From Azolla caroliniana (taxonomy: Eukaryota; Plantae; Polypodiophyta): a DNA stretch of 64,000 nucleotides. The translations under genes and the position numbers were made by a program. Of the stretch, positions 1-64,000 are shown in pieces. Location: positions 24,676,001-24,740,000 of the forward strand of contig JBHGNT010000001.1 in the NCBI GenBank assembly GCA_043228905.1, written 5' to 3'. Each line of letters opens with the position of its first letter. Position 1 is the stretch's first letter. The notes beneath the pieces are model-generated. The model was given only the letters and a program-made list of their open reading frames with translations, made no database searches and was not told the DNA's origin.

Positions 1-397
1 ACTAAACTTACTACTAAGTGATTTTGTATATTTTCTTTTCATATTCAATATTCCATAGGAAACAAATACATAGAAAACCGTGTGCACAAAACCATGGTTT
101 AGCCCATGGTTTTAGCTCGTGGTTTTAGCCCATGGTTTTGCATGGAGAGACCAATAAAAACCTCCAGTTGGGCTTGTGTAAGGGGGGAAGCTATGTATTG
201 AAGGAAGAAACTTCTAATAAAGATATAGTCATCTTATTGGTGATGTATTTTGTCTCTAAAAATTGAAGTCAAGGGTTCAATCTCTCTATCTATCTTAAAT
301 ACTTTCTCTCTTATGCTAGTACAAACTTCAAATCCTTTTGGTCTAGGACCCTGGTGGTTCCGCTTCATTTCATGAACACACAAGGATTTCCTCGACA
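1..397 (+). mobile_element. Partial 5' LTR (R/U5 end, ...TTCCTCGACA) of a Ty3/gypsy-like element
   Basis: Ends in CGACA, followed after 7 nt by a PBS-like motif and a gag-like ORF. Positions ~320-397 align by eye with the reverse complement of 63778-63860 (caaactt.gaatcctt..ggtctag.accctgg.ggttccgc.tcat). Confidence 0.7.
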
Positions 398-404
398 TCT
401 TTCT

Positions 405-421
405 TGGTGAATCCAACATGA
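405..421 (+). promoter_or_regulatory. Primer binding site, tRNA-Trp-like
   Basis: TGGTGAATCCAACATGA versus the complement of the plant tRNA-Trp 3' end as recalled (TGGTGAACCCGACGTGA): 14/17 matches, all three mismatches are transitions. Confidence 0.6.
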
Positions 422-478
422 AGAAGCGGTAGGAAGGATCAAGATGAGGACTGACCGATACTTGGAGAGTTCGAAAGA

Positions 479-3400
479 ATGATGGTAATCCTTGAACAAA
501 TGATGAGATCTCGAGACAATGATGCGAGCATGGAGAAGGTTGTCGACCGTGTCATGGAGGTCAAGGGTCAATTTGATGGAAGGAACATTACGAAGTTCCT
601 TGATGCATACAAAAGGGAGATGAATCAGAGGGACGTGTCTGAAACACGTCAAATCTCAAGTTTCAAGAGAGTTGTCGCCAACAATGTCCAAAGGCGGGTC
701 ATCGAGCTTCAAGAAGGGAAGACAACATGGTCCGAGTTTGAGAAAGCAATATTAGCGAAGTTTGCGACGGAAGATTTGTCGAGGATGACTCGACATGTCT
801 TGATGAAGTGGATAGAGAAGAAAAATAAGACGATGAGCGCCTCGAGGGTATACGACGAGTTCAGCCAGATGTTTAGTCATCTCCCCGCCACAGACCAAGT
901 GGAAGGAACATTACGAAGTTCCTTGATGCATACAAAAGGGAGATGAATTAGAGGGACATTGTCGTGAAGTTATTGCTTCACGATGTCAAAACAATGTCAA
1001 AAATCTATAGAAAGAAATTTCCTATATGGAGCTTGTGACGAGAAGCATGTGCAAATTTTCGGTTTGTGAATTGGAGTTTAGGAGCCCAAGATACAAGCCT
1101 CGGAAGGATTAATGTTACTCGGGACACAAATATAATTATGTCAAAAGGGGGAGTCAAAATTAAATGAGGTCTATTTCTATAATTTCTCAAATGTACAACT
1201 ACAAAATCGAATTTGTAGAATCAATAAATAAAATAATATTAAATATAAATAAATAAATAAAAATAAAGATAAAGATAAAAAAATATCAACCGCCTCAAGA
1301 GGGTGGTAGGGCGGTTGACCACCCTATATAAGCCACGCCCATGGTGGCTAAAGGGGGAAGAAGGGGGAGAAGGGTAATAAGAAGAGAAAGGAAAAGCGAG
1401 TGAAGAAGCTCGCGTGGGTGTGGGATGCAGAGCTCGCCAAGTTAAAGTGGTGTATCTTAGATCCCTCTTTGTAAACAAAAGGTCAAGAGTTTGAATCCTC
1501 TTAGAACAACTTCTTTTGGTAATCAAATTTTGTAATATAAATTTAGTATATATAGAGTGAAAGAGAAAGAAAAATAAATAGAAACCAATTGAAGTGCTTT
1601 ATCTCAAACACTTCTTCTCAAATAGAGTTCATGAGTTCAAGTCTTGCCAAGTAACTTTTGGCAAATAAATATTGTAAGTGGTTGTTTTACAAATAAAATG
1701 CTTTTCGCGACAACGTCACATCTATCTTGCCTTCTCGGCTTCTTGTCATCGCACCATCTGCGATTACGCCTTGTCACCCCAATCATCCCCGAGTCACAGA
1801 ACCCCGGCAGTTGCGACACACAACCACAATCTTCTCGACAACGTGTCTAAAGCACGTAAAATCTCAAGTTTCAAGAGAGTTGCCGCCAACAATGTCCAAA
1901 GGCAGGTCATCGAGCTTCAAGAAGGGAAGACAACATGGTCCGAGTTCAAGAAAGCAATATTAGCAGAGTTTGCGACAGAAAATTTGTTGAGGATGACTGG
2001 ACATGTCTTGATGAAGTGGATAGAGAAGAAAAATAAGACGATGAGCGCCTAGATGTTTAGTCGTCTCCCCGCCACGGACCAAGTGTTGCTTGAGGCGGAC
2101 AAGACTTTGGACTTCCTGAAAGTTGTGGATATGAAGGATAGACGAGAATTGGGGCTCTCCTCGAAGATGATACCCAAGCGAACGGGCTTGTGGCAGACTC
2201 GATTGCGTTGGAGCGAGCGTGCAATAGGCTCGACAAGCGTCATCAATGGGTTGATTACACTGACTTGGCAAGATTGAGCCGGGAGAAAACAAAATAAACA
2301 AAAGTGGTTGAGCCACCCAAACAAAGCAACCCGGACGAAAAGAAGATTGATGATGACATCATTGAAGAACTAGCGACGAAGTTCAAGACGGTCACACTAG
2401 CGAACATGAATTGTTGGGGACCAAAAGGAAAAGAACCCCTTAGATGTGTGTGGGGCGACAACATGAACCACATGAGAAGGGATTGTGTGAGCCTCCGAGA
2501 GGCTATCCGACAAAATATCGTATACATGGATGGCAACATTATCTGCTCAAATGAAACCAGAAGACCCCTACGAGTGAATTTCGGAAGAGGGGGGATGAAG
2601 AAATCTATGGAAGATGTCCATGCAACTCATGTGGATGCGATGCACTATGCTGCATCGGCCGGAATAAGAGTCGGGAAAGGTAAAAATGAAGTTGATAGAA
2701 TGGGAACAAAGTTTTGGTCTTCCATTCTCAAGTGTAAGAAGAAGGGGAAAGTTACTTCGGACGAGGTAAAGCTTGTGGACCAAAATGTGCAAAGTATAAC
2801 TGGATGGTCGGATCCGGTAGATGACAACACCATACTCGCAGAAGTGATGTGTGACAACCACGAGGTGCTCGTGGATGAAAAGAGAAAAAGAATGGAAGAG
2901 CAAGACAACCCATCAAAAAGACATGAAACAAGGAGCACGAAAAAGAAAGAAGATGTGGAAGCAAGTCGAGCTTTACGAATGGAGGATGGAGACTCAAGCC
3001 GGAAAGGAGAGTCGAGCAAACGAGTCGAAGAAACGGTTCGGCCCATGAGGATTGATGTTGAAGACCCCACTCGAAAGACAAGAACTATGCCTACCTATAA
3101 ATAAGCTAAGGTCGGGCATAGAACAAACGACAAAGCTGAAGAAGACTCTCGAGGAACGTGTTCTTGATAGCCATATGACGTTGTCCTTGAGAGAATTGCT
3201 CGGCATTACAAAGGAGTTCCATGATACAATCGTGGACCTTGTAAAGAGAGAAAGGCAATAGTCAGACGAGGAAGAAGAGAAGCCACAAAAAGCAAAATCA
3301 AATGCCATAATGATGGCACAGGATGAAGTCAATGAAGATATGGTGGGCAGCCATTATACTCGGCCTCATTGGGCACGACCGACGACGGAGACGCCAGTAA

Positions 3401-3730
3401 AGTTGGGAGAGAGAAAAGACACATTCGTAGCTTTAGTAGACCATGGGTCTTAGATCAACCTTATGTCGACTGAGGTCTACAAAAAGGGAAGATAGACCAA
3501 AAATATGAATCATGGGTGGAAGATCCGTGTGGCAACGAAAGCTACTGAAGACTTGTATGGTGCATGTCCTAATATCCCCATCACGATTGGTGATGTCGAG
3601 ATAGATCAACATTTTTTTGTTCAAGATTCAACATCCCATCCTATCATTCTTGGGCAACCGTACATAACATCATCCCGGTGCGGCATTTGCTCGAGTAAAG
3701 AGTCTTGAAGGGAAGAAGGTCGTACAGTTC
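479..3730 (+). pseudogene. Decayed Ty3/gypsy-like gag-protease region
   Basis: Gag-like FDGRNITKFL...TWSEFEKAIL, a degenerate zinc knuckle (RCVWGD..NHMRRDC) and an aspartic protease motif ALVDHGS*INLMS near 3430. Many stops and frameshifts, an internal ~323-bp tandem duplication (578-900 repeated from 901), and the 960-1840 insertion. Confidence 0.7.
960..1840 (+). mobile_element. Solo LTR (960-1712) plus an adjoining U5-like fragment (1717-1840), inserted in gag
   Basis: Starts TGTCGTGAAG, with CCCTATATAAG TATA near 1323. Candidate ends TTTTCGCGACA (1712) and CTTCTCGACA (1840) are each followed by ACGT. Left flank is ACAT (956-959). Host gag resumes exactly at 1841. Confidence 0.75.
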
Positions 3731-3804
3731 TTCCTTTCGTGATTAGTTTGCCCTCCATCCCCCAGAGATGCAAGCAAACTCGACCTTTTTCCCCATCCCA
3801 TGAC

Positions 3805-4259
3805 TGTTACGGGCATGACCATCTAATATCCTATGGAGAGAATTTACCGTAGTTTTCTATACACGTGGATAAGTGTGAGGGTTAAACGAGAGTGTAAAGA
3901 AGGGGAGGATTACTTTTAATCCTCGAGATTGAGACAACCCATTAGGTCAAGTGTGAACTTGCCTGGGGGCCTTGGGTATCGCTATAAATAAGAGGCCTAG
4001 CTACCCTCATTTGATGATCCTTTGACTACATCGAGACTTTGCTCTTGTGGTGGGTCAACTCTTGTAGCGAGCGCGCCAGCACCAGGTACGACTCGATGCC
4101 ACGGCGGTGGTATGGGACGCCAATCGAGGCTCGAGTCCGTCTCGATCCCTTCGCTCGGGGGTGGTCGGGTGGATCGGCACCCTTCTTTCTCTTTCTCATT
4201 TCTATCTATCATTAGTTTATCCTTATCTTAAGCTTACTTTAGTACCTAGATCTCTAATA
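3805..4259 (+). repeat. 5' LTR of chromovirus copy A
   Basis: Direct repeat of 15489-15942; followed by the PBS. Confidence 0.95.
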
Positions 4260-4861
4260 TTTGGTATCAAAGCTATGTACTAATGTTTCTTTGTTTGTCT
4301 TTTGTCTTTTGATTGATGGTGATCGATCGATGTGTGGTCGGCCTTGATCCAGACAACAATCAACAAAGAACTTCGGTAACTCTTTCCGTAATTTTTTTTT
4401 CTATTCTCTCTTCTCCCATCTAATCATGTGTTTAGTTTATATGTCATTTTTTTTCATTAAGTCAATGATGTTGTAGTGGTCTTTAATTGATTATCTGAAA
4501 CGTTTACATATGTGCACGAGGTCAATACCTCGTTTGACATATAAATAATATGTGATGAGTGTCGTATGCGTACGAGTTTAATACCTCAATTACATATTAC
4601 ATTCACGAACATATTGTGAAATGCACATAAAATGAAACCAAACCAGCCTAGCTAGCTTCATACTTATCATTCAATATATAGAAGATACAAAGAACCCATT
4701 TTGGGACAGCCTAGCTACACGTGTCCCAAAATGGTGTGCTAAAATGGTGGGCTATAATGGGTGATGTGCTAAACGGGAGTGGCTAAAAGAGTGGTGTGTT
4801 CAAATGCATGCTCTTGCATGAAAGGGACACCACATTTCCCCCCTTAGAAAAACAAGGAGTG

Positions 4862-7800
4862 TTACGCTATGAGAGAAGGAGGGGTGCTAGAAGATAGGCT
4901 TGGGGTAGCATATGGCTTGATACGGGCAACATGGGCTGAGGTGAATCGACCGTTGGAATCGCGTCGGAGTAAGTAAGTCGTGGACTTGATGGCACGAATT
5001 ACGGTGAATGGGCTGATCCACCGGTGCATGAGGGATTCACTGAGACCACGCCGCCGGATCGGGAAGTAAACAAGGACTTTGGTTCCATCAGCATACGTCG
5101 GGGTGATTCGACCCACATCGTAGTGTCGCCTTTGACGTTGTTGTGCGACTTGTAGATTTCGGGAGCTAGCTTGTCGAAGGAGGGGGAGCATTTGTTGGAG
5201 ATAAAGCCCCCAAGTAGCATTATCCATGTTGGCAGGTTTAGAACAGATGTCAATGGACGTTTCTGGTGGGAGCCACGGGTCGCGTCCATAGAGTGCTCGA
5301 AAAGGGCTGATCCGTGTCGACGCTTGTACGGATGTATTGTAGGCATGGGTGACAAAAGGCAAGATTTGATCCCAGGTTTTGTGGCATGGATCGATGTAAG
5401 CGGCAATTTCTTGCTTGAGGGTCTTGTTGAGGCGTTCAGTGAGGCCATTTGTTTGAGGATGGTAAGGGGATGTAAACACTTGTTGGACACCTAGTTGAGT
5501 TGCCACAGCATTGAGGACATCCCCATGGAACTGGCGGCCCTGATCAGATAAGATTTGGATAGGGCAACCATGTTGAAATATTACCTTTTGCAAGAGTTGG
5601 GAGGCAATTGTTGGCGCAGTGACGTCGGGGATGGCAACAATTTCAGCCCATCGTGTGAGGTATTCTGTTATGACAAGGATATACTTGTTGCCCCTAGAGG
5701 TTTCGGGAAAAGGTCCCATGAAATCCCATCCGACCAACTCGAAAGGTGACGTGACGGTGATGGGTTGGAGTGTTCCAGCTGGCTTGCCCCCAGGTTTGAT
5801 GTGTTGACACAAAGCGCATGTTTTGATATAGGTAGAGACTGAGTGTCTCATGTTGGGCCAGTAATACTTGAGACATAATTTTTCAAGAACCTTGTGGAAA
5901 CCCAAGTGGCCCGACAATGGGTGGTCGTGATAAAATTGGAGATACGTTTGTTGTAGGGCATGAGGGATGTAGAGACGAGGCTCGTGATGCGCTTGAATGA
6001 AGAATACCAAGTTATCGCGGAGCATGAACCGTCATTGTGAGGGAAACGGTTGGAGGGAGCACAACTGATGGATTATCTGTTGGATGGCGGGGTCGTGTTG
6101 TTGAAGCGTAACGAGTTGTGGCAATGGTATCGGAAGATCGGATGTCTCAAGGAATTGGACAGCCTCGTAGTCGGCGCGAGAGAGACTATCAGCGACCAAA
6201 TTGGTTGCACCTTTCCGATAGGAGAGGGTAAACTGATACTCTTGAAGTGCCAGCGTCCATCGCAACAAGTGGCCTGGGGGGTGAGGTCGATGGATAAGAG
6301 AAAGCAAGGGTTGGTGGTCGATCTCAACCGTAACCTGTCCACCATGAAGGTATGGATGAAAACACTGGACAGACTAGACAATCGCAAGTAGCTCCTTCTC
6401 AGTGGTTGAGTAGTTGCGTTCAGCCGACGTGAGAGTCCGACTAATGAAGGCGACCGCCTTCTCTTGCCCACAACAATCGGCTTGCAAGAGGACGGCTCCT
6501 AACCCCTGGTTTGATGCGTCTGTCTGCAACGTGAACGGTCGATCAAAGTTAGGATGGGCGAGCAACCCCGATTCCTTGACCATGGTTTTAAGGCGACGAA
6601 AGCTATCTTCACAAGCAGGATCCCAACTGAATGACACGCCTTTCTTCAAGAGTTGGCGAAGGGGAAAAGTGACTAAGGCAAAGTTTGGGATGAAGCGAAA
6701 GGAAAAGGTGATCATGCCCAAAAAATGTTGCAAGGATTTGACTGAAGTGGGGCGAGGGTAGTCGTTGATGGCTGCTACCTTTGCAGGGTCCATACGGATT
6801 CCGTCACCAGAGATGATGAAGCCGAGAAAACGGAGCCTGGTGCTTCCCCATCGACACTTCTTCCATTGGAGCTGCAAGTTATGCTTAGTTATGCAAGCGA
6901 GGACTTCGGCGAGAGCTTGTAGATGGTCCTCCCAAGTGGCCGTGTGGATAAGGATGTCATCGAGATAAACGAGGAGGACACCTTTGTTGATAAGGGCGGA
7001 AAAAATGGAGTTGGCCATGCGTTGGAATGTGCTGCCAGCATCAAACAAGCCGAACAGCATGCGGGTGAATTGGAATAGCCCGCGGCGTGTGCGGAATGCG
7101 GTCTTGTGGGCATCAGAAGGTTTTAGGGGAATTTGCCAATATCCCGAGGCTAAGTCCAAGGAGGTAAAATAACGGGAGCCACCGATTTGATCCAAGAGGT
7201 CGTCCACGCGAGGGAGCGGGTAGAGGTCATGGATAGTCACTTTGTTAAGAGGCCTGAAGTCGATGCAAAAGCGGAAGGTGCCATCATCCTTCTTGATGAG
7301 GTGGGGTTCCGAAACCCAATCGCTGGTGGAAGGAACGATAATACCTTTGGTGAGCATGTCGGTGACGGCCGCATCAATGCGATCGTGGTCGAGAGGGGAA
7401 CGTCGGCGGGTAGCCATGCGGATCGGAGTGGCCTCCCCAGTACGAATGGCATGTTGTACCGGGAAAGAGACAGTAGGAGCATGTGTGGGTTGGAGGGTTA
7501 GTGATGGAAAACGGGCTAATAATTGGCGGATGGAGACCAATCGCTCTTGTGGACTAAGTGCTACCTGAACTTGGCTAAGGTGGGGGCTAGGGGAGCTATC
7601 TTGTAGAAGAGGGATAGGGGAAGCATGTGGGACAAGAAGTTTGTGGGCATCAAAATCAATCACAGCACGGCGCTTGAGGAACCAATCACAACCTAGGGTG
7701 AGGGGGAAGAGTTGGTGGGGCAAGACATAAAAGTGATGTGAGAAGGTGATAGTGCCTAAGGTGAAGGTGCAATGGGCTTGTGTGTGAGAGTGGTAAAGAT

Positions 7801-8032
7801 GTTGGTGATCGCCAAAAAGGACTTGGATGGAAGGAGCAGTGGATGTGGGGAGACCTAACCGGTGTACTAAGGCGGTGCTAATAGAAGATATACTACTACC
7901 AGTGTCTAATAAGATGGTGTGGGTGCAGTGATTAATGGTGGCGAGGGCGGTGCATACCCTCGAACTAGAAGAGGCGGACGCTTGGATGTGGAGGGTTGGC
8001 TCTTCCATCAGCACCCCAGACGTCAGTTTCCT
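4862..8032 (-). pseudogene. pol (PR-RT-RH-INT) of the nested gypsy, with premature stops
   Basis: LLDTGSS protease, YLDD RT, LQTDAS RNase H, HHCC plus D,D(35)E integrase (GWDFMG / ILSDQG / TERLN). No chromodomain. Split into ORFs 6374-8014, 6032-6307 and 4862-6025. Confidence 0.9.
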
Positions 8033-8962
8033 GGAAGCTCAGCCAACGATGCCGCGTCAGCCATAGTTATCTAGACTTGTTGCTTGTGAGATTGTTGTTG
8101 CAATTTCCGGCACTGACGTCGGACATGTCCATAATTGTGGCAGTAGAAACACCTCGGGCGCCCTTGGCTATCGTGATCGGGACAGTTGCGGCGAGCTTGC
8201 AATTGCATGTTTTAGACATCAATGTCCATGGGGGCCGCGCCTTGGTATTGGGCGCGTGAGTCGGTGGCTAATGGATGGGACCAACGAGGTTGGGTGCCAG
8301 ATAATGTACAAACTTCGATTCATTGGGTGATGAGGATGGCGTCTTTGAATGTCTGCGAACCTTGGTCCCGAGCGCGGCGAGTGATGTCGTGGCGCAGACG
8401 AGGCCATAAGAAGAAAAGCTTCATATGCTCGGGCATGGTAGGGTCAGCGCGAATGAGAAGTTGATTGAGGCGAACACCAAATTGGCCCACGGGTTCGTGT
8501 GCTTGTTGTTGCAATGTTTCGAGTTGTTGTAATGCCGTTTGGGCTGAATTTTGATGGGCGAAGTTTTGTACGAGGAGATCCCGAAGGATCACCCAATTCT
8601 CGGTCACGTCGCTTGATTGTTGGACGTACCAGGTGGCGGCGACGTTTTCGAGCAGGGTACGAACTTCCAAAGTTTTGCGCTCGTTGGACCATCGATGGTA
8701 ACTAGAGATCATCTCAAAATGATCCAACCAAGCTAAGACATCCTCGGAAGGCAATCCGGAGAAGGACTTCGGGCGCACCTTGGAATCTGGAGAGGAAGGA
8801 GAGCATAGCTTGATTCGTATGGCTGATTTGAAGCATGACGTTGGAGACGAGTTCCAAGAGCTGCTCCATTTGGAAAGGGGGAGGTCGTGCGTGAGGTTGC
8901 GAGAACTCAGGCTCCATCAGGGTATCGACGTTGGAGGCAGCGGAAGGGAATTGGGATGCCAT
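8023..8962 (-). pseudogene. gag of the nested gypsy
   Basis: PKSFSG..EDVLAWLDHFE capsid motif and CCHC knuckle CFYCHNYGHVRRQC; ends LPGN*. Two in-frame stops and one frameshift. Confidence 0.8.
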
Positions 8963-10558
8963 GAACAATGTAGTAGTGGCTAAAATTTGAGCCCGCTTCT
9001 CCACCAATTATGTGAAATGCACATAAAAGGAAACCAAACCAGCCTAGCTAGCTTCATACTTATCATTCAATATATAAAAGATAGAAAGAACCCATTTTGG
9101 GACGGCCTAGCTACACGTGTCCCAAAATGGTGTGCTAAAAGGGTGGGCTAAAATGGGTGATGTGCTAAACGGGAGTGGCTAAAAGAGTGGTGTGTTCAAA
9201 TGCATGCTCTTGCATGAAAGGGACACCACAATATGTTACGTTTGCGTATGAGTTTAATACCTTGATTTGTTGTAAAGGATATGTGTTTGGTCTCGTATGC
9301 GTAAGAGGTCAATACCTCAATTGCGTATTACGATGATCTCTTATTTGTGGATGTTTTGTGTGCGTAGAGGTATATACCTCGATTATGTATCTCAATCACA
9401 TCATTTGTGTCTATTTAATATAATGATATGTTTAATATAGGCATATGTGGTCAGGTATATACGTATTTGATCGTATATATGTGATAAGTAAACATATGTG
9501 TATATTCGTTATTACGTGATTATATCGAAAGTTGTCCTTGTCGGGAAAAGGATGTTGGTAGCCGTCCTCACATTTTTGTGAGAATGGCGTTGTCACCATC
9601 CCTTTTTCAACAATTTTTTATTGTTGATGACCTCGATTTCGTTACATAAAGAAACGATTATAGCCATAATGATGTTGAGTACGTAGGGCTTGACCCACTT
9701 CAAGTGAGGTCGCTCCAATGACACACGTATCCAACATCCCTCCCTCGTTACATGGATACGATGCCACCATGAGCTCGTTCTTACGAGAGGCATTCGTAAT
9801 GACGTGACCATGTGATGGGCCACGTGGGCCTACTACGAAACGAGGGCTCATTTGGCTTGACCATTAGGTTGCCCTTTGGCATATGCCATCGTAATTACGA
9901 GACTTGAGGTTAGGTAACGTACCAACATAGTTTTGGTAAATGAGGGTGAAATAAGGACCCTTGACATATATGTTCTTTTAAAAAAAACATATATGATCAA
10001 ATGCCTCGCATATCTCTTATACGCATCAAACATTAAGAATTTGAGAAGACCTACTTACTTGGTTGGCTCAAGTGTCTAATGTATTTGTTCTCGAGGTCTC
10101 GAGTTCAAATATGACCAAGACCATACAATATCCTTGATACATATGACTATTAACACATGTTTAGACTTAAGGTCTAAGTGCACCTCGGGGTCCTCATAAT
10201 AGGACTTAAAGAGCCGAAACCACATATGTGGGCAAAGAAACATAGTTTATTCTTAACATTTTTTTCGTGTATAAACTACTCATGACGCGAACATACATGG
10301 TTGAGCCTCGGGGAGCCGCCATGAAAAAATCGATATAGAGATCAAGGAAAGACATTAAATTGTCACCCCCATGGTTTTTAAAACACCTTTGTGTTACCAT
10401 AGTAACCTGATCTTGAACCTCATCTCATACGTCTAGAGGGGTATAGACGTGAGATCATGATATCGATTAATGTTTGCCCATGATATGTTTACATCACGAC
10501 ATGATGTTATGACTATCTCTCTAACCTTATCCTATTTCTTTTCCAGAAATAATCTTTA

Positions 10559-13500
10559 ATGGCTAAAATTAACGACCCGATGTCATCCGCTCAAGCGGAA
10601 GGAACTCAAGGGAATCCTCCTAGACAAATATCCACTGAGATGTATTTGGCACAAATAAGCCAATACCTTAGTTTCACCGCTCAACAAATGACCGAACTTC
10701 GGCAATCTCAGAGTGCTCTTGAGGCACGTGTCATTAGTCTACAACGTGAGACTAATAGACCTTATGAGCGACAAGGTGAACCATCATTTGTCGTTAAGCC
10801 ATTTACGGGAGACAAAAAGGAAAGAACCGAAGAAGCAATCTGCACATGGCTGGGACGATGTGAGTCTCATTTTGAGCTCTATCCCACGCCAGATAGTACG
10901 AAGATTGCATATGTCGACCGAGAACTCGGGGGTAAGGCCGCCGCCTGGTGGCGTGGGCTCCGTACTATGGGGAAATTGCCCGATACCTGGACAGATTTTG
11001 TCACGGTGTCGCGAAAATACGACGAGGATACGCGAACTTGAGGCAGGACCCCGGGGCCTCCGACCGAAGGATAATCACATGTGTGCGTTTATATTTTTAA
11101 CAATTAACAGAAAGAAGAAATTTAATCATTTTCATTAACAAAGGAAAAAGAAATTACAATATGTCCCAAGATTGGGATTTAGAAGTTTTAGGTTTACTAA
11201 GATTAATAGAAAAGAAAAAAATTAGGGGTTTTGAGAGATATCGCTTCCGTAGGGAAGATTAGGATTAGGTTATATGAGTATTATGGCTTCCGTAGGGAAT
11301 GTTTTTTCTTTTCTATTAATCTTAGTAAACCTAAAACTTCTAAATCCCAATCTTGGGACATATTGTAATTTCTTTTTCCTTTGTTAATGAAAATTATTAA
11401 ATTTCTTCTTTCTGTTAATTGTTAAAAATATAAACGCACACATGTGATTATCCTTCGGTCGGAGGCCCCGGGGTCCTGCCTCAAGTTCGCGTATCCTCGT
11501 CGTATTTTCGCGACAACGGTTTTTAAGGGCCAATTTTTGCAACCTCCCTCTCGAACCGAGGCAGCACAAGCTTTAATGAACCTCTCTAGCAAGAAATTTT
11601 CCTCGCTAGAAGACTATGTTCACCATGCTAGAACCCAAATCCAAAAATCAGGTCTAGAAGGGGACAATTGGTTGATAGCTTGTTTTGTCAATGGCATCCC
11701 CAATTCGGACTATCACTGGATATTGCATGATAAGGATCCAAAATCCTTCGAAGAGGCCATTAAAATAGTTCTTCACTATCAACGCACTTCAAAGAAGGAC
11801 CACAACAAACCCAACGAAGCGCCCGGGACTAAGCAGTCGCAATTTGTTGGGAAACGCAAGACACCCAACGAATTCCTAGATCACGATTGTAAGCGACAAC
11901 ATCCTTTTTGCGTATTCTGGAAAAAGAAGGGTCACACAAAAGAGCAATGTTGAAAGCTCCAACGAAAAGAGCACGATAGCAAACCTAAAGCTTCAGACCA
12001 TAAAGGTCAGATTCCTAATGTCCTTCTGGTCTATACACATCATTTAAGTAATTGTCAATGTTCTTTCCCTCACTATGTATTGGGTCCCAATGATTTACTA
12101 CATGCAAACGAGTATATCAATGGATCTCCTGTACAATTTTTATTTGATTCGGGAAGCTCACACAATTTTGTGAATGATCGTTTGGTTCAGATATGGGGAA
12201 TCCAACCCACCGTAAGTGATCACACCTACACGGTGCACTTGGCTGATGGAAGAGTACAATACATCAACAGGGCGATTCATTCATTAGGAATTTCTATTGA
12301 TACTTATATAGAGGAAGTAGACTTCCATGTAATGAATCTTTGTACCACCGATGTAATACTGGGTTATCCTTGGTTTTATAATAAAAACTCTTCTTTATTT
12401 ATTTATTGGGTTCGCCATTCCATTTCTTTTGTACTGAACGATTGTACACATTTTATTCAATGTATCAAAAAACAATCCCTCTCGATTGTTTCCTTGTGTT
12501 CATCAAAATCCGAGTTGTCTTGTTCTACGTTATTTTATTGTGTACTTGATCCGGACATTCACGTTTACAATATCAATAACGTCCCGGTTCAATTAACATA
12601 TTTTGAACAACAACTTGATGAAATCTTAAATTATTTTCATGATGTTTTTCCAAGTGAACTACCTAATGGGTTACCTCCTAAACGTAATATAGACCATCGT
12701 ATAGATATTGTACCTGGTGTTGCACCAATAAGTATACCTCCATATCGCTTAAGTCGATCCGAAGAAGATAAGGTATCTAAGCAACTCAAGGACTATTTAC
12801 GAATGGGTTATATACGTTATAGTAAATCTCCATGGGGTGCACCAGTTCTCTTGGTAAAAAAGAAAGAGGGCACATGGTGTATGTGTATTAATTACCGACG
12901 CTTGAATAAAGTGACAATCAAGAATTCGTACCCATTGCCCCGGGCTGACGATCTAATTGACCGTCTCCAGGGAGCTCGGTATTTTACGAAACTTGAATTC
13001 CGTATTGGCTACCATCAAATACGAATAAGTGAGGACGATGTTCCTAAAACGGCATTTCGTACGCGTTATGGCCATTACGAGTTTTTGGTTATGCCTTTTG
13101 GTTTGACCAATGCTCCAGCTACTTTTCAACAAGAAATGAATGACATTTTCCGAGAACAACTTGGAAAATTTGTCGTTATTTTCTTGGATGATATTTTAGT
13201 TTATAGCCATACATTAAAAGAACATGCTAGACATGTCCGCTTCATTTTACAAACATTGCGTGACAAACAGTTTTATGCGAAGATCTCAAAATGTGAGTTC
13301 TTCAAGAAATCAATTACTTATCTAGGACATCTCATAACCAAACGAGGAGTTGAAATTGATCCTTCTCGCATTGAGAAAATCAAGTTTTGGCCCACTCTTC
13401 GGAATATTCGAGAAGTTCGATCATTCCTTGGTTTTGTCGGGTTTTTGCAAAAGTCTCTTCGTAATTACTCCCAATTGACGACGCCATTTACTGATCTTTT

Positions 13501-15502
13501 AAAAGGTCAAACGTGTAAGTCTACAAAACCTATTGTGTGGAATGCTACACTAGACCTCGCCTTTAAGGAACTCAAGGACCTGGTTTGCAAGGCTCCTTCA
13601 CTTCTTTTACCTGATCCTTCAAAACCTTTTGAGGTTGAAACCGATGCAAGCAATTATGCTATAGGTGTTGTCTTGTATCAAGATGGTAAACCAATAGCAT
13701 TCGAGAGTAAGAAACTTGATTCTGCTCAATGTCGGTATACCGTTCAAGAAAAGGAATTATTTTCAGTTATACATGCGCTCAAAACATGGCACCATTATCT
13801 TTATGGAAATCTCTTTGTGGTAACTACGGACCACGAGTCCTTGAAATATTTTTGTGACCAACAAGACCTGAAAGGTCGTAAGGCACGATGGGTTGATCTC
13901 ATCAAGGACTTTGATTTTTCCATACGATATCGTAAAGATTCCATGAACACTGTCGTTGATGCACTAAGTCGCATCCGTGAAGTTAACATGCTTAGCTTCA
14001 CAGAAATAACATCAGATCTTTATGATCACCTTCGAGGAAAGTATCATGATGACAGTTATTTTGCAAAATACTGGGCAAGAGTTGAGTCTGGAACAGACAC
14101 CACCACATCCTCGAAGGAATACTTCCACATTGCTAACGGTTTGCTCTACCGTAATGGGAGGGTTTGTGTTCCAGATTTACCCGAGGTCAAAAAGAGGATT
14201 CTTTTTTAATGACATGATGCACCCTCAACCGGGCACCCTAGAATACATCGTACACTCGTTCTCATCTCCACTCAATTTTATTGGCCTAAGATGCGTCTTG
14301 ACATACATAGCTATGTGATTAAATGTCACCAGTGTCAAGTTAACAAAGCCGAGCGACTTAAAGCCGTAGGACTTTTACATCCCTTGGACATTCCCAATAA
14401 TAAGTGGGAAAGTATATCCATGGATTTTATTGTTAGCCTTCCTCGCACCCAAAAAGGTCATGATGCCATCTGGGTTGTCGTTGATCGACTAACTAAAATG
14501 GCCAGATTTATTGCTACTAAAACCACAGTTACATCTCCTGAATTGGCTTACCAATTCGTTGACAAATTATTTCATTTTTATGGGTTACCGATGGATATCG
14601 TGAGTGATCGAGATCCAAAGTTTACTAGTGACTTCTAGATGCAAGTCTTTAAGAAGTTAGAAACTACGTTGAGCATGAGCTCCACGGATCATCCTCAATC
14701 CGATGGACAGACAGAACGAGTAAATCAAATTATTGAGGACATGCTTCGAGCATACGTTGGTGCAAAATCAACAAAATGGGAACGTTATCTCCCAATTTTG
14801 GAGTTTGCTTATAACAGCTCCAAGCATACGTCGACGGGATATAGTCCTTTTATGTTGATGTATGGTTTTCAGCCACGAGCTCCGATTGATGTTAATATAC
14901 ATCATGATGAGTTACGAAGTGCGCAAAACTTTCTTCGGGATATGCAAGATATGTTGCATATTGCACGAGATAATATAAAAACAGCTCAAGATAGAACGCG
15001 TTTTATGTCGATCATCATAGGCAACCTCGTGTATTCAACCCTGGACAGAAGGTATTTTTACGTGTACCTCACAATTCTAAGACATTGTCTACGGGGTAAG
15101 TGCGCTAAGTTAGCCCCACGGTTTTGTGAACCTTTTACAGTCCTCAAATGCATTGGGTCATCAGCCTATTGTCTCGCTCTTCCCGATGGTTTTGGAATTC
15201 ATCCAGTCTTCCATGTGAGTCATCTAAAAGAACTTCTAGGTTTTGGTGACAACATAGTTACAACTGAAACTCTGGTTACTTCTGAAGATTTATCTTCGAA
15301 ACCACATGTACCAGAAAGAATTCTCGATGTTAAAACAAAAAAGTTACGTACTAAAGAAATCCGAGAATTTAAAATTAAATGGATGGACAAATCTATCAAA
15401 GATGCCACATGGGAACGCGAGAATACTCTAAGAACAAACTTCCCTAACTTTCCATTGCAAGAGTGCAATGTTTTAAAGAAGGGGAGTATGTTACGGGCAT
15501 GA
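10559..15502 (+). pseudogene. gag-pol of chromovirus A (interrupted by the foldback insertion and stops)
   Basis: Collinear with the intact ORF at 53127-57560: FDSGS, FLDD, ETDAS, integrase and C-terminal chromodomain. Confidence 0.92.
11007..11515. mobile_element. 509-bp foldback (MITE-like) element, 214-bp inverted arms, TGT...ACA ends, 4-bp TSD ACGG
   Basis: Arms 11007-11220 and 11302-11515 are reverse complements (one mismatch seen) around an 81-bp spacer. ACGG at 11003-11006 and 11516-11519. Removing the element restores gag [10 protein letters not shown]. Confidence 0.95.
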
Positions 15503-15942
15503 CCATCTAATATCCCGTGGTGAGAATTTACCGTAGTTTTCTATACACGTGGATAAGTGTGAGGGTTAAACGAGAGTGTAAAGAAGGGGAGGATTACTTT
15601 TAATCCTCGGGATTGAGACAACCCATTAGGTCAAGTGTGAACTTGCCTGGGGGCTTGGGTATCGCTATAAATAAGAGGCCTACCTACCCTCATTTGATGA
15701 TCTTTTGACTACATCGAGACTCTGCTCTTGTGGTGGGTCAACTCTTGTAGTGAGCGCGCCAGCACCAGGTACGACTCGACGCCACGGCGGTAGTATGGGA
15801 CGCCGATCGAGGCTCGAGTCCATCTCGATCCCTTCGCTCGAGGGTGGTCGGGTGGATCGGCACCCTTCTTTCTCTTTCTCCTTTCTATTTATCATTAGTT
15901 TATCCTTATCTTAAGCTTACTTTAGTACCTAGATCTCTAATA
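15489..15942 (+). repeat. 3' LTR of chromovirus copy A
   Basis: Direct repeat of 3805-4259; preceded by the PPT and followed by TSD ATGAC. Confidence 0.95.
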
Positions 15943-16599
15943 ATGACATTGGTCGTGGCACAAATTTCGGCAGCTCAAACACAATTACCCAACCTCCAAT
16001 TGAACTGGCGTCTGTTTCCACGGCCTTTAACAACCTCCCCAACAAAAGTTGGGATGATCCGCGTCATGCGATGTTTCCTACATACATACTTAGACATCCC
16101 TTACCCAGACATCCAAGCCAACATTCGTTTTGAGCAACTCCTATTGGTGCTCCTTGACTCCCCCCTTACAAGTCCCCAACATTCAAACAGTGTCGCCACC
16201 TGTCGTAGGGTCTCACATTTGATTTGAATAAAGACCCAACGTGCCATCAGGTGGTCAGCCTTTAGACCTGTGTCAACATACTCCCTGCCCATCCCAGTTT
16301 ACATTAGTTCTGGTAGGACCCCCCCTCTTCCTTCGTCGGCTAAAACACATCCACATGGCTCATTGGTCCCAATAAGGACTTCTTCAAAACAACCGATCAA
16401 ATGCAAGAAATTCGCGTACTTCCCCTCAACATCTGACGTCTTCGCCACCACCTTCACCATCGACCACCCCCCGATGAACCCGCAACTTTGGCCGCCGACA
16501 AACCCGCTGACGCCCCGAGCTCACCACCCACGGTGCACCCAAGAGTGTGTACTCATTAGGTTGGGGGGGATCTTAAGCTCTTGGATTTTACCACGATCA

Positions 16600-17109
16600 G
16601 TCATGAAGAATGGTGTATCAACAAGGACATAGTACGGCTAAATGAACTATGAAGAGCAAATGGCAAGAGGAAAAGGAGCTAATTGTCATCCAAGTGTGAA
16701 AGAGTCAAACCCTAAATGTAAATACTATATAAACCACATTGTGGTGTCTTTGTAAGGGTTCTTCCATTTGTAAAGTTCTTTGTAGTGATTAAGAGTTTAA
16801 GCTTCAGGACTCTCTTCTCTCCTTGTAAACCTTTGAGCTTAAGAGAGATTGGTGATAGTGTTTAATAGAGAAAACATTAAGCTCTCTTCCTTGTTGGTGC
16901 TAGACTTCTTAGCAAGAGGGTAATAAAGAATATCTTTACTTCCATTATCTATGAGAGTGAACGAGAGAGAGAGTGTGAGAGAGATATAATATATTCTTAA
17001 TCATTGTTTAATCGTTAACTGTGACTTGTGAGGTTCAAATGTGAGTGACGATCATCTTCGCCCGATTCGCCATCGAAAGGGTATACACCAGTCCGAGTTC
17101 CGCACGACA
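16600..17109 (+). mobile_element. LTR remnant ending ...CGCACGACA (left boundary not found)
   Basis: TATA-like CTATATAAAC near 16726, a TTGTAA-rich R/U5-like tract and a CGACA terminus like the other LTRs of this type. Confidence 0.4.
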
Positions 17110-17157
17110 TCAAGGAGGGTTTAACTCCATCAATACATAGATCTTACACAGTACCGT

Positions 17158-17894
17158 TGTCGTGTCGTTCGGCTCCGAATCGTTGCGTGAGTCGGGCGGG
17201 AACCACTAAGGTTTTGGACTAGGACTCAGGAGAAAAGAAATTTCTAAGGCAATGAAGAGTATGAAATATGTTGTAAGAAAGAAAGATATGAAAAACTCGT
17301 GAATCCCACGAGTATAGTGTTTTAGTGAGTACTCAGATTAAGAGAGAAAAATAGTTAGCAAATTCGTGAATCCCACGATTATATTATATTAATCCACCCT
17401 TGTAAAATAAGCAACAACCCCCCCATACATCTTTCTCTCCTCCTTATATAAGGATGGAAGAGGCTAAGCATAGCTTCATGCTTTTTCTAAAGTGTTCATG
17501 CACACTAAATGTGCATGAGTTGCCTTTTTACACTATGCTTTTATTTCCTAAATATAGTGCTCATGCTTGCTAGATGTGCACGAGTCATTTTTTATTGGTG
17601 TACATTTTTCTTATAAATAAAGTATTCACGCATTCAAAAAAATGCATGACTTACCTTTTAATAAAGGTAGGCGTAAATAAAGGTCTTATATATATTAAAT
17701 CTATATTTAGAACACCTAGGATAAGTTAGTATAATGGTAAGGTTGGGGTTTGTTTATGTGAATGTATAAGGTTTGAATCTTGCCCTATGCATGTAATAAA
17801 AAAATTTAATATTTTATTTTATTTATTATACTGTACTTTAAATCGGATATAGTATTTTACATATTTCACATAGTGTGTGATTCACACTACGACA
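17158..17894 (-). mobile_element. Solo LTR with 4-bp TSD CCGT/CCAT, inserted in a gypsy pol fragment
   Basis: TGTCGT...ACGACA termini. Host pol reads through the empty site (V-P-W-K-P-I...LIDILKEKVKIGILELSNAP, ~17145-17996). The end at 17864-17894 matches 49826-49856. Confidence 0.8.
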
Positions 17895-17999
17895 CCATGG
17901 AAACCAATTGTTGTTTCAAGGACACATCCCAAATTTGATAGATATATTGAAGGAGAAAGTAAAGATAGGAATTTTAGAACTATCCAACGCACCTTGATT

Positions 18000-20950
18000 C
18001 AAAATTTCGAAGAAGAATGAGACCACAAGGGAAGGGAGTAGCAATGTCGCATAAATGTGTGTCTATGTCCTGGGGGACCACAAGGGACTTGAACCAAGGA
18101 GGGCATGATGTTGTGAGAAGACTTCTAAACCCCTTAGTGGGTTTCGTTGTGTAATTTCCCCTTTTGGTGAATTGCATTCTAGACTCGAGGAAACAATAGA
18201 ATTGATGAAAACCTAGACCCAAGTTGAGTAAACTCTAGATTTGAGGAAACCTCAAAGTCAAGGAAAACCAAGACTCAATTCAAGGAAAGTTGAAACTCAT
18301 GGAACCCTTAGAGTCAAGGAAACTTTAGATTCAAGGAAAGCTTAGACTCGATTCAAGAAAATCTTTCGACTTGAGGAAACCTCAAAGTTGAGGAATTCCC
18401 TCACCTTTTATCAATGTCGCAATTCAAACACGTTGCCTCTTTCACATTCTCTCCCTTTTACCACGATAGCGCTCAAGTGGCTAAGCACATGATTAGGGCT
18501 TAGTACACTTTTTTAGTACAATGAAAGTATATTAAGGTAACGTCCACTAATTTGTTCACAAATTATATTCCCCTTTCCGAAAGCAGGGTTTACAATGAGC
18601 AATTACAAATGAGGAATACAAAGAGATACTTTCAAGGAAAATAGCTACAAAGAAATAGAATAAACTAGGAGAAAGGATTCTTAACTTTTGGTGGCCCAAG
18701 CTCACAAGCATCAGTTGTTGCACCCTTTGTTATAGCTTTCATGCCCTCTTGAATATCCTCCTTCATTAGTCACTTTCATCTTCATCCATCGCTTGAATAT
18801 CCCAAGAAAGATTTTTTTCTCAAAGAGTCACTTGTGCATTGTGGGTTTTGTTGCATAGTTGAAGTAAATGTTCTCTACAAAATGCATCAAGATGGTTCAT
18901 CTTGCCTACTCTAGAAACTCCCTAGCTTTTTTTGCCATGGTTGGTAGTTTTGTGGTCTTTCCAAACATTTTGATCAGTTTTCAAATGCTCCTTCCATAGG
19001 GCAAAGTTTTTTATCTCAAATTGTGTGTATATTGCTGGAAAATGTCCTTACAAATCCCAATTATCAATTTAATTGAAATTGGTTTCATCATAAGAATAGC
19101 TCCCTCAAACTAACTAGTTCTAATACCATTTTATTAGAGTAACGACTTGTAGGAGGGAAAGGAAGAAATGTGCACTGAGAGTAGTCAAGAGAACTAGCTT
19201 TGCATCAACCCTTTATATAGCCAATATACAATGTAATTTGGGACTTTTTAGTGTATAATGGACATTTTGGGTGTAGAGTTTTTATGTCTGGCAACACTCT
19301 ATATTTAACGCGATAGAAAATGGAAATTTTGTACTCAATTGTTTCTAAATCCGTGTCTATGGTTTTTCTTGTTGAAGTGACATTTATTGAGAAATCTCAA
19401 AAGGAAGTTAAGGGATTCTACATTTGAGTGGTCAATGGTTTGGATATGCCATCAAACACCATAGGTGCAACTTCATGCCAACTTCCCTCCATTTTATAAA
19501 CCTTGCACCGGCCATATGATCATAAAGAGGTTTTATCCTTTGAGTAACAACTTTGACTTCTCGAACTCCACCATCCATAACTCAACAACTAATTTACGAT
19601 CCTCCAAGTTTGTTATACTAGTCTCATTCCACTACATTACCTAAGCATTTGTTGTCATGGACATGTGTAAAGTCAAGCCTAATACGCAATCAATTGTATC
19701 ATCACAATTGCATGCATCATGTCCCCTACATTGAGGGGATTAAAACCATGGATTCAAAACTTCCACTAACTTTACATCCACCAAGTCTATAGCAGCAAAA
19801 AGCTTACAAGAATCCAAAATGGTGATCATCTTGAATGTCAACATAGTTCATTCTATCGAGCTTGCCCTTCAAAAGCATTGTTTGTCATGGCCTTGTCTCA
19901 TCAACAAGTCCAACTTGTTCATACCATTTAATTCTCTTGATAGAGTGCGCATCATCCTTCTTCACATGTTTCTTAAATCTCTTCCTCTAACTCTTGTCAT
20001 CCAACTTGTCCATAAGCATTATATCTCTTATACCATATAAATTTCAAGTGGATAGGACCAACACAATCAAATTGAAAGACAAAGAGACATAATAGAAGAA
20101 ATAGAGATAATAATATATAGCAAAGCATTTAAGCATGACTATGAATAGATGGGTAACACAATGAATGTGTAAGCATTTGTGCTTCTAAGCAAACATATGC
20201 AAATGCAATAAGTTTAACAATCTAGTTTACTCAACTATGGTTGCTTTTATAGGAGTAGGCTTCCTAGCCTAATGATTATGTTAGGCTAGTTCATTACCTC
20301 CTCAACCACCCACTCTTCCGGATCATGATCAAAAGTTCTAATAGGTCTTGTGCCAACAACATCTTCAACATGTAAAAGATGTTACAATAACTCAAAACTA
20401 GAGCACATATCTAATAATATGTGTGGAACCATAAACATGTCCCTTAGATGGTTGTGGCCATCTTTATTGTTAGTTATTTATAAACTTACTTTGGGAGGAT
20501 ATTTCTATTAGTTAGATGTACGTGTTGTTTCTTTTCATTGGATGAGATGATATATGTAGCCTTGTGCCCATCTATCCATGAAGATTTAATATGTAACTTC
20601 TTCTAAGGTTGCACATCCTCTCCCTAGACAAACTTCTACATATTATTTTCTAGCATTAAGGCACTTCTTTATCTGTGCCAATAAATTAGCATACTTTGTG
20701 GGTTTTTACCTCACTTTGAAGTTTCAACCACTTGCTTATAAATTGGTACTATCAAAATATGTTTTTAAGAGGAATGTACATCTACAATGAAATTATGACA
20801 TATAAGAGTTATGGGATTTCTCTGGAGGTAAAGTTTTAAGGAAACACGCAATATTAGCCCAATTGTATTAAGATTCAATAGATGTGCAACACATGACAAG
20901 TAGAAAGGGTTTCTAAGTTACCATAAGTAACTAGAGTGCTCATATATAAA
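18000..20950 (-). mobile_element. Heavily decayed LTR-retrotransposon-like sequence
   Basis: Degenerate AAGGAAAC-type short repeats at 18180-18400, a TATA-like motif near 19212 and scraps of pol-like translation on the minus strand. No boundaries identified. Confidence 0.3.
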
Positions 20951-21094
20951 GTTCATTTAGGAACTTTATAGATACAAGAAAATACTTTAAACTTGGAATT
21001 TCAATGAGCCTAAACTAAATGCGAATGGAGCGGAGAAAGATGAGATGGATAAGAAAAGTTATAGGGTTTTAAAGTTATTAGGGTTATAGAGTTG

Positions 21095-22018
21095 AGGAAG
21101 AGGATTTGGGGTTGGGGTTTATGATTAGGATTTGAAATTAGGGTTGGGGTTTGGCATTTAGGGTTAAGGGACATTGGCTTAATCCCTAATCACTAGACCG
21201 TAAAAGGAATTGAAAAATATACTCATCTACACCTTCTATCCTTTACTATGTTAAATAGTTATTTTTCCATTCATCCACTTATTCTCATAGTTAATTAAAC
21301 AAAAAAAAATTAATTAACACAACAAAGGAAGAGGATTTGGGGTTGGGGTTTATGATTAGGATTTGAAATTAGGGTTGGGGTTTGGCATTTAGGGTTAAGG
21401 GACATTGGCTTAATCCCTAATCACTAGACCGTAAAAGGAATTGAAAAATATACTCATCTACACCTTCTATCCTTTACTATGTTAAATAGTTATTTTTCCA
21501 TTCATCCACTTATTCTCATAGTTAATTAAACAAAAAAAAATTAATTAACACAACAAAGGAAGAGGATTTGGGGTTGGGGTTTATGATTAGGATTTGAAAT
21601 TAGGGTTGGGGTTTGGCATTTAGGGTTAAGGGACATTGGCTTAATCCCTAATCACTAGACCGTAAAAGGAATTGAAAAATATACTCATCTACACCTTCTA
21701 TCCTTTACTATGTTAAATAGTTATTTTTCCATTCATCCACTTATTCTCATAGTTAATTAAACAAAAAAAAATTAATTAACACAACAAAGGAAGAGGATTT
21801 GGGGTTGGGGTTTATGATTAGGATTTGAAATTAGGGTTGGGGTTTGGCATTTAGGGTTAAGGGACATTGGCTTAATCCCTAATCACTAGACCGTAAAAGG
21901 AATTGAAAAATATACTCATCTACACCTTCTATCCTTTACTATGTTAAATAGTTATTTTTCCATTCATCCACTTATTCTCATAGTTAATTAAACAAAAAAA
22001 AATTAATTAACACAACAA
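21095..22018. repeat. Tandem array, 4 x 231 bp
   Basis: Units start at 21095, 21326, 21557 and 21788 (AGGAAGAGGATTTGGGG...) and appear identical by eye. Confidence 0.95.
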
Positions 22019-22452
22019 AATATAGAAAGTTAGGATTCATGATTTTCTTGGAAAGTATCTAACAAGTTGGATTTGGATCAACTACGAACAATGGGTTTTA
22101 AAACCTAGTTAATTAACATAGCATTTAAAAAAAGCTAAAAATTGAGAGAAGAAAGAGAGGAAGAACAAGACAAATTGCCAAATTTGTTGGTAACTTTATA
22201 AGGACAAATGCATTTCACCTCATAGAGAGGCTCCTCGATGCCAAGTTAACTAAGAACCAAGTTATTATATATGTATTTAAAAAGTATAAAATGGAGAAAA
22301 ATGAGAGCATTGAGTATTAAAAATGAGAGCATTGAAGGGTAGTTTTATCCATTAGTTTGGTAAAATCAAATCTTTAGTAACTAGTTGATAACTATCATGT
22401 TCACACCATTGGAGCATATGTAATTATTCATAAGAAGAAGAGTGAGTGCAAT

Positions 22453-24980
22453 TTGAGGATTCCTCCGAAGATTTTTGGTGTCCAGAAGGTTAAGGATGAA
22501 GTGATTAACATCTGGCCAGCATCTCCATCATCCAACGACCCGTTACAGGTATTAGAGGATAAGATTATTAATTCTTCACATGCTCTTCAAAAAGTGGCTA
22601 GAGAGGAGCTGGTAAGGTGTCATTCCCAACTACAACGCCTGAGGAAGGTAGTCATCTCAGGTCAAAAGCTTACGCACGGTCTTTCAATCCCTAACCCAAG
22701 GCAGTCCTTGCTCGACTCGGAGTTCGCGGACGATACGATGTTATACCTCCAAGGTAATGAAGCGAATCTGGGGAGGGCACAAATTGCTATCGATCTCTTT
22801 TGCAAAGCATTGGGAGCCTCCATCAATCGGAATAAGTCCAAGGGTTTTTGGATTAGCTCGGAGGTCGAGCCGGTATGGAAACCAAATGTTGATTTCAAAT
22901 GGATTGCAAAAGGGAAGGCCCCAGATATTTGAGAATGTGGATTGGTGTAGATATCGACAAACAAATATAGTTGCAACAAATTCAAAGTAAAATTTGCAAC
23001 AAAATCCGTATCTGATCAGGGATGAATTTATCATTAGCTGGCAAGATCATAGTAGCTAACCATGTGCTCTTGTCTACTATGTGGCATGCGGTCTCAGTGT
23101 GGATGTTTGACAGTCATGCTATTCATATTGTTAAAGCATGTATCAGGGGCTTTCTATGGGCTGGGAATAGGAAAGACAACTCGACAGCTAAAGTATCATG
23201 GGCTACGTTGATTCTTCCCAAAAGTAAGGGGGGCTTATGATTGATCGACCCTGGAGTACAAAGTCAATCATTGCTATGTAAGGTATTGGTAAGGAGCTTG
23301 CTGCCCAGAAATGAGTTATGGAAAACATTGATTTTTAATAGGAGCATCCTTTGGAGTCCACGACTTGGTGGGCATTGGAAGCCACATAAATCATGGCTAT
23401 TTTGTATGGACTTAAAGCTTAGGAGGTCTAATCGGTTGGCTGATTGCACATGTATGTCAATGATGAAGGCGTGGGATATGCTCTGTGGGCATCTTAGCCG
23501 TATAGGTCCAAGTACTAATGTTGAATGGATGCACCAACCCCTATTTTGGAACGAGACCTTAAAGTCGAACGAGGGGAAGATGCTTGGCCAGAGCAAGGGT
23601 ATGTCGTGGGCTATATTGCATGGTGTTGGGATTCAGTCAATGGCAAATTGGATGCAGTTGTCCCCTAGTAATAGGGATAAATTATATGAAGATGCGAGAA
23701 AGTTCAGAAATGGTAGGAAGATGCTTGACCTAGTCGATAAAGTTGTTTACTCTATTCCTATTAGTAATCGGGAAGAGGGTGAATGGTTCAAACAATGTGT
23801 TGATGCCGGAAAAGTTATCAATGCCAAGGGTATAGGAAAGAATGGGAAGATCATCCTGTTGGGATCTGTAGTTGCAGGTGCTCATTGGTCCCCAATTAGA
23901 ATTGTGGCACGACACAGTAAGAAATGGAAGGTGAATCCATCAGTCGATGAGGTTGAGGAGGATTGGAACTTGTATGTAGTTGAAGACAAGCCACTCGAGT
24001 GTTTAGAATGGGATCCTGCAGAATATACGTGGAGGGATGAACAAGGTAAATCACGTGGTTTCTTTGACTAATCAACTCGCTTTGGGAGACATTTATGGTT
24101 GCATCGTGAGAAGTGTGCCAACAAATGGACCCATGTAGTTGTCGATTCAATCTTTCTGGATAAAACCAGGAGCAGGATATGGAACTCATCCCTCCCCGAG
24201 AGGGTCAAGGTGTTTTTTTGGCTAATCACCCATCGGGTTGTTCCAACCGGAGAGTGGTTGGGGAAAAGGGGTGGCATGAGTAATTGCAAGGCCTGTAGAG
24301 CGAGTTTGGAGGACACCACCCATTGTTTATGGAGTTGCCCGCGAGCCCAAGAAGTTTGGATGAGGAGCTTAAGAATTCTAGCTCAATGCGGGGTTGAAGT
24401 TCAGGTATCAAGTGCAACAGTTGTTTGGTTAGCTACTGAATCGGCTGCATGGTTTCATGGGTGGAATGGAAATAGGCCTTCTTTAAAGGTGGTGAATGGA
24501 ACAGTTCAACCTGCGGCTCAAGGAGATTCATTCTACATACAGGAACGGTACATAGATGTTTGGTTTTTAGTGGTTGGCCTTACTGTTTGGCAAGTGTGGG
24601 TATCTAGGTGCAAGGAGTCGTTTACCGGGAAGCAAACCCCATTGGCTGGGAGTTTAATGACAATTTGGTTTAATCTGATTTCTACGCTACAAGGAAAGTT
24701 TGACAGCCTTCAGGGGCCCTCTGATGCGAGTGAAGAAGCTAGATACCGCTTCCTTCTTAAATGGAGAGGTTCTCCGATGTTATAGATGGTGGATGGCAAT
24801 GCAAAGTGGATTTATCAGCCACCCCGGTGGCTGTTTCCTCCAAGGGTACCAAACATAGAGGTAGGTGCTGAATTGTGAAGAGATTGGAGGGTGTCTTTGC
24901 TGAATGTGGATTGTGTGAGGCTCATGTTGAGGGGAGTCTGTCGAGTAATTATGTGACGAGGCTTTGTTGCTTCATTTATA
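22453..24980 (+). mobile_element. L1-type LINE ORF2 remnant (5'-truncated, internally deleted)
   Basis: RT motif EFADD, LSLAGKIIVANHVLLSTMW, LPKSKGGL and the zf-RVT C-terminal finger CKAC...EDTTHCLWSC. Several stops. Confidence 0.85.
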
Positions 24981-25323
24981 AATGATGTTTTCTTGTAGCC
25001 ATTGCAAAGTGGCTTGTAACATATGAGTTATATATTATCACATAATGTTAGCACATTATAGTAACTTCATGGTAGTTTCATCGATGGTAATGTTCTTACA
25101 AGCGGTAATGTACTTTAACACATAATAATTTCAATCTTCTCGTTTTTGTTATGAGCCGTAAATAACTCTCAAATATTACTTGGCAAATGGTAATCATTTG
25201 CCAAGTAATCATTTAAGAGCAAAACATTACTAATAAAATTTGTGAAAATGACATTAATGATTATTCAAGCATATTTTATTAGATAATCCATGTGATAAAT
25301 ATCAACAAATACCTAGTGTCACA

Positions 25324-25880
25324 TAACAATCGGCAACAATTTGGTTTGAATCGAACCAAACCACAAAATCGTGGCTTAATGGTTTAAACAGTTCAGTTCA
25401 ATTTAGGTTCAAGTATTTTTAACAATTCGGTTTCGGTTTGGTTCGATTTGGGGTTGAATTGTTCAGTTTAGGGGTGAACAGTTCGGTTCGATTCGATTTA
25501 AATGGATTGAAAGTTGAAATTGTGAACATTTTGATGGTTTAGGGGTTACCAGTTGATTTTTTTACTATTTTTTTAAACAACCTCTTTAGTTTTGAGCCTA
25601 ATTCTCACATTTTAGGAAAAATCTTTAAATTTTGAAAACCTAAATTTTGAAATAATGAAAAAAAAAAAAAATTAATTTGAATTTGGACCTAACTTTAAAA
25701 CCAAAACCGAACAGCAAAACCGTGGTTTCAACGGTTTGAATTTTTTGTAACAATTTGTTTTAAATTGTTTCGGTTTAAATGGTTTTGTGGTTCAAGTTTC
25801 AATTTTCAATTTTTTTAAACACTTCAATTTTAAACCGCTTTGGTTTTGATACTCTCGAACTGAACCATTGTCGATTGTTA
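25324..25880. mobile_element. Non-autonomous hAT-type DNA transposon (MITE)
   Basis: 13-bp TIR TAACAATCGGCAA / TTGTCGATTGTTA (1 mismatch), 8-bp TSD GTGTCACA (25316-25323, 25881-25888) and dense subterminal GGTT(C/T)G / AAACC motifs. Confidence 0.85.
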
Positions 25881-26227
25881 GTGTCACAACACAAATACTG
25901 ATAATACTAATGCTAAGGCATCCTCCAATACCAATGTTAGATACGATCATACATAACATTTCTCAAGCATACTATTCACAACAACAAAAATGCTCTTCAT
26001 TGTATAATTTTCTAATGAGCATTGATTCAAGATTCGCATTAATTGGCTAGCATCTAATTCCTTTCTGGCTCATGTTGCATAGCCTCTTGTGCCATTGTAC
26101 TTTTTAAATGTCTAGAATGTCATTGCAAATTGGTATACTCCTTTAATTTGAGCTAGTTTGAAAGATACCCCAAAGAACTACAAAAAATGTTGAGTTCCCA
26201 AACACCCAAATGCATACACACAATTTC

Positions 26228-26229
<2 letters not shown>

Positions 26230-26285
<56 letters not shown>
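26230..26285. repeat. (AG)n microsatellite
   Basis: Perfect dinucleotide run. Confidence 0.95.
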
Positions 26286-26288
<3 letters not shown>

Positions 26289-26960
26289 AACATATATAAT
26301 TATGAATTTGGAAACATTAATTAACATATAATCCAATCTCTCCATGTTGTGATTCTCCCTTTTCAAGAATTTTTGTAAACTACATAATATTTTAGGAAAA
26401 AGGCAAGTATCATGACCCATTGCTTCGTTGTCCATCATGTTGTTCATTATAAGTATAAAAGGAAAGGCCTTCTACAAATTCATTAATCATGTACGACTTT
26501 TTGTTTGTTATATGATTCTTATCAAGAGCATAAGTAGAGAAATGGATATGGAAATCAAGGACAAACATCTTGAGAACTTAAGACTAAGACATGCAAATGT
26601 ATGCATTGAGCTTGCACATTATTTCTACTCCCACCAACTCGTCCATCCATCTCAAAATGCATACCTTAAAACTATAATCTTATTGTGCATGAAAAGATGG
26701 AGGGTAAGATAATAATATAATGTACTAAATGAGCTAATCAAATCCTTATTAGCTTCCCGCGCAATAAATGCTCCCCACAAATTTAACATGAGAGCAAAAG
26801 CACTACGGAAAGAAAACAAAAACTAATATCATAAGCTAAAAGAAGGGAAAAGCATCATACCACTCGTAGCTTTGTAACAACATACCCTACTTTCCCTTAA
26901 ATTGGTTGACATGTCACATGTCCAATGTTTTCTAAGGCCAAAGTTTCTTTAAGGGCTCTT

Positions 26961-27515
26961 TGTTATTGGCATAACCGTAAGGACCGATTCTAAAACTATT
27001 TTTAATTAAGGGTAGGATTGCTAGGAAACCAATTATCTTCGAAAGTAGGAAAAATCCATAAGAACCTATGTTATGTGGGAATGCATGGTTTTTTGGGAGC
27101 CTTGGGTATTTGATTATATAAAGGGAACTAGTACATTTGAGATGTTGTCGAGATTCATTTATGAGGCTAATCCAACTTCTTCGGATCTATTATTCAACTA
27201 CTAAGGTGAAACATAAGGTAATATTTGATGGTATGGGACACTGCTGGTATTTTATGTTAGCTTAAAGATGTCGTAATGAAGGGTTTACCTGGTCCCCATT
27301 ATATAATACAACACCTAAATCTCCACGAAGACCACCACATGTTACACGTGTCATATTGTAGGCATAACCTTAAGGACCAGTTCTAATGCGAATTTTAACC
27401 ACATACGGCTTATGCCATTGAAGTTAGCATTAGAACTGGCCCAACATCCAAACCCTTTTGCCATTAAAACTAGCATTAGAGTTGGTCCTTATAGTTATAA
27501 CTTATGCCTATAACA
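26961..27515. mobile_element. 555-bp TGT...ACA element with imperfect terminal inverted repeats (solo LTR or MITE)
   Basis: TGTTATTGGCATAA...AAGGACC at the left end and GGTCCTT...TTATGCCTATAACA at the right. Flanks CTCTT/CTCTC. A third copy of the terminal motif lies at 27361. Confidence 0.55.
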
Positions 27516-28299
27516 CTCTCATAACAATTAGGTCGTGCTTTGATTAAATCAATTTAACAACTAATAATTTGTTTTATTTTGAGGGCTATTTATAGATTCT
27601 TATCATGAACCGCAATTAACACTCATCCACTGTATTTGTAAGTGTGAATGTGATAAACTAAAGCATAATTGGACATTGAATATAATGAGAGCATATAAGT
27701 AAAACTTGTAAGTTGTAATATAGCTATAATTTGAGCCCATAGTAATTGGTGGTTCATGATAATTTGTTTTTATAAGAAAATAATGCTATCTTAGTGATTT
27801 TAATCAACAATACATTTAAGAAAACTTCATTGTGAGTAAAAACAGTTGTATGTACAAGAAATTAAATGAGATCACTAAGTCGACAATATATAGTATCAAC
27901 ATATGTGCATGTAGTGATTTAGATTATAATCTTGCTACTTTTCATCATAGGACTACGGCCAAGCATCTTTGCACATGTTTCTCAAATTTTGAAATGTCGT
28001 AAATAAAAGGGAAACGACATTATAACTTATAGTACTCCCATTATATTATTAGTTATAGTTCAAAAAGTACGAACGCATAGGAATGGTTCTTGCTATCCTA
28101 CTTGACAAACAAAAATTAGAAAAGTGGCAAGTGAGGTAAAGATAATGGCCATTAAAAGACAAAGTATGTTCTTCCAAAGCCTTCTTCAAAAGATTGGATC
28201 TAGTACGCCATAAGCAATTCAATAACTTCCAACAAACCAACTTGAATTGGCCAATAAATATGTGTTCCATGTCTTCTCTTGTAGCTTAGACATCAACGT

Positions 28300-30400
28300 A
28301 ATTGTTACATATGAAATCAAGCAGGCAAGAGTTACATTTCTACACTTTTTCAATCCATCATTGCTTTTGATAAAGTTATTGATTTGGATGCAACATTCAC
28401 AGTGGATGAGCTTTTGAAGGCTATAAAAGGTTTTGGAAAAGGCAAAGCTCCTAGTTGGGATGGTATTACTTTAGAATTCCTCATAGAAATTTGGGACGTC
28501 CTCAAGGATGCCATGTTGTGCATGGCAAGTAAAGTTTGGCAAAAATGGGATACATCTGTCTCATGGAAAGAAGGTTTATTTATATTAATAACCAAAACGA
28601 AATTGCGTTAATCTTATTTCATATTGACAACCAATAACTCTTGTGTGAGTTATCTATAAACTCATTAAAAGAGTAATTGTAAACCATATTAAAGATAGTT
28701 TGTTGACATGCATACATGCACAAAGACAAATTTATAGTCAACATTCCTAATGCTTATATCAAAATGAGGTCTTCTTAATACACAAAACAAGATAACATTG
28801 GTCATGGGGATTGACATTGAGAAGGCATTTGACACAATCCAATGGTATTTTATAGAAGCCACGATGTTATGATTTGGCCCAAAAAAGTCTTTGCACATCT
28901 TCTTGCATCATTCATAGTGAATCTACAAACTTGTGGATTTCAACCAAATAATTCATACAAGGTTGGCCATAAGTGCATCAATATATGCAATTGCAACCTA
29001 TCCACTATCATTATACATGGATAACTAGTGTCAACAAATCAAATTCATGGTTTGAAAATGCATGATGGGCAAGATTTTGCAGCACAAGCATGTGCAAATG
29101 ATGCCTCATTCATTTCATTAAGTAAATCAAATGATATGAGAGTGATAATACATGCCCTCAAATGGTATTAACTAATTATTGGAAGTCGTGCTAACTTTAA
29201 CAAGTCCAAACTCTTACATTTGATAATATATCATTGATATCGACTTTTGACAGCAAGTCAAAATGTTAGTTACAAGTACACCTATTTGTTTATCCGGTAC
29301 CCATTCAAAGGAATGAATCAGGAAACCAAAGTTTGAAAGTGTTTTATATCAAGTGCAGTCAAAGTTGAGTTATTGGCAAATTGCAACATGGCGCTAATAA
29401 AGCTTTCATTGGAATGCTACATCTCTATAATCTTTAGTTGGAAAAGTTTTTTCCTTTGCAAAGAAAGGTTTGATATCAAATGTGGACATGGTAAATGTTT
29501 TAGACCACATACTAAGCTTTAATCGCATAGCATGTCATTGTAGTTTTGGGCCACATCAATAAGTTGTATGGAATAAAGCAACAAATTAGTGTTCTCGTCG
29601 ACAAATACTATAGAGTTTCTGATTATATTTTGAAAACATGGAATATTGTTTACAATGGATTAGATTAGCACGCATTCAATGTATAAGATCGTTACATCCT
29701 CTTTGTGGCCAATTTTTCAACAAACAAGATATTGAGCACTTTGGACCATCTCGATGTCTATCGATTGTAAAGTCTTTGGTCAAAACCTATGTAAAAATTT
29801 TGGCTTCTATTCGATTGTCTACGGACTACAACTTATGAATATCCCACCTCAACGATACATTTTTTTACTTTGAGTGACTCTAAGAACTTTAATGTCTTTT
29901 TAGCCCTTGTATATTTCTCATTCTTATTTTGTGGGTTTCCACAACATTGATGTTTCCACCTAACCAGTATATCCTCGAGCAATGTATACATGGTCAGCAG
30001 TATTATTGGCGGTCGTAGAAGATAAACCAATGGTATACGAGCAAGAGGATGTTGCAAATGCTCTTACTATGAGGAATGGTCTGATGCAAAAAACAATTAT
30101 ACATATGAATCCACAAATAGAGATTGATAAACTTGAAATATGGTAATTGGTAGGTAGCATCACAATTTAGTATATTGGAAAGCTTGATGTTTGAAGGTAT
30201 TCCAAAATGTGATCGAAAGATATGCCCATATAATTTATAGGATTTGGATAAAGATTGTGGATAATTTCAAATGTAATACACAATGGGCACGAGTTACACC
30301 GATTGGAGTTTAATGTCATATGGAACAAAAGAATATTTTATAGATAGATTCCTGGTAAGGTGGAGTGGTTCTACTCTACACATAAGTATTTATTTAAGCC
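28300..30400 (+). pseudogene. Older, heavily decayed L1-type LINE ORF2
   Basis: FTVDELLKAIKGFGKGKAPSWDGITLEF, W+EGLFILI, IDIEKAFD (28810), and a C-terminal segment similar to that of the 22453 LINE (EIW*LVGSITI...). Confidence 0.7.
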
Positions 30401-31870
30401 GACAATTAGAACTTAGCATGTCATTATCCAAAATGTACATATTTCATGTATAGCCTTAGGGCATTTTCTTAATTCTAATGTAGTATCTTTATTAATACAA
30501 GTCTCACTAAATGGAGAACATTCTCCTTCATCCCATTTATAATGGATATTTATAATTATTCATGAAGTTGTGTCATACTTATAAACTTATAATTCATAAT
30601 ATATATATATATATATATGACACAACTTCATGCGCATTTAATTTATCGTTGGATGAATGAATCTATGAGCAACGAATAAAAGTGACAATAACAACATGGC
30701 TTGAGAATTGATTATTATCAACAACTTTGTCGTTAATTTATGTGAGATACATGGTCATAGACCAAACAAATTCACATTAGCTTCAAAGTACTAATATTGT
30801 CAACTACGCAGAAACATGCAACCCTAGAATCTTCAATACTAAACTTCCATGTTGAAATAGATTTGTGCTTCCAAGATGTAGTTACTTTACCCCAGTAGAT
30901 GTTTTCAAGTATTTTAATAAGTTTTTTTTTGCACAAATATGCATAATGAGTAGGGATGCCTATGTCCTTTTGACTCATAAGGATAATCCCACGGATGACC
31001 ACTCTTGGCTCACATGTTATAATATGTTTATAAGATCAACATTTTTTTAAAGACAATTATGAACAAGTCAAGTGTACTCATCATTGTTTAGCAATGCCAC
31101 CTAAAAAACAATCTCCACACTTAGTGTTTTTGTACTCACAAACTAACAATTGTAGCATGAAGGAAGATTTGTGAAATCGTGGGTTAGCATGCAAATGTAG
31201 ACAAGATTTGGGGGTCAGTAACCTCTTAGCAGGGAAGTTTCCCTTGAAAACTAGTCCAAACTGAGATTTCGAACATTCGTTGCACAAACACATGCCTTAG
31301 CTTTTGTGTCATGCTATTACTTGGCCAATGTCTAAGCCATACTAAGAGTTGGGGGGTCTCTAATGGAACTCCTTCTTGAACAATGAAAGTCATTGACGAA
31401 TGTTGTTGAAATTGCAAAGGAGAAAGATAAGTCAATACATTGAGATTCGATCTAGGTGGTGAGGCAACTGACGGGGGGTCGAAATAACGTATGTCCGAGG
31501 GGATCCGAATGAAAAGCCATAAACACAACGCACATATACCATAAAACAAAAAACGGTGTGTGCACGAACCCTAAAACAAAAGGAGTTTCTGGACCACACA
31601 AAAGAATGAGATAATTTATTCGCACAAAAAGAAAAGAAAGAAGAAGATAATGTTGGTGGGGTAGGGTGAGGGAGGGGCGGCGATGAAACCGGCGGTTTTA
31701 ATGGCAGCTTGTTTTGTTTGGGAGAGAAAGAAAGCGGTTTCTGGAAATCCGGTAAAACAAATCAAAACCAGTTAGGTAGGGCAAATAAATAAATAAAAAT
31801 CTTTAAATTATTTGTTTTTGGGTGAAGGTGAGTGGGGCCCAATAGACAGCTGTCGGTCACTTTCAGGAAT

Positions 31871-32440
31871 TACGTGGCATGCGCTGCGCCCACCACGTAG
31901 ATTGACAGCGCATAGGCCGGGCGCGCCGCATCCTTTCCTATCTCATCATACCCATCCATACATACATACATGCATGAGGTGCATGTATATGCATACATTA
32001 TACATACATACATACATACACATATGCATGTATGGATGTATACCATGCGTATGCGCATACGTGGCTTGTGACGTGAATAAATATAATCCTGACACACAGC
32101 TTTGTACGTTCTTAACCCAACCAGGGTTAAGGTCAGTTAACCATACCTACCCACCCCCCCCCCGTCTATCGGCGTGCGTGCCAGCTAGCACCACTTTTTC
32201 CTGTTTACAGAAATTTACAAAATTGCCCACTGAAACACAGAGAGAGAGAGAGATATGGAGATTCTCCTGGTTCACGATTTTCTTAAATTAAAACCTAACC
32301 CTAAATTACTAACCTTAACCCTACCCTAATCCACTAAGCGACCCCAAGTATCGTTACGCTTGATCTGTCCCTTAGTCACCAACCTACCCATACCCCCGAT
32401 CCACTAACGCTAACCCTAACCCTAACCCTAACGACTGATG
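31871..32440 (+). promoter_or_regulatory. Promoter-like island: ABRE/G-box, RY motifs, TATA-like, telo-boxes
   Basis: TACGTGGC at 31871 and 32058, CCACGTA at 31893, CATGCATG at 31969, TGACGTG at 32069, TAAATATA at 32078 and an AACCCTA cluster at 32290-32432. Confidence 0.45.
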
Positions 32441-34578
32441 TTACTGATCTTAACCTCATCCCTCCTCCCAAGTCAATAACCTCAAACCATCAATCACTGA
32501 CTAATCTTGACCGTGATTCGGATTCGCTGAACTGCTCGCTAACTAATCCTAACGTGACCCTGAGTTTTTAGCGCGGACCCTGGAAGAAATCGAGTTTGAT
32601 TATTTCCGAGCAGTTCTTAACTGCTCAGCCTCGGAGGCTAATGGGAGATCGGAGAGGTTTTGTTGGGTTCCAAGTCAAATTAGGGTTTGATTTTACGATG
32701 ATGTAGATGAAGGAATGAAGGACAGAGATTTGGCAAATTGCCAAAAGTGCCTCCGGCCCTTGTTTCGCTACCATTTATCATCTTTTCTTAATTCCGTTTT
32801 CTTTCTTTAGTAGTCCTCGATATAATGTAAAAAAGATACTCAATTTTTAATGGAATTGGTACATGATTTGTGTGCTTCATTCGCCCCCTTGATAAACGTC
32901 TCCCAACCGAGAAGTTCAATCAATAGTTTGATTGGTGTTCTACTTAATGAAGGCACCTTCTTCTTGGACATTCAAATAGAAACATAACAGATGAAATTAA
33001 GATTAATGTAAAGGGAATTGTTAAGCAATGGTTTCTAGGTAATGGAACGGGGCCAAACACAGTCAAATTTGATAAGTTGCACCCCAATAGTGGGCGTTTG
33101 TTAGATGGGCTTAAACCAACTAAGTTGTAAAGGAAACCCGAATATGAGATGAATGAGTGAGTGAGTGAGTGTGTGTGTGTCTCAAAAATGGCATTAGAAC
33201 CATGCATGTTCGACTCCAATACAACCCTAAGTGCAATGCATTTGGTCCACATACTCCGATATTCGTGTATTGAAATTCATGGATGTAATATTCAACTTTG
33301 TAGCATGAAATTCATTTGTCCAATTTGAAATGTTCCCATTCACTGTGGTTTTGGGCCATTCGTTGGGTTGGGTTGGTGGATACTCTTCCAAAAGTTTTGA
33401 GTGATAACTTAGGTGAGTGAAATTGTATTTTTGGTATTTCCTTTAGTGCTGATTATATGAGCTCTTTAATATAACACAAGCGTTGATATAAAATACTTCA
33501 TTCACCATGGCATCAAAATAGTTACCCACCTTGGCAAGCTAAACTTTCTTGTATTATTGTGCGGATGCTAATTATTGAAGTTCAAGACCAATTGAAATTT
33601 TTAAACCTAGCGCTAATCATTTGAATTGTGATTGCTTGTGAACTCATGGGTATTATTGCACCCTCCAAATCCAAGCAATTTGGTGGGAGGTATATTTTCT
33701 CATTAAAGACAAACCATAGAAAATTGGACTATTTACTACTGCCTAAACTTTGGCTTATTATAGATGTCTAGTTTCTATGCCTCAAAAAGTATCATGTACC
33801 AAGATTGACTGTTGTCATGTGGGATTGTAGTTTTTGCACGAAACATTGTGTTGTCCAAAAAGAAGCATGAATATGTATGTGATTTTTGGCACAAAGAACT
33901 AAATTTGTTATACATGAGATGTGGACCTCTATGATCTCATTATTATGAAAAAGATAGTTGTGAACTAAACTATAAAAAATAGTTTAGTTGGATATTAAAT
34001 AAACTCGTCCAATGCTCAATTTTGCCTTCAGGATTGGAAAATATATATAAGTACAAAATGATTTCAACTAGTTGCTTGAGTGTTATTATGCATTGTGTGG
34101 GTCTTGGTATTACTTTCCATAGAAAATAGAATAGTTAGATGAGGTTAACTAGCTTCTTGAATTTCATTACACGTTGTGCTTATGTCAAGATTAGTTATTG
34201 TATGTTATCATCAAAAACCATATTTTGCATTGGTCATTCAAAACAAATACCACCAAGTTCATTTTGATAAATTCAACAATTGTAAAAATGTTTGAGTCTC
34301 TTAATGAAATGGGTTGTAATAGGAGTAATAACTTGATAGTGCTATAGTAATGTAAACTAAAATCATGTGTATGCATGTATTGAGGTTTAAGTTTAGAAAT
34401 TATGTCTCACAAACAACTTGAGTATCTTGCTACATGTGAGATATGCCTCCCATGAGAAAGAAATATACATACATAGGGTTTTGACTTTCTTAATTTTCTT
34501 TAGTTTGTTGCAAATTCCATCATGCTTTTAAGACAAAATAGCCTTGTATTTCTTTTTCTCTATTTGGCACAATTCATG

Positions 34579-35080
34579 TTTTTTTTTTACCAAAAAAAAA
34601 ACATTGCTTTACATTAGTTAGCAAACAAAGTACATCAAAGACCAAAAAATTCTAGCAAAACTCACTCTAATCTTCTCACCAAAGTGATCATAGTCCCCAT
34701 CCCCTCATTTACAACATAAGTATCCCATCAACTCTTTTAACATGGTAACTAACTTGTAACACAACTATACATATTTACGGCGCCTAGTCCCTAATGGAAG
34801 CCATTGGCGGAAACAACCATCTAGGGTGCTTGATAGTTCCATTTAGGCCATGATGATGATCTGACTACCATAGGAGAATTGCCCCATTTCAGCAGAAACT
34901 TTGACCAAGCTCTTTTGCTTCATCTGATTCCCCCCGAATCGAGTCGTACCGTCCCCCTAGCCAAGATACCAACTTCAACCAAATGTTTACCAACACCTTA
35001 CCGCTTGGGAGCTTGTGTTGTTGAAAAACAAACTTACAACGCCTGGTCTAAATGTGCCAGACTGTTAAGCCAACCACCAT
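34579..35080 (-). mobile_element. 3' fragment of a LINE related to the 22453 copy
   Basis: Minus-strand translation VLVNIWLKLVSWLGGRYDSIRGESDA...KWGNSPM...WNYQ...RWLFPP matches the 24650-24840 C-terminus. A T-run at 34579 may be the tail. Confidence 0.65.
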
Positions 35081-35250
35081 CATCCACGTCTCCTCAAAAA
35101 ATTCAGAGTTTGTGCACAATTCATGTTAAGACGATAAACTTTTCCAAATTGGTTAATACAAGTAGAGGAATAACTAAGATTGACCTGCAATAAAGAAGCA
35201 CATAATTGTTCAAGACAATGAGCTAATTATACCTAAACACTTAAGGGATG

Positions 35251-35383
35251 GTCGATCTCCCCCTTTATTGAGTCGGTGGGCATCCACATAAGATGGACCT
35301 ATCGTGTCCCTACATGTATTTGTATATATTAATCTCATATGTAAAATTTTATAACTAATGGAAGGAGTTTTTTTGGGAAAAAA
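35251..35383 (+). mobile_element. Short retroposed (TPRT) insertion with A-tail and 16-bp TSD
   Basis: AAACACTTAAGGGATG at 35235-35250 and 35384-35399 flanks a 133-bp segment ending in an A-run. Confidence 0.7.
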
Positions 35384-37269
35384 AAACACTTAAGGGATGA
35401 AATGAATCAAGGACATGTTACATCTTGCTAATATGATATATTAGTGTGGATGTTTAATAGAAACAATTGGCAAAGGTTATGCCTACCTTCACAAGGCAAA
35501 TTTTTTCGTTCCTATAAAAGTTTACACCATATAAGAAACCTCTTCATCCATTCTAGTAATAAACAAAAGCTACTATTGAAGAAGGTACCCAAGTAATTTG
35601 TAGTCTTATTAGTAAGATAATCATGCCCATCCTAATTGGAAGTAGGTAAAATACTATTGAAAAAAAAAAGCTCCCTCAAGCTTAAGGACTAAGTGCTACA
35701 TTTATCACGTGCTAGAAATAAAAGATAATTACATTGAAATAGATAATCAATTAAACTAAATTACTTTATTTATATCACAAGGTAGCTTAAGCATAACCAT
35801 CGTAGAAGGCATACAGTCCTTTATATCAGTATTTATACAACATTTTGTTTCAAATTGATGAAGGGTGAGTGTGCCACAATTAGTGCGAAGTACATGTCTT
35901 TCATTTTATATTACATTTCTTTTGCATAATCGAGTGAAAGGTTCCACAAAATGGAAAAAATTGTTGGAAGTAACCAAATTGGAAACAAATGTATAGCATA
36001 TTGTTAATAGATTACAAAACATCATTTGCGCTTATACCACTACAAGGATGCACAAACTTAACACAATTTGGGCTTAATAATAAGTTTCTTTTGTCACATC
36101 GTTGTTTTTGTTTCAATCCCATAGACATAATTTAATGTATTCGGTATTAGAAATTTGTGAGTCACTTTAGGGGCAAAATTAGTGTTTGCTAAGCCATCCC
36201 CTTCTTTTGTAAAATTTGTGAGCGTTGTAAACTACAAGATCATGCATCCAATCATATCAAATTGTTGCCATGAGTTGGATACAACATACCTTCATGAATG
36301 TGCTCTTGGAAAGGTTTAGGATTTTGTAATTGTTCTTATGGATTTCGAGGCTCTTTCCCCATATCAATTCGTTGCCATGAGTTGGATATAACATACCTCA
36401 ACTAATGTGCCCTTGAAAAGGTTTATGATTTTGTAATTGTTCTTGTGGAGTTATAGGTTCTTTTATGCCAGCCAACCAACAAAGAGGGCTTATAAACAAA
36501 ATTGGAAAATGGTGCAAATAGTTGTTTTTTATAACATAAGCTAGAGAGAGTCTCTCAATTTATGATGCAACACTTTCTGAATGAGCAAGATTATGAATTA
36601 AGTAACATCATTACTCTATCATAATGACTATAACCTTGCTCATCCTTCCTCGCCATGTCATTTACCATCATCTTCCTCTTTCACTCGTGATAGAAAACAT
36701 GACGGTAAAGAACTTCAATTTATATACGAGAGGCTTGGAATTTGAGATCCATTTCTATTATGGGCGAATGACAAAGTGCTTGGTACGTGGGCCATGGAAT
36801 GAGTGCTACTTACTATAGACAAGCTCAAGGGGAACATCACTCACCGGACCCATCGTGTCCTTTGAGAGGGATACAGGAAAAAAACCATTCACTTCACACA
36901 ATCAAATGTCCGAGGCTCTCTATACAAGGAACAACTGAAAGGGAAGGGAGGGGGGGGGGGTGGTAATGAGTCGCAAGAAGCCTGTATTTCAGGCTATAGG
37001 AACCTTCCAATGCGTGGTAGGTGACCCTGACCGACCATATGAGCGCAACTAACCAACAATGTGTCTGGACAACATATGAGCGTGGGCTTTCAAGAGGTCC
37101 CCAAACTCTCGAAAAATAATGCTATGGACCTTCGTAGAGTTCCAGGGTTGGTTCTTCTTATGTGTGTTGGTATTCCTTTCTATCATGGGTATGTACATTG
37201 TATACTGTATACATACATTATACATATATGCTATATGTATGTAAACAGAAGAGAAGACAAGGAAGGAGG

Positions 37270-37272
37270 AGG

Positions 37273-37307
<35 letters not shown>

Positions 37308-37370
37308 CTCTTTCCTTCATAACGTCCTCCTCTGTTTCCTCAGCCATGGTTTCTGTTCTGCCGTGCGTTT

Positions 37371-37407
<37 letters not shown>

Positions 37408-37830
37408 ATTAGAAGCAGCAAAACCTGCCTTTTAGTCAAACCTAACCGCTTGTCTCTGTCTCTGTCTCTGTCTCTGTCTCCTTCTCTTTCTCTCCCCCCT
37501 CCTTCTATCCTTTAACAGACATCTTATGCTCTGATCCGCTCCGCTCCCCTTCACCCTCATCTGTTCAAACCCTAACCCTACTTTTCTTTTCGCTCTTCTG
37601 CACAGTAATTCTTTAGAACCCTAACTCCGAAGTAAATCCTAACCCTTACTTCCATTCACCTCTGCAATACCTGTATTTCGAATCTTCACCCCCACCAAAC
37701 AAAACCCTAACCCTAAACAGAAGGAAAAGTCGAACCCTTACCCTTACTTTGAGTAGAGACATGCGATAACCCTAAACCTAGTCCTAACCTTATCTAACAC
37801 GTAGCCCTGCTATCCTATTTCTCTCTCAGT
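37270..37830 (+). promoter_or_regulatory. Core promoter/5' UTR of the PWR-like gene (CT microsatellites, telo-boxes)
   Basis: (TC)n tracts at 37275-37500 and several AAACCCTAA motifs at 37567-37780, directly upstream of the CDS. Confidence 0.5.
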
Positions 37831-37852
37831 ATGCCCCCACCCACTTATCCCT

Positions 37853-40800
37853 ATGCCTTCTGTTTTTTACAGAGAACCTTCTGGTAAGATAGTGAAACAG
37901 ATGTATAGCAGCAACGGCGGGGATGCCCACCGATCTACTCCTTCGTCCTCATCATTCTCTTCTTCGTCTTCTTCTTCTTCTGCATGGTCGAAACATGTTT
38001 CTGCTAATTCTGCTTGGGAAAACAACAGACAGAGCGGTGGCTATGGAAGCAGAGAGAAGTTTGACAGAAGTGACAATAGGGACAGGTTCTTTCTAAAGAA
38101 AGATTGGAATTTCAGTGTAGACAACAGATCTTCTACTACCACTTTGTCCACTACGTCTTCTTCTTCTTCTTCTTCTTCTTCTTCTTCTTCTATTTCTGCT
38201 TCTGGTTCATACAGGTCGAGTAATGGCTTACCAGGACCGGCAACTAAAAGGAGAGCCATAGGTACCCATCATCTCGACTTATATTTAATTGGGATTTAGG
38301 GTAAGGTTTACCGTTCAGGATTACGGTGATGGTTGAGGGGTAAGATTATGTTCACTAAATGTTAGGGTGGGACTTTGTTCATAGAAAAGGTAGGGCTATA
38401 TTTTTTGTTTATGAAATGCAAGGGTTTTGGCTATGCTTACGGAGGGGCAGTGTTATGGTACTGGTTGTGGAAGTGCAGGGTTGTGTTCGTGCTTCCTGTA
38501 GGCCAGGCTAGGCTAGGCATAGACTAGTCTTATACTTAAAGTTACATGAATCTAGAGTTAGGTTTATGTTATGGAAGGTTAAGTTTAGGGTTGATGTAAT
38601 GTTAAATTATGTGAAGGTCAGGAGTCTGTTTATGTTTGTGGAAGGGTAGGGTTATGGTTATGGTTCGGGGAAGGCTATGTTTGTGCTTGTGGAAGGGTAG
38701 GATTATGGTTTTGTGCGTGGAAGGGTGGGGGTATGTGGAAAGGGTTAACGTTGTGCTCGCCGAAAGCCTGGGGCATGGGAAAGGCCTGGGTTACGGCTGT
38801 GCTCGCCAAAGGCCTGGCGTATGGGTCTGCTCTCTGAAGGCCAGGGTTATGGCTGTGCTTGCTGAAGGGTAGGTCTATGGTTGTGCTTGTGGAAGGGTTG
38901 GGTTATGGTCGTGCTTGTGGAAGGCCAGGGTTATGACTGTATGCATGGAAGACCAGTGTTATTATTGTATTTATGGAATGCTCGATTAGGCTTATGGTTG
39001 TGGTTATAGAAGGCTAGGCTAGGCTTCTGCTTATGAATAGGGACAGCTAGGGTTGGGTTTATGGTATGGAAAATTAAATTTAGGGTTATGGTAATGTTTA
39101 AGAAAGGAGAAGATTAGATCACTTACGATATGACTAGCTTTAGGCAACTTATTGTTAGGAGTTTAGGAATATTAAGATAGGGTTAGGATTATGGAATTCA
39201 GTATCCTTACCCTCCCTTTGATTTTTTACTACAGGTAGGCATGGACCTATAGTTGAAAATGGTCGATATGTAACCACTGCTGCCTGCCGATCTACCCTCG
39301 ATTCATCTTTCTCAGCTCTGCGCACACCTCTGGAGAGCAAAGTGGAGAGCGATGGTTATGGTAGCCCTGTCACTGAGAGAGCCAATAACAAAGACATAGT
39401 TTTAGATGGGCAGCATCACCATTTCCTCTCACCTTCTGATATGCGACCACCTCCACCACCTTATAATAATACCCAGAGATTTGATCCTAACTCGAGGTAT
39501 GATTCTTCTCACTCTTCTCACCGACTGAACTATGTGAACAACAACTCAAACAATGATTCTTATCACCGAGGGAGCTATGTGAACAACTCTAATGGTGTCG
39601 ATGGTAGGGAAAGATCGAAGATTAATGGATTTCCTTATGCTTGGGATCCTCCACATCGAGATAGGGATAGAGAAAATAGAGCATGGAACCGGCCTGACTA
39701 TTATCACCGAAGAACGTGCTCTCTTCCTAAACTCGATTCCCCATTGAGAGAATGGGGTGTTTTGGATCGAGACTTAGGCGAGTCCAGAATCGATAGATAT
39801 GGGAGAGAACCCACATTCTTGGATGACCGAGATCATTCTTATGGGGATTGGGAAGTTAGGGAAAGGAGTCATCAGCCCAAGAGTTTCCCGTCATTTGCTG
39901 ACAGTCTCCCTATCAATAGCACTTCACACCTTAGAGACGACTTTGCAGCTCTCAATACCACTTCACACCCCAGGGACCAAGTTGTTGCAACTTTTAATAA
40001 CATTTCACTCCCTAGGGAGGAGGTTGTTGCAACTATGAACAAGGCTTCCCACCTTAGAGAGGAAATTGCAACTATCAATAACACTTCGCACCTTAGGGAG
40101 GAGGTCGCAGCTGTCAGTAATACTCCATACCTTAGAGAGGAGGTTGCAAAAACTATTCCTTCTGATCCCAAAGCAGTGAGTACAAGTATTGCCTCTCCAC
40201 TTAGATTACCATTATCCCCTCTGAAGAGCCCTTTCATGCATGATTCTAGCAATAAGAGGGGCAATAACAGTGAGATTGATTCACCAAAGAAACGACCCCG
40301 CCTTACATGGGGGCAAGGTCTTGCCAAGTACGAAAAGGAGAAGACCGAAGAAGAGCCATTGGTCTCTAGGAAGCAACAAGAAGGAATTCAACAGGAGTGC
40401 TCTATTAACGACATTGAGATTCTCCCAGTAGATGCGTCTGATTGTTTGCCTATGAGCAGAGATCTTACATGTGAAGGTGAATGCCAAACACAGAAGAGGA
40501 ATATAGATCATAACTGCCATCTAATTCAAGAAGAGCAGATTAATGCAGGTGAGTCTTTTTATGTGTTTATGATCTGCAAGTATTTAAAATGAAAATTGCC
40601 AATGAAATTCCTTAACATTTTTCATTATAGGCCTCAGTCAAAGAGATTCCAAAAACAATCTATTGGATGATGTAATTATACCTTCCATCAAGAGGGAGTC
40701 TATAGAGAGATTTTTAACAGATCAGCTTGAAAGCAGCACTGCTAGTGTCCCTTTTGGATGTGAAATCTCTGTTGCCCCAACAAATGTGCAGCCTTCGGTT

Positions 40801-41711
40801 TTACATGATGTTAAAGTGTTTCTGGAGAACTATCAAAGAGAGAGGCCTAATGTATCCAAGGAATTTCTTACACAACATGTGGAGATTGTGGAGTTTGAGA
40901 TTGACCTTATTGAGAAGGAGATTTCCAAGCTGGATTATGAAGAGGCTACCCAACATTCTAGGATAATAAATACTGACCAAGGTGTGTCATCAAGTCCACT
41001 AGTTGAGGCTGATAGAAATGTTTCAGTGAATCAAACAGAAGGCATGAAACAAAAGTATGATCAAGAATCAGAAAAAAACTTTGGAGAGTCTATCCCAATG
41101 TGTGAACGAGAACTACCAATCGAAGCTGTAGATCTGGTTATGGATGAAATAATCAATCAAGTTGTATCATTATCTCATATGCAGATTGTTGATAAAAAAG
41201 TTGGCAATTCTGAACATGGAATGCCTATTAGTATGGATGGGCATGGAGATCTTATCTATTCACTCTTGTCATCAAATCAAGAAATAGCAAAAGGGTGCTG
41301 GAGTGCTCTAACTCATCTTAAGTCTCCTCTCATGGAGGTTATCTTGCAAGATGGAAGATTGTATGACTGTCCCCAAAAAGCAAGTATGTGGAGAATGAAT
41401 GCTGAGAGTCATGCGAGGAAAAAGCTTTTTCTGCAGTCTAAGATTTGTGAAGAGAAGAGAAGCACCATATTCGTGGAGAAAGTGCTAGCTATAAAATATA
41501 GAACATGGAGAGAGGCATGGAAGCAAGAACAAGTATCCAAATCTTTAAGGAAAGATGATGGAGACAAGACAAGACACTCTTCTATTCTATCTGTATTGAA
41601 CCAACAATCTGTTGCAAGGCCATATGGTGCAATAGGCAAGTCATGTACATCCATATACATATGCATATGCATTATGCATATCCATTATGCACATACATAT
41701 CCATATACATA

Positions 41712-41742
<31 letters not shown>

Positions 41743-44700
41743 CCATATGCATATACATGTACATGTATATTTCTAGCTGAGTAAAGTTTCAGTTTTCACT
41801 TACATTCTCTGTTTAATTAATGCAGTTTCGTCCTTGCCAAACCCTTGGATCGAGTCTGAACGGGAGTTTTTGAGGATGCCGTCGATGCTCTTGGGAAAGA
41901 AAGTGAGGTCTCTTCACAGTTTTGAGACAAAAAATGCTCTGGTGGAAGATCCAATCACTGCTGAGAAAGAAAGGAAGGTTATGAACCCATGGTCAGCTGA
42001 GGAAAGAAAAACATTCCTGGAAAAATATGCTCTGCTTGGTAAAGATTTCCGGAAGATCGCATCTTTCCTCAAGTACAAGGCTGTAGCCGATTGTATTGAA
42101 TTTTACTATAGGAACCAAAAGGTGGAAGAATTTCAGAAGATCCATAGAAGGCATCAACTGAAGAAAAGGAGAGACTCTAGAGCTAGTGGGTTATATCTTG
42201 CTACCACAACTTCAGCTAGCACTAGGCATCGTGAGGCGAACCGAGCTTGTATGGAAGGGCTGACGTTAGTGGCGGCTGCTGCGGCTGCGATTTCTGCCCC
42301 TAAGAGTACAGGTAAAGAATGTTTATTCTACCATTTCTGTGGTGTAGTTCTCCTGATTTTGTAGAGATTGAGTAAAGTATCTAATGAAGAAAAAAATTGG
42401 GCATAATGCCGAAATACCCTTAAAAGTTCCTCTTTATATCCTGAAGGCCCCTACGTTTTTGATATTTCTTCAGATGCCCATCAACCCTGAAACAACATTT
42501 ATATGTTTTGTCGTATGGTCAATTCACTACATTTTCCTTATTTAAGCAATTACATGGTCAATTCATCCCCTTTTCTCTCTCATAGGCGTTTTGAGAATTA
42601 TGAAAATCAGGAGCATTTGGGAAGAAGAGAAAACTCTGAAATACTATTTTTTGTAAATTATGAAGTGGTTTTCTTGCTTTTTATGGATTAGGATTCCTTT
42701 TTTTCATAAAGGTTCAGTGACTGTATGATTCTGAAAAAAGTTGATCTTGTGTTATCATTTTTATTGCTATATCTACAGCATTACGAAAGTGTCCTAATCA
42801 TGAAGATAATGTTGTATTCCATGCAGCTATGAATTCTTCTACTATTAGCACAAAGGGGTGTCGAGATAGGTATTCCGGAAGGCCCAGAAACTCTACCACT
42901 ACGCCGCCGGTGAAAGTTAGCAATAAAGAGCAGGGAGTGAAGGGATCTCACTTGTATGGCCGACAGCAGCAGCCACCACTATCTCAAGACGAGTCAGATT
43001 CACACTGGACTGATGGGGAAAGGTTGTTGTTCATGGAAGCTCTAGCTATGTTCGGAAAGGACTTCAACAGTATCTGTCTCCATGTTGGCACAAAGAATAC
43101 ACGGCAGTGTAAATCCTTTTTCAGCAAAGCCCGTAGCCGCCTTGGTCTAGATCAAGTAGTTGAAAGACATAAGACAGTTACACAGAGTGCAAGGGAAAAT
43201 TGCGAGGCTTTCACCCATATGACAGTGGATATGAAACCTCAAATATTTGAGGATATGAAACCTCAACACCCTGGCCTAGATCAAGCAGTTGAAAGCCATA
43301 AGATGGTTATACAGAACACGAGGGAAAATTGCAAAGTTTCCATGAACATTGCAGTGGATATGAAGCCTCAAGTATTTGAGGATATAAAAATTAAAACATT
43401 CAAAAATGCAAAGCGTCACAATTCTGAGGATGTGAAATGTCAAGTAATGGAGAATGTGAAATTTCAAATGATTGAGGATATCAAAGTTGAATCGTCTGTT
43501 GAGAGTCGTAAATATGATTTTTTGAAACAAAATATGATTAACACTACTGTAGTGGGTGCAAGTTCTTCTGGATTTATAACAGAGGTACAAAGTAAAATAT
43601 CTGATGAAGCTCATTCAGATCCTCAAGCTGCCGGTATTGTAAATGCCCTTACTTCTCCTGAAGATGTGGGTGATGCCAATGATGCGCACATGACTTCAAA
43701 TCCTGTCTTTGGGGCTATGTCTGAAAATCTAAATGAAGTGGCAAGCTCAGATGGTGGTGGCGAAGACAGTTTAACAACTGGATCCTTACATCACGGCGAG
43801 GTGATTGAGAAGGTGGTGGTGGATAGGGTGGAAAATAATCTCATGGCAACAGGTTTAACTGGTGACAAAACACAACAGCTTGTACATGAGAATGTGGAAG
43901 ATATTTCAATGTTGAATGTTGATAATGAGGGGTCTCATTCAACACCCTTTGGGTGCAATCTAAAGGCTATGCGACTGTTGCAGAAGGAAACAGTGCCTGT
44001 TTTAAAGAACCCCAATCCAAAAGAAGTTAAAATCCGTAGGGAGCCTACATCGTGGACTCAAGAGGAGAAAGCAAAGTTTAATGATGTTCTCAAGGTGCAT
44101 GGTAGGAACTGGGATCGGCTCCATGAGAGTCTTCCATCCAAATCTCTGACACAGATCAAAACATATTTTCAGAATTCAAAAGCTAAATTGGGCTTAGGTC
44201 CAGGGTCGGAAGGATCTTTGAATGGAAGTGGAAAGGTTGCAATGCCAAGGAAAAGGAAGATTGATGATTCAGATTCTAGTAATAATCAAGGGTCAGGAGG
44301 GCAAAGTCCTCTATCAAAGGCATCTGGGCAGTCTGATGGCTCAAGTTTAATCGCCACACCAAACATTTTGCCTGCTTCTGGAGGTGTAACAGTGAGCAAT
44401 ATGTTAAATACTGAATCTATGGCCTATGTAAGCTTCATTGCTAGAAGCGCACAGAAAGAAGATTCTCCAAATAATCAGAACATGGCTTTTAATCCGGTAG
44501 TAGCACTGAATTCTTTGTTCAATACTGGCGTTTTTGCATCACCCAACGCTCAGCAATCTCAGCCAACAGATTTAGTTCCCCCTCCACAAGTAATCATAGC
44601 TCCAGCTGCAATTAAGCAGGAACAGGGGATTGTTAGCAGGATGAATCAAGGTGTCTCTCTACCCATGGTTCAGCTCTTGCATACACCAACAGTAGTACAC

Positions 44701-46155
44701 ACAACAAAGCAGAAGCAGATGATACTGCAGCCCCAAGTAGCAGAGCCTGAGAAGATGCAGCCTCAGCTTGTCCAGAGACCGCAGCAGCTTCAATTACAAC
44801 AACCACTTAGGAATCATCAACAGTCATCAAATCCTGTACTTGTAAACTCCTCCATCCATCAGGCCATTGGGTCCTCTCAGCATGCTGATCTACCACTTGG
44901 AAAGCCTCAGGTTAACCCTAAGCTTCAACAATCTGCCCAAATTCAGCAGTTACAGCAACTTCAGTGTTATCAACAGCGGCAACAACAGCAGCCGCTGCAG
45001 TCACAAATGTATGAAGTGCAGAACCTTACTCAACATGGGAGTGTTCCTCTTGCTAACGAGCAGCAGCAGCATATTGTGGCAGGGCTTTCCCAACTCTCCT
45101 CTTCTAGTGGTAGCAGGGTCGAAACCCCACCGATAAAGCAGTGTGATGCAGGTGGTTTTCATGCGATTGCAAGGATTCAGAAATCCGAACCTGCGGAGGA
45201 CCTGCATAATGAGTTAAATGTCTATTCTACAGGCAAATCACAAGCTAATGGTGATGTGAAGCTGTTTGGCCAGTCACTTCTTTCGCAACCTGCTATAAAC
45301 AACCAGCAAAGTTGTCAACAGCTGAATAGCAAGATATGCGCTGTGCCATATACAGAAGGAGCTCGCCCCACTTGTCCTATCAGCTTTATCACAGCTAATG
45401 GAGTTATGGACAATAATGTAGCTTCACACTTATCAGCTTCTGGGGATGTTTGCAAGCAAGGATTATTGCCGTTGAAACAGCAGATTGTATGCCCAAAAGT
45501 TTCTTCAGTGAAACATACAAATGCTGTATTGCAAAGACCTAATTTATGTAATGAAGCAGACCATTGTGCCTTCCAAGCAGTTGCTCCAATAAATGATAAC
45601 CTCATTGGAGCTGCACAGATTAATGACAATAGTCAGCCTACTGAGAGTGTCTCAGTTTCTCAATTTATGTTAAGTGCCATATCACACCAAAACAGTTCAG
45701 CCAACATACTCCCTAAACTTTCTGCACAACCATCTGATACAAAAGCTTTCTCATGTGACTTGGAAATTTCTGAGCATGGAATCAAGAGATGTGATCAAAT
45801 TCTGGGTTGTGAAAGGCAGGGAATAGAGATGAAGAAAACCAGAGCACAAGATTTGTGTTTAACAGATGGTGTTGAGGGAGTGCCATCCCATGGACTGCCT
45901 CGTGTATTGAGTGCCTTAGTGGCTTTAGCTGAATGGCGTTTGCAGAATGCAAATGGTGGTAATAGTGAGAGGTTGACAGATGAATTCCTTAATCAATCTT
46001 GGGAGGCTCTTCAAAGAGATCCCGGTGCTTTAGTTGAGGCAGGAAAGGCGAGGGGAGTGTTTTCACACTTGAACTCTGTTAAGTTAGAAGATTCAGGCAT
46101 AGTTGATGCTCTAAAAAATGTGGATGGAAACATGGGAGGAGGTGCTGGTGTATAG
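37853..46155 (+). CDS. PWR: POWERDRESS/NCoR-like SANT-domain transcriptional co-repressor (~2196 aa, 5 exons)
   Basis: Exons 37853-38261, 39235-40548, 40631-41635, 41826-42311 and 42779-46155 splice in frame (all introns phase 1; 6591 nt). Motifs: KKRPRLTWGQGLAKYEK; SANT1 NPWSAEERKTFLEK...KDFRKIASFL...DCIEFYYRNQK; SANT2 WTDGER...QCKSFFSKAR; SANT3 WTQEEK...QIKTYFQN; GDVKLFGQ. The start codon could alternatively be 37901. Confidence 0.85.
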
Positions 46156-48810
46156 TTTATATGTTGGAATGGCGTGGAGATACATATCTGGACAATGGTT
46201 ATGGTTGGACTTTCATACCATTGGTTCAGTCCCTTGCTTTGTAAGCTACAGATCAGAGGTCAGTTCCCTCAAATGACAATTGGCTCCCTTTTTTAGTGAA
46301 AGAAGAAGAAGAAATATGTATTTTGAGCCTGAAGGAATGTATCTTTTTGTAAAATGTGTTTTTCAACACAAATTTCTCGTTGGTGAAACTTGATCTTTTC
46401 TGTTTTGGAATTCATCACAGCTGGATTAAAATGATCTCTTCTGTCCGGTTGGGGAATGTATGCCGATGGGGCTCATGCTTTCTAGCTTTATTTTCTTCAT
46501 CCGCGCAGTACCTCATGTGCGTGGTTTTTGCAGAAGGTAGTGCAGGTAAATCTCCATCTTTCAAGTAAATTGTATAATCTTGTATTGACATTCTTTTAGG
46601 CTAAAGTGCACTCCAAATTTTGGATATTTAATGTGAATATCCCTGGGTTCTCAGAAATCGTTAGGATACCCCCTACGAAGTTAATCTTATACTCTAGAGA
46701 AATATTCTAGTATTTTTGAAAAACTTTGCGAGGTATTTACCTGAACATGGATGTTTTGGTGTTTCCAAGTTTTTTGTCAATGCTTTCGATTACAATAGTT
46801 CAGTTTGATGATGTGGAATGTGATGTCTAACAGGTTCTTGCTTGTGAGGTCGATCCTCCGCCTCCACCTCTGCTGTCACACATTGAGTACATAAATATAT
46901 ACATATATCATCATATAAGAAAAATTTGCAAGCTTTAAGCAAAAGCCTTTAGTTTACATGGATGTGTTCATTTGGAGTTTCAAGATACCTTTCTAAAGAA
47001 GAAAAGAAACAGGTGATGGCACTCATAATCTTGCCATCACTTCTTTCTTCCCTCATTGTGGGGGGTGGGGAAGAGAATTTTTTTGTAAGAGAACATCGAC
47101 TTCTTGACTCTGACCCTCTTAGATCAGATCATAGCTTGTAAATAGATAGAAAAAGGGAGCTTTCTCATTCCTAACTTTGTATTGCCAACCTGATCCTCAT
47201 TTTGGGATTTATACGATGCTAGTGATTCCAAGTGCTATTTCCAAAAGCTGTGGGTTGACACATTCCTTTGTGATGAAAAATGTTCTTTGATCTGTTTACT
47301 CATTTTCATTTTGCTTTTTTGACTAGCAATGTGTTTTCTTTCTCCTTTACATGCTCAGGCCACTTATTCATCATTATGTTGATTTTTTATAGACAAGTCT
47401 CTATGCTGCTTAAACTGAACTATTATTTTATCCACTCAATTTGTTTTGTTCTTTTTTGAGTATTTGTCACATATGTGTAAGAATCATGTAATGATATATG
47501 AACTTCGATGACATGGATAGCAGGAATTGAAGTAAACTTGGGAGGCTTTGGCATTGCACATTATTGTTTACAAAAAATCCCTTTTGGTATGGCTGTTGTG
47601 TACCAACTTATATGTAGTCTGTATATCTGTATATGGAGCTTGCCCACTTACTGTTACTTTTTTAATACAAAAATTTGTTCGCTTGAGGTGCGATACAAAT
47701 AAACATTGCAGCACATTGCAAAGCTCTGAAGCTATCTATTTGAGTTCCACTCACTTGGTAATGTTCCACTCACTTGGTTTTTTGCGGATTCAGAATCCAT
47801 TAGATTTGTCAGTTTCCTGTAATAACTTGTGCTGGCATGATCCTTTTTATGTTTGCGTTTTTGTGTGCATGTAAGTGAAACATGATAGACAGTTTTTGAA
47901 GACTATTTTTTGGTTTTCTGTGAATACGATGTTGGTTAGCTATACAAATTTCCTCTTTTTTGTTGCTCACCATTGGCTTGCTTTTGCTGATTCAAACTCA
48001 ATTATCTTTTTCTTTAAAACTTGCTTTATGGCTTGAACTTGCTACTAGCATGTATCATTTTCATCCCCATGGAAGCGTTGGTTAAACACCAAGCCATTAA
48101 GGCTCTCATTATTATGTATGTTGCTTCTAAGCTTTCCACTTTTAGGTCTATGTGACAAAAAGTAGAACTTATTCATTGGGTAAATTATTGTGACAATTGT
48201 TGGGGCGCATGATGGTTTTGGATTACTATACAATTGGAAATTTGTAGTAATGATTGTGAAAAATGAGTGTTTAAGAATAAAATAATCTTTGCAAATGTGT
48301 ACTTGTATTGTCACCTCATGGATAATGCTTGTTACAACTTTTGATGATAAGGTGTCTCAAGCGTATAAAATAAAACATATTTGTACTTCAATTGTTTATA
48401 ATATGTTTTATGGTAGATATAAAACAATAGATCTGTTGAATAATTGCACTTATTTGTAGGGAGTACTATGTGGGTGTTTCGTGATACAAGGTGCTTTCTC
48501 CTCTCACCTTGTTAGTGTGATAACACACCTATTGCCCTACATTCTTGGTGGTTCAAGATACAATTAATGCTAGACTATGTCGAGAATATCAAACCATAAA
48601 TTTATTTCCATAATTCATGATATCTATCATGGCACATGAGATTGGTATTTAATAAGGAGGTGAGGATAAGGGTAATCATGTAGAGAGCCTAACCCATTTT
48701 CACCCCATCATCTACAAAAGAGGTCAACTTAATGAAAATGATCAATGCTAGCTCCCAAGAAGATAGAGAGATTTTGTTATTGCCATTGGTGTTTTATTAT
48801 AGTAATACAA

Positions 48811-49751
48811 TTTGTCTAGTGTCAAATACACGAGGTTTCCTATTATAGTTGGCATAAAAATGTGCTCTATCTTGAATTGTTTATATATTGTCTCGTGCAA
48901 TATGCAACATATGTTCCATATCCCTTCAAAAGTTTTGTGTACTTCTCATGATGTATATTAACATCAACCAGGCTTGGTGGTGGAAAGCCATATATCAACA
49001 TAAAGGGACTATATCCTTGGAACTATTATAAGCAAACTCCAAAATTGGGATATAATGTTTCCATTTTGGTGGCTTCGCAGTAAGGTAAATTCTAACTTCT
49101 TAAGACTTGCTTCCAAAAGTCACTAGCAAACTTTGAATCTTGATCACTCACTATATCTATTGGTAACCCATAAAAAGGAAATAACTCATCGATGAATTGG
49201 TAAGCCCATTTAGAAGTGGTACTATGGTTTTTGTGGCAACCTGGCCATTTTAGTTAGTTTGACAACTACAAGCCAAATGACATTATGGATTTTGGGTGTG
49301 GAACGCTTCCATAGCTATACTTTCCCATTTATTGTTGGGAATGTCCAAGGGATGTAAAAGTCCAACGGGTCGCTCGACTTTGTTAACTTGACATTGATGA
49401 CATTTAGTCACATAATTATGTATGTCATGACATAACTTAGACCAATAGAAGTGAGTGGAGATGAGAACGAGTGTGCGATGTATTCCAGGGTGCTGTACGG
49501 AGGATGCATCGTGGCATTAAAAAAGGATTCTCTTTTTGACCTCAGGAAAATCTGGAATACAAACCTTCTCATTACAATTGAGGAGACCGTTAGTAATGTG
49601 GAAGGATTCCTTCGAGGGTGTGGTGATATATGTTCAACACTCAACTCTTGCCTAGTGTTTTGCAAAATAATTGTCATCTGGATACTTACCTCGAAGGGCG
49701 ATCATAAAGATATGATGTTATTTTAGTGAAGCTAAGCATGTTAAATTCACG
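48811..49751 (-). pseudogene. Decayed RH-integrase fragment of the same chromovirus family
   Basis: Collinear, with deletions, with 53580-54655. Confidence 0.85.
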
Positions 49752-49756
49752 CCTCC

Positions 49757-49856
49757 TTACCGGTTCGTCCTTCATCCGGTTCTCACCGGTTCTCCTTACC
49801 CCATCCGGAGGGACCAAAATGCAATTTTCACGTAGTGTGCGAATTACACTACGACA
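49757..49856 (-). mobile_element. U3-end fragment of a TGTCGTAGTG-type LTR
   Basis: TTTCACGTAGTGTGCGAATTACACTACGACA matches the 17864-17894 terminus. Confidence 0.6.
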
Positions 49857-51689
49857 ACTTAAGCATTGGCGGGAGTCGGTATTTCGTCTCTTTCATCGAT
49901 GATTTCAGTCAACATACTTGGATCTATTTGATCGAGAAGAAGAGCAAAGTCTTCTCATGCTTCCGGAACTTAAAGAATCATGTAGAGCGAGAACTGGAAG
50001 GAAGATTAAGTGTTTGAGATCGGATGGTGGAAAACAATACTTTTCCGGCCAGTTCACTAGTTATTTGCAGACCAAGGGAATTCGTCGAGAGTTCTCATGC
50101 AGATACACGTCGAAGCAGAACGGTGTGGCCGAACATCAGAATCGGACGTTGGTAGAAGCAGCAAGGGCGATGCTAGAAGAGAAGCAATTCAGCCAGCCGT
50201 CTACATACAGAATCGGATATCTGCCCTCAGGGACCAAGGTGTCGCCGCACGCGCTGTATTTCGAGTGAAAGCCGAATTTGGTGCACCTTCGGGTATTCGA
50301 CAACATTGCGTATGTGCATGTGCCAGATGAAAAGCGGAAGAAATTGATATACTTTGGAGCACAACAGTGTGGCCAAACATCAGAATCAGACGTTGGTAGA
50401 AGCAACATGGGCGATGCTAGAAGAGAAGCAAAATTGGCTAGTCGTCTACATATAGAATCATATATCTACCCTCAAGGGCGAAGGTGTCACCGCACGAACT
50501 GTATTTCGAGTGGAAGCCGAATTTGGCGCACCTTCAGGTATTTGGCAGCATTGCATATGTGCATGTTCCAGATGAAAAGCGGAAGAAACTGGATGCAAAA
50601 TCCGAGAATTGCATCCTGGTTGGCTACTCTAACGAGTAGAAGGTGTATAAGTGCTACAACCCCAATTTGAAGCATGTCCGAGTTAGCCGTGATGTCTTCT
50701 TCGACGAATCAACATCTTGGTACCTCGCATCACCCAAATCCGAGCCGATTACTGCGGATGGGATGATAGGATAATCCGACTTCCCTCTGGATCAGTGGAC
50801 CGAATCCGGATTGGTAGAGCCGGAGCGGTCAACCAGAGGACGAGCCGACGAGTGGCGAAGACTCGACTGTGCTCTCCCCGCGCAAGGAACCAAGGAGAGG
50901 ATTCCCAAGCAAAGAGAATGGGAAGAACAAGATGCCAGAATATGACACCGGTAGGGAAGAGTCGGATCGGAGCAACTTCGGAAAGTAAGAAGACGGACCT
51001 CCGAAGAAGAGGTCGGAGTCAGCCAAGAGGGGCAGAGCAGAAATTGCGCCGATCTACCCGCCAGAAACACCCCATAGTTAGGTACAGATATAACGAGTAT
51101 GGTGCATCATTATGCGTACATGGCAAAGGTGGCAACCGTGCGTGAGCCGGAGAGGTATGTAGAAGTAGCTAAGGATCTGAAATGGTAGAAGGCCATAGAG
51201 GAAGAGATGCGCACGCTCATGGAAAATGAGACATGGGACTTGGTGGACATACCAAAAGGAGTGGAGCGGATTGGTTGTCCGTGAGTATACAAAGTCAAAT
51301 ACAACACCGACTGCTCCGTCAACCGGTACAAGACCTGGTTAGTGGCAAAGGGCTATGCGGAGGAGCACGACATCGACTACGATGAGACGTTTGCACTGGT
51401 CGCAAAGATGACGACCGACCGCGTCTTGCTTGTGGTGGCAACGACAAAGGGGTGGTTGTCCGCACTTGGTGTGTCCGTGACAATTTGTTCACCTTCCAAC
51501 TAGAAGCATCACCCGTCTCCGTCAATAGCCTTGCGTCTAGAGTTACCATCATCACTGTACCATCATCAACATCGCTTCATTTCCTATCTACCTCGCCATT
51601 TCTATCTCCTAGTTTCTGCTCATAAATTTCATTCGCTTTTAGTTCTCCTCATCATTGTCTCTATTTTTTAGTTTCTTTCTCATTCGTGT

Positions 51690-52670
51690 TTGTGTTCTAG
51701 TTCCTGGTGAGGACCGCACAAGGCCGCTCACTCCCGTTGGTGTTTGTGTTCCAGTTCCCGGTGAGGGCTGCACAAGGCCACTCACTCCCGTTGGTGTTCG
51801 TGTTCGTGTTCCAGGTGAGGGCCGCACAAGGTCGCTCACTCCTGTTGGTGTTCGTGTTCCAGTTCCCGGTGAGGGCCGCACAAGGCCGCTCACTCCCTTT
51901 GGTGTTCGTGTTCTAGTTCCCAGTGAGGTCCACACAAGGCCGCTCACTCCCGTTGGTGTTCGTGTTCCAGTTCCCGGTGAGGGCCTCATGGTCGCTCACG
52001 CCTGTTCCCGGTGAGGGCCGCATGGTCGCTCACACCCATTCGTGTTCCTGTTCCCGGTGAGGGCCGCACATGGCCGCTCACTCCCGTTCGTGTTCCTGTT
52101 TCCGGTGAGGGCCGCATGGTCGCTCACTCCCATTCGTGTTGCAGTCTTCGGTGAGGACCGCACATGGTCGCTCACTCCAGTTATTTTTCATGTTCCACAT
52201 CCTGACGAGGACCGACATGGTCTCTCATGCCCATTGCGATTCATGTTCTAGTTCTCGGTGAGGACCACACATGGTCTCTCACACACGTTGGTGTTCGTGT
52301 TCCAACTCTTGGCGAGGACCGACATGGTCTCTCATGCCCGTTGGTGTTCGTGTTCCAGTCTCCGGTGAGGACCACACATGGTCGCTCACTCCAACTATTG
52401 TTCGTGTTCGAGATCCCGGTGAGGACCGACATGGTCGCTCATGCCCGTTGTTGTTCATGTTCCAGTTCCCGGTGAGGACCACACATCGTCGATTATTCCC
52501 GTTCGTGTTCTTGTTCTTGGTGAGGGCCACATGGTCACTCACTCGTTCGTGTTCCAATTCTCGGTGAGGACAACATGGTTGCTCACGCCCATTGGTGTTC
52601 GTGTTCCAACTCTCAGCGAGGACCATTCCAGTTCCCGGCAAGGACCACACATGGTCACTCATGCCCCTTG
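51690..52670 (+). repeat. Degenerate ~54-bp tandem repeats (continue at 59729-59830)
   Basis: Unit GTTCCCGGTGAGGGCCGCACAAGGCCGCTCACTCCCGTTGGTGTTCGTGTTCCA, giving the 18-aa periodicity seen in the ORF track. Confidence 0.9.
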
Positions 52671-52675
52671 GTGTT

Positions 52676-53140
52676 TATTAGAGATTAGGTACTAAAGTAA
52701 GCATAAAATAAGGATATATCAATGATAGATCTAGAAAGAATAGAGAGAAAAGAGAGAAAGAAGGGTGCCGATCCACCCGACCACCCCCGAGCGAAGGGAT
52801 CGAGACGGACTCGAGCCTCGATCGGCGTCCCATACCACCGCCTTGGCGTCGAGTCGTACCTGGACGATAGCGCGCTTGCTACAAGAGTCGTTCCACTCAC
52901 GGACAGAGTCTCGACGTAGTCAATGCATGCCCAAATGAGGGTAGCTAGGCCTCTTATTTATAGTAATTCTCAAGGCCCCCAGCCATGTTCACACTTGGCC
53001 TCATGGGTTGTCTCAATCCCGAGGATTAAAAGTAATCCTCCCCTTCTTTACACTCTTTGTTTAACCCTCACACTTATCCACGTGTATAGAATACTACGAC
53101 AATTCTCACCACGGGATATTATATGGTCATGCCCGTAACA
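52676..53140 (-). repeat. 3' LTR of chromovirus copy B
   Basis: Near-identical to 59259-59723. Confidence 0.97.
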
Positions 53141-56100
53141 TACTCCCCCTCTTTAAAACATTGCACTCTTGCAATGGAAAGTTAGGGAAGTTAGTTCTTA
53201 GAGTCGTTTCGCGTTCCCATGTGGCATCTTTGATTGATTTATCCATCCATTTTATTTTAAATTCTCGGATTTCCTTAGCACGTAATTTTTTTGTTTTAAC
53301 ATCGAGAATTCTTTGTGGTACATGTGGTTTAGAAGATAAATCTTCAGAAGTAACCAGAGTTTCAGTTGTAACTGTATTGTCGCCAGAACCTAGAAGTTCT
53401 TTTAGACGACTTACATGAAAGACTGGATGGATTCCAACACCATCGGGAAGAGCGAGACGATAGGCTGATGATCCAATGCGTTTGAGGACTGTAAAAGGTC
53501 CACAAAACCGTGGGGCTAACTTAGCGCACTTACCCGTAGACAATGTCTTAGAATTGTGAGGTACACGTAAAAATACCTTCTGTCCAGGGCTGAATACACG
53601 AGGTTGCCTGTGATGATCGGCATAAAAACGCTCTCTATCTTGAGCTGTTTTTATATTATCCCGTGCAATATGCAACATATCTTGCATATCCCGAAGAAAG
53701 TTTTGCGTACTTCGCAACTCATCATGATGTATATTAACATCAATCGGGGCTCGTGGCTGAAATCCATACATCAACATAAAAGGACTATATCCCGTCGACG
53801 TATGCTTGGAGCTGTTATAAACAAACTCCAAAATTGGGAGATAACGTTCCCATTTTGTTGGTTTTGCACCAACGTATGCTCGAAGCATGTCCTCAATAAT
53901 TTGATTTACTCGTTCTGTCTGTCCATCGGATTGAGGATGATCCGTGGAGCTCATGCTCAACGTAGTTTCTAACTTCTTAAAGACTTGCGTCCAGAAGTCA
54001 CTAGTAAACTTCGGATCTCGGTCACTCACGATATCCATCGGTAACCCGTAAAAACGAAATAACTCATCAACGAATTGGTAAGCCAATTCAGGAGCTGTTA
54101 CCGTGGTTTTAGTAGCAATAAATCTGGCCATTTTAGTTAGTCTGTCAACCACAACCCATATGGCATCATGACCTTTTTGGGTGCGAGGAAGGCTAACAAT
54201 AAAATCCATGGATATACTTTCCCACTTATTATTGGGAATGTCCAAGGGATGTAAAAGTCCTGCGGCTTTAAGTCGCTCGGCTTTGTTAACCTGACATTGG
54301 TGACATTTAGTCACATAGCTATGTATGTCAGGACGCATCTTAGGCCAATAAAATTGAGTGGAGATGAGAACGAGTGTACGATGTATTCCAGGGTGCCCTG
54401 CTGAGGGTGCATCATGGCATTCAAAAAGAATTCTCTTTTTGACCTCAGGTAAATCTGGAACACAAACCTTCCCATTACGGTAGAGCAGACCGTTAGCAAT
54501 GTGGAAGTATTCCTTCGAGGGTGTGGTGGTGTCTGTTCCAGACTCGACTCTTGCCCAGTATTTTGCAAAATAATTGTCATCAGGATACTTTCCTCGAAGG
54601 TGATCATAAAGATCTGATGTTATTTCAGTGAAGCTAAGCATGTTAACTTCACGGATGCGACTTAGTGCATCAGCGACAGTATTCATGGAACCTTTACGAT
54701 ATCGTATGGAAAAATCAAAGTCCTGGATGAGATCAGCCCATCGTGCCTTACGACCTTTCAGGTCTTGTTGGTCACAAAAATATTTCAAGGACTCGTGGTC
54801 CGTAGTTACCACAAAGCGATTTCCATAAAGATAATGGCGCCATGTTTTGAGCGCATGTATAACCGCAAATAATTCCTTTTCTTGAACGGTATACCGACAT
54901 TGAGCAGAATCAAGTTTCTTACTCTCGAATGCTATTGGTTTACCATCTTGATACAAGACAACACCTATAGCATAATCGCTTGCGTCGGTTTCAACCTCAA
55001 AAGGTTTTGAAGGATCAGGTAAAAGAAGTGAAGGAGCCTTGCATACCAAGTCCTTGAGTTCCTTAAAGGCGAGGTCTAGTGTAGCATTCCACACAATAGG
55101 TTTTGTAGACTTACGCGTTTGACCTTTTAGAAGATCAGTAAACGGCGTCGTCAATTGTGAGTAATTACGAAGAGATTTTCGCAAAAATCCGACAAAACCA
55201 AGGAATGATCGAACTTCTCGAATATTCCGAAGAGTGGGCCAAAGCTTGATTTTCTCGATGCGAGAAGGATCAATTTCAACTCCTCGTTCGGTTATGAGAT
55301 GTCCAAGATAAGTAATTGATTTCTTGAAGAACTCACATTTTGAGATCTTCGCGTAAAATTGTTTGTCACGCAATATTTGTAAAACAAAGCGGACATGTCT
55401 AGCATGTTCTTGTAATGTACGGCTATAAACTAAAATATCATCTAAGAAGATAACGACAAATTTTCCAAGTTGTTCTCGGAAAATGTCATTCATTTCTTGT
55501 TGAAATGTAGCCGGAGCATTGGTCAAACCAAAAGGCATAACCAAAAACTCATAATGGCCGTAGCGCGTACGAAATGCTGTTTTAGGAACATCGTCCTCAC
55601 TTATTCGTATTTGATGGTAGCCAGTACGGAGATCAAGTTTCGTAAAATACCGAGCTCCCTGGAGACGGTCAATTAGATCGTCAGCCCGGGGCAATGGGTA
55701 CGAATTCTTGATCGTCACTTTATTCAAGCGTCGGTAATTAATACACATACGCCATGTGCCCTCTTTCTTTTTAACCAAGAGAACTGGTGCACCCCATGGA
55801 GATTTACTATAACGTATATAACCCATTCGTAAATAGTCCTTAAGTTGCTTAGCTACCTCATCCTCTTCAGATCGACTTAGGCGATACGGAGGTATACTAA
55901 TGGGTGCAATGCCAGGTACAATATCTATACGATGGTCTATATTACGTTTAGGAGGTAAACCATCGGGTAGTTCACTCGGAAAAACATCACGAAAATCGTT
56001 TACGATTTCATCAAGTTGTTTTTGTTCAAAATATGTTAATTGACCCGAGACATTATCGATATTGTAAACGTGAATGTCCGGATCAAGTACACAATAAAAT

Positions 56101-57560
56101 AACGTAGAACAAGACAACTCGGATATTGATGGACACGAGGTAACAATCGAGAGGGATTGTTTTGTTACACATTGAATAAAATGCGTACAATCGTTGAGTA
56201 CAAAAGAAATGGAATGGCGAACCCAATCAATAAATAAAGAAGAGCTTTTATTATAAAACCAGGGATAACCCAGTATTACATCGGTGGTACTAAGATTCAT
56301 TACATGGAAGTCTACTTCCTCTATATAGGTATCAATAGAAATTCCTAAAGAATGAATCGCCCCGTTGATGTGTTGTACTCTTCCATCAGCCAAGTGCACC
56401 GTGTAGGTGTGATCACTTACGGTGGGTTGGATTCCCCATATCTGTACCAAACGATCATTAACAAAATTGTGTGAGCTTCCCGAATCAAATAAAAATTGTA
56501 CGGGAGATCCATTGATATACCCGTTTGCACGTAGTAAATCATTGGGACCCAATACATAATGAGGGAAAGAACATTGACAATTACTCAAATGATGTGTATA
56601 GACCTGAAGGACATTAGGAATCTGACCTTTATGGTCTGTAGCTTTAGGTTTGGCGTCGTGCTCTTTTCGTTGGAGCTTACGACATTGCTCTTTTGTATGA
56701 CCCTTCTTTTTGCAGAATACGCAAAAAGGATGTTGTCGCTTATAATCGCGATCCATGAATTCGTTGGGTGTCTTGCGTTTCCCAACGAATTGCGACTGCT
56801 TAGTCTCGGGCGCTTCGTTGGGTTTGTTATGGTCCTTCTTCGAAGTGCGTTGATAGCGAAGAACTATCTCAACGGCCTCTTCGAAGGATTTTGGATCCTT
56901 ATCGTGCACTATCCAGTGATAGTCCGAATTGGGGATGCCATTGACAAAACAAGCTATTAACCAATTGTCCCCTTCTAGACCCGATTTTTGGATTTGGGTT
57001 CTAGCATGGTGGACATAGTCTTCTAGCGAGGAAAATTTCCTGCTAGAGAGGTTCATTAAAGCTTGTGCTGCCTCGGTTCGAGAGGGAGGTTGTAGAAATT
57101 GACCCTTGAAAACTGTGACAAAGTCTGTCCAAGTCTCGGGCAATCTCCCCAAAGTTCGGAGCCCACGCCACCAAGCGGCGGCCTTACCCCCTAGTTCTTG
57201 GCCGACATATGCAATCTTCGTACTATCTGGCGTGGGATAGAGCTCAAAATGAGACTCCCATCGGCCCAGCCACGTGCAGATTGCTTCTTCGGTTCTTTCC
57301 TTTTTATCTCCCGTAAATGGCTTTACGACAAATGATGGTTCACCCTGACGCTCATCAGGTATATTAATCTCATTTTGGAGACTAATGACTCGTGCCTCGA
57401 GAGCACTTTGAGATTGCCGAAATTCGGTCAACTGCTGCGCGGTTGAACTAAGGAAATGTTGTACTTGTAAAATATACGCCTCAATGGACATTGTCCCAGG
57501 AGGATTTCCTTGAGGTCTTTCCGCTTGAGCGGAGGGCATCGGGTCGTTATTCTGAGCCAT
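53127..57560 (-). CDS. Chromovirus Gag-Pol polyprotein (GAG-CCHC-PR-RT-RH-INT-chromodomain)
   Basis: Single ORF, open to 57650; likely start MAQNND at 57560, matching copy [39 protein letters not shown]35E, GPF and chromodomain PQRILD...FKIKW...ATWE. The stop lies inside the 3' LTR. Confidence 0.95.
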
Positions 57561-59258
57561 TGAATGATTATTTCTGGCAAAGAAATAAGATAAGGTCAGA
57601 CAAATAGTCATAACATCTTGTCGTGGTGTAAACATATCATGGGCAAACATTAATCGATATCATGATCTCACGTCAATACCCCTCTAGACGTATGAGATGA
57701 GGTTCAAGATCAGGTTACTATGGTAACACAGAGGTGTTTTAAAAACCATGGGGGTGACAAATGAATGCCTTTCCCTGATCTCTATATCGATTTTTTTCAT
57801 GGCGGCTCCCCGAGGCTCAACCATGTATGTTCGCGTCATGAATAGTTTATACACGAAAAAAATGTTAACAATAACTATGTTTCTGTGCCCACATATGTGG
57901 TTTCGGCTCTTTAAGTCCTATTACGAGGACCCCGAAGTGCACTTAGACCTAAAGTCTAAACATGTATTATAGTCATATGTATCAACGATGTTGTATGGTG
58001 TTGGTCATATTTGAACTCGAGACCTCGAGGACAAATACATTAAACACTTGAGCCAACCAAGTAGATTGCGCGTCTTGAATGTTTAATGTTTGAGGCGTAT
58101 TCGAGATATGCGAGGCATTTGCCCCTATATGTTTTTTTTAAAAGAAACATATAGGTCAAGTGGCCTTATTTCTCCCTCATTTATTACCCACTATGGTTGT
58201 ACGCTACCTACCCTCAAGCCTCGTAAGTACAATGGCATATGCCAAAGTGTAACCTAATGGTCAAGCCGAATGAGCCCTTGTGTCTTCGTAGGCTCATGTG
58301 GCCCATCACATGGTCACGTCATTACGAATGGCGCTCGTAAGAACGAGCTCATGGTGGCATCGTATCCATGTAACGAGGGGAGATGTTGGATACGTGTGTC
58401 ATTAGAGCGACCCTACTTGATGTGGATCAAGCCCGACGTATTCAACATCATTTTGGCTATACGAGGTTCGTTATGTAACGAAAGATCAAAGTGACCAACG
58501 GGAATTTCAACAATAAAAATTGTTGATAAAAGGGATGGTGACAACGCCATTCTCACAAAAATGTGAGGATGGCCACCAAAATCCTCTCCCCAATTAGGAA
58601 AACATTTGATATAAATCACGTAATCTAAAATATACACATATGTCAATATATCACATATATACGATCAGAGACGTATATAAGTGACCACATATGCGTATAC
58701 TAAATGAATCGTTTTTTTTATATAGCCAACAATGATGTATTCGGGATACGTAATCGAGGCATATACCTCTACGCACACGAAACATCCGAAAATAAGGTTA
58801 AGCGTAATTCGCAATTGAGGTATTGACCTCTTACGCATAGTAAATCCAACGCATATCATTTCGAACGAAGCGAGGTATTGACCTCGTACGCGAACGTAAC
58901 ATATGTTCGTGAACGTAATACGCAATTGAGGTAGTAACCTCGTACGCATACGACACTCATCACATATGATTTATATGTCAAACGAGGTATTGACCTCGTG
59001 GACATATGTAAACGTTTAAGATAACCAATTAAATACCACGTCAACATCATTGAATATATGAAAAAAAAACTACATATTAAGTATACACATGTATAGAAGG
59101 GAGAAGAAAAATTAGATAAAAAATTAAGGAAAATTTACCGAAGTTCTTTCGCTAATCCTTGTTTGCATGAAGGCGACCGCACAACGATCAATCGCCATCC
59201 CACGCGAAGACAAAAAGAAAACCAAAAGAAACATTAGTACATAGGCTCTGATACCAAA

Positions 59259-59723
59259 TATTAGAGATTAGGTACTAAAGTAAGCATAAAATAAGGATAT
59301 ATCAATGATAGATCTAGAAAGAATAGAGAGAAAAGAGAGAAAGAAGGGTGCCGATCCACCCGACCACCCCCGAGCGAAGGGATCGAGACGGACTCGAGCC
59401 TCGATCGGCGTCCCATACCACCGCCTTGGCGTCGAGTCGTACCTGGACGATAGCGTGCTTGCTACAAGAGTCGTTCCACTCACGGACAGAGTCTCGACGT
59501 AGTCAATGCATGCCCAAATGAGGGTAGCTAGGCCTCTTATTTATAGTAATTCTCAAGGCCCCCAGCCATGTTCACACTTGGCCTCATGGGTTGTCTCAAT
59601 CCCGAGGATTAAAAGTAATCCTCCCCTTCTTTACACTCTTTGTTTAACCCTCACACTTATCCACGTGTATAGAATACTACGACAATTCTCACCACGGGAT
59701 ATTATATGGTCATGCCCGTAACA
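59259..59723 (-). repeat. 5' LTR of chromovirus copy B
   Basis: Followed on the minus strand by TT and the Met PBS. Confidence 0.97.
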
Positions 59724-61120
59724 GTGTTTATGCTCCCCGTGAGGACCGCACATGATCACTCACACCCGTTGATATTTGTGTTCTAGTCCTAGGTGAGGAC
59801 CACACATGGTCGCTCATGCCCGTTGGTGTTGAATACCTCGTCTTGTGGAAGGGTTCCTCCTTGTCTATGATTTACAAAATACTTTGGAGGTGATCTAAGA
59901 TTTTCATCAACAAGATCCCCTTAAGCCGACAAACGATTTGGGAGGGCATCATTGGAGGGGGGATAATGTCAAGATTCGAACTCTTGAATTAATGTCAAGA
60001 TTCGAACTCTTGACATGACGATGTTATAATCGAGTGTTATGTGTTAACCACACATCTAGCATATAATCATGTGTATACTTCCTCATTGTAGGTTTTAGCT
60101 AGCATCTTGTGCATAATTTCTCCCTTGTATTATTTACACTTGGCACATGCATGCGTACCTACTGCCTACATGCTGTATTGTATCACATGCATGCAACAGG
60201 TATGCATGCCACTTAGTATAAATAGTTGAGTTCACCTTGAAGGAATTCAAGGTGAACAACGCCAGTCATGGACATATCAATCTAGTATTCTCGTTTCGCC
60301 CATCTTCTCTCCTTAATCTTCATCTCTATCTTTATGCTCTTGTGTCATTCCGTCATCGCTCCGTCGTAGTCTCATCATCCGTGCTCCGTCTCATTCCACA
60401 CTTGGTGTGTCCGTGACAGTGGCGTCTACATCAAATGGATGTGAAAAATGCGTTCCTACAAGGTGATCTTGAGGAACAAGTATACATGGTTCAGCCCCCC
60501 GGATTTCAGTCCGGAATGAACACGTCGGTCATTTGCTGATTGAAGATGTCCCTTTACGGACTCAAGCAAGCCCTGCGCACCTGGAACGCGAAAATCACGC
60601 AGCAACTGCGTCAAATGGGGTTTGGCGCGTCATGGTCAGACTCTTCCCTATTCATCTGGCGAGGTTGGAACGGGCCAGTAAGGATTTTGTTTTATGTTGA
60701 TGATTTAGTCATCGCCGTCGACGACCTGGCCAAAATCGATTGCGTCAAGTCTGAACTCGCGACATCATTTGACATGAAGGATCTTGGGGACCTTCATTAC
60801 TTCCTCGGGATTGAAGTGATCCACACCTCGAAAGGCATACTTATCAATCAACGCCAGTATGTGTTGAGTATAATCTTCAAATTCAGTATGATGGAATGCA
60901 AGTCCGTCTCCACTCCTCTGGATAGGAATGTGAAGCTCTGCCCCGACTCCGGAATGGCATGCGACCCCGAAAGGTTCCAACAAATAGTTGTCAGCCTCAT
61001 CTATCTGACCATCACCCGGCCGAACCTCAACTATTCGGACAGACTGATTAGTCAATTTATGCTGCATCCAACCGGGGAGTACCTTCCGACAAATACTCAT
61101 GTACGTTAGCGGAACTAAGG

Positions 61121-62292
61121 ACAGGGGGTTCTTGTATCAGACCAGTGTAGCCGAATAGCTTGTCGGCTACACGGATGCCGATTGGGCCGGAAATGTTGGC
61201 GACCGTAGGTCTACATCTGGATATGCGTTTTCACTGGGAAGTGTCGTTGTCGCCTAGAACAGTAAGAAGCAGCCGACTGTGGCATTATCGAGCACCGAGG
61301 TGGAGTACTAAGGAGTGGCTATCGCAAGGTGCGAAGCCATTTGGCTCAAACAGTTATTGAAGGATCTGCAAGTGAAGGTGTTCGATCCGATGACAATCTA
61401 CTACGACAACCTCACAGGGGGTTCTTGTATCAGACCAGTGTATCCGGATAGCTTGTCGGCTACACGGATGTCGATTGGGCCGGAAATGCTGGTTACCGTA
61501 GGTCTACATCCGGATATGCGTTTTCACTGGGAAGCGTCGTTGTCGCGTGGAACAGTAAGAAGCAGCCGACTGTGGCATTGTCAAGCACCGAGGCGGAGTA
61601 CTAAGGAGTGGCTATCGCAAGGTGCGAAGCCATTTGGCTCAAACAGTTATTGAAGGATCTGCAAGTGAAGGTGTCCGATCCGACGACAATCTACTATGAC
61701 AACCTCACAGGGGGTTCTTGTATTAGACCAATGTAGTCGGATAGCTTGTCGACTACACGGATGCCGATTGGGCCGGAAATGTTGGTGACCGTAGGTCTAC
61801 ATCTGGATATGCGTTTTCACTGGGAAGCGTCGTTGTCGCCTAGAACAGTAAGAAGCGACTGACTGTGGCATTGTCGAGCACTGAGGCGGAGTACTAAGGA
61901 GTGGCTATCGCAAGGTGCGAAGCCATTTGGCTCAAACAGTTATTGAAGGATCTGCAAGTGAAGGTGTCCCATCCGACGACAATCTACTACGACAACCTCA
62001 CAGGGGGTTCTTGTATTAGAACAATGTAGCCGGATAGCTTGTCGGCTACACGGATGCCGATTGGGCCGGAAATGCTGGTGACCGTAGGTCTACATCTGGA
62101 TATGCGTTTTCATTGGGAAGCGTCGTTGTCGCCTAGAACAGTAAGAAGCATCTGATTGTGGCATTGTCGAGCACCGAGGCGGAGTACTAAGGAGTGGCTA
62201 TTGCAAGGTGCAAAGCCATTTGGCTCAAACAGTTATTGAAGGATCTGCAAGTGAAGGTGTCCGATCCGACGTCAATCTACTACGACAACCTC
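61121..62292 (+). repeat. 4 x 293-bp tandem amplification of the copia RNase H segment
   Basis: Units start at 61121, 61414, 61707 and 62000 (ACAGGGGGTTCTTGTA...GACAACCTC). Confidence 0.95.
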
Positions 62293-62815
62293 AACAACAT
62301 CCAGGAGGCAAAGAACCCCATTTTTCACGTCTGGACCAAGCACATTGAGGTGCATTACCATTTTGTTTGTGAGCGTGTCCTCTCCGGTGAAGTCGAACTT
62401 GTGTATGCTCTGATGGATTGGTAGACTACCGACATCTTCACCAAACCTCTCCACCTGGACAAGTTGCAACATTTTTCGGTGATGCTTGGTCTTCAGCATC
62501 TTGACATGCTGCACTTGAGGGGGAGATAGGAGGAAACCGGAACGAAAATTGGGAAAATAGGTAATGGTACCGAAAAAACAGCCGGATAGATAAGGGGAGA
62601 CAAGAAGAAGAAGGAAGTCGAGTTGACTGAAGAAGTCAGCACATCGAAACAAGTCGGAACAAGCGGAGATGGCGATAGAGTCATGAAGGACACAACTGTT
62701 ATCCCCTTCTTTGGAAGCAACACCTTCGATTGTCCTTTCAGAAATCGTATCAAGGGGTCGTGGTACGTGGTGGAAAAATAGAAGGTGCACGAGATTGGCT
62801 TTGCAATCAGTGCCG

Positions 62816-63777
62816 TGTAACGAAATGATCGACGTCGCTTAGCCGTAAGACACGATCTTAATTCAAGAATAAACTTCTAAGTGTGACCGTAAACACAGAA
62901 CGTAATAGACCCAAAACCATATATTTATATTACAAGTGGAGGAACAATGATACACGATTCACGAACGGAGTTACAAAACTATGATCAAATGCTTATAGTA
63001 TCCTATCCTAGCTAGGGGGGGCTTCCTCTCTCCTCTGTTCGCTTCCTTCCTTTCATTTCTCCTTCACGTTTTATACCTTTTCCTTTTCTCACTTGGCATG
63101 CTTTAGTCTTCCATTGTTTTCGGCTGCACGTATTGCGGTTGCGTTCATTTGGCTGTATGTTTCTGATTCCGGTTGCCTTCACCTAGTTTGTCTACCTCTA
63201 GATTCGTTTCACACTTAATATACAAAAATTGGCCCACAGACAACACCTGGCACGCTCGTGGGACAATGCCTTTGCACGTTGAAGCCACAAAAATGAACAA
63301 AATAACGAGTCGTAAAATGGCTATGGTATGCTTAGTCTTCTGTCAAAATGTCGAGGATGCCTTTGGAGGTTGGGTGCATGGTTGTTCCCTCCGTCGTAGC
63401 CGCCGACATAGCTGGTTTTGGCTTGTTCTGTGGGGTTTGCTCGGTTGAAACATCAAGCTTGTGGTCGATATCTATCCTCGTTCCTGGTGGGGTGGGGGCT
63501 TCCTCTTCTTGGTTTGGTTGTCGATCTACGAAAGCTTTCCGTCTCCATTGATCGTTTTCCAATTGGGCGAAACTGGTGATGCGCTCCTCCTCGAGTTCGA
63601 GTAGTTGTTCCAGTCGTTGTTGTTCTGACTCTAATTCGGATAATTGTTCGGTTATTTGCACCCGAAGACTTGGAACTTGGAACTTGATCGGAATCACGGC
63701 TTCCAAGACAAAAGCCATTTGAAAGGGCGTGGACCCGATGTTGGTCTTGAATGCAGTGCGGTAAGCCCACAATGTGT
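62816..63777 (-). mobile_element. LTR fragment plus non-chromoviral gypsy integrase C-terminal fragment
   Basis: TGTAACG terminus at 62816; LWAYRTAFKTNIGSTPFQMAF..EAVIPI at ~63660-63775. Confidence 0.6.
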
Positions 63778-64000
63778 TGTCGTGAAAAATCCGTCACTAC
63801 GTGCGGATCATGAGGCGGAACCGCCAGGGTTCTAGACCGGAAGGATTCGAAGTTTGCACTAGATTTAGCGAGAAAGGATGTAAGATAGATTGACAAAGAG
63901 AGAGAGATTGAGATTAAGATTCCAATTTTGAAATAGATTGAGAAAGATTGAAATGGAGAGAGATTAAGATTGAACTCTTGACTTTAGACTTTAGAGTCTA
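63778..64000 (-). mobile_element. U5 end of an LTR of the same family as 1-397, inserted in the integrase fragment
   Basis: TGTCGTGAAAAATCC terminus; its reverse complement aligns with ~320-397. It interrupts the (A)LWAY coding sequence. Confidence 0.75.

What the first reader, a model, noticed from the sequence alone, without database searches (positions are those of the whole stretch)
11003..11519. Foldback element made of two inverted LTR U5 ends, inserted with an integrase-type 4-bp TSD
Seen: a 509-bp insertion with 214-bp arms (one mismatch), an 81-bp spacer holding GCTTCCGTAGGGAA twice, TGTCGCGAAAA termini and a perfect ACGG TSD; the empty site is confirmed by chromovirus copy B. Seen: the arm end (ATCCTTCGGTCGGAGGCCCCGGGGTCCTGCCTCA...TTTTCGCGACA) resembles the 3' end of a genuine 5' LTR here (ATCCTTTTGGTCTAGGACCCTGGTGGTTCCGCTTCA...TTCCTCGACA at ~332-397, followed by PBS and gag) and the terminus at 63778. 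Established: Ginger/GingerRoot DNA transposons have gypsy-integrase-like transposases, TGT...ACA TIRs and 4-bp TSDs such as CCGG/CCGT (ACGG is the reverse complement of CCGT). Inference: this is a U5-U5 unit, either a snap-back minus-strand strong-stop cDNA (left arm plus spacer = R-U5) integrated via two U5 att ends, or a multi-copy non-autonomous TIR family borrowing a retrotransposon integrase. Either would be a possible intermediate between LTR elements and Ginger-type DNA transposons. It should also give a long hairpin RNA (siRNA source) against the parent LTR family.
Basis: partly seen in the sequence, partly recalled or inferred. Interest (0 to 1): 0.85.

Follow-up and report, generated by a model that had tools for sequence, protein, structure and literature searches.

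The report
Retrotransposon insertion with two tail ends
This 509-base palindrome in a likely fern genome is two copies of the tail end of an ordinary retrotransposon joined back to back under one insertion scar, likely a one-off copying accident that the element's own integrase still inserted, and predicted to be unable to move again.

Summary
In detail: 509 bp, 214-bp arms with one mismatch, 81-bp spacer, ACGG target duplication, empty site present. The arms are the 3' (U5) end of a real LTR. In 8 of 14 metagenome loci the same terminus is followed by a primer-binding site, and two loci hold gag plus whole RT-RNaseH-integrase ORFs. The spacer continues the left arm along that LTR. The parent fits the Phygy gypsy lineage (4-bp NCGN duplication, about 8 kb; phylogeny untested), so the Ginger-like TSD needs no Ginger. 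Arm plus spacer (295 nt) stops about 700-800 nt short of the predicted TATA box, so it is not a full strong-stop cDNA. No listed contig crosses the foldback junction in 4 runs, and 0 of 7 informative loci fold back: likely a one-off. Best reading: two truncated tRNA-primed minus-strand starts were joined head to head and inserted through two U5 ends. It has no promoter, PBS or gene; hairpin RNA is unshown. It has the outline of a non-autonomous Ginger1 element without being one. The scan noted similar inverted-end insertions before, in this genome and in others (unchecked notes).

The parts
11003..11006 (+). Left target-site duplication ACGG (NCGN type)
   Evidence: empty site
11007..11220 (-). 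Left arm: last 214 nt of a Phygy-like LTR (U5 end, att site ...CGACA) facing outward to the left
   Evidence: 79-86% identity over 175-207 nt to LTR 3' ends of L001, L002, L003, L005, L008, L010, L011, L013
11221..11301 (-). Spacer: the next 81 nt of the same LTR upstream of the left arm, part of a tandem array; each GCTTCCGTAGGGAA unit is a small hairpin
   Evidence: (83.5% over 85 nt to L005), (arm-spacer join in LTR orientation at summed depth 57-676)
11298..11302 (.). Foldback junction: AAT shared by spacer end and arm start, plus one extra G; lies inside U5, not at an LTR terminus
   Evidence: weak, because ATT occurs 13 times in the first 290 nt
11302..11515 (+). Right arm: last 214 nt of the same LTR (U5 end) facing outward to the right
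11516..11519 (+). Right target-site duplication ACGG
9231..15943 (+). Host: chromovirus (chromodomain gypsy) copy A internal region and 3' LTR; the insertion interrupts gag. Its 5' LTR is 3805-4259, cut off by a nested element at 4615-9230
1..3733 (+). Degenerate Phygy-like relative: LTR 3' end at 397, decayed PBS, gag-protease 48-74% identical to the parent's; a relative, not the direct parent
63778..64000 (-). 3' end of an LTR of a related family, inserted in another element's integrase-like sequence

Best explanation
The element is two copies of the 3' (U5) end of a Phygy-like gypsy LTR, 295 and 214 nt long, joined head to head and flanked by one 4-bp duplication; it likely arose once, when a truncated tRNA-primed minus-strand cDNA switched template onto a minus strand during reverse transcription, and the parent's integrase likely inserted it through its two U5 ends. 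Shown: the LTR origin of arms and spacer, the RT-encoding parent, the NCGN duplication, the empty site, and the absence of PBS, PPT, TATA region and ORF. Inferred: (1) reverse transcriptase stopped about 295 nt into the LTR, at the foot of a small hairpin in a tandem array; (2) its 3' end primed on a minus strand about 215 nt from the U5 end, either its own (snap-back) or that of the second packaged genome (mutual priming), which give the same product; (3) filling in gave a short duplex with a normal U5 att site at each end; (4) integrase processed and joined both ends. Predicted: it cannot be copied again (no promoter, no PBS) or excised (retroviral-type integrases are not known to excise; recalled).
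For: 8 of 14 loci carry the identical 21-nt terminus followed by TCTT and a PBS. L009 and L010 have gag plus RT, RNase H and integrase ORFs. Arm plus spacer align end to end with 7 of 7 LTRs long enough to test (227-234 matches of 295). 6 of 7 host-side flanks in the loci are NCGN, and one is ACGG itself. Phygy: 4-bp NCGN TSD in 100% of 186 elements (PMC6317226 supplement). Both ends stop exactly at ...CGACA, as integrase joining requires. The junction lies inside U5, with 3 nt of microhomology, right after a hairpin unit. The arms differ at 1 of 214 sites against 16 of 455 columns for the host's LTRs, consistent with both arms being made at one recent time. One-off: no listed contig bridges the junction in 4 of 4 runs; in X2 and X10 the depth figures leave no cover at 11300-11301; the ordinary LTR join has depth 57-676. 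0 of 7 informative loci fold back.
Against: The junction cannot tell reverse transcriptase from host repair: 3-nt microhomology plus one extra base fits both, and ATT occurs 13 times in the arm and spacer. DNA folding of the 293-295-nt minus strand does not pair its 3' end at the observed priming site. Contig depth is not copy number, contigs drop rare variants, and only 32 of 215 pieces were listed, so a small family is not excluded. The transcription start is predicted from a TATA motif, not mapped. The loci come from diverged subfamilies (79-86%), not from the exact parent.
Confidence: 0.55

Rival explanations
1. Two separate cDNA molecules each gave their U5 end to one integration event. 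Their other ends were then joined by host repair, or the resulting long palindrome lost its centre, leaving arms of 295 and 214 nt. Still integrase-made and one-off.
For: It explains exact U5 termini, one TSD and unequal arms. The junction (3-nt microhomology, one extra base) suits end joining. Centre deletion of long palindromes is established (recalled).
Against: It needs loss of most of both roughly 8-kb donors down to a few hundred bases. Both breakpoints fall 215-295 nt from the U5 end, where an early stop of minus-strand synthesis would put them.
Confidence: 0.2
2. An ordinary solo LTR was inserted first. A later replication template switch replaced its U3 side with an inverted copy of U5, using the short terminal inverted repeat.
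For: The parent LTR starts TGTCGTG and ends CGCGACA, giving 5-7 nt of terminal microhomology. It keeps the TSD without any odd integration. A solo-LTR-like relative lies at 960-1712.
Against: It needs two switches, one exactly at the terminus. No U3 remnant is left.
Confidence: 0.12
3. It is one copy of a small mobile MITE-like family derived from U5 ends and moved by an integrase or a Ginger-like transposase.
For: TIR length, TGTNR ends and ACGG TSD match Ginger1. Arm sequences are very abundant in public runs.
Against: The abundance is explained by ordinary LTRs. No second junction was seen in the window, in 7 informative loci or in 4 runs. None of the 120 listed (of 193) integrase-sized homologues carries the OTU or Ulp1 domain of Ginger1 transposases.
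Confidence: 0.09
4. The palindrome is an assembly artefact.
For: No contig that spans the junction was listed in 4 runs. The window's own reads could not be examined.
Against: A fold-back chimera would mirror the host flank, but the right flank continues the host collinearly. The arms differ at one site, and there is an exact NCGN duplication typical of the parent lineage.
Confidence: 0.04

Closest known systems
Phygy non-chromovirus Ty3/gypsy lineage (Neumann et al. 2019, PMC6317226; passages and one supplement row read)
   Same: The parent has NCGN flanks, a tRNA-type PBS, about 8.2-8.4 kb estimated length, a compact gag-pol and no chromodomain. The element's ends and TSD are those of this parent.
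   Different: The element has two U5 ends in inverted orientation, no U3, PBS, PPT or ORF. Phygy was defined from Physcomitrella; here the host is a likely fern and named homologues are from Riccia and Ceratopteris. Phylogeny not tested.
Ginger1 DNA transposons (Bao et al. 2010, PMC2836005; parts 1-3 of 5 read)
   Same: TIR within 40-270 bp, TGTNR termini, 4-bp TSD of the CCGG/CCGT/ACGG set. The paper itself proposes that Ginger1 TIRs came from two LTRs in opposite orientation.
   Different: No transposase, no copies seen, TIRs traceable to an RT-encoding parent. Ginger1 was reported from four animal species in that paper. Bao's route is a second LTR inserted upstream of an integrase gene; here both ends came in under one TSD and enclose no gene.
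GingerRoot (Cerbin et al. 2019, PMC6839031; part 2 of 7 read)
   Same: Plant element with TIRs and an integrase-related enzyme.
   Different: 6-bp TSD, TA..TA ends in 72 of 77 elements, 3.9-12.9 kb: none met.
Solo LTRs and truncated LTRs of gypsy elements (established knowledge)
   Same: LTR-only remnant with integrase-type TSD.
   Different: A solo LTR is U3-R-U5 in one orientation, made by recombination; this is U5-U5 inverted.
DIRS elements with inverted terminal repeats (search listings only; details recalled)
   Same: Retroelement-derived unit with inverted ends.
   Different: DIRS use a tyrosine recombinase and are self-copying; this has a DDE-integrase TSD and is an LTR fragment.

Membership tests
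Phygy (parent element) | 4-bp NCGN target duplication | tested here: met
   Element TSD ACGG; 6 of 7 host-side flanks in L002-L012 are NCGN. No whole parent with both flanks was seen. Of 3 ends of related families in the window only 1 is NCGN.
Phygy (parent element) | PBS for tRNA-Trp (81% of members) | tested here: inconclusive
   An 18-nt PBS follows the LTR in 8 of 14 loci (L001 to its contig end). Its complement is a CCA-ending small RNA listed in PMC5846777 as miR894, mapped to gypsy repeats, in a table of PBS complements (passages). That it is tRNA-Trp is recalled; ARAGORN found no tRNA in L015 or the window.
Phygy (parent element) | Length 7.7-10 kb, polyprotein spans nearly the whole internal part, no chromodomain | tested here: met
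   L009 internal region 28-5833 plus two LTRs of 1181-1317 bp gives about 8.2-8.4 kb (estimate); Pfam shows RT, RNase H, integrase and no chromodomain.
Phygy (parent element) | Placement in the Phygy clade on RT/RH/INT trees | not tested
   No REXdb reference sequences were on hand; no Physcomitrium entry among the 120 listed hits.
Ginger1 | TIR 40-270 bp, TGTNR ends, 4-bp CCGG/CCGT/ACGG TSD | tested here: met
   214 bp, TGTCG, ACGG.
Ginger1 | Integrase-like transposase without RT, between the same TIRs, in the element or a partner | tested here: not met
   No ORF inside. The ends belong to RT-encoding elements. No OTU or Ulp1 fusion among 120 listed of 193 hits. No whole genome to search.
GingerRoot | 6-bp TSD and TA..TA ends | tested here: not met
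   4-bp TSD, TG..CA.
MITE / non-autonomous TIR family | Many copies of one structure with different TSDs | tested here: inconclusive
   0 further copies in the window, in 7 informative loci and in the listed pieces of 4 runs; contigs can drop rare junctions, so high copy is unlikely but low copy is open.
Complete minus-strand strong-stop cDNA (R-U5) | The copied part ends at the transcription start | tested here: not met
   The 295-nt part ends about 670-800 nt downstream of the conserved TATA box and inside a repeat array; the start site is predicted, not mapped.
Autointegration product | An LTR terminus at the internal junction | tested here: not met
   Both sides of the junction are internal U5 sequence.

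The most novel reading that the evidence does not exclude
Head-to-head joining of two U5 ends is a recurring by-product of LTR reverse transcription that yields TIR elements in one step. In a lineage whose integrase already makes Ginger1-type NCGN duplications, a longer version, switched after copying the integrase gene, would be a ready-made Ginger1 ancestor. This element would be the gene-less end of that series, and may have begun to multiply.
Probability: 0.08. Interest if true: 0.75.

Novelty: new variant of a known kind. Interest (0 to 1): 0.32.

Why it matters
It is a clean natural record that a plant gypsy integrase likely accepts two U5 ends, and that an LTR can turn into a TIR-flanked unit under a single TSD, the structural step proposed for the origin of Ginger1. 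It also warns that MITE and Ginger finders would misfile such remnants. As a single, gene-less, likely immobile copy it does not show a new kind of element. The match between Phygy's NCGN target and Ginger1's CCGG/CCGT/ACGG target is a cheap, testable lead.

Tried and rejected
No whole genome is held, so no genome-wide BLAST. The terminus was not found in viral contigs or genome contigs, and no relative of the parent pol was found in viral contigs. The sequence look-up in earlier findings gave nothing. Ylt1-like fungal lineage as parent: a recalled lead; passages in PMC5014426 and PMC2864245 gave no usable TSD data, and it was dropped when Phygy fitted. Confirming tRNA-Trp from a tRNA gene failed. 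Equilibrium snap-back at the observed site was not supported by folding. GingerRoot, autointegration and a complete strong-stop product were rejected (see membership tests). Literature: five searches for inverted-LTR, U5-U5, snap-back or LTR-derived foldback insertions listed 0, 16 of 21, 2, 6 and 1 papers. By title and abstract none describes this structure; only PMC12789967 was opened, and its 'U5-U5' is RNA pairing. The library lacks most subscription papers, so older retrovirus work on aberrant proviruses may be missed.

Full report
Observation. The element spans 11007-11515 (509 bp) between two ACGG copies. Its arms are 214 bp with one mismatch and its spacer is 81 bp with GCTTCCGTAGGGAA twice. 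It interrupts gag of a chromovirus, copy A. The flanks are collinear with copy B, which has a single copy of the target. Contigs of public runs show joints that skip exactly 513 bases, that is element plus one TSD (X1 depth 22, X2 depth 49). The insertion and the duplication are therefore real features of the assembly. The host is a non-flowering plant, likely a fern: the best named homologues of the neighbouring host gene are from Ceratopteris (inference). No whole genome is held.

BLASTN of the element against the window found no further copy.

Origin of the arms. An exact 21-nt terminus search of metagenome contigs gave 14 loci. In 8 of 14 the terminus is followed by TCTT and a primer-binding site; in the other 6 by host DNA. 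L009 and L010 carry a gag-protease ORF and an overlapping RT-RNase H-integrase ORF, and L011 carries the same as far as its contig reaches. Three whole LTRs are 1181, 1201 and 1317 bp; they start TGTCGTGTG and end TTTTCGCGACA. A purine-rich tract precedes the 3' LTRs seen. The arms match the LTR 3' ends at 79-86% over 175-207 nt, and the spacer matches the next stretch of the L005 LTR at 83.5% over 85 nt. Left arm plus spacer align end to end with all 7 LTRs long enough to test (227-234 matches of 295). In public runs, pieces identical to the spacer over 40 nt have depth 1415 (X1) and 880 (X5), and the arm-spacer join in LTR orientation has depth 57-676, against about 6-25 for long diverged pieces (depth is not copy number). 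So the structure is the last 295 nt of the LTR reversed, then the last 214 nt forward.

The parent. Neumann et al. 2019 (PMC6317226; passages and a supplement row) give for Phygy a 4-bp NCGN TSD in 100% of 186 elements, a tRNA-Trp PBS in 81% and a length of 7.7-10 kb. Here 6 of 7 host-side flanks in the loci are NCGN, one being ACGG, the estimated length is 8.2-8.4 kb, and there is no chromodomain. The PBS complement is a CCA-ending small RNA listed as miR894 in a table of PBS complements in PMC5846777; that it is tRNA-Trp is my recall. Named pol homologues are from Riccia (best 60% identity) and named integrase homologues from Riccia and Ceratopteris. I call the parent Phygy-like; I did not test its phylogeny. 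The ACGG duplication is thus the parent integrase's ordinary signature and needs no Ginger transposase.

Not a full strong-stop product. A TATATA box after a conserved ATCCCA(C/T)ATAGAT motif is invariant in 6 of 6 aligned LTR starts. It lies 968, 989 and 1096 nt from the 3' end in L011, L003 and L005. The foldback holds only the last 295 nt and breaks inside a tandem array: L005 has four copies of the unit, and a contig of X10 runs on past the spacer with the next repeat. If the start site lies just after the TATA box, the fragment is a third or less of R-U5. The start site is predicted, not mapped.

Copy number. Laid on 11226-11345, none of the 32 listed pieces (of 215; the longest are kept) crosses 11301/11302 in X1, X2, X5 or X10. 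In X2 the depth falls from 945.1 to 472.5, exactly half, and in X10 the 27.7 is half of one contig that ends at 11299; both leave no cover at 11300-11301. X1 and X5 cannot be decomposed. None of the 7 loci with more than 300 nt inward shows an inverted end. This argues against a high-copy family. It does not prove single copy, because contigs drop rare junctions and the runs may be other individuals. It also means no read-level confirmation of the junction was obtained. An artefact is unlikely because the right flank continues the host instead of mirroring the left flank, the arms differ at one site, and the TSD fits the parent.

Mechanism. Both ends are exact U5 att sites under one lineage-typical TSD, which points to integrase (about 0.75 over the two integrase routes). 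The junction has AAT on both sides plus one extra G and sits right after a GCTTCCGTAGGGAA unit that folds as a small hairpin. I favour a reverse-transcription origin (0.55): a minus strand stopped 295 nt in and primed on a minus strand about 215 nt from the end, its own or its partner's, giving a duplex with two tRNA-primed U5 ends. Against this, the microhomology is weak (13 ATT sites) and folding does not place the 3' end at that site. Two-molecule integration with later joining or centre deletion (0.2) and conversion of a solo LTR (0.12) remain. Autointegration is excluded, because no LTR terminus lies at the junction. The arms differ by 0.5% (95% interval 0.01-2.6%) against 3.5% for the host's LTRs, so the event is likely younger than the host insertion.

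Fate and RNA. The unit lacks TATA region, PBS, PPT and ORF, so it is predicted to be immobile. A transcript would fold into a 214-bp stem (-386.6 kcal/mol), which follows trivially from the arms. It would need read-through from the host element, whose 5' LTR is cut off by a nested insertion. Nothing here shows expression or silencing.

Comparison. In outline it matches a non-autonomous Ginger1 element (TIR 40-270 bp, TGTNR, CCGG/CCGT/ACGG; PMC2836005), and that paper suggests Ginger1 TIRs came from two opposite LTRs. It fails membership: no transposase, no copies seen, an RT-encoding parent, and no OTU or Ulp1 fusion among 120 listed of 193 integrase-sized homologues. GingerRoot does not fit (6-bp TSD, TA..TA). 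Five literature searches showed no description of such insertions, judged from listings. Earlier notes of this scan report inverted-end LTR insertions twice in this genome and four times in others; they are unchecked and are not counted as support, but they lower the surprise.

Verdict. A real, well-explained U5-U5 insertion from a Phygy-like gypsy, likely one-off and dead. New variant of a known kind; interest 0.32. The bold reading, a one-step route from LTR ends to Ginger1-like TIR elements in a lineage with the same target signature, is not excluded (0.08).

Noticed in passing
run X2 laid on window 11278 (table 7): One contig joins an LTR end plus 16 nt of PBS directly to internal U5 sequence about 270 nt from the LTR end, in the same repeat array as the foldback junction: possibly a mis-jumped plus-strand strong-stop product, or an internal deletion. 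One contig only.
   Followed up: no
window 960-1712: 753-bp solo-LTR-like unit (TGTCGTGAAG...TTTTCGCGACA, TATA-like motif inside, flanks ACAT/ACGT) inserted in gag of the Phygy-like element. A second ...CTCGACA end at 1840 and a duplication of 633-901 at 1841-2085 follow.
   Followed up: partly
L013, L014, L003, L007: Shorter elements share the parent's LTR end and PBS but hold one long ORF (620-650 aa in L003, L013, L014; L007 is cut short); no Pfam hit for the two scanned and no pol seen: likely non-autonomous partners.
   Followed up: partly
L009 3-2261 and 2234-5773; L011 2227-4542 and 4515-6767: gag-protease and pol ORFs overlap by about 28 nt in different frames, suggesting a -1 frameshift.
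   Followed up: no
window 4615-9230: Nested gypsy on the minus strand with 220-bp LTRs (214 of 220 identical) between chromovirus copy A's 5' LTR and gag.
   Followed up: partly
window 52675-59723: Chromovirus copy B with a 1510-codon open frame and LTRs 464 of 465 identical: very recent.
   Followed up: partly
window 61121-62293: Four tandem copies of 293 bp (94%) just after the RT region of a copia element.
   Followed up: no
window 21095-22019: Four perfect tandem copies of 231 bp.
   Followed up: no
window 41777-46155: Host Myb/SANT-domain gene (PF00249, DUF7952) with very long open frames; best named homologues in Ceratopteris.
   Followed up: partly
PMC6317226 and PMC2836005: Phygy's NCGN 4-bp target equals Ginger1's CCGG/CCGT/ACGG set, and the parent integrase has a GPY motif. 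I did not test whether the two integrases are sisters.
   Followed up: no
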